Shown one piece after another: positions 1 through 64,000 of a DNA stretch of 64,000 bases; the first letter of the stretch is position 1, and the number at the start of each line of letters is the position of its first letter. Under the pieces are notes generated by a model that worked only from the letters and a program-made list of their open reading frames with translations, searched no databases and was not told where the DNA came from. The DNA comes from Candidatus Woesebacteria bacterium GW2011_GWB1_39_12. Lineage in GTDB: Bacteria > Patescibacteriota > Microgenomatia > UBA8517. Location of the stretch: contig LBWB01000012.1 of the NCBI GenBank assembly GCA_000993405.1, positions 37,777 through 101,776 of the forward strand, written 5' to 3'. The translations under genes were made by a program, and so were the position numbers.

Positions 1-1029
1 AATAAGAGCTGGGATATAAGTTGGGTTGGATTCAGAAGTTCGCTCGAAGGAGAAAAAGTACCTTCACTCTCTTCGATTTATTTCCCGAAATATCACATTA
101 AGACGTACGGGATTACGGCCGGGCGAATTCAGAGAAAATTAACAATTCATACGCTGCCTTCGATACTGAAGATACCGCTAGGTTTTATTCATGCATTTAT
201 TCTCCTTACCGGAATTAAACCTGATTTAATATTATCTTTTGGTGGATTTGCCGCATTCCCGGTTGTTGTCATAGGTTATTTGTTGGGAATACCGGTAATA
301 ATTCATGAACAAACCTCCGTAGTCGGCAGAGCTAATAAATATTCTGCGTTCTTTGCCAAAAAAATTGCTATATCAAGAGAGTCAAGTTATGATTATTTTC
401 CCAAAAATAAAACCACACTAACAGGTAATCCGACTCCGAGCACCGTTTTTACGACGAAGCCCCGCAGATTTTTAAGTAAAATTCCGACCATTTTTGTAAC
501 CGGTGGTCAGTCGGGTTCCCTTGCCATTAATAAGGTAATTGAAGATGCACTCACGATTATTCTTAAAGATTTTTGCCTAGTTCATTTAACCGGCATTAAA
601 AATGAAAAGAAATTCATTGGTATTAGGGAAAGACTGGTCCGTGACCTAAAAAAGAGGTACAAAGTTTACGGCTTAGTCAGTCCAAAAAAGTTTAACGACC
701 TTTTTAAGTTTTCTGATATTGTAATTTCCAGGGCTGGTGCGAATACTGTTTCTAAAATTATTGCTGCCAAGAAACTCTCAATCCTTATACCGCTTCCAAT
801 TTCTTATCTTGACGAGCAGAAAAGAAATGCACTTTTTGCCGAAGAATTCGGGATTGCGAGAATTTTAAATCAGGACGCGTTGACGCCTGAAAATTTGGTT
901 GCCCAGATAAGATACATAACGGCCAATTGGAATAAAATTTTACAAAGCGTAAGCGGAAAGGAGAGCCCGGATAAAGATGCGGCTAAGAAGCTGGTCGCGC
1001 TTATCGAAGAATTTGTTGGCAAAAAATGA
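1..1029 (+). CDS. murG: UDP-GlcNAc:lipid I N-acetylglucosaminyltransferase MurG, C-terminal part (5' end lies outside the window)
   Basis: Frame 1 is open from base 1. The GGQSGS motif and a C-terminal glycosyltransferase GT28-like sequence are present. It sits directly upstream of ftsQ-ftsA-ftsZ. Confidence 0.75.
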   Translation, partial: NKSWDISWVGFRSSLEGEKVPSLSSIYFPKYHIKTYGITAGRIQRKLTIHTLPSILKIPLGFIHAFILLTGIKPDLILSFGGFAAFPVVVIGYLLGIPVIIHEQTSVVGRANKYSAFFAKKIAISRESSYDYFPKNKTTLTGNPTPSTVFTTKPRRFLSKIPTIFVTGGQSGSLAINKVIEDALTIILKDFCLVHLTGIKNEKKFIGIRERLVRDLKKRYKVYGLVSPKKFNDLFKFSDIVISRAGANTVSKIIAAKKLSILIPLPISYLDEQKRNALFAEEFGIARILNQDALTPENLVAQIRYITANWNKILQSVSGKESPDKDAAKKLVALIEEFVGKK

Positions 1030-1715
1030 TAAAGAAATTTCTTTTACTGTTAATACTATTTTTAGCTGTAGGGTTTGTTCTCAGTTTACCAAGGATAATT
1101 AAGATCAGAGAAGTCGTTTGTTTAAGTCAGTATGGGGAGTGTAGCGAAATAATCCAAAAGGAGCTTTCAAAAGAAAAAGGGAAAAGTTATTACGCTTCCA
1201 AAAGAAATATTAAAGCTTACCTTGAAGATAACATTTTGGTCAGGCAGTACTCAATTTCCTTTAAACTTCCTCCAAGAATTGAGGTTAAACTCCTTCTACA
1301 GAAGCCAAAGTTTGCCATAGCAAAAAAAGACGAAAAATTAATTTCTTTGGTTTCGGAAGAGGGCGATGTTTTAGAAGTTGCTCAGGTATCTAGCCTGCCG
1401 CGATTAATCATTGAGGAAAACCCGCCGGACATAGGTAAAAAGGTTAGTCCAAATATTTTATTTTCATTAAATATCGTTTTGGAATTGACAAATGATATTA
1501 AATTGACGAGTTCTTTCATGGAGGGTGAGAAATTGGTCATTGAAGTAGATGGTGGTCCCACTGTAATATTTCCAGTTGAAGGGGATAGGGATTTACTTTT
1601 GGGATCTTTCGTTCTGATTACAAACGAGCTTAAAAAGTCTGGTTCGGAAACGAGTTTTCCGGATGTTTCCAAAAAGGTGGTAGATTTGAGATTTAAAAAC
1701 CCCGTAATTAAGTAA
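1026..1715 (+). CDS. ftsQ: cell division protein FtsQ/DivIB-like (N-terminal TM anchor plus POTRA-like region)
   Basis: 229 aa with an N-terminal hydrophobic helix. It lies between murG and ftsA, and its start overlaps the murG stop by 4 nt. Confidence 0.6.
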   Translation: MIKKFLLLLILFLAVGFVLSLPRIIKIREVVCLSQYGECSEIIQKELSKEKGKSYYASKRNIKAYLEDNILVRQYSISFKLPPRIEVKLLLQKPKFAIAKKDEKLISLVSEEGDVLEVAQVSSLPRLIIEENPPDIGKKVSPNILFSLNIVLELTNDIKLTSSFMEGEKLVIEVDGGPTVIFPVEGDRDLLLGSFVLITNELKKSGSETSFPDVSKKVVDLRFKNPVIK

Positions 1716-1716
1716 T

Positions 1717-2994
1717 ATGACAAAAACCAAAATAGTTTCCGGAATTGAACTTGGATCTTCAAAAATAGCGACAATAATTGCGCAGGTTAACTTTGATGAG
1801 GTGACAGGTGAGAAAGCGGTTAATCTCGTTGGGGTTTCTTCAGTTGAAAGTAGAGGCATTAAGAAAGGGCAAATTGTAGATATAGAAGAAGCGGTCGAAG
1901 CGACTATTGCCAGTGTTGAAGCTGCTGAGAGAATGGCGGGGTATAACCTTGATAACGCGTATATTGCATTGGGGGGAGCACACATGGCCTCGCAGAATTC
2001 CCAAGGGATAGTTGCGGTTTCGGATCCGGGCGGAGAAATAAACTACGACGATGTGGACAGGGTAATTGAAGCTGCAAGTGCAGTATCGCTTCCTTCTTCA
2101 AGAGAGCTGATACACGTTTTACCGAGAGAATTTATCGTTGATGGTGAGGAGGGCGTAAGAGACCCCGTCGGAATGAGCGGAGTAAGACTTGAAGTTCAAA
2201 CACACCTCATCACCGCCTCAGGTGCAGCGGTTAAAAATTTAAAAAAAGCCGTTGGCGAGGTGGGTATTAAAGTCAACGAACTTATCTATAGCGGACTTGC
2301 TGCTGCCGAATCGGTTTTGACAAAGACGGAGAAAGAACTGGGATGTGTGCTAATCGACGTTGGCGGTGGGACAACATCGATTGCTGTCTTTGTTGACGGG
2401 GCTCTAAGCTACTCCGGCGTTCTTCCAATAGGCGCCAAAAATGTCAGTAATGATTTGGCGATAGGTTTACGGGTTTCGCTGGAAAGTGCTGAAAAAATAA
2501 AACTTGCTCTCTCGATAGACGATAAAAAAAACAAGAAAGCAAAAGACCAAAGTGTTTCCGATGAGTTTGACCTGGAGTCTCTGGGTATCGGTGAAATTAA
2601 GAGAGTTTCCAAAAAAACTTTGACCGAAGGAATAATAAAACCCCGTTTAAACGAGATTTTTTCGATGGTCAAGATAGCGCTTGATAGAGAAGGTTTGTCT
2701 GCAAGAGTTCCTGCCGGGGCAATTCTTACTGGCGGAGGTGCCGAAACAGTAGGAGCTGTGGAAGCCGCAAAGAGAATGCTTTCCCTTCCTATCCGAATTG
2801 GAGTTCCCAGGGGTATAGGAGGTCTGATAGATGATGTTATGAACCCTGCCTTTGCTGTTCCGATTGGATTAGTGCTTCATTCTGCAAAATTAGCGGAGGG
2901 CGAATCATTGACATCTTTTTCGAAGAAGATTAAACTGCCTTCAAAAGGCCTGATTGGCAAACTCTTAGCAACAATAAAGGATCTTCTGCCCTGA
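1717..2994 (+). CDS. ftsA: cell division protein FtsA (actin-like ATPase)
   Basis: 425 aa with actin/HSP70-fold motifs (DVGGGTT-like VLIDVGGGTTSIAVF). It is immediately upstream of ftsZ. Confidence 0.85.
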   Translation: MTKTKIVSGIELGSSKIATIIAQVNFDEVTGEKAVNLVGVSSVESRGIKKGQIVDIEEAVEATIASVEAAERMAGYNLDNAYIALGGAHMASQNSQGIVAVSDPGGEINYDDVDRVIEAASAVSLPSSRELIHVLPREFIVDGEEGVRDPVGMSGVRLEVQTHLITASGAAVKNLKKAVGEVGIKVNELIYSGLAAAESVLTKTEKELGCVLIDVGGGTTSIAVFVDGALSYSGVLPIGAKNVSNDLAIGLRVSLESAEKIKLALSIDDKKNKKAKDQSVSDEFDLESLGIGEIKRVSKKTLTEGIIKPRLNEIFSMVKIALDREGLSARVPAGAILTGGGAETVGAVEAAKRMLSLPIRIGVPRGIGGLIDDVMNPAFAVPIGLVLHSAKLAEGESLTSFSKKIKLPSKGLIGKLLATIKDLLP

Positions 2995-3030
2995 ATAAGG
3001 AATACTACCCACTAAAATAGTGTTGTTTTG

Positions 3031-3039
3031 TGCTAGAAT
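3031..3039 (+). promoter_or_regulatory. possible extended -10 element (TGcTAGAAT) upstream of ftsZ
   Basis: TGnTAnAAT-like sequence about 50 nt upstream of the ftsZ ATG. Confidence 0.25.
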
Positions 3040-3086
3040 GCCTTGTTTTCAGGATTTTCAAGTAGTAGAATCATCAGACAAAATAT

Positions 3087-4250
3087 ATGGCACTTGTTAA
3101 GCCGGATTCGGCAAGAATTGCAAAAATTAAGGTTATTGGAATAGGTGGCGGGGGTAGTAATGCCGTAGGCTCAATGATTGATTCGAACGAGATACTCGGC
3201 GTTGAATTTATTGCGGTCAATACCGACGCTCAGGTACTTCTTGCCAATAAAGCTCCCACGAAACTTCAAATTGGAGAAAAATTAACAAAAGGCTTAGGCT
3301 CCGGAGGAGATCCTGATATCGGTTTTCAGGCTGCTGAAGAATCGAAAGAAAAAATAAAGGATTTATTGATTGATAGCGACATGGTATTTATAACTTCGGG
3401 TATGGGTGGTGGTACCGGGACAGGTGCTTCGCCGGTGGTTGCACAAATCGCCAAAGAGACTGGTGCTCTGACGGTTGCAATTGTAACCAAGCCTTTTCAC
3501 TTTGAAGGAACAAGGCGTTCGGTTGTTGCTGACGACGGAATTGAAAAGTTAAGAGAGCAGGTAGATACTCTGATAGTCATTCCAAACCAAAGGCTGATGG
3601 ACGTAATTGACCGGAAAATGACTCTTCTGGAGGCTTTTAAAGTTGCTGATTCTGTTCTTGGGCAGGCAGTATCAGGCATTGCCGATATCATAACGACCCC
3701 GGGACTCATAAACGTCGATTTTGCAGATATAAAAACCGTAATGAAAGACGCTGGAACTGCGCTTCTCGGAATAGGAACAGGCGTCGGAGAGAACAGAGCT
3801 CAGATGGCAGCACGGGCCGCAATATCATCTCCACTCCTTGATTTGTCAATTGAGGGCGCAACAGGAGTTCTCTTCAATATTACCGGAGGACGCGACTTAA
3901 CAATGTTTGAGGTTGATGAAGCCGCTCGGATTATCTCTGCGTCCACTGATGCCGATGCCAATATAATCTTTGGCGCCGTCATTAGGGATGAATTGGCGGA
4001 TCAGATAAGAATTACGGTTGTTGCAACCGGTTTTGACGAGACGAGAGCAAGGATTGCCGGCTTTGCACAACCCGGCGTTACACCACCTATTCAAGGGGTT
4101 GTTAGCGAACCGATTCAAATTCAGAAACAGGAGGAAGAGGAGGAAAGAATAAAAGACGAGGAAGATGAAGAACCGATGTCGGGTAGGGGAGACCAGGATG
4201 TGTTTGGGGAGAAATTCGAAATCCCCGCTTTTTTGAGAAAAATAACTTAA
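3087..4250 (+). CDS. ftsZ: cell division GTPase FtsZ
   Basis: Tubulin signature GGGTGTG ([16 protein letters not shown]), an N-terminal [10 protein letters not shown], and an acidic C-terminal tail. Confidence 0.95.
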
Positions 4251-4266
4251 GACTAGATTCAGAATT

Positions 4267-4288
4267 CCCCGAGCCTCCGCGCTCGGGG
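4267..4288. terminator. GC-rich hairpin (CCCCGAGC...GCTCGGGG), followed by two further small hairpins up to ~4375. Likely a bidirectional terminator between ftsZ and the convergent minus-strand gene.
   Basis: Perfect 8-bp inverted repeat with a 6-nt loop. Additional stems GTCGCCgaaGGCGAC and GCCCC...GGGGAGGC follow. Confidence 0.5.
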
Positions 4289-4379
4289 ATGAATGAACCT
4301 AGGCTAGAAGCCTGTCGCCGAAGGCGACTATCTTTGTGAAAGAAGCCCCAAGCCTCTGTGCGGGGAGGCTTCACTTACT

Positions 4380-4976
4380 TCAATTTGTAAGAGATCCACA
4401 ACTGCAGGAACAAGGGTCAGAGATTGATACGGGTTGATCCAGGCAATAAATTTGCGGACAGGGGGTTTGTGAATGAATACATATTGGGGGAACTGGTTTG
4501 GGTGGATCTATGATTATTGGAGGAGCTGTCGGTTCAGGCGCAGGGGTTGGAGTAGGAGTAAGTGTTGGTCTTGGAGTAGGCGTTAAGCATAAACTTGGAT
4601 AATCAGAACAGGCAATGATGGCTGGTGAATTTTCGATGGCAATTCCCGCAACATTACCCACCGGTTTTTCGCTTCTGGTATTATAAGCATCTTGTTTACT
4701 TGTATCCGGATCGGGATTTTCCCCTTCTTCCTGTTGCGGATTTTCCGATTGGGATTCACCCTCGGATTGGGCGACTTGAGTAGGATTTGCAGGAGGCGTA
4801 ACCGAAAGAATGACTTCGGGTAGATTTTCTTCGAGCTGAGCAATTATTTTTTCACTAACATCACCGGGAGCGGAAACGGCCTGTACGGAAAAAATGGTCA
4901 GGATTAATGCTAATAGAAATTCCAACATAGTTATCAAATATGGGATGATAATAAAGATTGGGACCCTATTTGTCAA
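4380..4976 (-). CDS. secreted proline/threonine-rich protein with a Cys-rich C-terminus (hypothetical)
   Basis: N-terminal signal/TM helix, PTP/TPTP repeats, and a CxxCxC cluster at the C-terminus. Confidence 0.5.
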   Translation of the reverse strand: MTNRVPIFIIIPYLITMLEFLLALILTIFSVQAVSAPGDVSEKIIAQLEENLPEVILSVTPPANPTQVAQSEGESQSENPQQEEGENPDPDTSKQDAYNTRSEKPVGNVAGIAIENSPAIIACSDYPSLCLTPTPRPTLTPTPTPAPEPTAPPIIIDPPKPVPPICIHSQTPCPQIYCLDQPVSISDPCSCSCGSLTN

Positions 4977-5225
4977 GCAAAACTATATAAACGAGAAAAT
5001 ATAAAAAGTATTTCTTGGATTATTTTACGGCCTTGACTTGTAATACTTTAAATGACTATTCTAGATGTATAGATATGGCGAGAAAGGTGAAAAGCAAGAA
5101 AAAAGTTAAAAGACAAACTTCGGGGTTAATGAAGATTTTGGAAGCGGTTGTGATTATCGGATCAGTTGCGGCCGTTTTAATAAAGTTTTTCAAAGTCAGA
5201 AAAAGTAAAAAGTAACTCCAAAGGC

Positions 5226-6734
5226 TTAATTATTTGGAAAACGGAATTTGTTTTCGTAATATGCTCTCAACTTACCTGTGTCTACCGATTTGATTTGTTT
5301 ATATTGCAGGTAGTCTAAAAAAGTTACCGTGCGAAAATCAAATTTTGAATATTTGCGCTGAAGGCTCTCTATTTTATAAAGTATGATAAGCGGGTTTATA
5401 TTATTGTAAACCTCAAGCGAATAATCACCTTTCTCAGTTACTTCTTTAAGATTCAAGAACTGATCGTGATAAGAAAGCGAATCGGGTGATAGAGTTGAAA
5501 GAAAGGTATAATCAACTCCCTGGCCGGTTTTTGCTTTTTGAAAGTGGTAGATGAGGTAGTCAAAATTAAGGACGTTAACAAGAAACAGTATTACCCCTGA
5601 AAAAATAATGGTTTTTTTGACAAACATAGCGACTCCCTTATTCTGCCGGTAGTTTCTAAAAAAGTGAAAAAATATACCGGTTACCCATGTCGCAAAAGTC
5701 AGGCCGTAAAGTCTTTTATAACTCAGCCCCCAAGCGTTTATATATTCGAAGACGCTTTTATAAGCCATCAAGGTTAGAAAGATGCCTTGCACCCCAAGAA
5801 TGTAAGTCAAAATCGTACCTAATGTACTTTTACCCTTGTCGTTATATATCAAAACTAAAACTATGCCCGCGACCAGCGACAGCTGACCAAACACTTCTCT
5901 TGTATGCTGGGAATAGCTGATGCCCATGCTTTTCAGAATTTCATCGCTGGCAAAATAAAACTGAAGCTGAGTGATAAAAAATACAAAAAGGATGATGGCC
6001 AAAACCAATTTGGGAATATGGAGAGGTAGCGCATCAATTTTGAAAAAAGAAGGAAGGGTATAGTTATTACTTTTATTGATTAAAGTTATGATTTTGGGAA
6101 TGATAAAAATAAAGATAAGAAAAAATACAAGTCTTAACGACCAAATAAAAACGCTTTCCAGAACGATGTTTTTAAACAGATTTTCAAGGCTGAGAAAATT
6201 CCAAACATTTTCAATAAGTCTTAGAAAAAACGGATTGGTTGACGACAGGAGAGGCAAAATAATTACCAACAAAAAAATCGTTATCAGGATGCCAAAAACT
6301 ATTTCAGTTGCCTTGACCGTATTGAAGCTTGTCTTTTTTTCTTTAAATTCAAGGTAATAATCATTTCTGGCGAAAACACTTTTTATAATAAAGAGAAGTT
6401 GTGCATAGATATAGTCTATAAAACCCTTTTTTTCCTTATCATTAGAAACAAGCATTAGCGAGCCGAAGAAAAGTGCTGCCACTAAGTTTAAAAAAGTAAT
6501 AGCTCCTTCACTTCTTACAGAAAGAAGTAGTGAAAACACAAGAGTAAATGTTAGATATAGCTTAGTTTCTTTACTTTTATCTTTCTTGAATTTGTAAGAA
6601 AGAAGTGAAAATAGTACAAGAGATACTGTGAAACCCAGATGAGGAAAATAGTTAAGTGTAATAATTAGGTACGAAAAAACTAGAGAAAGGAGAGAAATGA
6701 CGAAGAATACTTTTCCGCGATCTGTAAGGTTCAT
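5226..6734 (-). CDS. polytopic integral membrane protein (hypothetical, >=10 predicted TM helices)
   Basis: 502 aa and extremely hydrophobic, with periodic 20-aa hydrophobic stretches. Confidence 0.55.
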   Translation of the reverse strand: MNLTDRGKVFFVISLLSLVFSYLIITLNYFPHLGFTVSLVLFSLLSYKFKKDKSKETKLYLTFTLVFSLLLSVRSEGAITFLNLVAALFFGSLMLVSNDKEKKGFIDYIYAQLLFIIKSVFARNDYYLEFKEKKTSFNTVKATEIVFGILITIFLLVIILPLLSSTNPFFLRLIENVWNFLSLENLFKNIVLESVFIWSLRLVFFLIFIFIIPKIITLINKSNNYTLPSFFKIDALPLHIPKLVLAIILFVFFITQLQFYFASDEILKSMGISYSQHTREVFGQLSLVAGIVLVLIYNDKGKSTLGTILTYILGVQGIFLTLMAYKSVFEYINAWGLSYKRLYGLTFATWVTGIFFHFFRNYRQNKGVAMFVKKTIIFSGVILFLVNVLNFDYLIYHFQKAKTGQGVDYTFLSTLSPDSLSYHDQFLNLKEVTEKGDYSLEVYNNINPLIILYKIESLQRKYSKFDFRTVTFLDYLQYKQIKSVDTGKLRAYYENKFRFPNN

Positions 6735-6866
6735 CTAATACTATTATAGCAAGGAAACACAAATTTATGTGCAAAAAGCGTCTTCTCGCAAAATTCGCTT
6801 TAGATTCAAGGTTGGAGTAAAATATTGGTACCTTCAAATCTTCAGGAATTTTTGCTAGTCTGAGGA

Positions 6867-7559
6867 ATGACTCGCAAAAAACTCAATAAATTTCTTTTTA
6901 TCGGGATTTTTATCGCAGTAATTAGCCTGGGCGGGTTTGTATTGAAAAAGTCCTTTGAAAACAATCGTTGTGCTAATACCTTAAGCTGTAAGGAAAGTTT
7001 TATAGTTTCTGTTAATAACGATGAACAGGCAATTTTCAATGGCAAAGTAATTGATCCGCCGGACATTGATCTTGCCCAAAAGTCAACGGAACCGCATGTC
7101 TTGGGAAGTGAAAGCTCAATGGGTGATAAGCATATTTATGTTGATTTAACCACGCAAACGTTAAAAGCATACGAGGGAGACACTCTTTTTATGGAAACAA
7201 AAGTATCCACAGGTAAATGGGCTCCCACACCCACAGGGGATTTTAGGATTTGGACAAAGATTCGTGCAGCGAAAATGTCGGGCGGGAAGGGTGCCGATTA
7301 TTATTATTTGCCTAACGTACTATATATTATGTTTTTTTCAAATTCCCAAGTTGCCTCTTCACGCGGTTTCGCGTTACACGGGACCTACTGGCATAATAAT
7401 TTCGGCCACGCAATGAGCCATGGTTGTGTAAACTTGCGAATTACTGATGCCAGAAAGCTATATTATTGGGCCGAACCATATACTTCTGAGAACGAGTCAA
7501 AGCCTGCTAGCAAAGATTCGCCGGGTACGCTGATAACTATCTATGGAGAAGCGCCGTAG
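6867..7559 (+). CDS. L,D-transpeptidase (YkuD domain) with an N-terminal membrane anchor
   Basis: Catalytic motif HGTYWHNNFGHAMSHGCVNL (HG...SHGC[VI]N/R). Confidence 0.8.
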   Translation: MTRKKLNKFLFIGIFIAVISLGGFVLKKSFENNRCANTLSCKESFIVSVNNDEQAIFNGKVIDPPDIDLAQKSTEPHVLGSESSMGDKHIYVDLTTQTLKAYEGDTLFMETKVSTGKWAPTPTGDFRIWTKIRAAKMSGGKGADYYYLPNVLYIMFFSNSQVASSRGFALHGTYWHNNFGHAMSHGCVNLRITDARKLYYWAEPYTSENESKPASKDSPGTLITIYGEAP

Positions 7560-8169
7560 TAAATTATTTTTAACTTTTATACTAACAGGAACCTTTCTTT
7601 TGGCGGGTTTAGTATTTTTTGGTTCTTTAAGGATAAAAGAAGGTACTCCACAACCCGAAAGCTTTGCCTCAAGCGTCATGCCTGAAGAAGAAAGACAAAC
7701 TTCAGTCGATGTTCTTGCACCTAATGAGAAAGCTACGCTTACAATGAAGGCTTTAAGAAAATTAGACGGGACACTTAGCCAAACATTTTTTATTTCGTTA
7801 GATGCGGCTAAAGAAAGTGTTGAAATCTACTTGCATGAATCAAATCCCTCTTATCAGGTTTTGATTCCTTATAACACCTTTTCTCCCGACAATAAATACA
7901 TTTTTCTCAAAATTGACGATCCCGAAAGGCCGCAGTATATTGTATTAAGAACCGATGGAAAAAATATAAGAGGTGAAGAAAAGTTAGTCGAGATAACTAG
8001 TCTTTTTTACGAAAAATATGACGAATTTGTGATTACGGACGTAACCGGTTGGGGCGGCTACAGTTTGATTGTAGTTAATACAAATTACAAAGACGGCAAA
8101 ATTGGACCATCTTTCTGGTTTGATCTATCAAACTTCGGATTTATTCAACTTTCAAACAGATTCAACTAA
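7543..8169 (+). CDS. hypothetical membrane-anchored protein
   Basis: 208 aa with an N-terminal TM helix and no recognisable motifs. Confidence 0.45.
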   Translation: MEKRRSKLFLTFILTGTFLLAGLVFFGSLRIKEGTPQPESFASSVMPEEERQTSVDVLAPNEKATLTMKALRKLDGTLSQTFFISLDAAKESVEIYLHESNPSYQVLIPYNTFSPDNKYIFLKIDDPERPQYIVLRTDGKNIRGEEKLVEITSLFYEKYDEFVITDVTGWGGYSLIVVNTNYKDGKIGPSFWFDLSNFGFIQLSNRFN

Positions 8170-8218
8170 CTCAAAAGCTCTAATTTCCTTCTTAAATCTA
8201 TTGTAAAATACAGGCATA

Positions 8219-8731
8219 ATGAAAAAACTGTCCAAAAGAACTTCAAGAAATATTATTTATGCTTTCATCGACAGCCAAAACCTCAATTTGGGAGTTCAAT
8301 CGCAAGGCTGGAGGCTGGATTTTGCACGCTTCCGAATTTATCTCAAAGACAAATATCATGTACAGAAAGCCTATCTTTTTATCGGTTATATACCAAAAAA
8401 TAGAAAACTTTATGATTTTCTTGATAAAGCAGGTTATAAGTTAATTTATAAACCTGTTTTGGAATCGAAAAGGCCTAAAGTTAAAACAAAGGGAAACGTT
8501 GATGCAGAACTTGTGCTCCATACCATGATTGAGTTCCCTAGATACGACAAAGCTATTATTGTAAGTGGTGATGGAGATTTCTACTGTATTATTGAATATT
8601 TGGATAAGAAAAGAAAACTTGAGAAGGTTATTGTTCCAAACAAAGCAAGTTTTTCAAGTTTACTAAGAAAGTTTAGAAAATATGTTGTATACGTTAGGGA
8701 TTTTAGGGCGAAGGTTGAAAGAAAGAAGTAA
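8219..8731 (+). CDS. NYN/LabA-like (PIN-fold) domain protein
   Basis: FIDSQNL ... NVDAELVLH ... IIVSGDGDF pattern typical of NYN/LabA (DUF88). Confidence 0.65.
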   Translation: MKKLSKRTSRNIIYAFIDSQNLNLGVQSQGWRLDFARFRIYLKDKYHVQKAYLFIGYIPKNRKLYDFLDKAGYKLIYKPVLESKRPKVKTKGNVDAELVLHTMIEFPRYDKAIIVSGDGDFYCIIEYLDKKRKLEKVIVPNKASFSSLLRKFRKYVVYVRDFRAKVERKK

Positions 8732-8885
8732 AAAAAAGAGAGGGATTATCCTTCGGACGAACCTTAGGCGTGCCCTCTCATCGTGATTAAATATATTATA
8801 CCAACCCCCGCAACTCGAGTCAAAGGCAAAACTAGGCTCACCCGCATTCGCTTTATGCCCGAAAATCGGATAAAATACGGACAGA

Positions 8886-11627
8886 ATGAGCAAAGAGGAA
8901 ACCAAACAAAAAATCCAAGAGTTGGTCGATAAATATGAGAAAGCAAAACTTTCTCGTTCAATTTCTAAATATACAGAGGAAGAAACAAAAAAAGACTTTA
9001 TACTTCCATTATTTCAAGCTTTAGGCTGGAATATTTTTGATAAAAACGAGGTTAGTGCAGAAGAATCACAGTCGGGAGGACGAGTTGATTTTGGTTTTTA
9101 TTTTAAGGGCAGACTCAAATTTTATCTTGAGGCAAAATCTTTACGAACTGATCTTAATAGGGAAGAATTTGCTAATCAAGCCATCAAATATTCTTGGAAT
9201 AAGGGCGCAACCTGGGCAATTTTGACAGATTTCGAGGGCTTGAAAGTTTTCAACGCTCAAATTATCGATAGAAAACTTACGGACAAGCTTTATTTTGAAA
9301 TACTTTCAAACCAATATGTTGAAAGGTTTGATCAGCTTTGGTTACTCTCCAAAGGTGCTTTCGAAGAAAATTTAATTGATAAAGAAGCTGAAAAAGTCGG
9401 TAAAAAAATTCAAAGAGTTTCGGTAGGAATATCACTATATAAAGATTTAACCTTGTGCAGAGATATCTTAACCGACAAGCTTGGAAAAATGAATCCTGGG
9501 ATAGATAGTGAATTGTTAGACGAGGGTGTTCAGAAATTACTGGATAGACTTATATTTATAAGAGTTGCAGAAGATCGGGGAATAGAGCCACCAACATTAA
9601 TTCCTCTTATTCGTGCGTGGAAAAATAGCAAAAACCCAAACGAAATTCCTCTTTATAAGTCGATGGTTTCAAAGTTTAGAGAGCTAGATGAAACTTACAA
9701 TTCGAACCTTTTCACTAAACACCCATTGGAAGATTGGGAAGATTGGAGCAATATAACTGAACAAGTTGTAAAAATTCTCCAAGGAAAGCCGGGCTATTAC
9801 GAATATGACTTCAAAGCTATTCCCTCGGATGTTTTAGGAAGCGTTTATGAAAATTATCTAGGCTATAGACTTTCAAAATCCAAAAAAGGACTCACTCTCA
9901 GTAAAGACGCTAAAAAGAGAAAAGAACACGGAATCTACTATACTCCAGATTATATTGTTGACTATATTGTTAAAAATGCACTTAAACCGGTTCTGGACAA
10001 ATGTAATTCAGTAGCAGAGTTAAAGAAGATTAAGGTTTTAGATCCCGCTTGTGGTTCAGGCTCCTTTTTAATTAAAGCGATGGATTTAATTTACAAAAAA
10101 TATGAAGAATTTGGCAATCGAGGAGGGACATATACTAAATTAGCCATCCTGTTAGACAATATTTATGGTGTTGACCTTGATCCACAGGCAGTTGAAATAG
10201 CCAGGTTAAATCTTTTACTTAATATTCTTGAAGAAAAAATAAAACTTCCTTTACTTGATAAAAACATTAAAAACGGCAATTCTCTTATTTCAGGAACAGA
10301 TGAAGAGCTTAAAAGATATTTTGGAGAAAACTTCAGAGATAAAAAACCATTCAATTGGCAAGAAGAATTTCCGGAAGTATTCAAACAAGGTGGTTTTGAC
10401 GTAATTATAGGAAATCCGCCATATATAAGTTTTTATTCGAGGGAATCCCACTTAGACCAATATATACAAGATGTACAGTTTCTTACAGACAAATATGAGT
10501 TAACTCAAATATATTCTGACAGAAGACTAAATACCGTTATGTTTTTTATTGAAAGGTCTCTGCAGATACTGAGAGCTCATGGGAACTTGGGTTTTGTGAT
10601 AGATGCAAACTTTTTGGAAAAACCTTTCAGGGCACTTAGGTCATGGTTAGTGGAAAAGAAGTTCGTAGTTAAAATTTCACAAAAGTTTTCTGCTTTTAAC
10701 GAAGTGGCTAGCGATCAAAATCTTCTGTTTGTTAAAAAATCTAAGTCAGAGCTTCCTTTTGAAGTATTAAGTTTTGATGGAAATGTCGGAAACTTTACGA
10801 ACTCCAAAATCAAAGTTCTTTCTGAAAAGTTCAAAGAGGATGTGGTGAATCTAAATCCAAAGAAAATTAATCTTTATAAAGTTGGTATATTACCACTTAA
10901 GGAATTGGCGCTGGTTTCGACGGGTGTACAGATCGGAATAGGTGGAACAAGGGCATATGACGGACAAAACATTGAAAAATTGTTTTATTCTGAATCTAAA
11001 AAATCGGAGAAACATTTTGAAAATATATCGCTGAATCCAAAAGATTTCTTTCAATATTGTCCACCCAAAACAAAGAATTACCTGAATTTGGATGAAAAAT
11101 TAGCGTCTAAAATAAATAGAAACGTAAAAAAATGTAACATTGCAGTTACGAAAGCAAAACCATTTATAAACAAGGAAAAAATTTTTGTCAGACAATCTTC
11201 TTCATCGATTGTTGCAACTGTAGGTCAGCCAAGGCAAATTTCAGAGTATTCTGCCTTTATGATAAGACCTTTCCAGAAGCACGATACTCATTTCATTCTG
11301 GCAATTCTAAATTCTAAACCAATGACCTTATATGCTAAAGAGGAAAATGTAATTTTAATGGGTAATAAAAAACAACCACAAATCAGGCTAAAGGGTCTGA
11401 AAAAACTACCTTTTCCAGTTGTTGGTGTTAACCCAAAGAGGTCTTTGGCTAGTAAAGCACGGGTTATGTTACATCTCAACAATAAGTTGTTAAAAGTACA
11501 AGAAAACTCAGAAAAATGGAATTATATAAAATCAGAAATCGAGAAAACTGATAATAAAATTGATGAAGAAGTTTACAAACTCTACAACCTCACGGCTAAA
11601 GAAATTGAAATTGTGGAGAAAAGTTGA
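8886..11627 (+). CDS. MmeI-family Type IIL/IIG restriction-modification enzyme (fused PD-ExK nuclease, gamma-class N6-adenine methyltransferase and target-recognition domain)
   Basis: 913 aa. The N-terminal MmeI-like nuclease domain has VDFGFY...YLEAKS (D...EXK). It carries SAM motif I (VLDPACGSGSFL) and motif IV (IIGNPPYI), plus a long C-terminal TRD-like region. Confidence 0.7.
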   Translation: MSKEETKQKIQELVDKYEKAKLSRSISKYTEEETKKDFILPLFQALGWNIFDKNEVSAEESQSGGRVDFGFYFKGRLKFYLEAKSLRTDLNREEFANQAIKYSWNKGATWAILTDFEGLKVFNAQIIDRKLTDKLYFEILSNQYVERFDQLWLLSKGAFEENLIDKEAEKVGKKIQRVSVGISLYKDLTLCRDILTDKLGKMNPGIDSELLDEGVQKLLDRLIFIRVAEDRGIEPPTLIPLIRAWKNSKNPNEIPLYKSMVSKFRELDETYNSNLFTKHPLEDWEDWSNITEQVVKILQGKPGYYEYDFKAIPSDVLGSVYENYLGYRLSKSKKGLTLSKDAKKRKEHGIYYTPDYIVDYIVKNALKPVLDKCNSVAELKKIKVLDPACGSGSFLIKAMDLIYKKYEEFGNRGGTYTKLAILLDNIYGVDLDPQAVEIARLNLLLNILEEKIKLPLLDKNIKNGNSLISGTDEELKRYFGENFRDKKPFNWQEEFPEVFKQGGFDVIIGNPPYISFYSRESHLDQYIQDVQFLTDKYELTQIYSDRRLNTVMFFIERSLQILRAHGNLGFVIDANFLEKPFRALRSWLVEKKFVVKISQKFSAFNEVASDQNLLFVKKSKSELPFEVLSFDGNVGNFTNSKIKVLSEKFKEDVVNLNPKKINLYKVGILPLKELALVSTGVQIGIGGTRAYDGQNIEKLFYSESKKSEKHFENISLNPKDFFQYCPPKTKNYLNLDEKLASKINRNVKKCNIAVTKAKPFINKEKIFVRQSSSSIVATVGQPRQISEYSAFMIRPFQKHDTHFILAILNSKPMTLYAKEENVILMGNKKQPQIRLKGLKKLPFPVVGVNPKRSLASKARVMLHLNNKLLKVQENSEKWNYIKSEIEKTDNKIDEEVYKLYNLTAKEIEIVEKS

Positions 11628-11648
11628 CTTCATTTATTTAGCTTCATA

Positions 11649-11677
11649 TTGACAAATTCCATAGCTGGGTATATAAC
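11649..11677 (+). promoter_or_regulatory. sigma70-like promoter TTGACA-17nt-TATAAC, 10 nt upstream of the ATG at 11688
   Basis: Consensus -35, a 17-nt spacer and a near-consensus -10. The very short leader implies a near-leaderless mRNA. Confidence 0.5.
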
Positions 11678-11687
11678 TTTGTTTAAT

Positions 11688-12194
11688 ATGATAAAGGATT
11701 TAAACTCGTTACTTTCGCTACAGGAGGTTTCTGAACTATTAGGAGTCCACCCTGAAACTTTAAGACGTTGGGACAGAGAGGACAAGTTATCAGCAATTAA
11801 AGTCAACGAGAGAGGAGATAGGAGATATCGATATGGAGATGTTATGAGAATTCTAGGAAGTTACGGAACAATAGAATACAAGGGATTTAAAATAACTCAC
11901 TACAGTCCAGGTTTTGAAATGTTTCCAGATAGGTTTGGTTCCATAGCTAAATTTGTAGTAAGTAATAATTTGGTAGTTGCAGGTTTTGCTTTTGCAGTTG
12001 CGGGTCTGAAACTTTTTGCAGAGCCAGATGTTAAATCGCAAGATCTAGAAAATCTAGCATTGTCAAAAATCAAGTATTTTATAAACCAAAAGCTAATAAA
12101 GAATTTAAAGGAATATACTTTCGAGTTTGAATCTAGGGAACAAGGATTTATACAAATTAAAAATCCAGACTGGTGGACTAAAGGAAGTTTATGA
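11688..12194 (+). CDS. HTH (excisionase/MerR-like HTH_17) DNA-binding protein with a C-terminal hydrophobic segment
   Basis: LSLQEVSELLGVHPETLRRWDRE helix-turn-helix. The ATG at 11688 is preferred over the TTG at 11649 used by the ORF track. Its stop overlaps the next gene's start (ATGA). Confidence 0.55.
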   Translation: MIKDLNSLLSLQEVSELLGVHPETLRRWDREDKLSAIKVNERGDRRYRYGDVMRILGSYGTIEYKGFKITHYSPGFEMFPDRFGSIAKFVVSNNLVVAGFAFAVAGLKLFAEPDVKSQDLENLALSKIKYFINQKLIKNLKEYTFEFESREQGFIQIKNPDWWTKGSL

Positions 12195-13114
12195 GCGAGA
12201 AGATATATGTTAGTAAAATTACGCAAGACACAAAGAACAGCGTTAAAGATTGTCTTTTGAGTTTATTTTACCGAAAGAACGATTTGATTCAATTTTTAAA
12301 AAGTTGCGGTTCCACATCTTCTGATTTGATTAATATAGGAGAATTAATGACAAAGTCCCGAATTGTTGACACTTATTTTGGCAACCTCGAACAGAGGTTA
12401 GACAATGGAACAGCTCAGTATCATAGTTTGATGAGACAAATTATTGATTGGGACGATTTTGACTCTTATTGGTTTCGGAATGGCAGTCTAGATGCAGGTT
12501 ATGCAAAAAGTAGGATTGGGCAATTGAACAAGCTTTTAGGTAAGAAAACAAAAATAGAAGAGGAGAGACTGAAATTACGCGAGAAAGAACAAGAATACGA
12601 AAAAATAAAAGCTAGGTCTCAGCTAATAACTGATTTAAGAGATAAATTTTATCGAATGTGTCAGGATAGCGATCAGACGCAAAAACGAGGTTACGAGTTA
12701 GAAGATTTACTAAATAAAATGTTTAGTTTTTTCGGCTTTGACGTTTTCAAACCATTTAAACTAAAAGGGGAGCAAATAGATGGTTCCTTTAAACACGATG
12801 GAGATAACTATATATTTGAGTCGAAATGGCAGGATAAAGAAAGTGCAGTCAATGATCTTTATGCTTTTGCTTACAAAATAGAGAGCAATTCTTTGTATCC
12901 TAGGGGTGTGTTTTTTTCTATAAATGGATACTCTGAAGATGCATTAAATAGAATAACTTACAACAAAAAGGCTCAACTAATTTTATTTGATGCCGTCGAT
13001 ATAATCGCCGTTCTCGAGGAACGTATATCATTAGTTAGTCTTCTGGAAGAAAAAATTAGATTTGCACAAACACATTCAAGAATCTATGTTAATGCAAATG
13101 ATATTCTTAAATGA
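12191..13114 (+). CDS. Mrr-like restriction endonuclease-fold (PD-(D/E)xK) protein with an N-terminal domain of unknown function
   Basis: The C-terminal region FGFDVF...GEQIDGSF...IFESKWQDK...SINGYSEDA matches the Mrr_cat D...(D/E)xK pattern. It is translationally coupled to the HTH gene. Confidence 0.55.
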   Translation: MSEKIYVSKITQDTKNSVKDCLLSLFYRKNDLIQFLKSCGSTSSDLINIGELMTKSRIVDTYFGNLEQRLDNGTAQYHSLMRQIIDWDDFDSYWFRNGSLDAGYAKSRIGQLNKLLGKKTKIEEERLKLREKEQEYEKIKARSQLITDLRDKFYRMCQDSDQTQKRGYELEDLLNKMFSFFGFDVFKPFKLKGEQIDGSFKHDGDNYIFESKWQDKESAVNDLYAFAYKIESNSLYPRGVFFSINGYSEDALNRITYNKKAQLILFDAVDIIAVLEERISLVSLLEEKIRFAQTHSRIYVNANDILK

Positions 13115-13230
13115 AAACTAATTGGATGATAAAAATTGAGAAATTTATAAATTAATGACATCTCCCGGGCGGGATGAATTGACGCCTCGGGATTTTTCTT
13201 TCCTCCTTCATCAAGACTTCGAAGGACAAG

Positions 13231-13244
13231 CAAATTTGACCCCA
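13231..13244 (+). repeat. cassette-boundary motif copy a (CAAATTTGACCCCA, short form)
   Basis: First member of an 18-copy motif family. It lies 117 nt after the Mrr-like gene stop. Confidence 0.8.
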
Positions 13245-13322
13245 CTCTTTTGGTGTCTCGTATTTAGTATTTAGGAATAATTTGCGTTGACAGTGAGTCT
13301 TTCATATAGTTTAATAGGGATT

Positions 13323-13610
13323 ATGGACGACGTTAAGAAAATGTTTAGAGTAATTGTTAACGGGCAGAGTGTAATAAAGCAAGAGTTGCTTTCGGAAATT
13401 AAGAAAGTAGACAAGAGCTTGAGCGGCAGAATTGATAGTTTAACTACAGAAATGAAAGACGGGTTTAAGAAAGTAAACAAACGTTTAGATTTAATAGGGA
13501 AATCAGTCGCCTTTCTTGAGGATGATACACCGACTAGAGAAGAACATGATAAATTAGAAAAACGCGTTTCTAAAGTAGAAAGAAAACTTCAAATTCAAGC
13601 ACCTGTTTAA
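13323..13610 (+). CDS. small coiled-coil protein, paralog copy 1 (96 aa from MDDVKKMF)
   Basis: ~90% identical to the ORF at 20532..20819, and the upstream 90 nt are also conserved. Confidence 0.55.
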   Translation: MDDVKKMFRVIVNGQSVIKQELLSEIKKVDKSLSGRIDSLTTEMKDGFKKVNKRLDLIGKSVAFLEDDTPTREEHDKLEKRVSKVERKLQIQAPV

Positions 13611-13616
13611 ATATTT

Positions 13617-13634
13617 TCTCCAAACTTGACCCCA
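13617..13634 (+). repeat. motif copy b (TCTCCAAACTTGACCCCA, short form)
   Basis: Starts 7 nt after the preceding stop codon. Confidence 0.8.
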
Positions 13635-13665
13635 TCTTTTTCTATTTTAAAATATATAATTAGTT

Positions 13666-14088
13666 ATGGTTAAGATTAGGAATTATAAAATTAGTGATTA
13701 CACGAAAGTCAAAGAAATTTTAGAAGAAGCCAGTCTTTTTGATGGAGTTTGGGATTCGGAAGAAAATTTATCAGGTAAGATTAAAGCCAATCCTGAATCA
13801 ATACTTGTTGCGGTAAAAGATGGTGTAATTGTTGGAAATGTATGTATCATTAATTACGGGTCAAAACTTCAATATCTTTTCCGTTTGGCTGTAGATAAAG
13901 ATTATCGTAATCAGGGAATAGCAACACAGTTAATTAATTCTGCAGTTGATATTGCAAGAAAAAATGGGGTAAATGAAGTGGGTTTATATGCTGATGCAGA
14001 CAATTCTAAATTGTTAGCCTATTACAGCAAAAGAGGCTTTAAAAAATCTAAGAGCAGATATTATTATATGTGGCAGGATATTAAATAA
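13666..14088 (+). CDS. GNAT family N-acetyltransferase
   Basis: Acetyl-CoA-binding motif RNQGIATQLI (R/Q-x-x-G-x-A/G) and a ~140-aa GNAT fold length. Confidence 0.75.
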   Translation: MVKIRNYKISDYTKVKEILEEASLFDGVWDSEENLSGKIKANPESILVAVKDGVIVGNVCIINYGSKLQYLFRLAVDKDYRNQGIATQLINSAVDIARKNGVNEVGLYADADNSKLLAYYSKRGFKKSKSRYYYMWQDIK

Positions 14089-14092
14089 GAAT

Positions 14093-14160
14093 CTCCAAAT
14101 CCTTCGATAAATTATAACAGTGAGTGTAGTCGAACTGCTCAGGACTATAGTTTGACCCCA
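14093..14160 (+). repeat. motif copy c, long form (CTCCAAAT-CCTTCGATAAATTATAACAGTGAGTGTAGTCGAACTGCTCAGGACTATAG-TTTGACCCCA)
   Basis: 68 nt, starting 5 nt after the GNAT stop. The palindrome halves are separated by a ~48-nt insert. Confidence 0.8.
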
Positions 14161-14236
14161 CGGTTATTTTTTTGTATCAAACTGCGGTTTCTTGACTTTG
14201 TTACTTTTGAACCTCAATATTAGATTAAGGTTAAAT

Positions 14237-14509
14237 ATGATAATAGATGATCCTAACTTTGATATTCCACTTTGGTTTTTTTATCTAATAGCTTTTATAA
14301 AAATAGCATATCTACTTTTTATAGTTTGGGTTATTTTTAACTTATTTTTGATGATTTATTGGTTAATTAGGTCGATAAAAGATAAAAGTGTTATAAAGAT
14401 AGTCAAGAAAAGGGTTAAGTATGTTTTTTTTGGAATGGCTGCTCTTTTAATTCTCTCTTTGGTAGCTTACGTTTTAGGGTTAGTCCCCAATATTAGAGAT
14501 ATTGTGTAG
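14237..14509 (+). CDS. small membrane protein (2-3 TM helices), hypothetical
   Basis: Hydrophobic 90-105-aa ORF. The start is ambiguous (ATG 14192 or 14237). Confidence 0.4.
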   Translation: MIIDDPNFDIPLWFFYLIAFIKIAYLLFIVWVIFNLFLMIYWLIRSIKDKSVIKIVKKRVKYVFFGMAALLILSLVAYVLGLVPNIRDIV

Positions 14510-14576
14510 TTCGTAGCACTTGTATATTAAAGAAAATTAAACAACATAGGGTTGGACTGAAATGTCTCAGGAAAGG

Positions 14577-14590
14577 CAAATTTGACCCCA
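14577..14590 (+). repeat. motif copy d (CAAATTTGACCCCA)
   Basis: Short form. It begins a ~300-bp segment that is duplicated at 18126..18440. Confidence 0.8.
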
Positions 14591-14673
14591 CAATTTTTTA
14601 GAGCGTTTTTTTCTACAGACTCCGCAACCCCTGTTTTGTTGACAAGCCCTGAAATAAGTTTTAAAGTTTTACC

Positions 14674-14871
14674 ATGAACGACGAAAGGGTAAGAGAGCAC
14701 CGCATCCCTCAAAACACAATTGTTGATAGGGGAGGGTATATCGGCCCAGGAGGCAGAATCAACGCCGAGCTTGTGCGGCCACCTGTTGCAGCATCGCCCA
14801 CAACAGAGATTCCACCCGCAGTTTCCCCGCAATCAACTGGAACCGAAAACCCACCACCTACAACGTATTAG
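14674..14871 (+). CDS. small Pro-rich protein, paralog copy 1 (65 aa, MNDERVREHRIP...)
   Basis: Paralog at 18221..18445 differs by an in-frame 27-nt indel and a few substitutions. The frame is conserved on the + strand, and TTGACA...TTAAAG lies upstream. Confidence 0.5.
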   Translation: MNDERVREHRIPQNTIVDRGGYIGPGGRINAELVRPPVAASPTTEIPPAVSPQSTGTENPPPTTY

Positions 14872-14883
14872 TAGTAATATTTT

Positions 14884-14951
14884 CTTCAAATCCTTCGGCA
14901 TGTTATAACAGTGAGCGTTGTCGAACTGCTCAGGACTATAGTTTGACCCCA
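14884..14951 (+). repeat. motif copy e, long form (CTTCAAAT-CCTTCGGCATGTTATAACAGTGAGCGTTGTCGAACTGCTCAGGACTATAG-TTTGACCCCA)
   Basis: 68 nt, starting 13 nt after the stop of the previous ORF. Confidence 0.8.
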
Positions 14952-14974
14952 AATTATTGATAAGAAAGTAGTGC

Positions 14975-15418
14975 ATGTTCTATACTGGTAGTGTGAAGTA
15001 TTTTAAAAACTTCTTTTTATTTTTTTTGCTAACTTTTTTAATTGCTCCGTTTCCGGAATGTATAGATGGATCCTATAGGGGGGTTAATAAATTTAAATGT
15101 TATACCGGTTTATCATTTTTACCTCCTCTAATAAATATAACTTCGATTATGAGCTTTTCATTTCTTTTTTGGTATAAATCTGATCGGGTCGTTTATAACT
15201 ATTGGCTTTGGCAAAATTTCCAGTCTTTTGTCACTTTTATTATTCTTCCCGTTTTAATGTCAGTTTTTTATACAAAATTTGTTGAAAAGTTTGATGCTAA
15301 AAAGAGAGTAATGTATATGATTTTTATTTTGATATTATTCCTGACGGTAAATACTTTAGTCTTTTATTTATTGAAGTACTATAAAATATTGCCGGCTTCG
15401 CTTTTAATTGCCGATTAG
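14975..15418 (+). CDS. hypothetical membrane protein (4 TM)
   Basis: 147 aa and hydrophobic, with no recognisable motifs. Confidence 0.45.
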   Translation: MFYTGSVKYFKNFFLFFLLTFLIAPFPECIDGSYRGVNKFKCYTGLSFLPPLINITSIMSFSFLFWYKSDRVVYNYWLWQNFQSFVTFIILPVLMSVFYTKFVEKFDAKKRVMYMIFILILFLTVNTLVFYLLKYYKILPASLLIAD

Positions 15419-15488
15419 TTTTAAGATAATTATTAATTAATAAATTGCGCCTTAGAAGTGAAATAAGTTTACACCTTGATATATCCTT

Positions 15489-15625
15489 CCAATTTGACCC
15501 CATAATCCATTCGGCTTCGCTCAGGACTATAGTCCATTCGACAAGTTATAACAGTGAGCGTTGTCGAACTGCTCAGGACATAGTCCTTCGGTTTTACTCA
15601 GAATCATAATTCTTCGATTTTTGTT
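15489..15625 (+). repeat. motif copy f, composite (short core CCAATTTGACCCCA plus ATAATCCATTCGGCTTCGCTCAGGAC, plus the GTTATAACAGTGAGCGTTGTCGAACTGCTCAGGAC insert segment at 15545..15579, plus a tail shared with 18471..18551)
   Basis: Sub-repeats are shared with copies g, h and j. Confidence 0.75.
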
Positions 15626-15644
15626 TGGGTTTGAGATATAATTA

Positions 15645-16328
15645 TTGCAAATGTATAAACTATCTCCTTCCGACTTTAAGTATTTGTATGAGGACTGTAA
15701 GCATTGCTATTACCAAAAAGTTCGGGGGGTAATTAAAGAGCTCCCCTCGATTGGTATGCCGGGGGTATTTACGAAGATGAATACTCTTTTGCAAAACACA
15801 ATTATCGGCATGGATTTACGGGAAATTAATTCCAAACTTCCCGCAGGTAAAATCGAGGTTAAAGAAGGTTTTTTGAAATCCAAAACAATTCCTCCAACCA
15901 ACGATTGCTTTATAGGAGGAAGATTTGATATTGCCTCACGCCTTGACGACGGAACTTATTCAGTCATAGATTTTAAAATTACTGATCCTACAGAAGACAA
16001 AATCCAAAAGTTCTTTCCGCAATTGCATGCTTACAAATTTGCCCTGGAAAATCCGGCGTTTGGTGAGGCGAAAAAGGTGAGCAAAATGGGAGTTATCGCA
16101 ATTAATCCTGAAGAGATATCTTTTCCTGGCGAGAAAGTAGTCTTTACGGCAAAGCCCCTATTGTTTGAGATCGAGGAAGACATGGATAGGTTTTTTGCAT
16201 TTATTTCTGAAGTATCTAAATTGGTGAATGGACCTGAACCGCCGGAAAACTCTGACAATTGCAAATGGTGTTATTATCGACTTTGTACGACAAAGGTTAA
16301 AGATAACCAAGAAGACATTCCTTTTTAA
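15645..16328 (+). CDS. Cas4-like / RecB-family PD-(D/E)xK nuclease with an Fe-S Cys cluster (standalone, no CRISPR locus)
   Basis: N-terminal SPSDFKYLYEDCKHCYY (Cas4-like YxxC motif), core GGRFDI...SVIDFKI (D...DxK), and C-terminal CKWCYYRLC (CxxCx4C). Confidence 0.6.
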   Translation: MQMYKLSPSDFKYLYEDCKHCYYQKVRGVIKELPSIGMPGVFTKMNTLLQNTIIGMDLREINSKLPAGKIEVKEGFLKSKTIPPTNDCFIGGRFDIASRLDDGTYSVIDFKITDPTEDKIQKFFPQLHAYKFALENPAFGEAKKVSKMGVIAINPEEISFPGEKVVFTAKPLLFEIEEDMDRFFAFISEVSKLVNGPEPPENSDNCKWCYYRLCTTKVKDNQEDIPF

Positions 16329-16337
16329 TAACTCTTT

Positions 16338-16393
16338 AAATTTGATCTCATAATCCATTCGGCTTCGCTCAGGACTTCGCAAATTTGACTACA
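16338..16393 (+). repeat. motif copy g, degenerate (TAAATTTGATCTCATAATCCATTCGGCTTCGCTCAGGAC ... GCAAATTTGACTACA)
   Basis: Starts 10 nt after the Cas4-like stop and shares a 27-nt block with copy f. Confidence 0.7.
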
Positions 16394-16423
16394 GAGTTAT
16401 TCGAAATTATACTAGCCCATATT

Positions 16424-17356
16424 ATGAGTGAGAGAGGAAAAGATAAAAAAATTGTAAATGCCAGAAGTACAATCGCGCATCTTGGAAGAAAAGAGCATCT
16501 TACATCCAAAGAAGAAGATAGATTAGATAAAGCTAAAAAAATTACAAGACGACAATTTTTTAAACGGGCCGGAGTTTTAACCGGTGGTGCAGCTCTAACC
16601 GTAATTGGCGGTGGTGCAGCTTATAAAATTGTAGAAAATTTGACAAAGAGTGAAAGTGATGAAGAGGTTGTTACCGGATATGAGAAGGCATTAAATTCTG
16701 TTGTCGAAGGCGATTCAGAGGGAGAAAAATTACTTGATTTTTACAGAGACAGGAAGCGGGACGCCCATATAGAGGGCGATGTTATTTATGCTGATGAAGA
16801 AGGGGACTTAGATAGTAACTTCTGGGTGGTGGTGGATAGAGGTGGAGAATTTAAATCAAATAGAGTTACGGGAATTTCAGAATATAGCCAAGATAATAAT
16901 TTATTGAGAGTTAGATCCTTTGAATCAACTGATGACTTCAAGGGAACCTTGCTCGCACATGAACTGAAACACGCTTATGACGATATTATGCAGATAGAAG
17001 GTCCGGATGAGAATTCATTTTACCGTTCTGAAGCAGAGGCATATGATTTTGAATTTCGATTATTAGATAATGTTTCGGGGAAGCGTTTTATAGGTGTACT
17101 TCAGGAACAGTCACGGTCTATTGAACCGGGAAAGTTTAGGGGTAGATTGTCAGATGAAAATTTTATTTCCTTGAATGATTTATTTCTTGACGCTGTAAGC
17201 AAAGAAGAATTAAATCATAGAGTAGTAGTGTATACAATCGCACTAAATTTTGCCGCCATCGGATTAAGATCTGATATCGCCGATGTTGCACAACAAAAAG
17301 CGGAATATATTCGTGCGATTTATTCTCAAGATATCCCAATATTACCCCTTGATTAA
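16424..17356 (+). CDS. Tat-signal secreted HExxH metallopeptidase-like protein
   Basis: Twin-arginine motif TRRQFFKRAG followed by a hydrophobic h-region, and HELKH (HExxH). The ATG at 16424 is preferred over the TTG at 16385. Confidence 0.5.
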   Translation: MSERGKDKKIVNARSTIAHLGRKEHLTSKEEDRLDKAKKITRRQFFKRAGVLTGGAALTVIGGGAAYKIVENLTKSESDEEVVTGYEKALNSVVEGDSEGEKLLDFYRDRKRDAHIEGDVIYADEEGDLDSNFWVVVDRGGEFKSNRVTGISEYSQDNNLLRVRSFESTDDFKGTLLAHELKHAYDDIMQIEGPDENSFYRSEAEAYDFEFRLLDNVSGKRFIGVLQEQSRSIEPGKFRGRLSDENFISLNDLFLDAVSKEELNHRVVVYTIALNFAAIGLRSDIADVAQQKAEYIRAIYSQDIPILPLD

Positions 17357-17448
17357 CAATTTAATGCCATTTTGAAAGGAACTTGACTTAATGTGGCATT
17401 CTTATGTCACCTTCAAAGTATGATACAAGTAAGTAAATCAGGATTTTT

Positions 17449-17506
17449 CTCCAAATTCGACACTTAGACGTGACTAAGTGCAAGCCCATAATCCATTCGA
17501 CAAGCT
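17449..17506 (+). repeat. motif copy h, degenerate (CTCCAAATTCGACA ... CCCATAATCCATTCGACAAGCT)
   Basis: Lies in the convergent gap between the metallopeptidase gene and the minus-strand HD gene. Confidence 0.6.
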
Positions 17507-17517
17507 CCGAAATATTT

Positions 17518-18075
17518 TTAAATTTTCTTTGCTCTTTTCAAATCTCTTTTCTCAAGTTCCTTAAATATCTTGCTGCCGTTTTTGGATTTAAAAACAGGTT
17601 TATAATTTTCAAAAAAAGTATCCAAAACTTTTGTATCTTGTGTTTCTTCTTCAAATACTTCTCCCTGAAGTAAGGTTTCAAGCTTATCGGCTTCCCTCGC
17701 AATTTGGGATTCTTTAGTCTTCATAGAATTAAATTCATTGAATAAATTCATATATTCTTTTTTAATTACGGAAGGTAGTTCGTTGAAAACAGTCCTTTTT
17801 GCTTTCTCTTCCATTAATCGCTTCTTGTCATAATTACCGGAGGGGGGAATAACGTCATCCATTTTTGCCATCACCCAATCGTGAACTAATAATATCTTGA
17901 CTACTTTCTCTGAATTTACCTTCTCAAGTTTTGCCAAGTAGAGACCAATGCACATTGCCCCAAAAATGTGAGAGGCCAGATCATCCGAATCCATTCCTTT
18001 GTAAATCCAACCCTGGCGCTTGGTCTTCTTTAAAACTGAAATGATTGAGTACAAGTCCTTTATAGTTTTCATCAT
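17518..18075 (-). CDS. HD-domain phosphohydrolase (YfbR-like 5'-deoxynucleotidase family)
   Basis: H...HD...D pattern: SHIFGAMCIG, LLVHDWVMAKMDD, READKLETLLQ. Confidence 0.6.
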   Translation of the reverse strand: MMKTIKDLYSIISVLKKTKRQGWIYKGMDSDDLASHIFGAMCIGLYLAKLEKVNSEKVVKILLVHDWVMAKMDDVIPPSGNYDKKRLMEEKAKRTVFNELPSVIKKEYMNLFNEFNSMKTKESQIAREADKLETLLQGEVFEEETQDTKVLDTFFENYKPVFKSKNGSKIFKELEKRDLKRAKKI

Positions 18076-18120
18076 ACAATTTTAGCACTTGTAGATTCAT
18101 TTTTCGATAAACTCCAGTTT

Positions 18121-18139
18121 CTTCAAATTTGACCCTGCA
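18121..18139 (+). repeat. motif copy i (CTTCAAATTTGACCCTGCA)
   Basis: Start of the duplicated segment (copy 2). Confidence 0.8.
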
Positions 18140-18220
18140 ATTTTTTAGAGCGTTTTTTTCTACAAACTCCGCAACCCCTGTTTTGTTGACAAGCCCTGAA
18201 ATAAGTTTTAAAGTTTTACA

Positions 18221-18445
18221 ATGAACGACGAAAGGGTAGGAGAGCACCGCATTCCTAAAAACACAATTGTTGATAGGGGAGGGTATATCGGCGCAGGAGG
18301 CAGAATCAACGCCGAGCTTGTGCGACCACCCGAAGTCGTTCCTCCTATAAATCCGCCTGTCGCAGCATCGCTCACAACAGAGACGCCACCCGCTGTTCCC
18401 CCGCAACTATCTGGAAACGAAAACCCACCACTCACAACGTATTAG
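18221..18445 (+). CDS. small Pro-rich protein, paralog copy 2 (74 aa)
   Basis: See 14674..14871. A 9-aa insertion (EVVPPINPP) preserves the frame. Confidence 0.5.
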   Translation: MNDERVGEHRIPKNTIVDRGGYIGAGGRINAELVRPPEVVPPINPPVAASLTTETPPAVPPQLSGNENPPLTTY

Positions 18446-18457
18446 TAGTAATATTTT

Positions 18458-18551
18458 CTTCAAATCCTTCGGCAAGTTATAACAGTGAGCGTTGTCGAAC
18501 TGCTCAGGACTATAGTCCTTCGGTTTTACTCAGGATCACGATTCTTCGACT
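18458..18551 (+). repeat. motif copy j, long form variant (CTTCAAAT-CCTTCGGCAAGTTATAACAGTGAGCGTTGTCGAACTGCTCAGGACTATAG-TCCTTCGG...), with a tail shared with copy f
   Basis: Starts 13 nt after the stop. It is ~95% identical to 15545..15625 and lacks the terminal TTTGACCCCA. Confidence 0.75.
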
Positions 18552-18583
18552 TTTATTTATTGAAGCAGTATAATCGCCATAGA

Positions 18584-18976
18584 ATGTTGGAATCAAAATC
18601 GTCCATAAATCAGGGACTGGCAGAAATATATAAAGAGGCATGTCAAAACCTTGGTAGGTATTTAGACGGTTTGAATCATGGTGTTGCAAGGTCGTATAAA
18701 GGACGTATGAGGCAAGAAACGGTACGACAAGAGGTTGAAGAGTACGGGCAGGAATCTCTTTACCATACTTTCGAAACACCGTACGTTCAGGGATATGGTT
18801 TGGTTGTCTCGACTTTAAATATTTTAGAAAGGTTAAATGTTCATACAAATACCGATCTTTTAGGATTAGATATAGAGAACGCCGAAAAGCAAAACAGAGA
18901 CTTTGGCGATAAAAAAGTAGAATTGGTTGGCCTTTTCAAAGAAATAGTCAGAGCACAAAAAGACTTAGAAGAGTAG
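18584..18976 (+). CDS. hypothetical protein (130 aa from MLESKSS)
   Basis: ATG at 18584 with TATAAT 9 nt upstream. The ORF-track GTG start at 18485 lies inside the repeat and is rejected. Confidence 0.45.
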   Translation: MLESKSSINQGLAEIYKEACQNLGRYLDGLNHGVARSYKGRMRQETVRQEVEEYGQESLYHTFETPYVQGYGLVVSTLNILERLNVHTNTDLLGLDIENAEKQNRDFGDKKVELVGLFKEIVRAQKDLEE

Positions 18977-18982
18977 TATTAT

Positions 18983-18999
18983 CTCCAAATTTGACCCCA
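18983..18999 (+). repeat. motif copy k (CTCCAAATTTGACCCCA)
   Basis: Starts 7 nt after the stop. Confidence 0.85.
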
Positions 19000-19065
19000 C
19001 ATTATTAGTATTAAATATTGAGTATATCGTAGTTATGGAATGTTGTGGGTGATATACTTTAGCCT

Positions 19066-19632
19066 ATGAAGAGGGCAATAATTGTTCACTGTTGGGAAGG
19101 GTATCCTAAGTATTGTTGGTATCCTCAAACTAAAAAGGAGTTAGAAGAGGAAGGTTTTGAAGTAGAAGTTCCAGAGATGCCTGAAACTGCAAATCCTAAA
19201 CTTTCTGGGTGGCTTTCCAAGCTTAAAGATATAGTTCAAACTCCTGATAAAAATCTCTTTTTAGTCGGGCACAGTTTAGGCTGTATAACCATAATGAGAT
19301 ATTTGGAAAGCTTAAAAGAGGGCAAGAAAGTGGGAGGAGTAGTTTTTGTGGCGGGATTTACGGATGATTTGGGTTATAAGGAACTCACAAACTTTTTCAC
19401 TGAAACGATTGATTTTGAAAAGATTAGAGAAAAATCTGATAGTTTTTATGCAATAAATTCCGATGACGACCCATACGTTTCTCTTAAATACGCTGATATT
19501 TTGAAAGAAAAACTCGGAGCGATATCGATAATAAAGCATAATATGAAGCATTTCTCAGGACCAATAGACAATGAAGACAGCTGTCTTTCTATTCCGGAAG
19601 TTACAAAGTCCATCATAAAGATGGCGAGGTGA
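19066..19632 (+). CDS. RBBP9/YdeN-like alpha/beta serine hydrolase
   Basis: ~190 aa with IIVHCWEG at the N-terminus and the nucleophile elbow GHSLG. Confidence 0.7.
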   Translation: MKRAIIVHCWEGYPKYCWYPQTKKELEEEGFEVEVPEMPETANPKLSGWLSKLKDIVQTPDKNLFLVGHSLGCITIMRYLESLKEGKKVGGVVFVAGFTDDLGYKELTNFFTETIDFEKIREKSDSFYAINSDDDPYVSLKYADILKEKLGAISIIKHNMKHFSGPIDNEDSCLSIPEVTKSIIKMAR

Positions 19633-19634
19633 TT

Positions 19635-19651
19635 CTTCAAATTTGACCCCA
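19635..19651 (+). repeat. motif copy l (CTTCAAATTTGACCCCA)
   Basis: Starts 3 nt after the stop. Confidence 0.85.
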
Positions 19652-19696
19652 TATTGCTTCACCAGAATAAGGCGATTATAGCTCAACTGGATGAGT

Positions 19697-19930
19697 TTAT
19701 ACTATTGGTCGATGGGGTAACCTGGCACGAGTGGCTCTCGATACGGCATTGGGGTTAGTTGCATTACCAACTGCACCTATAACTTCATCTACACTGAAAG
19801 GTTCGGGAGTTAAGGCTTGAATTACATCTAACTTGGCTAGCTCTGCGGAATCTCTCGGGTCTTCCGGTTGAACGTGTTGGTATCTTTGGATTACTTCTCT
19901 TGTAAGAGGAGCTTCAATTCTTAAAGTCAT
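19697..19930 (-). CDS. hypothetical 77-aa protein (minus strand, locally higher GC)
   Basis: The ORF sits in a GC-richer patch. It is the only minus-strand ORF in this gap and has no motifs. Confidence 0.3.
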   Translation of the reverse strand: MTLRIEAPLTREVIQRYQHVQPEDPRDSAELAKLDVIQALTPEPFSVDEVIGAVGNATNPNAVSRATRARLPHRPIV

Positions 19931-19966
19931 TAGTTGTTCGTATTATAAGGATAGAATTAAGATTTT

Positions 19967-19981
19967 GCAAATTTGACCCCC
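19967..19981 (+). repeat. motif copy m (GCAAATTTGACCCCC)
   Basis: Short form. Confidence 0.8.
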
Positions 19982-20036
19982 GACCGTAGAAATTAAACGA
20001 TAGTTTCGTTTGAATATTCTATGTTAAGATTAACTA

Positions 20037-20402
20037 ATGAAACGCAGATTGCCGTATATTATTATTTTTATTTTATTTATAGCAATTTTAATTTTTCTGT
20101 ATTTTTTATTTAGTATGAATTATGTTCCTAAGAATAAGGAACTGAAATTTACGAATTCTCCACTTAATTATTGTTCGTCCAATTTTGATTGTTATATTTA
20201 CAGTTATGATTCATGCCAGTGTCCGACCAGTGTTGTTGTGAATAAGAAATATAAAGATTCCCCTGAGCTGTATAATAATTTTCCTATTACTCCCTCCGAA
20301 GAATGTCTTATTGCTTGTACTCCTGGAAGCTCTTTTCCCAAAAATGCTTATTGTGTTAATGGTAAGTGCGGTATTGAATACGAGAAATTGTTTGAAAAAT
20401 GA
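20037..20402 (+). CDS. small secreted Cys-rich protein (hypothetical)
   Basis: N-terminal signal/TM helix and 10 Cys in the mature part. Confidence 0.5.
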   Translation: MKRRLPYIIIFILFIAILIFLYFLFSMNYVPKNKELKFTNSPLNYCSSNFDCYIYSYDSCQCPTSVVVNKKYKDSPELYNNFPITPSEECLIACTPGSSFPKNAYCVNGKCGIEYEKLFEK

Positions 20403-20444
20403 CTTAAGATTTGTAACAATTGAGATTATTCATCCGTGAAATAT

Positions 20445-20461
20445 CCTTCAAATTTGACCCT
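20445..20461 (+). repeat. motif copy n (CCTTCAAATTTGACCCT)
   Basis: Begins the duplicated coiled-coil cassette (20445..20822, similar to 13231..13613). Confidence 0.8.
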
Positions 20462-20531
20462 ACTTTTGGTATCTAGTATTTAGGAATAATTTGCGTTGAC
20501 GGTGAGTCTTTCATATAGTTTAATAGGGATT

Positions 20532-20819
20532 ATGGACGACGTTAAGAAAATGTTTAGAGTAATTGTTAACGGGCAGAGTGCAATAAAGCAAGAGTTGCTT
20601 TCGGAAATTAAGAAAGTAGACAAGAGCTTGAGCGGCAGAATTGATAGTTTAACTACAGAAATGAAAGAAGGGTTTAAGAAAGTAAACAAACATCTTGATA
20701 TGATTGGAAAGAGTGTTGCTTTTCTTGAAGACGACACACCGACCTGGGAGGAACATGATGAATTAGAAAAGCGGGTTACTAAAGTTGAGAAAAAACTTCA
20801 GATTCAAGCACATATTTAA
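20532..20819 (+). CDS. small coiled-coil protein, paralog copy 2
   Basis: See 13323..13610. Confidence 0.55.
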   Translation: MDDVKKMFRVIVNGQSAIKQELLSEIKKVDKSLSGRIDSLTTEMKEGFKKVNKHLDMIGKSVAFLEDDTPTWEEHDELEKRVTKVEKKLQIQAHI

Positions 20820-20826
20820 ATATGCT

Positions 20827-20869
20827 CTCCAAATCCTTCAGTATTATTCAGGACTGTAGTTTGACCACA
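20827..20869 (+). repeat. motif copy o, intermediate form (CTCCAAAT-CCTTCAGTATTATTCAGGACTGTAG-TTTGACCACA)
   Basis: Starts 8 nt after the stop and has a shortened insert. Confidence 0.7.
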
Positions 20870-20928
20870 AAACCCCCAGCCGTTTCTTTCACGCGCCCTA
20901 TTATGAGAGTTGTTGAAACTATTGGTGA

Positions 20929-21226
20929 AGTTATTTAATCGCGTCTCGAACCGCCTCCTCCTCTGTTGTCGTTTCCGCCCGAAGATCTCTCTTCTCGCGG
21001 TCTTGCTTCGTTAACAACTATTTTTCTTCCGCCAAGCTCCGTACCGTTTAACTCTTTTATTGCTTTATCTGCATTTGCATCGTCTGCAAACTCAACAAAA
21101 GCAAACCCCTTTCCTTGATTCGTAAACTTGTCGGTAATAACGTCAGCCGTAGTAACTTCTCCTATTTTCGAAAAAAGTTCCAGAAGCCCGTGAAACCTAT
21201 ACCTGAAGTATCGATTTAGTGCCTAT
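20929..21226 (-). pseudogene. RRM-type (RNP-1/RNP-2) RNA-binding protein gene, apparently 5'-truncated with no in-frame start
   Basis: The minus-strand translation ...GLLELFSKIGEVTTADVITDKFTNQGKGFAFVEFADDANADKAIKELNGTELGGRKIVVNEARPREERSSGGNDNRGGGGSRRD* contains RNP-1 (KGFAFVEF). The RNP-2 region is garbled, and no ATG/GTG/TTG precedes the in-frame stop. Confidence 0.5.
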
Positions 21227-21360
21227 CAGAATGGATTCGTAACCTTAAGCTGTATTATATCTTAATTGGTTCCATAATTCCTAATAATCGGTTGTAGTAG
21301 AAATTTAACCCCACATAAAATGCTTCATTCTTCCTAAAGTTTTTTTAAGCCGATTTCCAG

Positions 21361-21374
21361 CAAATTTGACATTA
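21361..21374 (+). repeat. motif copy p, degenerate (CAAATTTGACATTA)
   Basis: Short form with the CCCCA tail lost. Confidence 0.6.
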
Positions 21375-21420
21375 GTTGATTTATTTCTATATAATGACTT
21401 TTTATATAAAAGTTTCAGTT

Positions 21421-22164
21421 ATGAAAGGTAAATTAGTTTTATTAACATCTCTCCTTACTTCATTTATTCTTCTTTTTTATGTCGCAACCGGTGTTAGGGC
21501 TGAAAATCCAAAAGAACAAGTTGGTCGCGGACCATTAACCAAGATTACCTTTATTCATTACAAGAAAGCGTTTGCCAAACCGCCTTGGGCAGGCGGGAAC
21601 AACACAACAGCGGTAAAGTGTTACGGTTTTTTGGCAAGAGGTGCAAAATGGAAAATCCAGGAGCCGTATTATGTAAACCCAACAGACTCCGGTCTAAGTT
21701 CCTCATTTGTCGAGAATGCAGTTACCACTGGAGTTGGTGAATGGGAGAATTATGCAGGAAACGTGTTCGGAAACGGAAACGTTGATGCGAGCGCAAGCTA
21801 TAACGAGGGCAATCTCGATGGAGTAAATACGGCTTCGTTCGGTTCATATCCTGATAACGCTGTCATTGCCGTAACCAACGTTTGGGGATATTTCGGCGGT
21901 CCACCTCAAACCAGAGAATTGGTCGAATGGGATATGCTTTTTAACAACTCTTCGGAATGGACCTGGGGAGATGGACTAGGTGATCCGACACTGATGGACG
22001 TACAAAATATTGCTACTCATGAACTCGGACATAGTTTCGGCATGGCCGATCTTTATGATACGTCGTGTAACTTGGAAACAATGTATGGTTACTCAACCGA
22101 AGGCGAGACTTCAAAACGGGATTTAAATTCTGGTGATATTCAAGGAATCCAAGAGTTATACTAA
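21421..22164 (+). CDS. secreted metzincin-like zinc metalloprotease
   Basis: Signal peptide, HELGHSFGMAD (HExxHxxGxxD), and a Met-turn candidate (ETMYGYS). Confidence 0.65.
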   Translation: MKGKLVLLTSLLTSFILLFYVATGVRAENPKEQVGRGPLTKITFIHYKKAFAKPPWAGGNNTTAVKCYGFLARGAKWKIQEPYYVNPTDSGLSSSFVENAVTTGVGEWENYAGNVFGNGNVDASASYNEGNLDGVNTASFGSYPDNAVIAVTNVWGYFGGPPQTRELVEWDMLFNNSSEWTWGDGLGDPTLMDVQNIATHELGHSFGMADLYDTSCNLETMYGYSTEGETSKRDLNSGDIQGIQELY

Positions 22165-22210
22165 AGAACTTCTACAAATTTCACTCCAAGGAAAAATTAA
22201 TAGTTAATTA

Positions 22211-22477
22211 TCATATACAAGTTGGAACTTTATCTCCCGGCAAAGTTAAGCAGATGAAGTAACAATTAGCCAGACAAGCGCCTCGAGGACACCCCAGTTC
22301 TGCCCCTTTTATACATATGGGATATTTGTTTTTGCAACTCGTTCGACACAAGTTTTTTCTTACTAATAAAATAGTTGTTACTAAAAAAGTTAATAAGGTA
22401 AGGATAAATATTATAATTAAAAAAATTTTATATATCTTCACAACCTTAATATTAGAAGCGATAGAGAATAAATTCAA
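22211..22477 (-). CDS. small Cys-rich membrane protein (hypothetical)
   Basis: 88 aa, with an N-terminal TM helix and 9 Cys. Confidence 0.3.
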   Translation of the reverse strand: MNLFSIASNIKVVKIYKIFLIIIFILTLLTFLVTTILLVRKNLCRTSCKNKYPICIKGAELGCPRGACLANCYFICLTLPGDKVPTCI

Positions 22478-22481
22478 CTTT

Positions 22482-22498
22482 CTTCAAAATTGACCCCG
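22482..22498 (+). repeat. motif copy q (CTTCAAAATTGACCCCG)
   Basis: Short form, upstream of BrnT. Confidence 0.8.
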
Positions 22499-22526
22499 TT
22501 GTTTGATATGGCAAAAGGTATGGTAA

Positions 22527-22826
22527 TATGGTAATATCCTTACAGATACGACTTTTGAGTGGGATGAGGATAAAAATACTAAGAATCTGAAGAAGCATGG
22601 TGTCGACTTTGAAACTGCCCAATACGCTTTTCTAGACGAAAGACGTGTAATTGCAAAAGATTTAGCACATAGTAAAGAAGAAGAACGGTATTATTGTTTC
22701 GGTAAAGTAAAAGGAGGTGTAATAACTGTCCGGTTTACCTATCGAGATAATCGTATCCGGATAATCGGAGCAGATTATTGGAGAAGGGGCAGAAAAATAT
22801 ATGAAAAAGAAAATAAAATATTCTAA
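22527..22826 (+). CDS. brnT: BrnT-like toxin (DUF497 ribonuclease fold); the ORF lacks a canonical in-frame start codon
   Basis: Translation TTFEWDEDKNTKNLKKHGVDFETAQYAFLDERRVIAKDLAHSKEEERYYCFGKVKGGVITVRFTYRDNRIRIIGADYWRR... matches the BrnT family. It overlaps brnA by 26 nt. An 8-bp tandem duplication, TGGTAATATGGTAATA, lies at the 5' end. Confidence 0.55.
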   Translation, partial: YGNILTDTTFEWDEDKNTKNLKKHGVDFETAQYAFLDERRVIAKDLAHSKEEERYYCFGKVKGGVITVRFTYRDNRIRIIGADYWRRGRKIYEKENKIF

Positions 22827-23028
22827 CGAGCCTGTTGAGGCAAAGGTAATCGATGATTTTCTACCCAGCCCGGAAGAGTTGGTTTTAAAAGAAAAGAAAA
22901 CCAAAATAACGCTTACTCTTACAGAAAAAAGTCTCAAATTCTTTAAAGACAGTGCCAAGAAACAGGGAGCATCTTATCAAGCAATGATCAGAAGACTAAT
23001 TGATTATTACGTAGCAAATCAAATTTAA
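22801..23028 (+). CDS. brnA: BrnA-like antitoxin (RHH/CopG-like)
   Basis: DDFLPSPEEL...KITLTLTEKSLKFFKDSAKKQGASYQAMIRRLIDYY matches the BrnA pattern. It is downstream of and overlapping BrnT. Confidence 0.65.
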   Translation: MKKKIKYSNEPVEAKVIDDFLPSPEELVLKEKKTKITLTLTEKSLKFFKDSAKKQGASYQAMIRRLIDYYVANQI

Positions 23029-23055
23029 AACACTTCTATCTGGGCATTTTTCTTT

Positions 23056-23082
23056 CCTTCAAAGTGCACAAATCTGACCCCA
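23056..23082 (+). repeat. motif copy r (CCTTCAAAGTGCACAAATCTGACCCCA)
   Basis: Last copy. It starts ~27 nt after the brnA stop. Confidence 0.7.
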
Positions 23083-23177
23083 CAAAGAAGTTATTGTACA
23101 GACCATTCGTTGTTACGAGTAACCGAAATTTGTGAAAAAAACTTGGAAATATGTCCGGAAAGGGATAGAATTAGTCT

Positions 23178-23576
23178 ATGAAAGGTTTTAAGGGAAATAT
23201 TGAAGAACTTACTTTGAAAAACGGGAATTTTAGAAAGGTTCTCTATACGGCCAAGTTTAGTCAGTTGGTTTTGATGAGTCTAAAACCAAATGAGGAAATT
23301 GGTGAAGAAATTCATGAAGACACAGATCAGTTTTTTCGTGTAGAGACAGGAGAAGGTAAAGTAATTATTGACGGAAATGAGTACGAAGTTGAAGACGGTT
23401 CTGCTGTTGTTGTTCCGGCTGGGGCCAAACATAATGTAATCAATACCTCAAGTACCGAAGACTTAAAGCTTTATACTATTTATTCTCCTGCTCATCACAA
23501 AGACGGGATAGTCCATTCAACAAAAGCTCAAGCTGAGGCGGATTCCGAACACTTTGACGGACAAACCACTGAATAA
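23178..23576 (+). CDS. cupin-domain protein
   Basis: Cupin_2-like GEEIHEDTDQFF...AVVVPAGAKHNVIN (two His-containing motifs). Confidence 0.6.
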   Translation: MKGFKGNIEELTLKNGNFRKVLYTAKFSQLVLMSLKPNEEIGEEIHEDTDQFFRVETGEGKVIIDGNEYEVEDGSAVVVPAGAKHNVINTSSTEDLKLYTIYSPAHHKDGIVHSTKAQAEADSEHFDGQTTE

Positions 23577-23645
23577 AATTGAGTATAGATTAAGGGACTT
23601 TGTTTCTACCAAAAGTGTTTAAGCTATTGTACAATTAGCCACAAT

Positions 23646-26611
23646 ATGGCAAAAACAAAGCCCTTTTTCGAACCTCTTTCCCCGAATGTAGATTTTCCAA
23701 AATTGGAGGAAGAGCTTCTCAAGAAATGGAATAAAGAGGGGACTGTCAAAAGGTATCTTCAAAAGAACGAGAATTCTAAGAAAAACTTTTCCTTCTTGGA
23801 CGGTCCTATTACCGCAAATAATCCCATGGGAGTACATCATGCATGGGGGCGTACTTATAAGGACCTTTGGCAGAGGTTTTACAATATGCGCGGGTTCAAA
23901 CAAAGGTTCCAGAATGGCTTTGACTGTCAGGGACTTTGGGTTGAGGTTGAGGTTGAAAAAGAGCTCGGTTTAAAAAGTAAAAAAGATATTGAAAATTTAG
24001 TTCCGGGTGACGTTAAGGCAAGTATCGCCAAATTTGTAGAACTTTGTAGACAAAGAGTTTATAAATACGCAAAAATACAGACGGAACAATCCAAACGATT
24101 AGGGTATTTCATGGATTGGGATAATTCCTACTTCACCCTTTCTGAAGAGAATAACTATATGATTTGGCACTTTTTGAAAAAATGTAATGACCGCGGACTT
24201 ATTTATAAGGGACGCGATTCTGTTCCATGGTGTCCCCGCTGCGGGACCGCAATTTCTCAACACGAGATTCTGACGGAAGATTATAGAGAGCTAACACACG
24301 AGACTGTCTTTTTTAAGGTTCCGGTTAAAGACCGCGACTTTAGTTTATTGGCATGGACGACAACACCCTGGACAATTCCGGCGAATGTTGCTCTGGCAAT
24401 AAACCCTAAGTTTAAATATCGGGTTTGGAAACTTAATAATAAAGATACGATTTTAACGGTTAACCCCGATGAAATTGCTGACGCGGAATCTCGCGAGTGG
24501 TTTAATAAAAATGTTGTTGAAGCGGGATTCGTGCACGAAAAAGGTACTGAAGACATTCTTGGCAAAGATCTGGTAGGCCTCAAATATGAGGGCCCTTTTG
24601 ACGATTTACCAAGAGTTAAAGATGCTCTCAATAAAAATCCTGATACATTCCACTCTGTCATTGATGCGGAAGATTTGGTTGTTGCAACGAAAGGAACAGG
24701 AATCTTGCATGTAGCCCCTGGCGCCGGAGAAGAAGATTATAAATTGGGAAAAGAGAAAAATTTATCGGTAATTGATGTAATTAATGAAGAAGCCAATTAT
24801 TACGATCAATTAGGAGAATTTAGCGGGAAAAATGCTAAAAGGCATCCCGAGATTATAATCGATTTTCTTAAAAGTAAGGATGAAGGCAGGTTTCTTTTAA
24901 AAACAGCGAATATTACACACAGATATCCCGCTTGTTGGCGCTGTAAAACCGAGCTTGTTTGGAGAGTTGTTGATGAATGGTATATCGCTATTGACCCAGT
25001 TCGTGAAGATATGAAGAAAGTTACAAAGAGAATTCGCTGGATACCCGGTTTTGGTCTTAAAAGAGAGTTAGATTGGCTAAAGAATATGCATGATTGGCTG
25101 ATTAGTAAGAAAAGATATTGGGGTCTTGCTATACCGATCTGGGAATGCAAAAAATGCGGCAATTTTGAAGTTATTGGTAGCTATGAAGAGCTGAAGGAAA
25201 AAGCGGTTGACGGCTGGGAAAAATTTGAGGGCCATACTCCGCATAAGCCGTGGGTTGACGAAGTGAGAATTAAATGTTCTAAGTGCGGTGAGATTACTGA
25301 AAGGATACCGGATGTCGGGAACCCCTGGCTTGATGCCGGGATTGTCTCTTTTTCAACAATCTCGAAAGACAATAAAAGTGATCCTTTATATTGGTCGGAT
25401 AAGGAGGAATGGCAAAAGTGGTTTCCGGCCGATTTTATAACCGAAAGCTTTCCGGGACAATTTAAAAACTGGTTTTATTCTTTAATCGCAATGAGCGCTG
25501 TTTTAGAAAATAGGGAACCATTTAAAACCGTTAAGACGGCAGGCCTATGCATAAAAGTTGGGGAAACGCGATCGAATTTAATGAGGGCGCCGAGAAAATA
25601 GGTGTTGACGTTATGCGCTGGATGTACGTTCGCCAAAATCCTTCTGATAATCTGTTATTTGGTTACAAAATTGCGGACGAGACCAGGAGGAAATTCCATT
25701 TAACTCTTTGGAATATCTATAACTTCTTCGTGACTTATGCAAATCTCGATGATTGGCATCCTGTAGCAGGTCAACCGATTATTCTAAGAAATTTGCTTGA
25801 TGTGTGGGTTACCTCACGTTTGCAGGAAACACTCCTTGGGGTAACGAAATCTCTCGAAGATTATGACGCAAGATCGGCAAGCCAATTTATTGAGGACTTT
25901 GTGCAAGATATGTCTCTTTGGTATATAAGACGCTCAAGAAATCGTGTGGGATTAAGCGCACCGGATGCGACCGATAAAAAAGATTTTTACATTGTTTGTC
26001 ATTTTGTTTTAGTAAACCTGACTAAAATCTTAGCGCCCTTTACTCCTTTTTTGGCGGACATAATATTTACAAATCTCGTAAAGCTAGGGACTATATCAGT
26101 TCACCTGATTGACTGGCCGGACGCAAAATTTGTAAAGAATTTACAAGGATTACTCGGAGAAAAAAAGGAAGTGAAAAAGTTAATGAAATATATGCATTTG
26201 GTTAGAAGTGTCGTAGAAAAAGGTCATTCGGCCAGGAAAGAAGCAAGGTTGCCTGTTAGACAACCGCTAGCCTCGATAACAATCTACTTTGATGAGAGAT
26301 GTGATGCAAGGATGCTAAAGTTAATTGAAGATGAACTGAACGTTAAAGAGGTGATTTGGAAAAAAGGGAAGGAATTAAAAATAAAACTAGATACTAAGAT
26401 TACTCCGGAACTTGAAGAAGAGGCAAAGACAAGAGAATTAATTCGGAAAATTCAAGGTACAAGAAAAGAAATGGGTATAACCCTTACTCAAAAAGTTACT
26501 GTTTTAAGTCCCTGGCTTCCTCTGAATAAAGATCTTATTCAAAGAGTGAAGGATATTACGTTAACAAGGGACATTGGTAAAGGAGATTTTGAAGTTAAAG
26601 TTAGCAATTAA
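23646..26611 (+). CDS. ileS: isoleucyl-tRNA synthetase-like class I aaRS, split by a +1/-1 frameshift around 25540-25560
   Basis: N-terminal FLDGPITANNPMGVHHAWGRT (HIGH region variant), GFDCQGLW (like IleRS WDCHGLP), WCPRCGT zinc motif, and KMHKSWGN (KMSKS). KMHKSWGN is in the second ORF, directly after the frame break. Confidence 0.6.
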
Positions 26612-26622
26612 TGCTTTAGCTA

Positions 26623-27678
26623 ATGGTAAGTTTTTCAGCATCAAAAATTTGGGACCTAGTTTTAATAGTTTCGATTTCGCTCCTGATTCTTATTAGTACT
26701 TTTGTCTTGCATTCGGTTGAACCCAGCATTTTCCCTTCATATTTTGTTTATATTGGTATGGCTGTCTTTTTCTTTCTTTTTTTCATAAGAATCGATTTTG
26801 ATATATATCTTGCTTTCTCAACCCATCTGTATTTTTTGACATTGATTTTCCTTGTAATAACTCTTCTGATCGGTCAGGTGACCAGGGGAGCGGTTCGCTG
26901 GATTCCTTTGGGGGTAGTAACGATACAACCGTCAGAAGTAATGAGGGCCTTCCTACTTCTTTTTTTTGCAAAATATCTAACCGAAAAAGAAGTAAACCTG
27001 TCAAGGCTTATCAAGCTCTTTGTCAGTTTTTTGATTCCTTTCGGTCTAATTTTAGTTCAACCATCCCTGGGTGTTGCAATTCTAACTGCGGTTGGATTTT
27101 TTGGCATTCTTTTGGCGTCAAGCCTGGAGAAAAAATACTTTTTAGTGGGCCTTTTCATTTTTGTCGCCATTTTGCCACTCGTTTGGTTTATTCTTGCACC
27201 CTATCAAAGAGAAAGGTTAAGCTCGTTTGTTGATCCTGAGAGCGACCCACTAGGCTCCGGTTATAACAGTATTCAGTCTATGATTTCAGTCGGGTCGGGA
27301 AGATTTATAGGTCGCGGATTAGGTGAAGGTGTTCAAACGCAACTTGAGTTTTTGCCTGAAAAGCATACGGACTTTATTTTTGCTGCAATTTCCGAAGAAC
27401 TCGGATTTTTGGGAGCAGGTTTAATTATAACTGGTTTATTTATAGTTTTTTGGATTCTTATTCAAATCGTAGCAAATGCAAAAAATCCAACCGCTCGGGC
27501 ATATGTTACGGGAGTATTTTTGATTCTTTTTACACAGAGCCTTATTCATATAGGGATGAACATGGGACTTTTGCCGATAACGGGTGTTCCTTTACCTTTT
27601 GTCTCATCCGGGGGTTCCTCCCTTCTGGGAACCGTAGTTGCAGTTGTAATTTCGTTAAAGGCTAAAGCTGAGAGTTAG
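26623..27678 (+). CDS. SEDS-family peptidoglycan glycosyltransferase (RodA/FtsW)
   Basis: Signature GLLPITGVPLPFVSSGGSSL, with 9-10 TM helices. Confidence 0.8.
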   Translation: MVSFSASKIWDLVLIVSISLLILISTFVLHSVEPSIFPSYFVYIGMAVFFFLFFIRIDFDIYLAFSTHLYFLTLIFLVITLLIGQVTRGAVRWIPLGVVTIQPSEVMRAFLLLFFAKYLTEKEVNLSRLIKLFVSFLIPFGLILVQPSLGVAILTAVGFFGILLASSLEKKYFLVGLFIFVAILPLVWFILAPYQRERLSSFVDPESDPLGSGYNSIQSMISVGSGRFIGRGLGEGVQTQLEFLPEKHTDFIFAAISEELGFLGAGLIITGLFIVFWILIQIVANAKNPTARAYVTGVFLILFTQSLIHIGMNMGLLPITGVPLPFVSSGGSSLLGTVVAVVISLKAKAES

Positions 27679-27723
27679 CTTGTTTTTGGAAAGCTTTAAC
27701 TATACAATACGAAGGATATAATT

Positions 27724-28026
27724 ATGACAAAGTACGCCGTACTAAAAATAAAAGGTACTCAGTATAAAGTCCTTGAAGGCGAGGAAATCCTGGTAGCTAA
27801 ATTGGGAGATACTAAGGTTCAGGCTGATATGCTTCTTCTTGTTGAAGATGATAAAGTGTCAATTGGGAAACCTGTCTTGAAGGCTTCAAATTTGAAACTT
27901 AAGGTTGTTAAAGAAGAAAAAGGTGAAAAAATAACTGTTTTTAAATACAAAGCAAAGTCGCGCTACAGAAAGAAAACCGGTTTTAGACCAAAATATACGA
28001 GACTTTTGGTTGAAAAGATCTCCTGA
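27724..28026 (+). CDS. rplU: 50S ribosomal protein L21
   Basis: MTKYAVLKIKGTQYKVLEGEEILV matches the L21 N-terminus. It is ~100 aa and lies upstream of rpmA. Confidence 0.85.
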   Translation: MTKYAVLKIKGTQYKVLEGEEILVAKLGDTKVQADMLLLVEDDKVSIGKPVLKASNLKLKVVKEEKGEKITVFKYKAKSRYRKKTGFRPKYTRLLVEKIS

Positions 28027-28072
28027 TAATTTAACCATATAGTAATATAGCAATCTGCAACTTACTATTCGC

Positions 28073-28101
28073 TTGACATCCGTGAAAATATAAATTATAT
28101 T
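28073..28101 (+). promoter_or_regulatory. sigma70-like promoter TTGACA-17nt-TATATT, 9 nt upstream of the rpmA ATG
   Basis: Consensus -35 and a good -10, implying a near-leaderless transcript. Confidence 0.45.
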
Positions 28102-28110
28102 GTTTGTAAT

Positions 28111-28356
28111 ATGGCACACAAAAAACAGGGCGGAAAGTTAACCCAAAGAGTAAGGCCCGAACCTAAATATCTTGGACTTAAAGTTTCTGACGGTCAGAAA
28201 GTTACGACAGGAAGTATTTTGGTGAGACAAAGAGGAACTCCATTTACTTCAGGAGAAGGAGTTAAGATTGGCCGCGATCATACACTTTTTGCCGTAAAAC
28301 CCGGAACGGTTAAATTTGGATCAAAAATGGGTAAGAAAATAATTTCTATTCACTAA
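28111..28356 (+). CDS. rpmA: 50S ribosomal protein L27
   Basis: MAHKKQGG...ILVRQRGT...GRDHTLFA matches the L27 signature. Confidence 0.9.
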   Translation: MAHKKQGGKLTQRVRPEPKYLGLKVSDGQKVTTGSILVRQRGTPFTSGEGVKIGRDHTLFAVKPGTVKFGSKMGKKIISIH

Positions 28357-28359
28357 CTT

Positions 28360-29205
28360 ATGGCCGAGGAAGTTATTCAAATCGATATTAACGAGTTGCA
28401 GCCGAATCCTTTACAACCAAGGGGCTCAATAACACCTGAGAGTTTGGTTGATTTGGTAGACTCGGTAAAAGAACATGGAATTTTGGAACCTCTAGTTGTT
28501 GCCAAAACTCCCGCAGGTTTTCAAATAATAGCAGGCGAAAGACGTTGGAGGGCGGCAAAGTTGGCAGGATTATCTCACGTTCCTGCAATAATCCGTGAAA
28601 CCTCTCCAAAAGGAATGCTTGAGATGGCACTGGTTGAGAATGTCCAACGCGTTGATCTAAATGCACTTGATCGCGCAAAAGGATTTGAAAGGTTACAGGC
28701 AGAATTTGGCTTATCAACAAGCGAAATCGCAACAAGAATAGGCAAGTCGGTAGCATACGTGTCGAATTCGTTAAGACTTCTTACTTTACCTGACGCACTA
28801 AAAGACGGCCTACTTTCAGGCCTTATAAGTGAAGGCCATGCCAGGGCACTTGCCGCAATTGACGATACAAATTTAATGGTTGAGGCCTATAAGATTATTT
28901 TAAGGGAGTCGGGATCTGTTAGGCGTGCAGAAGAGTTAGCACGACGGATGAAAGTAAAGTCCCAACAGCCGAACCGACCCGGCGGAAGACCTCAGGAATT
29001 TAGAATTGTTTCGGAAGAAATTGACCGTATGCAGGAGGATATGGAAAGGGCTCTTTTATCTAAAGGAGATGGTGATTCCGGTAAGAAAACAAGCGTAAAA
29101 TTAATAAGATCACGACGCGAAACCCGGATTGTCTTCATTTTTAAAGGCGGTCTTGAGGAAACAGAGGATAGACTTCAAAAAGTTTACAAGTCCGTTAGAA
29201 GCTAG
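28360..29205 (+). CDS. parB: ParB/Spo0J chromosome partitioning protein
   Basis: ParB box GERRWRAAKLAGL and an HTH region. No parA is adjacent. Confidence 0.8.
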   Translation: MAEEVIQIDINELQPNPLQPRGSITPESLVDLVDSVKEHGILEPLVVAKTPAGFQIIAGERRWRAAKLAGLSHVPAIIRETSPKGMLEMALVENVQRVDLNALDRAKGFERLQAEFGLSTSEIATRIGKSVAYVSNSLRLLTLPDALKDGLLSGLISEGHARALAAIDDTNLMVEAYKIILRESGSVRRAEELARRMKVKSQQPNRPGGRPQEFRIVSEEIDRMQEDMERALLSKGDGDSGKKTSVKLIRSRRETRIVFIFKGGLEETEDRLQKVYKSVRS

Positions 29206-29798
29206 TTTGCACCATAGGTTACCTCTTCAACTACTCCTACTTTAGGTGGCGGCCAATAGATGACCCATGCTCTTCCCGATATTGACTTTTTTGATATAAA
29301 ACCCCAAGTTCTTGAATCCGAAGATGCACCACGATTATCTCCCAACACAAAATAATATTCATTCGGTACAACTATTTCTTGGCCTTCTTTAAGAAAATTT
29401 CCACCTTGAGACTTGATTGTTTCGGATAAGTATGACTCGCCGAGTCTTTGATTATTAATAAGAATAGACCCGTTATTAAGTGAGACTTGTTCACCCGGAA
29501 GGCCAATTATCCTTTTTATGAACTCGTCTCCACCTGCGCCTGGTGCCTCGAACACGATTACGTCACCCCTTTTTGGTTTCCGGAGACGGTAAGTAATTTT
29601 GTCGGTAAGTAAGTACTCGCCGTCCAAAAAATTAGGAAGCATCGAGTCCCCCTTAATTTTATGCGGTTGGAGAATTAGCAAATAGACAAAGAGAAAGATC
29701 GCAATTGCGAATACGACGACCTCCGTTATATCCAAAAAAAATGCGCTTAATTTTTTAAGCATGGATTTATTATATGGGTGTAAGGAATAAAGATTCAA
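29202..29798 (-). CDS. lepB: signal peptidase I (S26)
   Basis: GDSMLPNF (Ser nucleophile box), GDNRGASSDSR, and an N-terminal TM anchor. Confidence 0.85.
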   Translation of the reverse strand: MNLYSLHPYNKSMLKKLSAFFLDITEVVVFAIAIFLFVYLLILQPHKIKGDSMLPNFLDGEYLLTDKITYRLRKPKRGDVIVFEAPGAGGDEFIKRIIGLPGEQVSLNNGSILINNQRLGESYLSETIKSQGGNFLKEGQEIVVPNEYYFVLGDNRGASSDSRTWGFISKKSISGRAWVIYWPPPKVGVVEEVTYGAN

Positions 29799-29810
29799 GC
29801 ACCAGCTTCT

Positions 29811-31475
29811 TTAAGCATTATTGTTGCCATGAGCTTCAGATAAATACTGTGTTTTTTCAGACATTATTCTTAAAAATTCCCGTTTATCTTTAGACAAAAG
29901 TAAACGTAATTCACGTATATCTTCCACTCCTAAATCTGCAAGAGTACGGGCTGCGTGGCGAAGATATTCATTTATCCAAAAAGCCATCGAGCATGCTTTT
30001 TCTTCATAATACATAAGACCAGGTTTCCCTTCGCTATAATAAGTTCTACCTGCGGCGTCTGTTCTTCTTAATGCTAATTCAGGATTTTCGGATTCAATAA
30101 TTTGAGTAACAGGGCTTGCTGTTCCTGGATAAGGTTGGCAAGTTCTTCCTGCGAGGTCACGTATGAAGATATTTCCGGTTTCAATAGTACCCCTGACAAA
30201 TTTCTGGTTACCCAAGACGGCGTCAACCCCAATGATAAGAGAGGTGCCGATTGATCTGCCTACGCCGCCTTCAATCATTAGGCTTGTTTTGTTAAAATCA
30301 CTGTCTAAACAAATTTCATATATGTCCTCCAAAGTAGTAATAGCCATTCCGTTTATGGCCGAAGTGCATTGTTGACCTCCGCCGTGGCCGTAGATAAGAC
30401 CATCGACGGCAATGTCAGGGGAAATCAGTTTTTTTGCCTGGGCTTTATCTGCAATTTGGCCTACGAAAATTTCGATGTTTTCCCCAAGTGTTTGTCTCAA
30501 GAGCTTTGCGGTTTTAACGACTCTTGGATCGCTTCCTATTGTGTATATTCTAAAAGAAGTAACTCTGGCTTCAAAATAAAGTCTTTTGGCGATTTTTGTT
30601 TCTTCTTCAGGATTTTCTGCTCCCAGAGCAGCTCCTACATTTCTCATCACTTTTTTCTTCCAGGAAGAGGAAATTGGGATTTTTTGGATTAAATCCCTTA
30701 CACTAATTCCTAAGCGTATTCTCTCTTCCAGATTAAGTGCAAATATGCTGCTTCTTGGAATAAAAGAAAGCATGTGGCCAATGGCAGACAGAACAAGCGT
30801 GTCTCTCCAACCTGAAACAGGAGGCATGGCACCAAGGCCGAGGATCTTACGGGGATATTTTCCGATTTTATTAAAAAGACCAATTTTCACTATGTTTCTT
30901 CTGCTTATTATCTTTTCGGAACTTATTTTTTTGTAGCCAAGTTGGGAGATTGCGGGAGTGTAAAGAGACGTTTTACCTAGTCCTTTTATGCCTAAAGCTT
31001 CTTCTATTGTTAGAGACCTTTTATTTAATCTATCGGGAATCTTAATTTTACCTGTTTCAATATCTTCTATTTTTCTATATATTGTCTCGTTGTGGTTGTC
31101 GTCAAAAAATAGTGCTCTTTGGGCTAAAGCCAAATCTGTCCTTTTTTTTCCCATTTGCCAGAAAACCGGCTCTCCATTTTTATATTTCTCTATTCTATTT
31201 AAGTCAATATTTGTTAAAACTATGCCTATGCTACGGGATTCGGAAGATCTTTTATAGCGTGAATAAAATTTGCTTTTATATTTATAAATTGGGCTTGTTT
31301 TTTTAAGCGAAATATTTTCTAAGAGATTAGAAAATATTCTACCGTTTTGACTTAATTCTTCGGTGCGGATTCTTTGCATTTCTTCTTCGTAAGGTTCTTT
31401 AAGTTCATTTATCCTGAGTTTTAACTTCTTATATGTTTTTTGAAGATTTGTATGTTTATCAATTTTTTGATTCAT
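29811..31475 (-). CDS. IMPDH/GMP-reductase-family TIM-barrel protein with an atypical ~300-aa basic N-terminal region (function unclear)
   Basis: GHGGGQQCTSA (like GIGPGSICTT, catalytic Cys loop), IEGGVGRSIGTSLIIGVDAVLGN (like IADGGIR...GAD.VM.G), and a C-terminal AGRTYYSEG...MAFWINEYL segment resembling the IMPDH flap region. No CBS pair is evident. Confidence 0.45.
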   Translation of the reverse strand: MNQKIDKHTNLQKTYKKLKLRINELKEPYEEEMQRIRTEELSQNGRIFSNLLENISLKKTSPIYKYKSKFYSRYKRSSESRSIGIVLTNIDLNRIEKYKNGEPVFWQMGKKRTDLALAQRALFFDDNHNETIYRKIEDIETGKIKIPDRLNKRSLTIEEALGIKGLGKTSLYTPAISQLGYKKISSEKIISRRNIVKIGLFNKIGKYPRKILGLGAMPPVSGWRDTLVLSAIGHMLSFIPRSSIFALNLEERIRLGISVRDLIQKIPISSSWKKKVMRNVGAALGAENPEEETKIAKRLYFEARVTSFRIYTIGSDPRVVKTAKLLRQTLGENIEIFVGQIADKAQAKKLISPDIAVDGLIYGHGGGQQCTSAINGMAITTLEDIYEICLDSDFNKTSLMIEGGVGRSIGTSLIIGVDAVLGNQKFVRGTIETGNIFIRDLAGRTCQPYPGTASPVTQIIESENPELALRRTDAAGRTYYSEGKPGLMYYEEKACSMAFWINEYLRHAARTLADLGVEDIRELRLLLSKDKREFLRIMSEKTQYLSEAHGNNNA

Positions 31476-31595
31476 AATAATTTTAGAGAAACAAAAAACC
31501 TCCCTAGGTTGGGGAGGTTAAGATGTTCCCTTTTCAAGAATATCGTAAAAATTTAGCTCTTTGTCAACACCCAATTTTGTTTTATACTTTCAAAA

Positions 31596-32147
31596 ATGAT
31601 CAAACTTTATTTTGCAACAGGTAATGAAGGGAAATTGAAAGAAGCTCAAAATATCTTGGGAGTTGACGTTGAAGGTGTAGGGTTAGAAATTGATGAAATT
31701 CAATCGATGGACCCTGTTGAAGTAGCAGTTAAAAAAGCTCGTGCCTATTACAGCGCGCTCAAAAAACCTATATTTATCGAGGACGTTTCGGTTTCAATTA
31801 AAGCTCTGTATGGTTTGCCGGGAACATATATCGATGCATTTATGCAAAGCTTGGGTAATGAGGGGATAGTTGAACTTATGAAGGAAAAAACTAATCGAAA
31901 AGTTCTGGCTCAGGCAACTGTAGTTTACGTTGAGAAGGCTGGTTCAGAAAAGATATTCATCGGTAAGGTTGTCGGAAAAGTTGCAGACAAGCCAAGGGGA
32001 GATGGTTTTGGGTGGGATCCGATTTTTATTCCTAAAGGGGAGAAAAGGACGTTTGGAGAAATGAGTTTAGAAGAAAAAAATAAGTATTCGATGCGTGCAA
32101 AAGCGTTAACGAAGTTTAAAAAGTGGCTTGATGATAAAAGTAAATAA
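31596..32147 (+). CDS. rdgB: non-canonical purine NTP pyrophosphatase (RdgB/HAM1 family)
   Basis: MIKLYFATGNEGKLKE ... FGWDPIF ... matches the HAM1/ITPase pattern. Confidence 0.85.
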   Translation: MIKLYFATGNEGKLKEAQNILGVDVEGVGLEIDEIQSMDPVEVAVKKARAYYSALKKPIFIEDVSVSIKALYGLPGTYIDAFMQSLGNEGIVELMKEKTNRKVLAQATVVYVEKAGSEKIFIGKVVGKVADKPRGDGFGWDPIFIPKGEKRTFGEMSLEEKNKYSMRAKALTKFKKWLDDKSK

Positions 32148-32158
32148 GGGCGTACTCT

Positions 32159-33271
32159 TTATTTTGCAAATTGATATATTTTCCAGAATAGATCGCCTGC
32201 AAAAGAACCTGATTCAAATCCGTTTCGCCTTTCGATACCGTCAGGATATTGATCTCCAGCAGTTACTCCGTAGTGCACATAGGCTATAGATCTTCTAATA
32301 GCCCTTTCTGTTACAGGAAAGTTGCCAAGTGGTTCATATTTGTTTTGAATTATTTTAATAAGATCGTCGTTTAGTGGCGGGAAAATATAATCAGCACAGC
32401 TCATGGCAATTATTTCTTTAAGCGCCGAACCAAAATTACCCACGCCTTCTTTTCTTATTCTTCCAAGAGTTTGATCTCCTTCTGCTCTAAAAAACCTTTT
32501 TTGAAAATACTCATATTCTTGATTCATGGCTCCCAACCAATCGCCCACAAAATCCAATGTCCGTCTCAGTCCATAAGGCAGCAATACAGGTTTGCCATCA
32601 ATCATCTTCGATTCGTTAATTGGAATTCCTGCATGCGTTAACTCATGTATATATGCGCTGTAAGCACCCCAAGGGAGAGGAGACTTCGAATCACTATATT
32701 CCTTAGCTCCAGCTTGCCATTGAACCATGTTACCGCCAGCGTGATTCTGATCTGTGAGTTTGACTTCCACAACACGCCATTGGTCGTCGGTTAAATATGC
32801 ATCAAAAATTTCTCTGGCTTGCTTTTGCCTTTCTGTGGTTCCTCCGGTAACAGCGGGTCTATCAGCCTTAAAATCATAAGAATACGATCCCTGTTCTGTA
32901 ATCCAAACCTTGAAATCGTCAGGATTTCGGAAATAAGCATTTCTTATTCCAGGAATTAAATTGTTTCTCGCTAAATAAATTGTAAGAATACCGTCAGAAT
33001 TCAAATTTGGCACTTTCCCACCCTCTTCTAGATAAATTTTTTTCCCAAAATTCCTCAATTGTGTATCGATCTCAACAATTTTTTTGGACTGTTCTGGAGG
33101 AATATCTATATCTGGTTTGCCCAAATTGCCAAGAGCTTCTGCTTGTTTCCTGAGTCGTCTAATCTCATCTAAAAACAAAACTTCTGCTGTAACTGCCGCA
33201 CCCGCAAGACCAAGCTTCAAAAAATCCCTCCTTGATAATTTCTTTCTTGGATCTAATCCACCTTCACCCAT
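32159..33271 (-). CDS. Tat-signal secreted protein with an HExxH motif (putative metallopeptidase)
   Basis: SRRDFLKLGLAGAAV twin-arginine signal, and YIHELTHAG (HExxH). Confidence 0.45.
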   Translation of the reverse strand: MGEGGLDPRKKLSRRDFLKLGLAGAAVTAEVLFLDEIRRLRKQAEALGNLGKPDIDIPPEQSKKIVEIDTQLRNFGKKIYLEEGGKVPNLNSDGILTIYLARNNLIPGIRNAYFRNPDDFKVWITEQGSYSYDFKADRPAVTGGTTERQKQAREIFDAYLTDDQWRVVEVKLTDQNHAGGNMVQWQAGAKEYSDSKSPLPWGAYSAYIHELTHAGIPINESKMIDGKPVLLPYGLRRTLDFVGDWLGAMNQEYEYFQKRFFRAEGDQTLGRIRKEGVGNFGSALKEIIAMSCADYIFPPLNDDLIKIIQNKYEPLGNFPVTERAIRRSIAYVHYGVTAGDQYPDGIERRNGFESGSFAGDLFWKIYQFAK

Positions 33272-33341
33272 ACTTTGATTTTACCAAAAAATCTTTGCTT
33301 TATTGAGCATAACCAGATTGTCTTCAAATTCTTCAAAACTG

Positions 33342-33415
33342 TAGTCGCGGATGGACTCGAACCATCGACCTTTCGAATGTGAATCGAACGCTCTAGCCAA
33401 CTGAGCTACGCGACC
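33342..33415 (-). tRNA. tRNA-Val (anticodon CAC)
   Basis: The reverse complement GGTCGCGTAGCTCAGTTGGCTAGAGCGTTCGATTCACATTCGAAAGGTCGATGGTTCGAGTCCATCCGCGACTA folds as a cloverleaf. The anticodon loop is TTCACAT and the T-loop is TTCGAGT. Confidence 0.85.
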
Positions 33416-33474
33416 TCAAATGTATTTTAACATTTTATTCTCTCATCTTCGAATACTTTGCTATACTAAAGGTA

Positions 33475-34161
33475 ATGTCTCTAGGAACGAAAAGGATTAT
33501 CTTTTGGATTTTTTGGCTTCTAATAGTTCTTTCTGGACCAATCACCGTTATTAGAAATTCGGACCTCCGGAATACTTTTGCAAACACGGTAGTACTTACC
33601 AACTTTTTTCAAAGGATGACAGGCCTTCTAGCTTTCAGTCTGCTTTTTATACAAATCATCTTGGGTTCATGGATGGGCAGGTGGCTACAAATTATCGGTG
33701 CAAAAGCCTACAAAATTCATATCACCCAGGGATTGGTTATTTACTTACTCATGCTTATTCACCCGCTTTTTGAAAATGCAATCGTATATCTTGTTTCTAA
33801 AAACATTATTGATGCTCTATATGTTTTTATCCCAAGTTTGGGAACAGAGAGGGCGATACTACTTGTATTCGGAAGGACAGCATTTTTACTGGCAACAATT
33901 GCAGTTATTGCGTCGTATTTTCGGACAAAGCCCTTTTTCAGGAGGAACTGGCAAGCTTTTCATATCCTAAACTACCTTGTCTTTATTCTTATCTTTATTC
34001 ATATGAGACTAGGCACAGATATAGTATCCCCGCCTTTTGTTTGGGTTTCTTGGATCGCCTTAATAGGTGTTTTGTTTTCACTGGTTCACAGATTTTTATA
34101 TCCTTTACTTCCAAAAAGCATTTTCCAAAGAGGGACTGACATTAAAGAGCAAAAGGCGTAG
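33475..34161 (+). CDS. hypothetical polytopic membrane protein (6 TM; paired His in TM helices may indicate a b-type haem-binding, ferric-reductase-like fold)
   Basis: Hydrophobicity pattern, with His residues in predicted helices (HITQG...IHPLF; FHILNY...IHMRLG). Confidence 0.4.
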   Translation: MSLGTKRIIFWIFWLLIVLSGPITVIRNSDLRNTFANTVVLTNFFQRMTGLLAFSLLFIQIILGSWMGRWLQIIGAKAYKIHITQGLVIYLLMLIHPLFENAIVYLVSKNIIDALYVFIPSLGTERAILLVFGRTAFLLATIAVIASYFRTKPFFRRNWQAFHILNYLVFILIFIHMRLGTDIVSPPFVWVSWIALIGVLFSLVHRFLYPLLPKSIFQRGTDIKEQKA

Positions 34162-34171
34162 TATTTTAGAT

Positions 34172-34849
34172 ATGATACAAGATGATGCGACCCGCTGGGA
34201 CTTAATTCACAAAAAGTCTTATAAGACGAGTGAAACCCACTCAAAATATGCTGAAGAGAAAGAAGCATTATTCCCCAGAAACTCACTCGTTGTCGAACTC
34301 GGGGCAGGCAGGGGGGCTGACGCCATATATTTTCTTACCAAGGGTCATAGCGTAATAGCATTGGATATATCCCCTTTCGCCCTGAAGTTACTACAGGAGA
34401 AGGTTAAAGGATTAAATTTGGGAAAAAAGCTTGTCGTTAGGCAGGTTGATTTTGGTTTGCAAGCTATACCTATCAAAGACGACTCAATCGACGTGGTTTA
34501 TTCAAGAATTTCACTAAATTACTTTGGAGCTAAACAAACGACCAAAACATTCAAGGATATTTATAGGATATTAAAGCTAGGAGGTATGGCTTTTATAACT
34601 ATGAAATCACCCGATGACTCCTTGGAAATGCAATATCTGGAAAGAAGTTCAACTTTATACGAACCTAACGTTTTTATTGAGGGTGGTATGCTTAGGAGTA
34701 GATTTACACAAGAGCAGCTCAAAGTCATTTTGAAGGAGGCGGAAATACCTGGTTTTGAACTAGATTCATACCAGGAAGATTTAACTTCTAAGGGAGAAGA
34801 GCACAACAAGACTCTTTTTGTCAACGAGATTAATTTCAAAAAAGTCTAA
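34172..34849 (+). CDS. class I SAM-dependent methyltransferase
   Basis: Motif I VVELGAGRGADAIYF and motif post-I VIALDIS. The start is chosen at MIQDD to avoid overlap with the previous gene. Confidence 0.65.
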   Translation: MIQDDATRWDLIHKKSYKTSETHSKYAEEKEALFPRNSLVVELGAGRGADAIYFLTKGHSVIALDISPFALKLLQEKVKGLNLGKKLVVRQVDFGLQAIPIKDDSIDVVYSRISLNYFGAKQTTKTFKDIYRILKLGGMAFITMKSPDDSLEMQYLERSSTLYEPNVFIEGGMLRSRFTQEQLKVILKEAEIPGFELDSYQEDLTSKGEEHNKTLFVNEINFKKV

Positions 34850-34871
34850 GAGTGTCTGAAGAGTCCTTTAG

Positions 34872-35168
34872 TCAACTAAAAAGCCCTATTATAGGGCCCA
34901 AAGGAATTAAAAATAAAAACCTGATATTTATGAGTGCTAGGATAACAAAGATTAAAGAAGTGAAGCTGCCGAATAGGACCCAAACCCAGGCCTTATTATA
35001 CCAGGTTGCAACTTCTTCATTGGGTCTTTCAAGTTTAGGTTTTTTTAATTCACGAACGTTGACGACGCTTAAGATGGTGGAAGGAGTGTCTTTTCCTTTT
35101 TGTTCGGAAAAGGTACTCTCTTTTTCCATTTGGTTGGATGTTATTCCTGTTCCCGGAATGTGAGTCAT
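34872..35168 (-). CDS. small membrane protein (hypothetical); the coding strand is ambiguous (a + strand ORF at 34852..35163 also exists)
   Basis: A C-terminal TM helix on the minus-strand ORF. Neither ORF has motifs. Confidence 0.25.
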   Translation of the reverse strand: MTHIPGTGITSNQMEKESTFSEQKGKDTPSTILSVVNVRELKKPKLERPNEEVATWYNKAWVWVLFGSFTSLIFVILALINIRFLFLIPLGPIIGLFS

Positions 35169-35551
35169 TTGATTTAGTATAACACTATGGTTGCGTTTAC
35201 GAATTCTGTGGTGTATAAATGTAAATGTACCGCTATTACTTATGCTCGACTATTTTATTAAGACTAAATCATACTTGGCTGGTTTAAAGCTCTGAGGCGA
35301 CGTTTTGTAAGGGGTGCGGTGGAGGTTGAAGCAATTGATAGAGCAGTAAGACGAACGAAAATAAAAAGGGAAAAATTAGGAGGTATTTATAAATATAAAA
35401 TTCAAGGGACAGATGGAAATTGGTTTGAGCCTGAGGAGAGAATTTGGGTTGTTGCAATGTATGCGCTTTGGCAAGACTCAAAGTGAACTGCTTCTTGTAA
35501 ATCTTCGATACTTTATTCTACTATATATTTAAAGATTTAAGGCTTAATCTG

Positions 35552-35992
35552 ATGTTAACAAAACTCAAATTTTTTACATACGCTTTCACTAAGTTTCGAA
35601 AGAAAAGTTGGAGACAGAAATTATTGTATTTTTACATCACTGGGCTTATCCTGGGAATAGTAATTCTAGCTCTATATGCCTTTATTCCATCCTTAATTTT
35701 TTGCACTCCAATTTTCGGCCAACAAGTTTGTACACCGGCAGGAATATTATTAGCCTTGGTTTTGTCTCTCCCTGGGTATTTGATTGCAGGTAATTTATTG
35801 CAATTTCTGCCTGAATTGGCATGGGGCATATCGCTTGTGGTAATAATCGTAGTTTCGGCAGCTTTTTATTATCTCTCGGGATGGTTAATTGACCAAAAGC
35901 TCGAAAAGAAATTGTCGACATCAACCTTCAGTAAATATTTAATACTTTTTGTTTTTGCCGTATTGGTTCTGATATTAATTTCATTGATTTAA
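35552..35992 (+). CDS. hypothetical membrane protein (4 TM)
   Basis: 146 aa and hydrophobic. Confidence 0.45.
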   Translation: MLTKLKFFTYAFTKFRKKSWRQKLLYFYITGLILGIVILALYAFIPSLIFCTPIFGQQVCTPAGILLALVLSLPGYLIAGNLLQFLPELAWGISLVVIIVVSAAFYYLSGWLIDQKLEKKLSTSTFSKYLILFVFAVLVLILISLI

Positions 35993-37863
35993 TGAAACGT
36001 CTTCTTAGATATTTTTTAGCTTTTGCGGCCCTTTTTTATTTTTTGAAAACTCCGGGAATTGCAAATGCCCAAGGGAAATACGAGATAAGAAGTATTGAAA
36101 GCGAGATAACTCTTGAAAAAGATACGACTTTGGCAGTTAAAGAGACGATAATAATAAACTTTCCTGAATTCCGTCACGGCATTTTTAGAATAATTCCTGT
36201 TGTTTATTCTTACAAAGGTAAAACCATAAAAGCCGACTTTAAATTATTAAGCGTCAAAGACGAGAACGGAAATTCTTACAAATATGAAAAAAGTAGACTT
36301 GGTCAGAGTATACAGTTAAAAATTGGTGATCCTGATGTGGTAATTGATGGGGTTCATACTTATGTTTTGACATACAAAATTGATGACATTCTGCAAAGAT
36401 ACGATACTTATGATGAAATCTATTGGAATATAACAGGACACGAGTGGGATACAGATATAAATAATGCTTTCGCTAAAGTTGTTTCGCCTCACGCAAAAAT
36501 AGAAAAAGTTGATTGTTTTGCCGGAATTTTCGGATCGACTGAAAAATTATGTAATTCTGCTTTTTCAGAAAATAATGCAGACTTTTATTCAACGACGGTT
36601 CTTGGAGATGGCCGTGATTTTACCGTCGTTATCGCTTTGAATAAAGAAAGCGATCTTATCTTTCCCGGAAAAGTCCAAAATGCTCTTGATTTTATTCTTG
36701 ATAACTGGGGCTATTTAGTTTCGATTCTTCCTTTTATGGCCATGGCCTACTTTTGGTTTAAGAAAGGAAGAGACAAAAAATATTTAGGAGATAATATCTA
36801 TTATGCAACTGACAAGAAAAAGGTAATAGACAGACCGTTATTTGCAAGGGAACACTTACCGCTGGTTTATTCTCCGATTCAAGGCTTTTCACCTTCAGAA
36901 ATTGGAACCGTAGTCGATGAGAAAGTGGATATTCACGATATCGTTGCCGAAATTACTGAGCTTGCGCGATTAGGTTTTCTTAAAATTGAAAAAATAGAAA
37001 AAAAGAAACTATTGGGAAGCGAGACGGACTTTGCCTTTGTCAAACTTGATAAAGATACCAAGGATTTAGCTGAATACCAAACATACTTATTAGAAAAATT
37101 ATTTGATAAAGATATGGTGGCAAAATCTTTGAAAGCGGTTGAAAGTTTTTATAGTAATAATGAAAATAAGTTAAAGGATACGTTAAAATTAATTAGCGAA
37201 GATAATTATGTGCTTCTTTCATCTTTAAAAAATAACTTCTATAAACATTTGGAGGATTTTAGGAAAAAATTATACGACTCGCTTGATATTGAAGGTGTTT
37301 TCGACGGAAAGCCGGATAAAGTAAAACAAAAATGGATAGGAGTATTTGTAATTCTGGAATTCATCTCTGGTTTTGTTGTTGTTAATTTCGCAAACGCAAC
37401 AGCTAATTTCTTTCCCTTAATAGTATTAGCAATTCTTTCCGTACCTTCAATATTATTCACTATATCGATGCCGAGAAGAACTGCTAAAGGCTTTTCTTTA
37501 TATAGACAAATAAAGGGACTGGCATTTTATCTAGGAAAAGGAAAATGGCGGGAAGAAATTGCTGAAAAGCACTTGTTTTTCGGGGAAATGTTACCTCTGG
37601 CGATAGCACTCGGAGTTGTTGATAAGTTGGCAAAAGAGATGGAAGTTCTGGGAATTCCTGCACCAAACTATTTTGGAGGAGTAGCTACGGGGGCAATTTA
37701 CCACGATTTAACAAAGTTTGAGTCAAGCGCATCCAGCACTTTTATGTCTTCGCCTGGCGGTAAGTTTTCAGGCTCATCATCATGGAGCGGCGGCTCGGGT
37801 TTCAGCGGAGGTGGTGGCTTCTCCGGCGGGGGATTTGGTGGAGGTGGAGGAGGAAGCTGGTAA
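35992..37863 (+). CDS. DUF2207-like membrane protein with a Gly-rich C-terminal tail
   Basis: Signal peptide, a large extracellular N-terminal domain, TM helices, and a C-terminal GGSGFSGGGGFSGGGFGGGGGGSW. Confidence 0.55.
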   Translation: MKRLLRYFLAFAALFYFLKTPGIANAQGKYEIRSIESEITLEKDTTLAVKETIIINFPEFRHGIFRIIPVVYSYKGKTIKADFKLLSVKDENGNSYKYEKSRLGQSIQLKIGDPDVVIDGVHTYVLTYKIDDILQRYDTYDEIYWNITGHEWDTDINNAFAKVVSPHAKIEKVDCFAGIFGSTEKLCNSAFSENNADFYSTTVLGDGRDFTVVIALNKESDLIFPGKVQNALDFILDNWGYLVSILPFMAMAYFWFKKGRDKKYLGDNIYYATDKKKVIDRPLFAREHLPLVYSPIQGFSPSEIGTVVDEKVDIHDIVAEITELARLGFLKIEKIEKKKLLGSETDFAFVKLDKDTKDLAEYQTYLLEKLFDKDMVAKSLKAVESFYSNNENKLKDTLKLISEDNYVLLSSLKNNFYKHLEDFRKKLYDSLDIEGVFDGKPDKVKQKWIGVFVILEFISGFVVVNFANATANFFPLIVLAILSVPSILFTISMPRRTAKGFSLYRQIKGLAFYLGKGKWREEIAEKHLFFGEMLPLAIALGVVDKLAKEMEVLGIPAPNYFGGVATGAIYHDLTKFESSASSTFMSSPGGKFSGSSSWSGGSGFSGGGGFSGGGFGGGGGGSW

Positions 37864-37902
37864 TCTCACAAGGAGTATCCTTGTAGAAATAAATTATTTA
37901 TA

Positions 37903-39714
37903 TTAAAGAAGATTATTGATGAGGATCTCAATTTGTTTTTGGAGGTAAAGTGAAACATTATCGCTTATAAATTGAGGAGTTGCAAATCTAACCTTTTGAA
38001 GTGCTAACTCCATTAGGATTTTTGACGAAATTCCTTGTCCTTTATCATTATTCTTTTGCGAATTTTCGATAAGCTGATGGATAGAGGTGTATAAACCATG
38101 ATTACTTATATATCCATCTTTGTATATGTCATCAAAGAATGAAAGTACAGATTCAAAATTTACTTCGGATACAATTATATTATTTAGGTCTTCGTTATCA
38201 AAATAGATTTCGAGAAGGTCAGATGATTCATCAGTCGTTGATCCAAAATAACTTCCAATTTTGATCTCGCCATTATTGTTGAAAAAATAGTAATCAAGTT
38301 GATACACTCCGTCTCCATAAATTTCAACTTCGTAATTTCCAATATCCGGTTTTGGATAATAGAAAGCATTGAGAGTCTCAACTCCACTATCTAAATCTGG
38401 ATTATCAGGATCCATCATTGGACCCTCTTTGAAGTAAAATTCATCGCCAACTATTACGCCAGATTCGCTACTAACTTTTATATCAAAATCTTCATTGACA
38501 AAAAGAACTATATATGAAAGATCAGTATTTGAGGGCCTAAATCTTCCAAGCTTTAGAGTGTTTCCCCAATAAGAATTCGCTTGAGCAAGAGTTATTTTAG
38601 TTGTGGCTGGATCGTTAATATTAATATCACTATTACTATAACCTTTAGCTACAACAAAATGATTACCGCCGTAAGCATCATTCTCGAGCTTTAATACTGA
38701 AGGTCTATTTAGGTCAATTTCGCTTTTAGCTAAACTTTCGGAATAATTTAAGTATGAAAATTCAAGTTTTGGAGTATCAGGATCTAATGAAGAATACCTG
38801 GATACAGTCGGCCAAAGAATCGCACCATTTCTTGCGTAACCGTTATTGTTTTTTAGCCAGTTATTAAGTAATTCAGGAGTAGTGTTGTTTCCATGAAAAT
38901 TAAGCACCATCGCAGCTGAAGTCATGGCACAACCCCATCGGGATATTTTTGGATTACTAGGTGACCAATTAGAGGCATTGTCATATTCTTGCGGCCCCCA
39001 AGGAGGTGAATATTGCTTAATATCAGGAACGTTTAGCAAAGTTTCCGGTTCATCTAAAGATTTTACAACCACATTGTCAAACCAAACCTCCGAAGTGGGT
39101 GTTCCACCCGCACTCGCAACAAGAGCAATATTAGAATTCTCGAAAAAAGGAGAATTTTCGCTAATTGTTTCCAAAACGCCATCATTTATATAAATTTTGT
39201 ATTCGTTTGTACTGTTTAATATTTCAACCTTTATTTTATAAGTTATATTATTTTGAAAAGGATACACCATAATCCATCCGGTAGGAAAATGTTGAATCCC
39301 GCTTACGACTTTTTCAAAGTAAATCGTTTGTCCGTAGAAGTGTAAATCATACCAGTTTGTTAAATTTTTAATTTTGAAGGAAAAATTTCTATCCATATAA
39401 ATATCGGGGGTCATTGTAATTTCAACTTCTACTGCATAATCGGTATTAATTGGGATGTTTAAATTCTGAGGTATGTTAAATGTGTTACAACCTCCACCGT
39501 TAATGATTATTCCATACTTACCATTTTGAAAAGTCCATTCAGCTGGAGAGTTATTGAATTTGCAAGTATTTCGTATAACAGTCCAGCCATTTATATTGCC
39601 ATGTTCAAAATCATCTTGAAATAAAATTGTTTGGGATTTAATTACTATTGGATGGACTAACGGTAGTAATGAGAAGATTAAAAAAATAATACTAGAATAG
39701 AGAATTTTTTTCAT
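37903..39714 (-). CDS. secreted protein with an N-terminal LamG/concanavalin-like region and a C39-like (Peptidase_C39_2/papain-fold) domain
   Basis: Signal peptide, FQDDFEHGNINGWT, and the candidate Cys nucleophile region SRWGCAMTSAAMVLNFHG ... GGNHFVVAKGY. Confidence 0.5.
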   Translation of the reverse strand: MKKILYSSIIFLIFSLLPLVHPIVIKSQTILFQDDFEHGNINGWTVIRNTCKFNNSPAEWTFQNGKYGIIINGGGCNTFNIPQNLNIPINTDYAVEVEITMTPDIYMDRNFSFKIKNLTNWYDLHFYGQTIYFEKVVSGIQHFPTGWIMVYPFQNNITYKIKVEILNSTNEYKIYINDGVLETISENSPFFENSNIALVASAGGTPTSEVWFDNVVVKSLDEPETLLNVPDIKQYSPPWGPQEYDNASNWSPSNPKISRWGCAMTSAAMVLNFHGNNTTPELLNNWLKNNNGYARNGAILWPTVSRYSSLDPDTPKLEFSYLNYSESLAKSEIDLNRPSVLKLENDAYGGNHFVVAKGYSNSDININDPATTKITLAQANSYWGNTLKLGRFRPSNTDLSYIVLFVNEDFDIKVSSESGVIVGDEFYFKEGPMMDPDNPDLDSGVETLNAFYYPKPDIGNYEVEIYGDGVYQLDYYFFNNNGEIKIGSYFGSTTDESSDLLEIYFDNEDLNNIIVSEVNFESVLSFFDDIYKDGYISNHGLYTSIHQLIENSQKNNDKGQGISSKILMELALQKVRFATPQFISDNVSLYLQKQIEILINNLL

Positions 39715-39780
39715 TACACTTATTTCATTTAATAGTCATATATGTTGTTTGTCAATATATATAACTGATACACTTCGAGT

Positions 39781-40512
39781 ATGAAGAAATTATACGAAAG
39801 ATATCACAGCGATAGAAAATCTCAGAGGAGAATAATTGGTGAAAACGATTTTACTTATCGATCTATGATTTATTTCATTAGAAAATATGTACATTTAAAA
39901 GATAAAGTTTTAGATATTGGATGCGGGGTCGGTACAATAGACTTCTATTTAGCCAAACGCGGGTGCAACATTGTTGGCGTTGACATTTCACGACAAGCTA
40001 TATTAGCCGCAATGAAAGACTCCAAAAACTTCAAATTAAATCAACATATCAAGTTTATAGTAAAAGATTTTACAAAGGTAGTTATAAATGAAAAATTTAA
40101 TGTTGTTATTTGTTCTGAGGTGCTTGAACATCTTAAACAGGATAAGCTTGCTGTAGAAAAGATCATAGATCTACTTATAAAAGGTGGTGTGGTGATTGCA
40201 TCATCACCATCCAAGAGGGCACCTCTTTACAAAATAGGAGTGTTAAATAAGTTTGATCTAAAGGTTGGACATGTTAGAAGATATACAGAAGCGAGTTTTA
40301 AAAAGTTATTTGAAAGAGCTGGATTTAAAGTCTTGGAGGTTAACAAGACAGAAGGCGTTTTTAGAAACTTTCTCTTTGTTAGCTCTGTTGGTGGGATTTT
40401 GCTTCGGGTACTCAATAAGTGGCCAGTTTCAGAAGTAGTAACTTTTTTAGATAATATGACCGTTCCGTTTTTTGGAGAATCTAATATTTATTTAGTTGCT
40501 GAAAAGAAATGA
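39781..40512 (+). CDS. class I SAM-dependent methyltransferase
   Basis: VLDIGCGVGTIDFYLAKRGCNIVGVDIS (motifs I and post-I). Confidence 0.7.
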   Translation: MKKLYERYHSDRKSQRRIIGENDFTYRSMIYFIRKYVHLKDKVLDIGCGVGTIDFYLAKRGCNIVGVDISRQAILAAMKDSKNFKLNQHIKFIVKDFTKVVINEKFNVVICSEVLEHLKQDKLAVEKIIDLLIKGGVVIASSPSKRAPLYKIGVLNKFDLKVGHVRRYTEASFKKLFERAGFKVLEVNKTEGVFRNFLFVSSVGGILLRVLNKWPVSEVVTFLDNMTVPFFGESNIYLVAEKK

Positions 40513-41513
40513 AAGTACTTTTTTTAACACGTTTGTACTGGCCGCATGTTGGGGGAGTAGAAAAACATGTGAGGGAAGTAAGTGTAAGAGTAAAAGATAA
40601 AGGAAACGAGATAACAGTCATTACTGAGAAATACGATAAGAAATTAAAAGATGAAGAGATTAAAGATGGGATAAAAATACTTAGAATTGATTATCCGAAA
40701 ATTAAATATTTAGGAATATTTTATATATGGTTTTGGTTAATTAGGAATATAAATTTAATCAAAGAAAGTGATATTGTACACGTACACGATGTATTTATTT
40801 GGTATTGGCCGTTTAAACTTCTTTTACCAAGGAAAAAAGTTTATCTAACCTTTCATGGAAGGTGGGGGATTTATCCTATTCCCTGGGTTGATATCTTGCA
40901 AAAAAGAATTGGTGCGAAATATTCGAACGGATTAATATGCATCGGCGATTATATTCCCAAAAGCTACGGGATCAAATCGGATGTTATAGCCTACGGAGCA
41001 ACCGAAATTCCGAGACATATACCAAAAAAAGACAATAATTTAGTGATTTATGTTGGGAGACTTGATAAGGACATAGCTCTTGAAAAGATTCTGAAAGTTA
41101 TAAAGGAAATAAAAAAAGATAAACAAATTATTATTTGCGGGGATGGAGAACTTGCAAGTCGGGCAAATTTATATGGAGAAGTTAAAGGTTTCGTTGATCC
41201 TTTATTGTATTTCCAAAAAACCAGATATTGTTTTGCTTCTGGATATCTAACAATTCTCGAAGCACTCGCAAATAAATGTTTAGTTTTTGTTTCTTATGAT
41301 AATACACTTCAAAAAGATTATTACGAACTGACTCTCTTCAGTAAGTATATCGTTTCATCAAAAAGCTCAAGTGATCTTTATAAAAAATTCAAATACTACG
41401 AGAAGAATGATAAAGAGGCAGAAAAATTAATAATAGGAGGTTATAATTGGGTTAGAACTCAAACATGGGAAAATATGCTTGCGAAATACTTCAAACTTTG
41501 GGATATAAAGTAA
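40509..41513 (+). CDS. glycosyltransferase, GT4-like (GT-B fold)
   Basis: N-terminal WPHVGGVEKHV, C-terminal E...E pattern, and genomic context. Confidence 0.6.
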   Translation: MKVLFLTRLYWPHVGGVEKHVREVSVRVKDKGNEITVITEKYDKKLKDEEIKDGIKILRIDYPKIKYLGIFYIWFWLIRNINLIKESDIVHVHDVFIWYWPFKLLLPRKKVYLTFHGRWGIYPIPWVDILQKRIGAKYSNGLICIGDYIPKSYGIKSDVIAYGATEIPRHIPKKDNNLVIYVGRLDKDIALEKILKVIKEIKKDKQIIICGDGELASRANLYGEVKGFVDPLLYFQKTRYCFASGYLTILEALANKCLVFVSYDNTLQKDYYELTLFSKYIVSSKSSSDLYKKFKYYEKNDKEAEKLIIGGYNWVRTQTWENMLAKYFKLWDIK

Positions 41514-41538
41514 AAATAGTTCCAAATTTATTACAAAA

Positions 41539-42513
41539 ATGAAAGTTTCGGTTTGTATCACAGTTTTTAATGAGGAAAAAAGTATAAGTAAGCTTCTTAG
41601 TAGCCTCTTGGGACAATCAAGGATACCTGACGAAATTGTTATCGTGGATGGGGGATCGAGTGATAAAACAGTTGATATTATTCGGCATTGGCAAAAAAGG
41701 AATAATAAAATTAAGTTTCTTGTTGAAAAATGTAGTCGTGCTAAAGGCAGAAACTTAGCTGTAGAACTTTCCAAAAGCGATATTATAGCCATGACAGACG
41801 CTGGTTGCATTCCAAAAAGAGATTGGCTTAAAAACATAGTAGAACCTCTAAAGCAGAAAGAAATAGATATTGTTGCGGGGTTTTACGAAATGACAGATAT
41901 TACAGGGTCGTACCCTGTAAAAACAAGGGTACGACCCTTGCAAAAGTCATTTTCAGTATTTTTAGGAATACATCCTGAGGATTTTAACATTAATTTTTTA
42001 CCTTCAACTCGTTCAATCGCTTTTAGAAGGAGAGCCTGGGAGAAAATAGGCGGTTTTCCTGAGAAATTAATAGACACAGCTGAAGACACTGTGTTTAACT
42101 ATAGAGCGATTAAAGAGGGACTTAGTTTTGCACGTGTGAAAAATGCTAGGGTAGAGTGGAAAATGCCGACAGATTTCTCCGAAGGCATCAGAAAAATCTT
42201 CTACTATGCTAAAGGTGATGCAAAAAGTGGGATATGGTTTTATCCTTTAAAAGGTCTTGTGTCGCACAATATAAAGGCATTATCTATTTTTATTCGCTAT
42301 CTAATTGGGTTTTTCCTTCTTGTTTTGGGATTCACTAAACCTATGATGCTTCTTGTACTTTTCTTACTTTTGATACTTTGTTCATTCTGGTCTTTCCGTA
42401 AAGTCTATATTAAAGTAGGAGATTTGAGAGCAGGATTGTGGGGAGTTGTTGTACAATTTGCATCGGACTTTGCAGTTATGTCAGGCTTTTTATCAGGAGT
42501 TTTAGGGAGATAG
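41539..42513 (+). CDS. glycosyltransferase family 2 with a C-terminal TM region
   Basis: VCITVFNEE...IVIVDGGSSD...DAG (DxD region), GT-A fold. Confidence 0.7.
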   Translation: MKVSVCITVFNEEKSISKLLSSLLGQSRIPDEIVIVDGGSSDKTVDIIRHWQKRNNKIKFLVEKCSRAKGRNLAVELSKSDIIAMTDAGCIPKRDWLKNIVEPLKQKEIDIVAGFYEMTDITGSYPVKTRVRPLQKSFSVFLGIHPEDFNINFLPSTRSIAFRRRAWEKIGGFPEKLIDTAEDTVFNYRAIKEGLSFARVKNARVEWKMPTDFSEGIRKIFYYAKGDAKSGIWFYPLKGLVSHNIKALSIFIRYLIGFFLLVLGFTKPMMLLVLFLLLILCSFWSFRKVYIKVGDLRAGLWGVVVQFASDFAVMSGFLSGVLGR

Positions 42514-42523
42514 TATAGGATTT

Positions 42524-43747
42524 ATGGGCTATTTTAAAGATTATATTAAAGGGTTGTCGTGGATAGGCGGTCTGAGATTTTTTACTCGAATAATCGCTTA
42601 TTTGAAGACGATTATTTTGGCAAGAATATTAGTACCCGAGCAGTTCGGAATATTTGGTATTGCATCACTGATACTTGCTTTTTTGGAAACTTTAACTGAA
42701 ACGGGAATAAATGTATTTTTTATTCAGGGCGAAGGAAAAATAAAAAAATATGTAAACTCGGCTTGGATTGTTTCGCTTGTCAGAGGTTTAGCCATATCGC
42801 TTCTTATATTACTATCTTCTTCGTATATAGCGAATTTCTTCAACTCTCCTGAGTCCTTAAATATTATAAGGTTAATTGCCCTGGTGCCGTTAATACGAGG
42901 CTTTATAAACCCTGCGATAGTTATTTTGAAAAAAGATCTTTTATTTAAAAAAGAGTTTATTTTCCGAACTTCGGTATTTTTGATTGAAGGCATTGTTGTA
43001 ATCTTTTTGGCGCTGACTTTAAAAAGCGCGTACAGCTTGGTATACGGAATGATAGTAGGTGCCTTTTTGGAAGTTATACTTTCATTTATATTTATAAAAC
43101 CCTTACCCAAGTTTTCAATAGAAAAAGAAGAAGTCAAAAAGATAATAGGCAGAGGAAAGTGGGTTACTTTGGCGCAATTTTCAAATCTGGCGTTTAAAGA
43201 AGGAGACGACGTTTTTGTAGGTAGACTGTTAGGCACTTATGCACTTGGAATTTATCAGATGGCTTATAAATTAGCTACGTTGCCTTTAACCGAGGTAGGA
43301 GAAGTCGTTAGCGAAGTGACATTTCCGGTTTATTCTAAAATTTCCGGAGACATTAAAAGACTAAAGAAGGCGTATTTTAAGGTGGTGGCAAGTGTAATTG
43401 TGCTTATTCTTCCAATAGGAGTCATCCTATTTTTTTATCCCACACAAATTGTATTAGTACTATTAGGAGAAAAATGGATTGGAGTTGCAAATATACTTAA
43501 AACTTTATCTTTGTTTGGAGTATTAAGGGCAGTAGATTACACCAGTCTTTCTTTATTTTTGTCAATAAAAAAACAGGAATATGTTGCAGTTAAAAATACA
43601 GTAAGTTTTTTAATTATGATTGTTTTAATTATTCCACTTATTTTTAAATATGGACTTGTGGGTGCGGCTTATTCCGCTTTTGCCGGCTTATTATTTTCCC
43701 TGCCATTTACGGTCTACTTCCTATTTAAAGTTTTTAAATCCAAATAA
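42524..43747 (+). CDS. polysaccharide flippase (Wzx / MOP-superfamily oligosaccharide transporter)
   Basis: 12-14 TM helices, typical length, and glycan-cluster context. Confidence 0.6.
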   Translation: MGYFKDYIKGLSWIGGLRFFTRIIAYLKTIILARILVPEQFGIFGIASLILAFLETLTETGINVFFIQGEGKIKKYVNSAWIVSLVRGLAISLLILLSSSYIANFFNSPESLNIIRLIALVPLIRGFINPAIVILKKDLLFKKEFIFRTSVFLIEGIVVIFLALTLKSAYSLVYGMIVGAFLEVILSFIFIKPLPKFSIEKEEVKKIIGRGKWVTLAQFSNLAFKEGDDVFVGRLLGTYALGIYQMAYKLATLPLTEVGEVVSEVTFPVYSKISGDIKRLKKAYFKVVASVIVLILPIGVILFFYPTQIVLVLLGEKWIGVANILKTLSLFGVLRAVDYTSLSLFLSIKKQEYVAVKNTVSFLIMIVLIIPLIFKYGLVGAAYSAFAGLLFSLPFTVYFLFKVFKSK

Positions 43748-43769
43748 CTTTATATTGCATAAAATATTT

Positions 43770-45230
43770 ATGCTAAGAAAAGTAATAGCAAAAAAAACGC
43801 TAATTTTATTTATCCTTGCTATAGGAACTTTTTTAAGATTTTATAGGATTCAGGAAAACCTTGTGTTTAATGGAGAGGTTGGACTGGATTATCTAAAAAT
43901 AAAAGACTTTGTGGAAAGCGGCAAACTTCCTCTTTTTGGCCCTCAAACATCACATCCTTGGTTTTCAATTGCACCTCTTTTTTATTGGATCTTTATGTTA
44001 ATTTTGCCATTTGGCAAGTTTCAACCTGTAGTGGGTGCATACTTTTTTGCAGGAATTGGAGTTCTGGGAATACTAATCTGTTATAAAACATTATCAAAAC
44101 TCTTGGATAGAAAAGCAGGTCTAATAACTTCATATTTAATGGCAATATCTCCTTCATGGCTTTCTTATACCCGTGCTTCAAGGTACAACTTTGTTGCGAC
44201 AATTCTTTTTTTCCCTTTTATATATTTTTTAGTCAAATCGTTTGAAGATAAAGGTAAAAGTCTTTTGGGTTTAGGTCTTACGTTAGGGTTAATGTTTAAT
44301 TTTTTTCCAAGTCCTTTTGTTCTAATACCAGTTGCTTTATTGATTATTTTTCAGAAAAGAAAAATGATTAAGAGAAAATATTTTTGGCATGGTCTTGGAG
44401 CGTTTTTATTAATCAATACCCCCTATATTATCGGAATAATCGAAGATAGATTCGTAATGCTTATGAAAATTATTCAGTGGATTCCTTATCGCATCTTAGG
44501 TTTTTTTGGTTTGTACTCGAAAAATACACTAACCTCTGCCATTTTAAAAGCAAACTTTTTTTCTTTATATGATTTTTTTAAAGAAAGTTTTATTGTTAAT
44601 GACTATCTATTTTCTATTCTTTTGTTTATATACGTAATACTATTTTTGTTTTTAAAATTTACACAAAAGAAAGATAAGGAAAAACCATTTTGGAGAATCC
44701 TGATAATCACATTTACTCTTGGTTATTTGGGATTATTCTTGCACGGAGATCCTCCCAAACATTACTATTTTGTTATATTTCCTGTTCCAATAATTGTACT
44801 GGGATCATTATTTGCTGATATAGCCAAAAGTAAGGCGGGAATGATAATTAGTGCGGTTATTTTATTGTTTATAACATATAAAAACTTTAATTATTTCTTT
44901 TCTGATAAATGGTTTTATATTCCCCAGGACAGAGTACAAGACGGTAAGTTGCCAGTTCCTTATAATCTTCAAGTTAAAATCGTTGATTTTATTAAAAACG
45001 ATGCTAAAGGTAAAATGCTTAGTCTGAAAAGGGTCGGAGAACTTGATCATTTTAATAGTGATTTTGCGCAAAATTATCTATATTTATTAGAGCTCGAAGA
45101 GATTAAAACCGTTTCTGATTCAAATCTTGTTTATACTATATTTGAGGATATAGAAAAAATTCCAAGTGATACCGAAGGCGATATTACTTGGATTAGTAAT
45201 ATCGCAGTTTTGAGAGAAATTAGCTATTAG
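43770..45230 (+). CDS. GT39/ArnT-like (PMT-type) membrane glycosyltransferase
   Basis: Polytopic membrane protein of ~487 aa, with an N-terminal loop containing a DxxK/ExD-like region (FYRIQENLVFNGEVGLDYLK). It resembles dolichyl-/undecaprenyl-phosphate sugar transferases. The ATG at 43770 is preferred. Confidence 0.45.
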   Translation: MLRKVIAKKTLILFILAIGTFLRFYRIQENLVFNGEVGLDYLKIKDFVESGKLPLFGPQTSHPWFSIAPLFYWIFMLILPFGKFQPVVGAYFFAGIGVLGILICYKTLSKLLDRKAGLITSYLMAISPSWLSYTRASRYNFVATILFFPFIYFLVKSFEDKGKSLLGLGLTLGLMFNFFPSPFVLIPVALLIIFQKRKMIKRKYFWHGLGAFLLINTPYIIGIIEDRFVMLMKIIQWIPYRILGFFGLYSKNTLTSAILKANFFSLYDFFKESFIVNDYLFSILLFIYVILFLFLKFTQKKDKEKPFWRILIITFTLGYLGLFLHGDPPKHYYFVIFPVPIIVLGSLFADIAKSKAGMIISAVILLFITYKNFNYFFSDKWFYIPQDRVQDGKLPVPYNLQVKIVDFIKNDAKGKMLSLKRVGELDHFNSDFAQNYLYLLELEEIKTVSDSNLVYTIFEDIEKIPSDTEGDITWISNIAVLREISY

Positions 45231-45245
45231 TGTAAAAAAATAGTA

Positions 45246-45947
45246 TTAACGGACTAAATCAAATATAAAGCTATTAATGGTATGGGATCGAATTACATAA
45301 CCTTTCTTTAGTAAAAATTTTGTTATTCTATTACCATTTAAATTGTTTTTGAGAGGGTTTAATAATATTTCTATACAAATAACTTTAGGTTTAAATAGAT
45401 TCCAATTATTTGATCTAAGTACTTCATAATCCAAACCTTCAACGTCAAGGTTTAAAAAGTCGATACTTGCGTTTTTGGGTAAATATCTTGTCAAAATTTG
45501 TTCTAATGTATAAGATTTAACTTTTAATATTTTAACAAGTTCAGATTGCTTGGATTTCACAACAATCCCTGCCTGTTTCCGGGATAATGTATTTAAAGCC
45601 GTATCATTAAATACATACAAATTTAAAATCGTGTTTTTGTTGGAAATAACTTTAGCGACGTTGATATCTTTAGGTCTAGCCTTTTTGAATAGTTTAATGG
45701 CTTTTATATCCGCGTCTATATTGATACCCCGCCAGCCGTTTTTATAAAGTAAGAAGGTATTGGAATAGCGGAAAGGATGGTGGGCACCAATGTCGACATA
45801 AAAACCTTTTTTTTTAAAATTGACTATTTTTTGAATTATCAGATCTTCTCCTTCCTGAGAGTAAGAAGCTCTTGCATATAAAAAATATAAATTTAATTTG
45901 ACCGAAATTACACTCTTTAAATATCTGAAAATATTTTTTAAATTCAT
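45246..45947 (-). CDS. FkbM-family methyltransferase
   Basis: YVDIGAHHPFRYSNT ... characteristic of the FkbM domain. Confidence 0.6.
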   Translation of the reverse strand: MNLKNIFRYLKSVISVKLNLYFLYARASYSQEGEDLIIQKIVNFKKKGFYVDIGAHHPFRYSNTFLLYKNGWRGINIDADIKAIKLFKKARPKDINVAKVISNKNTILNLYVFNDTALNTLSRKQAGIVVKSKQSELVKILKVKSYTLEQILTRYLPKNASIDFLNLDVEGLDYEVLRSNNWNLFKPKVICIEILLNPLKNNLNGNRITKFLLKKGYVIRSHTINSFIFDLVR

Positions 45948-46010
45948 GGAAATTAAGGTAGACTTAGGATAAACTTGCTAAAATATATATAGATCTATTT
46001 ATTTAGTCAA

Positions 46011-46772
46011 ATGAAAAAACTTAGGACTTTAAGCGCCGTTGTTTTAACTAAAAATCAAGAAAAGAATATTGTTGAGTGTATAAAAAGTCTAACATTTTGT
46101 GATGAAGTTTTGGTAATTGATGATAATTCGATTGATAAAACTATTTATCTGGCACGAAGTAACGGAGCGAAGGTTTTTTCAAGGAGTCTTAATAACGACT
46201 TTTCTTCGCAAAGGAACTTTGGACTAGAAAAAGCGAAAGGAGAATGGGTTTTATTTTTGGACGCTGACGAAAAAGTAAGCGACGAGCTCCAAAAGGAAAT
46301 ATTAAGGGAATTAAACCTAAAGGATAACCCTTATACAGGATATTATTTTCGACGAAGCGATTTCATTTGGGGAAGAGAACTTAAATTTGGTGAAACGGGG
46401 AACATAAAATTACTAAGGCTGGCAAAAAAAGGTTCCGGTAAATGGAAGCGGAAGGTTCACGAGGTATGGCAAATCGAAGGAAGAATAAAAACTCTGAGAA
46501 ATCCTCTTATTCATCACCCGCATCAAACACTGTCAGAGTTTATAGCCGACATTAATTTTCATACAAACTTGGATATTTCGGCTAAAATACAGGAAGGAAA
46601 AAGATCGAGTCTTTTGAAAATCATTTATTGGCCCATTGCTAAATTTAAGTTAAATTGGCTCCTACGTTTGGGATTTTTAGACGAAACTCAGGGATTTGTA
46701 ATTGCAATTTTAATGAGTTTTCACTCATTTCTATCATGGAGCAAACTTTGGCAAAATCAGAAAAAAAATTAG
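46011..46772 (+). CDS. glycosyltransferase family 2
   Basis: LSAVVLTKNQE...VLVIDDNSID...LDADE (DxD). Confidence 0.75.
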   Translation: MKKLRTLSAVVLTKNQEKNIVECIKSLTFCDEVLVIDDNSIDKTIYLARSNGAKVFSRSLNNDFSSQRNFGLEKAKGEWVLFLDADEKVSDELQKEILRELNLKDNPYTGYYFRRSDFIWGRELKFGETGNIKLLRLAKKGSGKWKRKVHEVWQIEGRIKTLRNPLIHHPHQTLSEFIADINFHTNLDISAKIQEGKRSSLLKIIYWPIAKFKLNWLLRLGFLDETQGFVIAILMSFHSFLSWSKLWQNQKKN

Positions 46773-47929
46773 AGAAAATTAAGGAAAACCTGTTATTCAT
46801 TTATTTGATCATATTCCCTCTTGGTCAGTTATTAAGTTTCCGCTTAAATCTTTTTAGTTACAGTTTTCCTGTACATATAATAGACTTTTTGGTAGTAATT
46901 TTAGGGTTTACTACTTTAGTAGATATAAAAAACTATCCAAAGTTTTTTAAACCCATTGTAAATTTTATTTGGATTCTTGCCTTTTGTTACATATTTTCTT
47001 TCACAATTTTCAGATCTAGCACTCTTATTTTAGGGGGGCTTTATCTTCTCAGGATCGTTTTTTACGCACTGTTTACTATTACTATTTTTAATATAGTTAA
47101 AAATAACCAAAACAAAAAAATTCTTCTTTTCAAAAGTTTAATGGTGGTTTCCCTTGCAATTGCGGTATATGGCATTTTGCAATATATTTTTTATCCTGAT
47201 ATAAGAGGACTGACTATTTTGGGTTGGGACGATCATCTATATCGTCTTGTTTCAACTTTTATAGACCCCGGGTTTACAAGTATTTTTTTGGTACTAGGAT
47301 TTTTGGCAAGCCTTCTTATGTTTCTTGAAACAAAAGAAAAAAAGTTTTTTGTATTCATGGCGATTTTTATGATAGCTTTAACGCTCACCTATTCTAGAGC
47401 CGGTTATCTGGCTTTTTTTTCTGGTACTCTAGCACTTTTAGTCCTTAAGAATAGGCTTGCCAAACTAATTCCTCTTGCCCTAATTTTTGTCGGTATACTA
47501 TTTCTGATACCGAACTACGGAAGCGAAGGAGTCAGGCTTGGTAGAACAAGAAGCATACTAACAAGGATCGTGAGTTATCAGGATGCATTTTCAATTTTCA
47601 AAAAATCTCCGCTTCTGGGTGTAGGTTATAATAATATCTGTATTGCTAAACAAAAATATTTAGGTCAGCGTGTCAACTTTGAGTCACACTCGTGTTCGGG
47701 AATAGAATCAAGCTTTCTCCTTATTCTTGCAACAACCGGAATAGTTGGATTCACAATATTTATTTACGGTTTGGGCAATTTATTAATCCTACCAAAGAAT
47801 TTTTACGGACCTGTTTTTACTTCATCAATGGTTGCTGTTTTAACTCATGCATTTTTCGTAAATAGCCTTTTTTACCCTTGGGTAATGGGTTACTTGGGAA
47901 TTCTTTTTGCTGTAAGTGTTAAGGAGTGA
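46737..47929 (+). CDS. O-antigen ligase/polymerase-like (Wzy_C) membrane protein
   Basis: Polytopic protein with a large periplasmic loop and a conserved ...SRAGYLAFF... region. The ATG at 46737 is preferred. Confidence 0.5.
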
Positions 47930-48626
47930 AAGTTACGCTTATACTTTTCTCTGTTACGTTTCCTGCCAAATCTTCAGCCTTTATGTTAAAAGTGTTAGTT
48001 CCTTCAGAAAGAGAAGTTACAAATGCGAAGGTCTGGTCCTGTTCAACCACGACTAATCTTGAATTTATATTTACCTGGGATCCCTCTTCCACTTTACCTT
48101 CAATTACGATTTGCCTTTGGAGGTTTCCGAAAAATTCGTCTTTATCTTGAGGTTTTGTAATTTCAAGGTCTGGAGGTTTTTTATCAAAAGTAATTTCCAA
48201 AGTTTCACTTTTCTGGCTTTCATTCCCTGCAGAATCTTTGCTACTTGCTGAAATTCTATTGTCTCCATTATTTAAGGGAATGCTGATATTGAAACTGCCT
48301 TCAGAATTTACTACAACTTCATCAGTTTTGCCGTTATAAAAAATTTTTATGGTTGCTCCAGGTTCACTAGATCCTTGAATGTCTAAAATTTCTTTATTTG
48401 TTTGTTTAGGAATTGATGAGAGACGAGGGGGTGGAGGAGGCGTTGTGTCCGAAGATTCAACCGACTGTGATGTTTGTCTTAAATCAGTAAGAAACCCGGC
48501 AAACTTTGCAACAGCCGGCAAACCATAAAAAAATATTAAAAAAAGAGAAAAAATTGTTAAAGAAATAAAGAAAAAGGCTTTTCTTTTATTCTTCCGTTCT
48601 TCTGTAATTAGTCTTCTTGAATACAT
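47919..48626 (-). CDS. membrane-anchored protein with Ig-like (Big) beta-sandwich repeats
   Basis: N-terminal TM, a Pro-rich linker (TTPPPPPRL), and two ~80-aa repeats ending in ...ISA/...ISV. Confidence 0.45.
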   Translation of the reverse strand: MYSRRLITEERKNKRKAFFFISLTIFSLFLIFFYGLPAVAKFAGFLTDLRQTSQSVESSDTTPPPPPRLSSIPKQTNKEILDIQGSSEPGATIKIFYNGKTDEVVVNSEGSFNISIPLNNGDNRISASSKDSAGNESQKSETLEITFDKKPPDLEITKPQDKDEFFGNLQRQIVIEGKVEEGSQVNINSRLVVVEQDQTFAFVTSLSEGTNTFNIKAEDLAGNVTEKSISVTFTP

Positions 48627-48636
48627 TTTTTACGAG

Positions 48637-48708
48637 AGCCGATGAGAGGAGTTGAACCTCTAACCTCTCCCTTACGAAGGGATTGCTCTACCATTGAGCT
48701 ACACCGGC
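48637..48708 (-). tRNA. tRNA-Thr (anticodon CGT)
   Basis: Reverse complement GCCGGTGTAGCTCAATGGTAGAGCAATCCCTTCGTAAGGGAGAGGTTAGAGGTTCAACTCCTCTCATCGGCT. The anticodon loop is TTCGTAA. Confidence 0.8.
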
Positions 48709-48751
48709 ACACGTTCGGCAAAGAAATTATAACACTTGAGTAACTGTGAAG

Positions 48752-49363
48752 CTAATAACCCCAATTTCCAATTAATTTTTTAAGCATTTGTTCATCGACT
48801 CGTCCAACTAATCCACTCCAAACTTCCCTAGATTCTTCGGGATGTGACACAGTCATTTCAACCTTAATATTTTCAAAACTTTTTGACCAATTTTCCAAAT
48901 CTTTCCTAAAGGCAATTTCCTCGGGGATTGAATTGGAATAGATAAGGTGAAGTTTTGTATCAGATAATTTATTGTCAATGTTATATTTGATAAAACTTCT
49001 GAATGGGGTAATGCCTATGCCTCCTGCTATAAGAACATAATTGCCTTTTTGGTTTTCATCCAAAATAAAAGTCCCGTTCGGACCTTCGCCTTCAACCTCA
49101 TCATTAATTTTGAGTTCATCTAAGGATTTTTTATAGCCAGATTCTTGACGTATCCTGGTAGTTAACCTCAACACTTTTCCCTCTGTAGGAGAGGAAGATA
49201 TCGTGAAATGCCTTGTAGCCCCTCTGGCATCAGGATATCTGATATTTGGAAGCGTGTAGTAAAAATATTGACCTGGAAGCCAATTTACTTCCCTTTCCGG
49301 CTCAAAAAAGAATGATTTTGTTCCCTTTGCTTCGTCTCTTTTTTCGACAAGTTTTAACTTCAT
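48752..49363 (-). CDS. ferredoxin-NADP reductase-like FAD/NAD(P)-binding oxidoreductase domain protein
   Basis: RHFTISSSP (FAD-binding RxYS/T) and GGIGITPF (NAD-binding GGxGxxP). Confidence 0.65.
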   Translation of the reverse strand: MKLKLVEKRDEAKGTKSFFFEPEREVNWLPGQYFYYTLPNIRYPDARGATRHFTISSSPTEGKVLRLTTRIRQESGYKKSLDELKINDEVEGEGPNGTFILDENQKGNYVLIAGGIGITPFRSFIKYNIDNKLSDTKLHLIYSNSIPEEIAFRKDLENWSKSFENIKVEMTVSHPEESREVWSGLVGRVDEQMLKKLIGNWGY

Positions 49364-49366
49364 TTT

Positions 49367-49600
49367 TTAATTGTCGCCTAGATCCTCAAGACACCTGTGT
49401 TTTGTATTGTCATAAGAAAAAAAAGCATCAATGTCTGAATTTCTTTTTCCAAGTACAGACGATGTATTGGCGGCAATTTCACTACAGCCTGCCTCAATAA
49501 CAATGGGTCTGTAAAAAGTAAAAAAAGCCCATCCGATTAATGAAGCTATGGCTGCAATTATTAAAAGATATAATTTACTTCTTCTTTCTGGTTGATACAT
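49367..49600 (-). CDS. small membrane protein (hypothetical)
   Basis: 77 aa with one TM helix. Its stop abuts the oxidoreductase start. Confidence 0.35.
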   Translation of the reverse strand: MYQPERRSKLYLLIIAAIASLIGWAFFTFYRPIVIEAGCSEIAANTSSVLGKRNSDIDAFFSYDNTKHRCLEDLGDN

Positions 49601-49604
49601 AAGG

Positions 49605-49675
49605 AGCGGGATACGGGAGTCGAACCCGTTTCTCTACCTTGGGAAGGTAACGTTAAACCGCTTAACTAATCCCGC
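49605..49675 (-). tRNA. tRNA-Gly (anticodon CCC)
   Basis: Reverse complement GCGGGATTAGTTAAGCGGTTTAACGTTACCTTCCCAAGGTAGAGAAACGGGTTCGACTCCCGTATCCCGCT. The anticodon loop is TTCCCAA. Confidence 0.8.
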
Positions 49676-49713
49676 TTAAGGGTACGGGATTATTATAGCA
49701 GATTTCAAGAAAA

Positions 49714-49730
49714 CCCCGATTTAATCGGGG
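49714..49730. terminator. hairpin CCCCGAtttaaTCGGGG, the first of a ~140-nt multi-hairpin element (49700..49850) between the LysM gene and tRNA-Gly
   Basis: 6-bp GC stem. It is followed by the nested palindromes ATACTTCGA...TCGAAGTAT, CTCAGTATgATACTGAG, CGCTCttttaGAGCG and CATCCTCC...GGAGGATG. Confidence 0.4.
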
Positions 49731-49859
49731 ATGAATCGAACTCTGATATGTCATACTTCGATTTCACTCAGTATGATACTGAGCTTGTCGAAGTATCATC
49801 CTCCTTTAGAGGAAACCACGCTCTTTTAGAGCGGGGAGGATGTCATAACATGTAATTTT

Positions 49860-50633
49860 CTACCTTGGTAAAGTCAGGATATTGCCGCTGTGGATTATGC
49901 CAGGATTAACTAAATCGTTTTCTTTTGCAATTTCTGGCCATCTGTAACCATCCCCATATGCCCGAATAGCAATATTCCAAAGATTGTCGTCCTTTTGAAC
50001 AGTGTATGTTGCGCCTGATATAGCTTCCGCCTCTTCTTTTTTACTTGCAACAACTGTTGTCGCCTTTGAAGTAACGTTAGGAATAGTTAATTCCTGATCT
50101 GGCTCAATTACTCCAGGGTTACTTAGATCGTTTTCTTCCGCTATATCGACCCAATTATATCCAGAATCGAAATAGAGTTCTGCTATTTTCCAAAGGTTTT
50201 CTCCTTTTTGAACGGTGTGAGTTCTTTCCTGGGCTTCGGTTTTTGCTAATGTTGGTTCAGGTTCCGTTTCTGTAGGAATTTCTTCAGCTATTCTCGGAGC
50301 AACATCAGGAATAACAAGTTCTTGTCCGACTGAAATTTGATTAGGATTTATAATTTTGTTTTCAGATTGAATATCAGTCCAGTTATATCCGGTCCCATAA
50401 TACTTTTCAGAAATAGTCCAAAGATCTTCGCCCTCGGAAACAGTGTGCGAAGCAGGAAGAGTAATCTCCTCCTCAACATCTATTGCCGGAATAGTTTCCC
50501 CACGTCTACCGGAAAAAAAGTTTATCAGTAGTACTCCTATTAAAACTATAACAATAGCTCCTAATACCATGCTAAAAGTAGTTTCGTGAAGCTTGATTGA
50601 TTTTAAAGTCTTTTTCAAATTCACTCTAATCAC
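49860..50633 (-). CDS. LysM-repeat peptidoglycan-binding protein (3 LysM domains) with an N-terminal membrane anchor
   Basis: Three repeats: HTVSEGEDLWTISEKYYG, HTVQKGENLWKIAELYFD, YTVQKDDNLWNIAIRAYG. Confidence 0.8.
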   Translation of the reverse strand: MIRVNLKKTLKSIKLHETTFSMVLGAIVIVLIGVLLINFFSGRRGETIPAIDVEEEITLPASHTVSEGEDLWTISEKYYGTGYNWTDIQSENKIINPNQISVGQELVIPDVAPRIAEEIPTETEPEPTLAKTEAQERTHTVQKGENLWKIAELYFDSGYNWVDIAEENDLSNPGVIEPDQELTIPNVTSKATTVVASKKEEAEAISGATYTVQKDDNLWNIAIRAYGDGYRWPEIAKENDLVNPGIIHSGNILTLPR

Positions 50634-50765
50634 CCCCAGAGGCAGATTTTAGGAGCAGTAAAAAGTAAATCGAATTTAAACTATAAGTCACAAAATGTCA
50701 AGCCCTGCACAAAAAGTATTGACGACTCATAAATTAAGGTAATATAATTAGATAAGCCAAATAAT

Positions 50766-51080
50766 ATGATAAATTTGATGCCAAGTGGGCAATTTTCCGG
50801 ACTTAGCAACATTACGATAGGGAATATTGTTACTGCAGTAATTACCTTAATTTTAGTAATCGCAGCTTTGATATTTTTCTTCATGCTCGTAATGGGAGGA
50901 ATAAGATATATAACTTCAGGAGGAGACAAAGGTCAAACCGAAGCAGCAAGAGGTCAGATTACAGCGGCTCTTATTGGCTTATTAATAGTTTTTGCAGCTT
51001 GGGCAGCAATTAGCCTCGTACAGAGCTTCTTCGGGGTAGATATAACAAACCTAACTATACCAAACGCCCAAGGTCCTTAA
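50766..51080 (+). CDS. small two-TM protein, possibly a VirB2/TrbC-like pilin
   Basis: 104 aa. It has a hydrophobic N-terminus, a second TM helix (ALIGLLIVFAAWAAISLV) and a Gly-rich linker. Confidence 0.3.
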   Translation: MINLMPSGQFSGLSNITIGNIVTAVITLILVIAALIFFFMLVMGGIRYITSGGDKGQTEAARGQITAALIGLLIVFAAWAAISLVQSFFGVDITNLTIPNAQGP

Positions 51081-51138
51081 CCCTTTCTTAATAGTTATTG
51101 TCGTTTATTCTTCTTTAGGTTATAATTCATTCGTCTAT

Positions 51139-51215
51139 GGGGCTGTAGCTCAGTTGGTTAGAGCGTCCGCCTGTCACGCGGAAGGTCGAGGGTTCGAGTC
51201 CCTTCAGCCCCGCCA
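51139..51215 (+). tRNA. tRNA-Asp (anticodon GTC), with encoded CCA
   Basis: GGGGCTGTAGCTCAGTTGGTTAGAGCGTCCGCCTGTCACGCGGAAGGTCGAGGGTTCGAGTCCCTTCAGCCCCGCCA. The anticodon loop is CTGTCAC. Confidence 0.9.
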
Positions 51216-51307
51216 CATTCATATCGCTAAAGCGATTGAACGTGGCGAGCCACGTTTAGTTTACATAAACGTGGACGCTTAGCCTTATTTTCTTCTAATA
51301 TTAGCTA

Positions 51308-51571
51308 ATGCCTTTCTTTTATTTTTATATTCTCCTAAGCAAGAAAAACAAAAAATTGTATCTTGGTTCAACGTCAAACCTCAATATCAGATTAAAACAA
51401 CACAACTCTGGAACAGTCGCTGCGACCAAACCAAACATTCCATATAATCTTATTCACTTTCAAGGTTTTGTAAGTAAGAGGGATGCTACCGGTTGTGAGA
51501 AATATTTTAAAACTACTGCTGGCTGGAGAAGACTGAAGAAAATGCTTAAAGATACCTTGAAAAATACCTAA
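51308..51571 (+). CDS. small GIY-YIG nuclease-family protein (YhbQ/UPF0213-like)
   Basis: FYFYILLSKKNKKLYLGSTSNLNIRLKQHNSG (GIY...YIG...R...QH/N). Confidence 0.65.
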   Translation: MPFFYFYILLSKKNKKLYLGSTSNLNIRLKQHNSGTVAATKPNIPYNLIHFQGFVSKRDATGCEKYFKTTAGWRRLKKMLKDTLKNT

Positions 51572-51679
51572 AATCAGGCTCAGGAAGAGCCTTTATTCAA
51601 AAACACAAATTAATCACCTTTTAGCCTTAGAATATTCCTTACCCTTAACGGGACGTAGAACTCCTGATATACTTGATCA

Positions 51680-52018
51680 ATGACTTTTAAAGAAGCTATT
51701 GATCTTGCTAGAGGTATAATCAAAAGATTTGAAAAGATTGAAGGAAAACCTTGGAAAGTTGATGGCTCGATGATTGAGTTATCAAAACAGGTTGGAGATT
51801 TGTCTAAACTTGTAATGTCTTATGAAGGGTATTATCCCAAAAACAGAGGGAAGCAAGTCAAACTATACTCAGCTACAAAAGAAAGAATAGCTGATGAGTT
51901 GGCAGATTTACTCTTTATGGTAATAAGAATTGCCGATTACTATGACATTGATTTAGAAAAAGCACACATCAACGCAAGAAAAGGAGAAGACAAATATTTA
52001 AAGAATTACGGGGTTTAA
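51680..52018 (+). CDS. MazG-like nucleotide pyrophosphohydrolase domain protein
   Basis: EVGDLSK...RIADELADLLFMVIRIADYYDIDLEKA (EExxE-like metal-binding helix pair). Confidence 0.6.
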   Translation: MTFKEAIDLARGIIKRFEKIEGKPWKVDGSMIELSKQVGDLSKLVMSYEGYYPKNRGKQVKLYSATKERIADELADLLFMVIRIADYYDIDLEKAHINARKGEDKYLKNYGV

Positions 52019-52200
52019 ATAAGAGTTCCTTAGATACTCAACTAGAGGCCGCCATCGTCTTGCTGAAGCTAGACTACGGCGGGGTGAAGCCCGCCTACCG
52101 AAGCGGAAGCGATTAATCTTCAATTTTTATCGAAGATATATATATATGTACTCCTTATATCGGGTATCTCACTTAGAGGCTGGAAAGAAGAAATAAATAC

Positions 52201-52479
52201 CTAGATATCATTTAAAAACTTTATACCCAACATCTCCGCATTTTTATTTTTTCTCCATTCGGAACCCCAGTCTACACATTCCCTTTTTGTACAAACCAAG
52301 ACGCCTTTACTCTCCTTATTATTTGGGGAGTTTTCATAAATCAAGTAATCCGAAATTCTATGGCAATTTGCACATCTTAAAACCTTTGTTGTATAAGAAA
52401 TTCGCCCCTGAAAAATTACCACCCAAAATGTTCCTGAGCCATCAACGTTGTTTATTTTTCTGAGTGTAGGTTCTTCCAT
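52201..52479 (-). CDS. hypothetical Cys-containing small protein
   Basis: 92 aa with CANCH...C..REC (possible Zn ribbon). Confidence 0.35.
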   Translation of the reverse strand: MEEPTLRKINNVDGSGTFWVVIFQGRISYTTKVLRCANCHRISDYLIYENSPNNKESKGVLVCTKRECVDWGSEWRKNKNAEMLGIKFLNDI

Positions 52480-52584
52480 TAGACCACTCTTTCTTCCCTT
52501 ATTATACAGTAAATTCGGTTTATAGCGGAGTGCGTGTATTTATTTGAAGCTTCGGTTCTTTCGAAACTGCTATAATCAAATTGT

Positions 52585-54426
52585 ATGAAAATGGGGAAAG
52601 AGATGACGAATACTGAGATTGCAGAGCTTCTGAGGGCTGTTGCTGCTGCCTATCAGCTTCAAGACGAAAAAAAGAATCGCTTTAAGATAATTGCATATCA
52701 AAGAGCGGCTGATGCGGTTGAACATGAGTCTAGCGAACTTAAAGATCTTTGGGATGAAGGTAAATTAGACGAAGTACCGGGGGTTGGCGAAAGTATTGCG
52801 AAGCATCTTGACGAACTGTTCCGAACCGGTAAATCAAAACATTTTGAAGAAATTATGAAAGGATTGCCTTCTTCCGTGTTTGACCTTATGAAAATTCCGG
52901 GTATTGGGGTAAAAACAGCTTACAAATTAGTTGAAAAGTTTAAGTCTAAGATTTCAGCAAAAGATCCAATAGGAGATCTTGAAAAGATAGCCAAAAAAGG
53001 AAAAATCGCTATATTAGAAGGTTTTGGAGAAGATTCTGAAAAAGCGATTCTTAATTCAATAAAGGAAGTTAAAGGCCGTGAAGTTAGACTCCTTCTTCCC
53101 TACGCTCAGAAACTTGCGGATGAAATTATATCCTGGCTAAAAGGATCAAAAGATATAATCCGAGCTGATGCTCTCGGCAGTTTAAGAAGGAGAGCTTCTA
53201 CCGTGGGCGACGTTGATATTTCTGTTTCTTCTCTCAATGCTTCCGCAGCAATTGAGCACTTTACCAACTATCCGAACGCAACTAGAATATTGGAAAAAGG
53301 GGAAAGAACTGCCTCAATTATCGTTCCAGGCAATAAACAGGTTGATTTGATGGTTGAAAAGCCAGAAAGCTATGGTTCACTGCTTCAACACTTTACCGGA
53401 AGTAAACATCATAATATTGCGCTTCGAACCTTGGCGCTAAAGAAGGGGTATTCGGTATCCGATTATGGGATTTATGTATTAGACAAAAAAAGGAAATCAC
53501 AGAAAGCACTGAAAAATTCTCGGAAGTCACTGAGAAAGTTTTCGACAGAAGAGGAGTTTTATAAATTTTTGGGAATGGGATGGATACCGCCTGAATTAAG
53601 GGAAGACAGTGGAGAAATTGAAAGTGCCCTTCGCTCCGCTCAGGGTAAACTAGGCGGATTACCTAAACTTGTGGAGCTCAATGATGTTAAGGCAGATTTA
53701 CAGATTCACTCCGACTTTGATATTGAAACAAGCCACGACTTGGGAGAATCCTCAATGCAAGATTTAGTTGAAAAAGCAAGCGCTCTTGGATATGAATATA
53801 TAGCATTTACAGAGCATAACCCAAGTCATAGTAAACACACAGAGGATGAGATCGTGGAAATATTGAAAAAGAAGCGTGAAATAATTGATAAAATAAATTA
53901 CTCATATAATCCCAAAGCTAATAGAGTATTAAAAGTATACAACAGCCTGGAAATAGATATTTTGCCGGATGGAAGATTACCTGTCCCGGATAAAGGCTTG
54001 GAAACTCTAGACTTTGCTCTCGTTGCTATTCATTCAAGTTTTAAACTTGCTAAATACAATATGACACGGAGAGTTCTTTCAGCTTTATCTCAGCCTAAGG
54101 TGAAAATATTTGCTCATCCGACGGCAAGAAAATTGGGAGAAAGAGAAGGAATTGAACTGGACTGGGAAGCGTTATTTGATTTCTGTCTAAAGAACGATAA
54201 GTGGCTAGAAATAAATGCCGATCCGATGAGGCTTGATCTTCCTGATTTTTTGGTTCATGAAGCTACAAAATTAGGAGTTAAACTAACACTAGGAACAGAT
54301 GCGCATCATTTTGAGCATATGAATAACATGGAGTTTGCTGTGTCTGTTGCAAGACGGGGTTGGGCAGAAAAGAAAGATATTGTAAATACAAGGTCATTTG
54401 CAGAATTTGAAAAGATGCTAGAATAA
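52585..54426 (+). CDS. polX: family X DNA polymerase (Pol beta-like) with a C-terminal PHP phosphoesterase domain
   Basis: HhH (IPGIGVKTAYKL), nucleotidyltransferase GSLRRRASTVGDVDI, and PHP motifs (LQIHSDFD..., EHN, LGTDAHH). Confidence 0.75.
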   Translation: MKMGKEMTNTEIAELLRAVAAAYQLQDEKKNRFKIIAYQRAADAVEHESSELKDLWDEGKLDEVPGVGESIAKHLDELFRTGKSKHFEEIMKGLPSSVFDLMKIPGIGVKTAYKLVEKFKSKISAKDPIGDLEKIAKKGKIAILEGFGEDSEKAILNSIKEVKGREVRLLLPYAQKLADEIISWLKGSKDIIRADALGSLRRRASTVGDVDISVSSLNASAAIEHFTNYPNATRILEKGERTASIIVPGNKQVDLMVEKPESYGSLLQHFTGSKHHNIALRTLALKKGYSVSDYGIYVLDKKRKSQKALKNSRKSLRKFSTEEEFYKFLGMGWIPPELREDSGEIESALRSAQGKLGGLPKLVELNDVKADLQIHSDFDIETSHDLGESSMQDLVEKASALGYEYIAFTEHNPSHSKHTEDEIVEILKKKREIIDKINYSYNPKANRVLKVYNSLEIDILPDGRLPVPDKGLETLDFALVAIHSSFKLAKYNMTRRVLSALSQPKVKIFAHPTARKLGEREGIELDWEALFDFCLKNDKWLEINADPMRLDLPDFLVHEATKLGVKLTLGTDAHHFEHMNNMEFAVSVARRGWAEKKDIVNTRSFAEFEKMLE

Positions 54427-54477
54427 TAGTGGTTAGTTGGTTCATTTTTTATAGATCATTGTTTTTTTAAACTAACT

Positions 54478-55113
54478 ATGAACGAACTAACAATGAACTT
54501 TTTACGATTGGGGGTGATAAATATGAGTTTAATTTGGATCTTAATAATTGCATTGGTAATCGTAATTGGTTGGGTTATTTCTATCTATAACTTTTTCGTA
54601 TCCAGTAAAGCTAGAATTAAAGCAGCTGTTCAGGAAATAGGAAACCAACTCAAAAGACAAGCCGATCTTATTCCGAATCTTGAGTCTTCTACTAAAGGCT
54701 ACCTTACGCACGAAAAAGGTGTTTATGAAAAACTGACGGAAGCAAGGAAAGCAATTGCAGGTGCAATAAAGTCCGGTGATGTTCAGAAGATGGCAGATGC
54801 AGGAGCAAAGCTTGCGTCTTTAATACCCAATATCCAGGTATTGGTTGAAAGTAATCCTGAGTTGAAAGCCTCAAATGTCGTGGCAAAATTAATGGACGAG
54901 CTAAGAGATACCGCTGACAAAGTGATGTTTTCAAGAAGGTTAGTAATAGATTTAACGGCCGATTACAACGTAAAAAGGGTTAGTGTTCCATCAAATATTG
55001 TAGCCAACATGTTTAAGTTTGAGGAGCAACCGGGGCTCATTACTCCTGAAAAAGGTGAACACGTAGAGGTTGGAGGTGAAGAACTTAAGACACCTAAGGT
55101 AGATTTAGGGTAA
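54478..55113 (+). CDS. lemA: LemA family protein
   Basis: N-terminal TM plus YNFFVSSKARIKAAVQEIGNQLKRQADLIPNL, typical of LemA. Confidence 0.7.
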   Translation: MNELTMNFLRLGVINMSLIWILIIALVIVIGWVISIYNFFVSSKARIKAAVQEIGNQLKRQADLIPNLESSTKGYLTHEKGVYEKLTEARKAIAGAIKSGDVQKMADAGAKLASLIPNIQVLVESNPELKASNVVAKLMDELRDTADKVMFSRRLVIDLTADYNVKRVSVPSNIVANMFKFEEQPGLITPEKGEHVEVGGEELKTPKVDLG

Positions 55114-55217
55114 GTAATTGGGTAACGGTTATGATGCCCGTTTCGGATACGTCAGTCGGTTACGTTACCATTACCGTAATACAATACGGGCTTCTTAGCC
55201 CTAACCGTAAAACATTT

Positions 55218-56147
55218 ATGCAGAATATCTATGAAGCTCAGGCTTCTAATAAACGTAAAAGTGCTTTAATTCTTGTACTTTTTCTTCTTTTTACTGCGCT
55301 TGTTATATATGTTTTATCACAGGCCTTTGTAGTCTATTTAGGCTATGAACCGGGAGGTTTAGGATTTGTTGGTCTTGCTTTGATAATATCGGGATTAATG
55401 AGTTTTGGAAGCTATTGGTATTCTGACAAGATTGTACTTACAATTTCAGGTGCAAGGCCAGCGAAAAGAGAAACCGAATTCAATTTTTATACCGCTGCAG
55501 AAAACCTGTCAATAGCCGCTGGTATTCCCAAGCCAAAGCTGTATGTCATCGAAGATTCGGCTCCAAACGCATTTGCTACAGGTCGGGATCCCGAACATGC
55601 CGTAGTCTGCGCCACATCTGGTCTTTTACAAAAACTCAATAGGACTGAACTTGAGAGTGTAATAGCCCACGAACTTTCCCATATAAAAAATTACGATATA
55701 AGGCTTATGACTATAGTTACCGTACTGGTTGGGACAATAGCCCTTCTTGCCGACTGGTTTTTCAGAATAGGCTGGCATTCGAGGGGTGGTAGGGATAGAG
55801 ACAGAGGTCAAATAGGAGCCATTTTTCTGGTTTTAGGGATAATCTTTGCGATTCTCTCGCCCTTCATCGCGCAACTTATTCAACTTGCAATATCGCGAAG
55901 ACGCGAATTTACTGCTGATGCAGGGTCTGTTGCAATTACCAGGCAACCTACCGGCCTGATTGCTGCATTAGAAAAAATTTCAGAGGATCATGAAGCCTTA
56001 GAGGCTGCCAACAAAGCCACTGCTCACCTTTACATAGTGAATCCTTTTAAAGATAAGATTAAAGGAGGAATAGGTTTGTTTTCGAATCTTTTCAACACGC
56101 ACCCTCCATTGGGAGAGAGAATAAAAATTTTAAGACAGATGTCTTAA
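55218..56147 (+). CDS. htpX: zinc metalloprotease HtpX (M48)
   Basis: HELSHIKNYD (HExxH), 4 TM helices, and a C-terminal NTHPPLGERI. The ATG at 55218 is preferred. Confidence 0.8.
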   Translation: MQNIYEAQASNKRKSALILVLFLLFTALVIYVLSQAFVVYLGYEPGGLGFVGLALIISGLMSFGSYWYSDKIVLTISGARPAKRETEFNFYTAAENLSIAAGIPKPKLYVIEDSAPNAFATGRDPEHAVVCATSGLLQKLNRTELESVIAHELSHIKNYDIRLMTIVTVLVGTIALLADWFFRIGWHSRGGRDRDRGQIGAIFLVLGIIFAILSPFIAQLIQLAISRRREFTADAGSVAITRQPTGLIAALEKISEDHEALEAANKATAHLYIVNPFKDKIKGGIGLFSNLFNTHPPLGERIKILRQMS

Positions 56148-56494
56148 CGTGTAACCAGTAAGAAAAATTTACGAAGGGCTACAAATGTAGTCCCCCAGAT
56201 CATAGGAAGCCATAAAGGCGTCGTTATTAGATTCAAAATATCAACTTCAGGCGCCCATCCGGAAAAAGTCAAACCATTCGCAATTATCGGAATCGCCGCC
56301 CCTAGCCAAAACCATAAAAAGTCTTTTTTCTCTCTCAGGAAAGTAAAATAAAAAAGTACAATTGTTATTGAGAAAATGTTAATTATATTTAGCTCAGGCC
56401 GAAGATAGGTAATAAGGAAAAGCCAGGTAAAATAAAGTACATAGAACATGGTTATTAAAGTTTCTTTTTTCATAAGATATTCGTCTAATGGCAA
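56144..56494 (-). CDS. hypothetical membrane protein (3-4 TM)
   Basis: Hydrophobic 116-aa ORF. Confidence 0.4.
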   Translation of the reverse strand: MPLDEYLMKKETLITMFYVLYFTWLFLITYLRPELNIINIFSITIVLFYFTFLREKKDFLWFWLGAAIPIIANGLTFSGWAPEVDILNLITTPLWLPMIWGTTFVALRKFFLLVTR

Positions 56495-56497
56495 GGG

Positions 56498-56920
56498 CTA
56501 TGAAGCCCGTATCGTATAACGGTTAGGTCTTTCGTCTTTTTTAAATTGTTTCCATGCGTTGGCTAATTTATATAACTGCCTCCCTGATTTATCATATACG
56601 TCTACTAGTTTTATGCAAAGTTCTGTTTCAATTTCATATATGTCAATAATTTGTTCTAGACATACCAAAGTTTCGTTACATTCTCCCATCGCATCATCCA
56701 AATATTTCTGGAATCCAGACCTTTGGTGTCTTTTTGCATATCCTTCTGCAATTAATCTTGGAATAGCCTTTGTGGATCTAGATAACTGATCGTATAATAT
56801 ATACCTTTCCTTTTCTGGAAGTTTAGGTAAAATTTTCTTATGTACAATAATACAAGCTTCATAAGTATTTTGGTAAACTTCAAGATCTTTAAAAGAAGTT
56901 ATGGGCTTTTTATTGATCAT
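56498..56920 (-). CDS. four-helix-bundle protein (TIGR02436 family, formerly the 23S rRNA intervening-sequence protein)
   Basis: FKDLEVYQ...LPKLPEKERYIL.DQLSRSTKAIPRLIAEG. Confidence 0.65.
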   Translation of the reverse strand: MINKKPITSFKDLEVYQNTYEACIIVHKKILPKLPEKERYILYDQLSRSTKAIPRLIAEGYAKRHQRSGFQKYLDDAMGECNETLVCLEQIIDIYEIETELCIKLVDVYDKSGRQLYKLANAWKQFKKDERPNRYTIRAS

Positions 56921-57125
56921 TTTAATAATAAGAATAATCTGCTAGGCCCATTTCTTAATACCCTTACTACCTTACCTCTTTACGAAACGGGCTCCTTTAC
57001 CGTGGCCGTAACCTTTGTTCCAGTTTAGCAGATTTGACAATAGAAAATCAGATAGTAGAATCAAAATAGCTTCTCACCGAGCCAGAGACTCTCTGAGCCG
57101 GAGGCATAAAACAGAAAAGTTTTTA

Positions 57126-58721
57126 ATGAAAAAAGATATTTTATCAAAAGATCAAATTAAACACATTGCAAAGTTAGCAAACTTGTCTTTAGACGATAAA
57201 GAACTCCAAATTTACACAAGACAACTAGCCTCTGTCCTAAATTATATGGAAATACTTCAAGAGGTGGATACAAAACACGTTCCACCGACTTATCAGGTTT
57301 TAGACAGGACTACAAATATTTATCGCGAAGATGTTGTTGGCGAATGTTTTAGCCAAAAAGAGGCAATTTCTCAAGGCAAAAAAATTTATGAAGGATTCTT
57401 TACTACAAGAAACGTATTTGAAGAAGCAAGAGTTGGAAATAGAACTCTAGAGCCTTCTCAAAGAAAAGTGAACGATAAATATAATGCTATTTTAACTACG
57501 GCTGATCCAAAAGGAGTGGTTGGTCATAAGGATTTGTTTATGACTAAAGGTATTGAGACCACAGCAGGATCCAGGGTTTTAGAAGGTTACATTCCCCAGT
57601 ACAACTCTACCGTTGTATCTAACTTTGAAAAAGCCGGTCTTAAAACTAAATATAAATTAAACCAGGATGCCTGGGGCCATGGATCAAGTGGAGAAAATTC
57701 TGACTTTGGCCCGACAAAAAACCCGTGGAATACCAAGAAAGTTGCGGGCGGATCTTCCAGTGGAAGTGTCGTGGTTGTCGCAACCGGAAAAGTTGATGTG
57801 GCCACGGCTACAGACACCTGTGGTTCAATTCGTATGCCCTCTTCTTACTGTAATGTTTGTGGAATTAAACCCACCTACGGAGCAGTGAGCAGATATGGAG
57901 TTATTGCTTTCGCTAGCAGTTTGGATTGTCCTGGCGTTCTATCTAACTCTGTAGAAAATCTCCAAAAATACTTTGATCTTATTAGTGCTAAAGATTCTCG
58001 TGATGCAACAAGTCAAAGTGAAAGTCGTGAAAAAAAGATGGGCAAATTAAAAAGAATCATAGGCGTTCCCATGGAGTTTTTAGGAGAGGGGATTGACAGT
58101 GAAGTCAAGAAAATTTTTCTCAAAGCTGTAGAAATTTTTAAGAAAGCCAACTACAAAATCATTGATGTGTCTCTGCCTCACACTAAATACGGAATAGCCG
58201 CATATTATATTCTTGCTCCCACAGAAACCGCCAGTAATTTAGCAAGGTATGACGGAGTTCGTTACGGAAATGACAGGAGTTACTTTGGTCCCGAAGCAAA
58301 AAGAAGAATTATGCTCGGGACTTTTGTATCGTCAGCTGGTTATACGGATAGATACTATGAAAAAGCTGCCCGTATCAGAACGCTAATTATTAGAGATCTT
58401 GAAAAAGCATACGACATAGTTGATGCTATTTTGGCTCCTGTTTCACCGATTCCCCCATTTAATATTGGAGAAAAGGTTGATGATCCGCTTCAGCTTTATT
58501 TAATGGATATATATGCAGCTCCAGCCAGCCTCTCCGGCACGCCATCTTTAGCTATACCATGCGGCTTTACTAAAGATGAACTTCCCGTCGGAATGCAGAT
58601 AATGGGACCAAGATGGAGTGAAGAGATGCTATTTGAGCTCGGGGAAGAATATCAAAAAGCTACACAATGGCATAAATTCAGGCCAAACTCAAAAGAAATG
58701 ATTTATGACAAAAACTGGTAA
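57126..58721 (+). CDS. gatCA: fused GatC-GatA: Asp/Glu-tRNA(Asn/Gln) amidotransferase subunit C fused to subunit A
   Basis: GatC-like N-terminus (LSKDQIKHIAKLANLSLDDKEL...) is continuous, with no stop, into the GatA amidase signature (GGSSSGSVVVVATG, Ser-cisSer-Lys triad region). The ATG at 57126 is preferred. Confidence 0.7.
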   Translation: MKKDILSKDQIKHIAKLANLSLDDKELQIYTRQLASVLNYMEILQEVDTKHVPPTYQVLDRTTNIYREDVVGECFSQKEAISQGKKIYEGFFTTRNVFEEARVGNRTLEPSQRKVNDKYNAILTTADPKGVVGHKDLFMTKGIETTAGSRVLEGYIPQYNSTVVSNFEKAGLKTKYKLNQDAWGHGSSGENSDFGPTKNPWNTKKVAGGSSSGSVVVVATGKVDVATATDTCGSIRMPSSYCNVCGIKPTYGAVSRYGVIAFASSLDCPGVLSNSVENLQKYFDLISAKDSRDATSQSESREKKMGKLKRIIGVPMEFLGEGIDSEVKKIFLKAVEIFKKANYKIIDVSLPHTKYGIAAYYILAPTETASNLARYDGVRYGNDRSYFGPEAKRRIMLGTFVSSAGYTDRYYEKAARIRTLIIRDLEKAYDIVDAILAPVSPIPPFNIGEKVDDPLQLYLMDIYAAPASLSGTPSLAIPCGFTKDELPVGMQIMGPRWSEEMLFELGEEYQKATQWHKFRPNSKEMIYDKNW

Positions 58722-60012
58722 TTACAATCCAACCATCGGAATGGAGACGCATGTGGAATTGAGAACGAATTCCAAGATGTTTTGCGGTTGCCCGGCCGAC
58801 CATTTCGGCAAAAAGCCAAATACTCAAACGTGTCCGGTCTGCCTAGGCTTGCCAGGCGCACTCCCTGTACCAAATAAACGAGCCATTGAATGGTGCATAG
58901 TTGCCGGCCTTGCTTTAAACTGCAAAATTAATAAGGCGAGCAAATTTGACAGGAAGCACTATTTTTACCCTGACCTACCCAAAGGTTATCAAATAAGTCA
59001 ATATGACGAACCTATTGCGATTAACGGCTTCTTAGATACTTCTTTTGGAAGGATAGGAATTGAAAGAGTTCATATAGAAGAAGATACCGGAAAACTTCAA
59101 CACAAAAAAATAAACGGAGAGAATTTAACCTTGGTTGACTTTAACAGATGTGGGGTTCCTCTTATCGAAATAGTTACAAAGCCCGATATACACTCCGGTG
59201 CCCAAGCAAAGGATTTCGAACAAAAGCTGCAGCAAATTATAAGGACTTTGAAAGTTTCGGACTGTGATATGGAAAAGGGGTCTATGAGATTGGAGGCAAA
59301 TATTTCCTGGGGGCTTGACTGGGGTTATAAAGTTGAAGTAAAAAATTTAAACTCTTTCAGATTCGTGGATAAAGCTATTGAGTACGAATTGAAACGCCAA
59401 AGACAGATTTTAGAAAAAGGGGAAATTCCTAATCAGGAAACACGGGGATGGGATGAGAATAAAAACGTAACAGTGAGCCAGCGATTTAAGGAAACCGCTT
59501 CGGATTACAGGTATTTTCCCGAGCCGGATATTCCTCCGATGGAATTCACTGATACGTTTATTGCCGAAATTAAGAAAAAAATTCCCAAGCTGCCTGCTGA
59601 AAAAAAAGCTAAACTCATAGAAACTTACAAAGTAAGAGGCTCCTACGCAGAAATAATTGTTTCCCAGGAAGGTCTTCTTGAACTGGCAGAGAAAGTATTC
59701 GACATTGGGAAGACAAAAGGTCTTGAGGCGGACGCTTTGGCAGGCATTCTGGTAAATCAGAAGATTAAAGCAGACACTACTCCGGAGAAAGTCCTGAAGT
59801 TAGTGAAAGTCAAAAAGGAAAGAGTCGGAGATATAGGCGAGGTTACCAAGTGGGTAGACGCTGCGATAATCGCCATGCCGAGTGCTATTTCTGACTATAA
59901 AAAGGGTAAAGTCAATGCAATAATGGCTGTTGTAGGGAGGGTTATGCAGTTGAGCCGCGGCAAGGCAAACCCGGACATTGTCAAAAAACTTCTGGAAGAT
60001 AGGCTGAAATGA
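58705..60012 (+). CDS. gatB: Asp/Glu-tRNA amidotransferase subunit B
   Basis: MTKTGNYNPTIGMETHVEL...CGCPADHFG... matches the GatB N-terminus. Confidence 0.85.
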   Translation: MTKTGNYNPTIGMETHVELRTNSKMFCGCPADHFGKKPNTQTCPVCLGLPGALPVPNKRAIEWCIVAGLALNCKINKASKFDRKHYFYPDLPKGYQISQYDEPIAINGFLDTSFGRIGIERVHIEEDTGKLQHKKINGENLTLVDFNRCGVPLIEIVTKPDIHSGAQAKDFEQKLQQIIRTLKVSDCDMEKGSMRLEANISWGLDWGYKVEVKNLNSFRFVDKAIEYELKRQRQILEKGEIPNQETRGWDENKNVTVSQRFKETASDYRYFPEPDIPPMEFTDTFIAEIKKKIPKLPAEKKAKLIETYKVRGSYAEIIVSQEGLLELAEKVFDIGKTKGLEADALAGILVNQKIKADTTPEKVLKLVKVKKERVGDIGEVTKWVDAAIIAMPSAISDYKKGKVNAIMAVVGRVMQLSRGKANPDIVKKLLEDRLK

Positions 60013-61277
60013 TAAATGATGAAGGGAAACTTCTTACTAACATTCGTTTTTGGTATATTTGGATCTCCCAAATATTTTCCCAATTTACCTTAAGCATTTT
60101 GAATTTCGCACTTCTTTTTACGCTTTTTGAAAAAACCGGATCGACTATAGCCACTAGTTTTCTGTGGATTGCTTATGCGCTTCCAGCACTTTTAATCGGA
60201 CCTTTTGCTTCTGCCGCGGTTGACATTTTCGACAGGCGCCGTATGTTAATTTTGACTAATCTATTTCAGTCTATTTTAATTATTTCTTATGCAATTCTGG
60301 CCAACAGCAGTTCATTCTATGTATACACCGTTGTCCTTATATATTCTTCTATAAACCAGTTTTATGTACCCAGTGAATTTGCAACTTTACCTCACGTTGT
60401 CAGTAAAAACTTGTTGGCGCAAGCGAATGGACTTTTTTTAATTACCCAGCAAGGTTCACTAATTTTAGGCTTTGGTATTGCGGGAGTGATTTTGAGTGCA
60501 TTTGGATTCAGAGATACTCTTATATTTTGCGGAATGCTGCTTTTTGTCGCTTTTATTTCAACATGTTTCTTGCCTAAAATGAAGCCAGCGCAAAAAATTC
60601 CTAAAGAGTTTGAAAAAGGCCTTATGATTTTTTTTGAAAATATCGTATCCGGAGTACGTTTCATAATCGAAAATAAGTATGTCTTAGCACCCTTTCTTAT
60701 TTTGGTTAGTATGCAAATTTCTTTAGCCATAACGGTAGTAAATGCTCCTGCAATCGCACAGGACATTGTCAGAGTCCCTCTTGCCTATGCGGGGACATAT
60801 TTGGTTGTTCCGGGAGGAATAGGCGCGGCTCTGGCATCAATTGTTATTCCAAGATTGCTTAATCTGGGTATCAGAAAAATAAAAATAATTAAATCTTCAC
60901 TTCTGGTTATGATTTTCTCGCTTTTCCTTGTGGTATTTATGTTTTCGGAATTAGCATACGTTTTGAGAATTTTGGGATCCTTATTGGCGCTTATTACAAT
61001 AGGATTTTCATATGTAGGAATAATAATTCCTTCGCAAACTTTTTTGCAGCAAAAGACGCCTTTTGATTTGAGGGGAAGAGTTTTCGGGAACTATTGGTTT
61101 CTGGTTACTGTTTTGTCGGTTTTTCCGGTAATTTTGTCTGGAACTGTGTCGGAAATTTTAGGTGCTCGTTCATTAATGTTTGTACTGATTTTAGCAGTTT
61201 TGGCACTATTCCTGTTTTTGAAAGACAGAGAGAAAAGATATCTTTTGCCTGAAAACGGAGACGGCAACAGGCTATAA
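60009..61277 (+). CDS. MFS transporter
   Basis: 12 TM helices, with the D-R/K-x-G-R-R-like loop FDRRRM. Confidence 0.65.
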   Translation: MINDEGKLLTNIRFWYIWISQIFSQFTLSILNFALLFTLFEKTGSTIATSFLWIAYALPALLIGPFASAAVDIFDRRRMLILTNLFQSILIISYAILANSSSFYVYTVVLIYSSINQFYVPSEFATLPHVVSKNLLAQANGLFLITQQGSLILGFGIAGVILSAFGFRDTLIFCGMLLFVAFISTCFLPKMKPAQKIPKEFEKGLMIFFENIVSGVRFIIENKYVLAPFLILVSMQISLAITVVNAPAIAQDIVRVPLAYAGTYLVVPGGIGAALASIVIPRLLNLGIRKIKIIKSSLLVMIFSLFLVVFMFSELAYVLRILGSLLALITIGFSYVGIIIPSQTFLQQKTPFDLRGRVFGNYWFLVTVLSVFPVILSGTVSEILGARSLMFVLILAVLALFLFLKDREKRYLLPENGDGNRL

Positions 61278-61291
61278 TGTAAAAGCGTTAT

Positions 61292-62053
61292 ATGTCAGAA
61301 GATCCACAACCCATAAATACAGAATTCTCAGCTGCCGAAGTACACTCAAAGGTTGAAGAACTAAGTGGAATGGGAAAGGAACAAGTAGCCTTGCATGTAC
61401 TCGAGGTAGAATTTGAAAACATGAAGCTAAGAAGACAGGCCTACTATGATACAGCATTAACCTTTTTGCTTAATAAGACAGGTTTAATTGAGGAACTAGA
61501 CGCTATTGAGGTTTCTTCTGAAAAGTCTGTCCAAGTTGAGGGCGAACAAAGAGGTAGCAGTGATATCGGTTATATTGTTGCAGATGCGGTAGATCTTCAC
61601 TTGGTGAATAATACCTATGGCCAGGATGCGGGAGATCTATATTTGCTGGATATAGCAAGTACTGCGTCTCTAATTGCCAGAAGAGAGAACGATTTAGTTA
61701 CAACTGTTAAGATACCCTCTTCAGCTTCACGGCCCGGAATTGCGGCTAGGGGAGGAGCACGGTCTGATGAGTTTGTAGTTGTTAACTCCGGTGTTGATCG
61801 GGAGGGACTTGATGAGCGTGTCGGAATTTGGGAAAGGATTTTAAAGGAGAGGGAGACTGAGGCACAAAAGAGATATCCGGGAATCAAATACAGCTTGAGT
61901 ATTGTAAAGACCTTGAGGCGTCCCGGTGAAAAGGTAACAGACGGTTTTGTAAGGGCTATGAGTAGTTTACACATAGCTAAGGAGGAGAGGAAGAGTAGAG
62001 AAGGTCAAGATCAAACTAAGGATGAATTGCCCGCCGGGGGTATTTGGGTATAG
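61292..62053 (+). CDS. hypothetical protein (253 aa, acidic, GC-richer than its neighbours)
   Basis: ORF only, with no motifs recognised. Confidence 0.4.
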   Translation: MSEDPQPINTEFSAAEVHSKVEELSGMGKEQVALHVLEVEFENMKLRRQAYYDTALTFLLNKTGLIEELDAIEVSSEKSVQVEGEQRGSSDIGYIVADAVDLHLVNNTYGQDAGDLYLLDIASTASLIARRENDLVTTVKIPSSASRPGIAARGGARSDEFVVVNSGVDREGLDERVGIWERILKERETEAQKRYPGIKYSLSIVKTLRRPGEKVTDGFVRAMSSLHIAKEERKSREGQDQTKDELPAGGIWV

Positions 62054-62078
62054 TAAGCACTTAGGAAAGATTAAGAAT

Positions 62079-64000
62079 ATGGCAAAAAATTTTGTCCATC
62101 TACATGTTCATAGCGAATACTCGCTTCTTGATGGCCTATCAAGAATTGGCAAAATGATTACCCATATAAAAACTCTGGGAATGGATGCACTTGCTATAAC
62201 AGATCACGGCGTAATGTACGGAGCGGTAGAATTCTATAAAAAGTGTACAAAGGAAGGCATAAAACCGATTATCGGAATGGAGGGTTATATTTCGAATGAA
62301 GATCACAGAACCAGGCCAGAAAGATCAAAACTTAAAAACTATCACTTAGTTCTTTTAGCAAAAGATAATGAAGGCTACCAAAACCTCATGAGGTTAACTT
62401 CAATCGCCCACCTCGAAGGCTACTACTATCGGCCAAGATTTGATAAGGACGTTCTTAGAAAATATTCAAAAGGCCTTATTTGTACATCGGCTTGTCCTTT
62501 AGGAGAAGTAGGACAATTATTAATAAATAATAACTATGGCGTAGCTAAAGAGACTGTCAAATGGTATTTGGACCTTTTCGGGAAAGATTATTACTTAGAA
62601 GTCCAAAGACATGAACCTGAAAAGTTTATTGCTAAAGCGGAAAGTGCTGAAATAAAAAGTTTTCTCAGAGAGCAAGCAGAAACCGAAAATAAGGTTAATC
62701 AAGGAGTATTAAAATTAAGCCGAGAATTAGGGATACCTATAATTGCAACAAATGATACCCATTATGTAAAAAGGGAGGACGCACCGGCTCAGGATGCATT
62801 GGTCTGTATTTCAACCGGGAAAAATGTAAGTGACCTCAAAAGATTAAGATACATTGATTCCCCGACCTTTTATCTCAAATCGCCTCAAGAAATGACCGAC
62901 CTTTTCCGGGATCTGCCTGATGCAATTAAGAATACTGTTAAAATAGGAGACAAGTGTGAAATTACTATTACTCTGGATAAATGGTATTTTCCCAAATTCG
63001 ATCTACCTAAAGGTAAAACTCCGGACAAAGAACTAGAAGAAAAAAGCTGGGAGGGGTTGGAGAAAAGGCTGAAAAAGATTACTTCTGAGGTAAAAGAGCG
63101 TCTCAACTATGAACTCGATATTATTAAACAAAAAGGCTATTCTACCTACTTTCTTATAGTCTCTGATATATCAGACTGGTGTAATGCTAATAAAATAATT
63201 ACAAATACAAGAGGTTCCACCGCAGGAAGCTTGGTTGCATATGCACTCGGTATAGTTAATATTAACCCTCTTGACTATGAACTTCCTTTCGAGAGATTCC
63301 TTACACCATGGAGGCCCTCTCCACCCGATATAGACTTCGACATTGCAGACAATAGAAGAGAAGAAGTAATCGAATATATGACGAAAAAATACGGCAGGGA
63401 GCGGTTGGCACAAATTTGTACTTTTGGTAGAATGCTGGCCCGCGGTTCTGTAAGAGACATTGCCAGAGTTTTAGGATTCCCTTACGCAACGGGTGATAGG
63501 ATCTCCAAACTCATTCCCATTGGATCTCAGGGCTTTCCGATGACAATAAGTAATGCTCTCGAAATATCAAGCGACTTAAAAAGGATCTACGAAGATGATA
63601 AAGACGCAAAAAAAATTATAGATCTTGCTAAAGAAGTTGAAGGTAATGCCCGACATATTTCGGTTCATGCCGCCGGCGTTGTTATTGCGCCGGATGATAT
63701 TACCATGTTTACTCCGATACAGCTTGATCCTGAGGGAAAAAAGGTTATCACTCAGTACGACATGGATTCACTAGATCCCAACGTTTCACCTAATGAAGCG
63801 GTCGGACTTCTAAAGTTTGATCTTTTAGGACTTAGAAATCTGTCAATTCTTGGTGAAGCAATTGATGTTGTCAATAAGCTGCACCAGATTGACATAAACC
63901 TAATAAATATACCACTAAACGATAAAAAGACGTTTGAGATGCTCTCACGAGGGGACACTATGGGTGTATTTCAACTTGCAGGCAGCGGAATGACCAGATA
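62079..64000 (+). CDS. dnaE: DNA polymerase III alpha subunit, N-terminal part (3' end lies outside the window)
   Basis: PHP domain FVHLHVHSEYSLLDG, ITDHGVMYGAVEFYK. The reading frame is open to the window end. Confidence 0.85.
   Translation, partial: MAKNFVHLHVHSEYSLLDGLSRIGKMITHIKTLGMDALAITDHGVMYGAVEFYKKCTKEGIKPIIGMEGYISNEDHRTRPERSKLKNYHLVLLAKDNEGYQNLMRLTSIAHLEGYYYRPRFDKDVLRKYSKGLICTSACPLGEVGQLLINNNYGVAKETVKWYLDLFGKDYYLEVQRHEPEKFIAKAESAEIKSFLREQAETENKVNQGVLKLSRELGIPIIATNDTHYVKREDAPAQDALVCISTGKNVSDLKRLRYIDSPTFYLKSPQEMTDLFRDLPDAIKNTVKIGDKCEITITLDKWYFPKFDLPKGKTPDKELEEKSWEGLEKRLKKITSEVKERLNYELDIIKQKGYSTYFLIVSDISDWCNANKIITNTRGSTAGSLVAYALGIVNINPLDYELPFERFLTPWRPSPPDIDFDIADNRREEVIEYMTKKYGRERLAQICTFGRMLARGSVRDIARVLGFPYATGDRISKLIPIGSQGFPMTISNALEISSDLKRIYEDDKDAKKIIDLAKEVEGNARHISVHAAGVVIAPDDITMFTPIQLDPEGKKVITQYDMDSLDPNVSPNEAVGLLKFDLLGLRNLSILGEAIDVVNKLHQIDINLINIPLNDKKTFEMLSRGDTMGVFQLAGSGMTR

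What the first reader, a model, noticed from the sequence alone, without database searches (positions are those of the whole stretch)
25530..25605. Frameshift in the essential class I aminoacyl-tRNA synthetase gene directly before the KMSKS motif
The first reading frame ends ...FKTVKTAGLCIKVGETRSNLMRAPRK*. The second frame begins immediately with ...DGRPMHKSWGNAIEF, which carries the KMSKS-equivalent. The homologous region in IleRS reads ...V.THGF.LD..G.KMSKS.GN, so a 1- or 2-nt indel lies between roughly 25535 and 25550. As the gene is essential, this is most likely an assembly or sequencing error in an A/G-rich stretch. A rarer possibility is a recoding event.
Basis: seen in the sequence. 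Interest (0 to 1): 0.5.

Follow-up and report, generated by a model that had tools for sequence, protein, structure and literature searches.

The report
IleRS gene broken by 25-base deletion
The isoleucyl-tRNA synthetase gene looks split here only because 25 bases are missing from this one metagenome-assembled genome; every other assembly of the same groundwater bacterium has the gene intact, so this is a defect of the record, not recoding.

Summary
The break is real in the sequence. ileS is read as a 651-codon ORF (23646-25601) and an overlapping 354-codon ORF (25547-26611) in the -1 frame. The lesion is not a 1-2 nt indel in an A/G-rich run. The window lacks exactly 25 nt (CTTGGTTTTGCAACGCTTCTTGCTG) between 25532 and 25533. 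That removes codons for LGFATLLA plus one base, the conserved strand just before the KMSKS-equivalent (PMHKS).

The window is Candidatus Woesebacteria GW2011_GWB1_39_12. Its sibling MAG GWA1_39_12 and at least 13 contigs from eight other assemblies carry an intact 996-codon gene with 100% identical flanks.

The window has four more private deletions (100, 37, 79 and 123 nt). It has no private substitutions in 63.7 kb, 0-2 nt of junction microhomology, and four of the five deletions disrupt genes.

There is no slippery site, no stimulatory structure, and no conservation of the break in relatives. Any frameshifted or two-piece product would still lack nine conserved residues.

Best reading: consensus errors in a low-coverage MAG.

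Caveat: short Logan contigs from run SRR29904083 reproduce at least four of the five junctions. Reads of that run therefore carry them, and a real loss-of-function haplotype or a library-level artefact is not excluded. Low interest.

The parts
23646..25532 (+). ileS 5' part, codons 1-629 of the intact 996-codon gene. It covers the HIGH-region Rossmann half, the CP1/editing insertion, and most of the second Rossmann half, up to ...EPFKTV.
   Evidence: tblastn of P0001 residues 1-629 is 100% identical. Pfam tRNA-synt_1 matches profile positions 2-368 of 414. TIGR00392 matches positions 5-605 of 861.
25532..25533 (.). Junction of the 25-nt deletion. The missing bases are CTTGGTTTTGCAACGCTTCTTGCTG, which encode L630-A637 plus the first base of the E638 codon. 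The junction creates a TAA at 25532-25534 in the downstream frame.
   Evidence: Alignment to L001-L006, L008 and L009. BLAST shows 100% identity over 4351 nt on the left and 4079 nt on the right of the gap. Microhomology is 0 nt.
25533..25601 (+). Out-of-frame tail of the first ORF (KTAGLCIKVGETRSNLMRAPRK, then stop). It is the KMSKS region read in the wrong frame.
25535..26611 (+). ileS 3' part, codons 639-996, in the -1 frame. It begins DGRPMHKSWGN (the KMSKS equivalent) and continues through the anticodon-binding domain and C-terminal domain. The first start codon is the ATG at 25547, giving the 354-codon ORF annotated as KKR00446.1.
   Evidence: tblastn of residues 639-996 is 100% identical. 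Pfam finds Anticodon_1 and DUF5915.
21181..21182 (.). Second private deletion, 100 nt. It removes the start codon, the ribosome-binding site and about 20 codons of an RRM_1 RNA-binding protein gene on the minus strand.
   Evidence: All 10 sibling loci are intact.
34872..34873 (.). Third private deletion, 37 nt. It truncates a 119-codon hypothetical gene to 98 codons.
   Evidence: All 4 sibling loci here are intact. The intact 119-aa product is recorded in 31 blocks of the collection. The 98-aa form is found only in this MAG and one Logan run.
35286..35289 (.). Fourth private deletion, 79 nt, with 2 nt of junction ambiguity. It frameshifts a 107-codon hypothetical gene.
   Evidence: All 4 sibling loci are intact.
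48760..48761 (.). Fifth private deletion, 123 nt and in frame. It removes 41 codons near the 3' end of a FAD/NAD(P)-binding oxidoreductase gene, reducing it from 244 to 203 codons. The deletion ends in a CCAATTT tandem repeat.
   Evidence: All 7 sibling loci are intact. The 244-aa form is KKQ97781.1 and the 203-aa form is KKR00471.1.

Best explanation
The ileS break is a 25-bp deletion private to the consensus sequence of one metagenome-assembled genome, Candidatus Woesebacteria bacterium GW2011_GWB1_39_12. It does not reflect how the organism makes IleRS.

The population this MAG was drawn from has an ordinary, uninterrupted 996-codon ileS. The 25 missing bases encode LGFATLLA(E). This is the Rossmann-fold strand that leads into the KMSKS loop, and it aligns to ICHGLILDE of Thermus thermophilus IleRS.

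The deletion is one of at least five short deletions (25-123 nt) in this 64-kb window, and they are the only differences from the common haplotype.

The most likely origin is inferred, not shown. This is a low-coverage short-read de Bruijn assembly; the '_39_12' in the name reads as 39% GC and about 12x coverage. Contigs probably ended at short uncovered or strain-variable stretches and were joined or 'closed' without the intervening bases. The annotation then split the gene into KKR00445.1 and KKR00446.1. No recoding, frameshifting or split-enzyme mechanism is involved.
For: Identity of the record:
- The two ORF products are exactly KKR00445.1 and KKR00446.1 of GW2011_GWB1_39_12.

The gene is intact elsewhere:
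- The intact 996-aa product P0001 (KKQ97756.1, sibling MAG GWA1_39_12) is on 13 contigs.
- P0124 and P0125 add two more contigs.
- All eight separately assembled samples read here have the 25 nt.

The flanks are identical:
- 100% identity over 4351 nt on the left and 4079 nt on the right.

The pattern of private differences:
- There are five deletions of 100, 25, 37, 79 and 123 nt. Each is absent from all 4-10 siblings covering the site. There are no private insertions.
- Of 63,721 covered positions, only 4 differ from all siblings. All 4 abut deletion junctions and are alignment-edge effects. By contrast, 335 positions are polymorphic among the siblings.
- Junction microhomology is 0-2 nt and no motif is shared among the deleted segments.
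- Four of the five deletions disrupt genes and one of five is in frame, as expected for deletions placed without selection.

A possible cause at the ileS site:
- The left breakpoint is exactly the last base before the first strain-variable position of the L004 allele. A de Bruijn contig would be expected to stop there.

The lost residues matter:
- The (V/I)LGF(A/G)TL(L/F)x segment is present in all 102 homologues matched, down to about 58% identity.
- It aligns to the strand preceding KMSKS in 1ILE.
- The intact protein passes the TIGR00392 cutoff (629.3 against 621.4). The two halves score 466.1 and 137.7 and do not.

Literature:
[quoted passage not shown] One 1.13-Mb CPR genome had 13 of them (PMC7111523).
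- The same laboratory's pipeline is IDBA-UD plus Velvet re-assembly of scaffolding errors (PMC4736985).
Against: Short Logan contigs of run SRR29904083 encode exactly the same junction products.
- For ileS: the 544-aa C-terminal part of ORF1, including its frameshifted tail, and the 354-aa ORF2 with the same 55-nt overlap.
- For the 37-nt deletion: the 98-aa product. The gene spacing of 384 nt, against 463 nt when intact, also implies the 79-nt deletion.
- For the 123-nt deletion: the 203-aa product.

A k-mer graph contig cannot contain a junction that no read contains. Reads of that run therefore carry at least four of the five deletions.

Five of the six Logan contig ends lie within about 65 nt of natural strain-variable sites. 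This looks more like a real community, or a simulation from many strains, than a single simulated genome.

I could not retrieve that run's DNA or metadata.

At the other four deletion sites, no strain variant was seen among the siblings.

A check of 10 large genes found no comparable private truncations in the sibling MAG GWA1_39_12 (inconclusive).
Confidence: 0.68

Rival explanations
1. The 25-bp deletion, and the four others, exist in real DNA molecules of one sample. They could be a genuine loss-of-function haplotype, meaning a very recent dead-end or otherwise complemented lineage. They could instead be an artefact made before assembly, for example a low-input or amplified library in which few template molecules dominate. 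On this reading both assemblers reported them faithfully.
For: Logan contigs of SRR29904083 carry the same junction products for at least four of the five deletions. A de Bruijn contig needs read support for every k-mer. Logan contig ends coincide with natural polymorphic sites. The deletion alleles are seen only in GWB1_39_12 and this one run, which fits one sample or library as the source.
Against: There are no private substitutions against five private 25-123-nt deletions in 63.7 kb. That is not a natural mutational spectrum. Microhomology is absent. Four of the five deletions are gene-disrupting, one of them in single-copy ileS, and no second copy is in the window. At this density, roughly 80 deletions per Mb, the genome would not be viable. 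The intact haplotype is found in every other assembly: 31 collection blocks for one intact allele, including Logan SRR1658343.
Confidence: 0.25
2. Programmed -1 ribosomal frameshifting, or another recoding event, joins the two frames into one IleRS.
For: The downstream part is in the -1 frame, and the two ORFs overlap by 55 nt.
Against: A useful shift would have to occur within 25533-25536, because a TAA closes the -1 frame at 25532-25534 and DGRPMHKS starts at 25535. The sequence there, GTT AAG ACG, is not slippery. The only slippage-prone site, A AAA TAG at 25595-25601, lies after the KMSKS region has already been read in the wrong frame. The downstream RNA folds no better than shuffles, with z = +1.56. 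The break is absent from all close and distant relatives. Any product would still lack nine conserved residues.
Confidence: 0.01
3. A functional split IleRS. The 651-aa N-terminal piece and the 354-aa C-terminal piece, which starts at the M of PMHKS, would assemble non-covalently. This happens in naturally split or experimentally cleaved class I synthetases.
For: ORF2 starts with an ATG exactly at the KMSKS-equivalent, and it overlaps ORF1, so translational coupling is conceivable. Most genes in this window lack a Shine-Dalgarno motif, so its absence here does not argue against translation. From my own knowledge, not checked here: split LeuRS in Aquifex and fragment complementation of E. coli IleRS are documented.
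Against: Thirteen residues are lost from both pieces: LGFATLLAE by the deletion, and DGRP upstream of the ATG. They include a core Rossmann strand conserved in all 102 homologues matched. No relative has a split gene; all 120 best hits are 891-1042 aa single chains. The split is one of five random-looking deletions. There is no sequence divergence that would indicate the split has been maintained.
Confidence: 0.02

Closest known systems
Local assembly or scaffolding errors in short-read MAGs, especially IDBA-UD assemblies (Chen et al. 2020, Genome Res, PMC7111523)
   Same: A short stretch of consensus is wrong in one assembly only. It breaks a protein-coding gene and propagates fragment proteins into public databases. 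The frequency is of the same order: 13 errors in a 1.13-Mb CPR genome there, against 5 in 64 kb of an approximately 12x bin here.
   Different: By that definition, such errors have no perfect read support. Here a second data set, Logan SRR29904083, reproduces the junctions. Read support could not be examined directly.
Intact orthologue: isoleucine--tRNA ligase KKQ97756.1 of Candidatus Woesebacteria GW2011_GWA1_39_12 (P0001; TIGR00392 ileS)
   Same: It is 100% identical over residues 1-629 and 639-996, with the same gene neighbourhood (cupin gene, ileS, FtsW/RodA, L21, L27, ParB).
   Different: The window lacks residues 630-638 and shifts frame, so neither ORF reaches the family cutoff.
Programmed frameshift genes such as prfB (+1) and dnaX (-1)
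   Same: Two overlapping frames encode parts of one protein.
   Different: There is no slippery site at a useful position, no stimulatory structure, and no conservation of the shift among relatives. Coding sequence is physically missing.
Naturally split aminoacyl-tRNA synthetases, such as the Aquifex aeolicus LeuRS alpha/beta subunits (from my own knowledge, not tested here)
   Same: A class I synthetase is encoded as an N-terminal catalytic piece and a C-terminal piece.
   Different: Natural splits keep all conserved residues and are conserved in a lineage. Here a conserved core strand is deleted, and the split is private to one assembly.

Membership tests
Isoleucine--tRNA ligase (NCBIfam TIGR00392 ileS; Pfam tRNA-synt_1 + Anticodon_1) | The whole-protein score reaches the curated equivalog cutoff of 621.4 bits. 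| tested here: not met
   The window ORFs score 466.1 and 137.7 bits. The intact orthologue P0001 scores 629.3 and passes. The locus is ileS by descent, but neither product in the window qualifies as a complete enzyme.
Isoleucine--tRNA ligase (NCBIfam TIGR00392 ileS; Pfam tRNA-synt_1 + Anticodon_1) | A KMSKS-type loop preceded by the Rossmann strand (..HG....D..G.KMSKS.GN) in one reading frame. | tested here: not met
   The loop variant PMHKSWGN is present at 25544-25567, but only in the -1 frame. The preceding strand LGFATLLAE is deleted.
Isoleucine--tRNA ligase (NCBIfam TIGR00392 ileS; Pfam tRNA-synt_1 + Anticodon_1) | An anticodon-binding domain C-terminal to the catalytic domain. | tested here: met
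   Pfam Anticodon_1 scores 9.4e-22 in the second ORF.
Programmed -1 ribosomal frameshift site | A slippery X XXY YYZ heptamer at a position that yields the functional frame. | tested here: not met
   The usable interval is 25533-25536 (GTT AAG ACG), bounded by the TAA at 25532-25534 in the -1 frame. There is no heptamer there.
Programmed -1 ribosomal frameshift site | A stable stimulatory structure downstream. | tested here: not met
   The MFE is -27.1 kcal/mol against a shuffle mean of -32.7, z = +1.56.
Programmed -1 ribosomal frameshift site | The frameshift is conserved in orthologues. | tested here: not met
   All 120 best homologues are single uninterrupted proteins. All near-identical contigs have the intact frame.
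Naturally split aaRS (two-gene enzyme) | Both pieces together retain all conserved catalytic-core residues. | tested here: not met
   Nine residues (630-638) are deleted, and DGRP lies upstream of the only start codon.
Naturally split aaRS (two-gene enzyme) | The split arrangement is maintained in a lineage. | tested here: not met
   It is seen only in this MAG and one Logan run, with identical sequence. Relatives are unsplit.
Local assembly error (sensu Chen et al. 2020) | The consensus at the site is not supported perfectly by any read of the source sample. | not testable with these tools
   There was no access to reads. Logan contigs of SRR29904083 imply read support in that run, but its relation to the source sample is unknown.
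Local assembly error (sensu Chen et al. 2020) | The discrepancy is private to one assembly, while independent assemblies of the same population agree with each other. | tested here: met
   Five of five deletions are absent from all 4-10 sibling assemblies, and there are no private substitutions.

The most novel reading that the evidence does not exclude
The deletion-bearing haplotype is a real, propagating Woesebacteria lineage, resampled in SRR29904083. It would have acquired a burst of end-joining-type deletions and would survive with ileS expressed as two polypeptides lacking a core Rossmann strand, or by relying on another source of Ile-tRNA charging.
Probability: 0.03. Interest if true: 0.6.

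Novelty: not a real feature. Interest (0 to 1): 0.08.

Why it matters
The main value is database hygiene. KKR00445.1 and KKR00446.1, and their UniRef entries, are fragments of one gene. At least four neighbouring genes in this MAG are damaged in the same way. Claims of aaRS loss, pseudogenisation or recoding in CPR/Patescibacteria that rest on this record would be wrong.

The case also shows a quick way to recognise such defects. Compare a low-coverage MAG with sibling assemblies of the same population. Private medium-sized deletions with no private substitutions are the signature.

If the deletions turned out to be real in reads, the interest would shift to what produced a deletion-only haplotype.

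Tried and rejected
- Exact and gapped pattern scans of genome contigs and metagenome contigs, for the junction and for a shared 42-mer. All four returned nothing, so these collections do not hold this organism.
- Looking up the 651-aa ORF in the contig index. It was not on record there. The cluster look-up later showed it is NCBI KKR00445.1.
- A site-specific nuclease or hairpin origin. No k-mer of 5 nt or more is shared by the five deleted segments. By eye, only a weak 4-7 bp imperfect inverted repeat flanks the ileS deletion. I dropped this idea.
- Replication slippage. There are no direct repeats at the ileS junction. A TTCTTG repeat inside the region would predict an 18-nt in-frame deletion, which is not what is observed.
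- Round deletion sizes (25, 100) as a sign that N-runs had been stripped. The other sizes are 37, 79 and 123. The GenBank proteins read straight across the junctions, so the deposited record has no N-runs there.
- Private truncations in the sibling MAG GWA1_39_12, checked in 10 large genes. None was evident, which is inconclusive.
- The L004 synonymous patch as a sign of targeted cleavage or homing. Similar mosaic patches occur throughout the region in other siblings, so it is ordinary strain mosaicism.
- Literature searches for SRR29904083 and for GW2011_GWB1_39_12. Neither gave a hit.
- A second ileS copy in the window. None was found.
Full report
**What is in the sequence.**
The window has an ORF at 23646-25601 (651 codons) ending ...EPFKTVKTAGLCIKVGETRSNLMRAPRK*. 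A second ORF at 25547-26611 (354 codons) begins MHKSWGNAIEF. The second frame is open from 25535 (DGRPMHKSWGN...), directly after a TAA at 25532-25534. It is the -1 frame relative to the first ORF, and the two ORFs overlap by 55 nt. Pfam places tRNA-synt_1 (profile positions 2-368 of 414) in the first ORF, and Anticodon_1 plus DUF5915 in the second.

**What the lesion is.**
A search with the joined protein found a 996-aa isoleucyl-tRNA synthetase, P0001. It is 99% identical and is named for Candidatus Woesebacteria bacterium GW2011_GWA1_39_12. It reads ...EPFKTVLGFATLLAEDGRPMHKSWGN....

tblastn of P0001 against the window gives residues 1-629 at 23646-25532 and residues 639-996 at 25535-26608. 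Both matches are 100% identical, in two frames, and there is no other copy in the window.

At the DNA level the window is 100% identical to contig L001 over 4351 nt to the left and 4079 nt to the right. It lacks exactly 25 nt, CTTGGTTTTGCAACGCTTCTTGCTG, between 25532 and 25533. That is eight codons (LGFATLLA) plus the first base of the next GAA codon.

So this is neither a 1-2 nt indel nor a homopolymer or A/G-run error. The junction (ACCGTT|AAGACGG) has no microhomology.

**What is lost.**
The nine missing residues align to ICHGLILDE of Thermus thermophilus IleRS (1ILE). This is the strand immediately before K-M-S-K-S.

The segment (V/I)LGF(A/G)TL(L/F)x is present in all 102 homologues in which the motif could be located, down to about 58% identity. 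The KMSKS equivalent in this clade is PMHKS (91 homologues) or AMHKS (11 homologues).

The intact protein passes the NCBIfam ileS equivalog cutoff, 629.3 against 621.4 bits. The two window products score 466.1 and 137.7 and do not pass.

**Where the window comes from, and what sister sequences show.**
The two ORF products are exactly KKR00445.1 and KKR00446.1 of GW2011_GWB1_39_12, on a 143,536-nt contig.

The intact product is on 13 contigs in the contig index. Near-identical intact variants are on two more contigs. All eight separately assembled samples whose DNA I read have the 25 nt in the same gene neighbourhood. These are ERZ909588, ERZ909590, ERZ27254728, ERZ27254732, ERZ27254749, ERZ27254767, ERZ28563683 and ERZ28563774. 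More distant relatives at 83% and 73% identity are also uninterrupted. Sister genomes therefore do not carry the break.

**The break is one of several.**
Using other window genes as handles, I fetched sibling contigs covering 63,721 of the 64,000 positions.

The window lacks:
- 100 nt after 21181
- 25 nt after 25532
- 37 nt after 34872
- 79 nt after about 35288
- 123 nt after 48760

In each case, all 4-10 siblings covering the site are intact and identical to one another across it. The one exception is the L004 allele at the ileS site. The window has no sequence that the siblings lack.

Only four positions differ from every sibling, and all four abut deletion junctions, so they are alignment-edge effects. 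By contrast, 335 positions are polymorphic among the siblings. That makes five private medium-sized deletions against zero private substitutions.

Other properties of the five deletions:
- Junction microhomology is 0-2 nt.
- No shared motif of 5 nt or more was found.
- Four of the five disrupt genes: the start of an RRM protein gene, ileS, and two hypothetical genes.
- The fifth removes 41 codons in frame from an oxidoreductase gene.

This is what deletions placed without regard to function look like. It does not match the mutational spectrum of a diverging lineage.

**Most likely origin (inferred).**
I read the MAG name as 39% GC and about 12x coverage; that reading rests on my own knowledge of the naming convention. 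The laboratory's pipeline for these Rifle samples is IDBA-UD, followed by detection of scaffolding errors and Velvet re-assembly (PMC4736985).

[quoted passage not shown] These are stretches of consensus unsupported by any read. One 1.13-Mb CPR genome had 13 of them (PMC7111523).

At the ileS site, the left breakpoint is exactly the last base before the first variable position of an alternative allele. That allele, L004, has 11 synonymous differences in 42 nt. A graph-based contig would be expected to end there.

My best reading is that contigs ended at short uncovered or variable stretches and were abutted or 'closed' without the missing bases. Gene calling then split ileS.

**The unresolved complication.**
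Short Logan contigs of run SRR29904083 (2.8, 4.3 and 4.7 kb) encode exactly the junction-specific products:
- the last 544 residues of ORF1, including the frameshifted tail, plus the 354-aa ORF2 with the same 55-nt overlap;
- the 98-aa product of the 37-nt deletion, with gene spacing of 384 nt against 463 nt when intact, which also implies the 79-nt deletion;
- the 203-aa product of the 123-nt deletion.

A k-mer graph contig cannot contain a junction that no read contains, so reads of that run carry these deletions. Five of the six contig ends lie within about 65 nt of natural strain-variable sites.

I could not obtain the run's DNA or metadata, and no paper mentions it. Three possibilities remain:
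- The run derives from deposited sequences.
- The run is the same sample or library as the MAG, so the deletions are in the DNA or the library.
- The haplotype is real, which is far less likely given the deletion-only spectrum and its lethality.

The deletion alleles occur nowhere else. One intact allele, by contrast, is indexed in 31 blocks of the collection, including Logan SRR1658343 from the original Rifle series.

**Recoding and a split enzyme.**
A productive -1 shift would have to happen within 25533-25536 (GTT AAG ACG), which is not slippery. The only slippage-prone site, A AAA TAG at the end of ORF1, lies after the KMSKS region has already been read in the wrong frame. The downstream RNA is less stable than shuffled controls, z = +1.56.

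A two-piece enzyme would lack LGFATLLAE, and also DGRP, because the only start codon is the M of PMHKS. No relative is split. The absence of a Shine-Dalgarno motif is uninformative, because 38 of 41 long ORFs here lack one. Both ideas are rejected as explanations of function.

**Verdict.**
The break is real in the record, but its size, position and context were wrong.
- The interpretation as an error, not biology, is largely supported.
- The feature is not a biological feature of the organism. It is a defect of one low-coverage MAG consensus, with a residual possibility (about one in four) that the deletions exist in the molecules of one sample or library.
- Interest is low. The practical value is flagging the fragment proteins and the other damaged genes in this record.

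Noticed in passing
window 21181/21182, 34872/34873, ~35288, 48760/48761: There are four further deletions private to this assembly (100, 37, 79 and 123 nt) relative to all sibling assemblies. They damage an RRM_1 gene, two hypothetical genes and a FAD/NAD(P)-binding oxidoreductase gene (244 to 203 codons).
   Followed up: yes
L004:3880-3940 (ERZ27254728 k141_692354), corresponding to window 25533-25546 plus the missing 25 nt: This is an alternative ileS allele with 11 synonymous substitutions packed into 42 nt exactly over the deletion site. The rest of the 8-kb locus is essentially identical. Similar mosaic patches occur in other siblings: L003 at window 26817-27145, L009 at 24024-24056 and 24424-24449, and L026 at 57734-57795. 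These suggest short recombination tracts or chimeric strain consensus in this population.
   Followed up: partly
Logan run SRR29904083 (contigs covering roughly window 23965-26752, 34623-38876 and 53047-57769): A second public data set reproduces at least four of the five private deletions of this MAG. Its nature (same sample, re-sequencing, or simulated) could not be established.
   Followed up: partly
window 25544-25558 and homologues P0001-P0120: The class I KMSKS signature is PMHKS in 91 and AMHKS in 11 of the 122 closest IleRS homologues (Woesebacteria/Patescibacteria). The first lysine is replaced by Pro or Ala, and the first serine by His.
   Followed up: partly
whole window (41 long ORFs): 38 of 41 long ORFs have no Shine-Dalgarno-like tetramer or pentamer within 4-18 nt upstream of the start codon. 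Translation initiation in this organism seems largely SD-independent.
   Followed up: no
window 13260-13624 vs 20469-20833; 14577-14942 vs 18124-18516; 15533-15626 vs 18465-18558: Dispersed direct repeats of 90-96% identity lie within a 7-kb stretch of small hypothetical genes. They include duplicated 95-codon ORFs.
   Followed up: no
window 8886-11627 (+): A 913-codon fused restriction-modification gene of the MmeI/Eco57I type (N6_Mtase, MmeI_Mtase, Eco57I, TaqI_C domains), followed by a MerR/HTH gene.
   Followed up: no
window 52585-54426 (+): A family X DNA polymerase with a PHP domain (HHH_8, DNA_pol_B_thumb, PHP). GatA/GatB amidotransferase genes lie nearby at 57015-60012.
   Followed up: no
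window 48636-48708 (-): tRNA-Thr(CGT) lies about 50 nt from the 123-nt deletion. That deletion ends in a CCAATTT tandem repeat, a context prone to mis-assembly.
   Followed up: no
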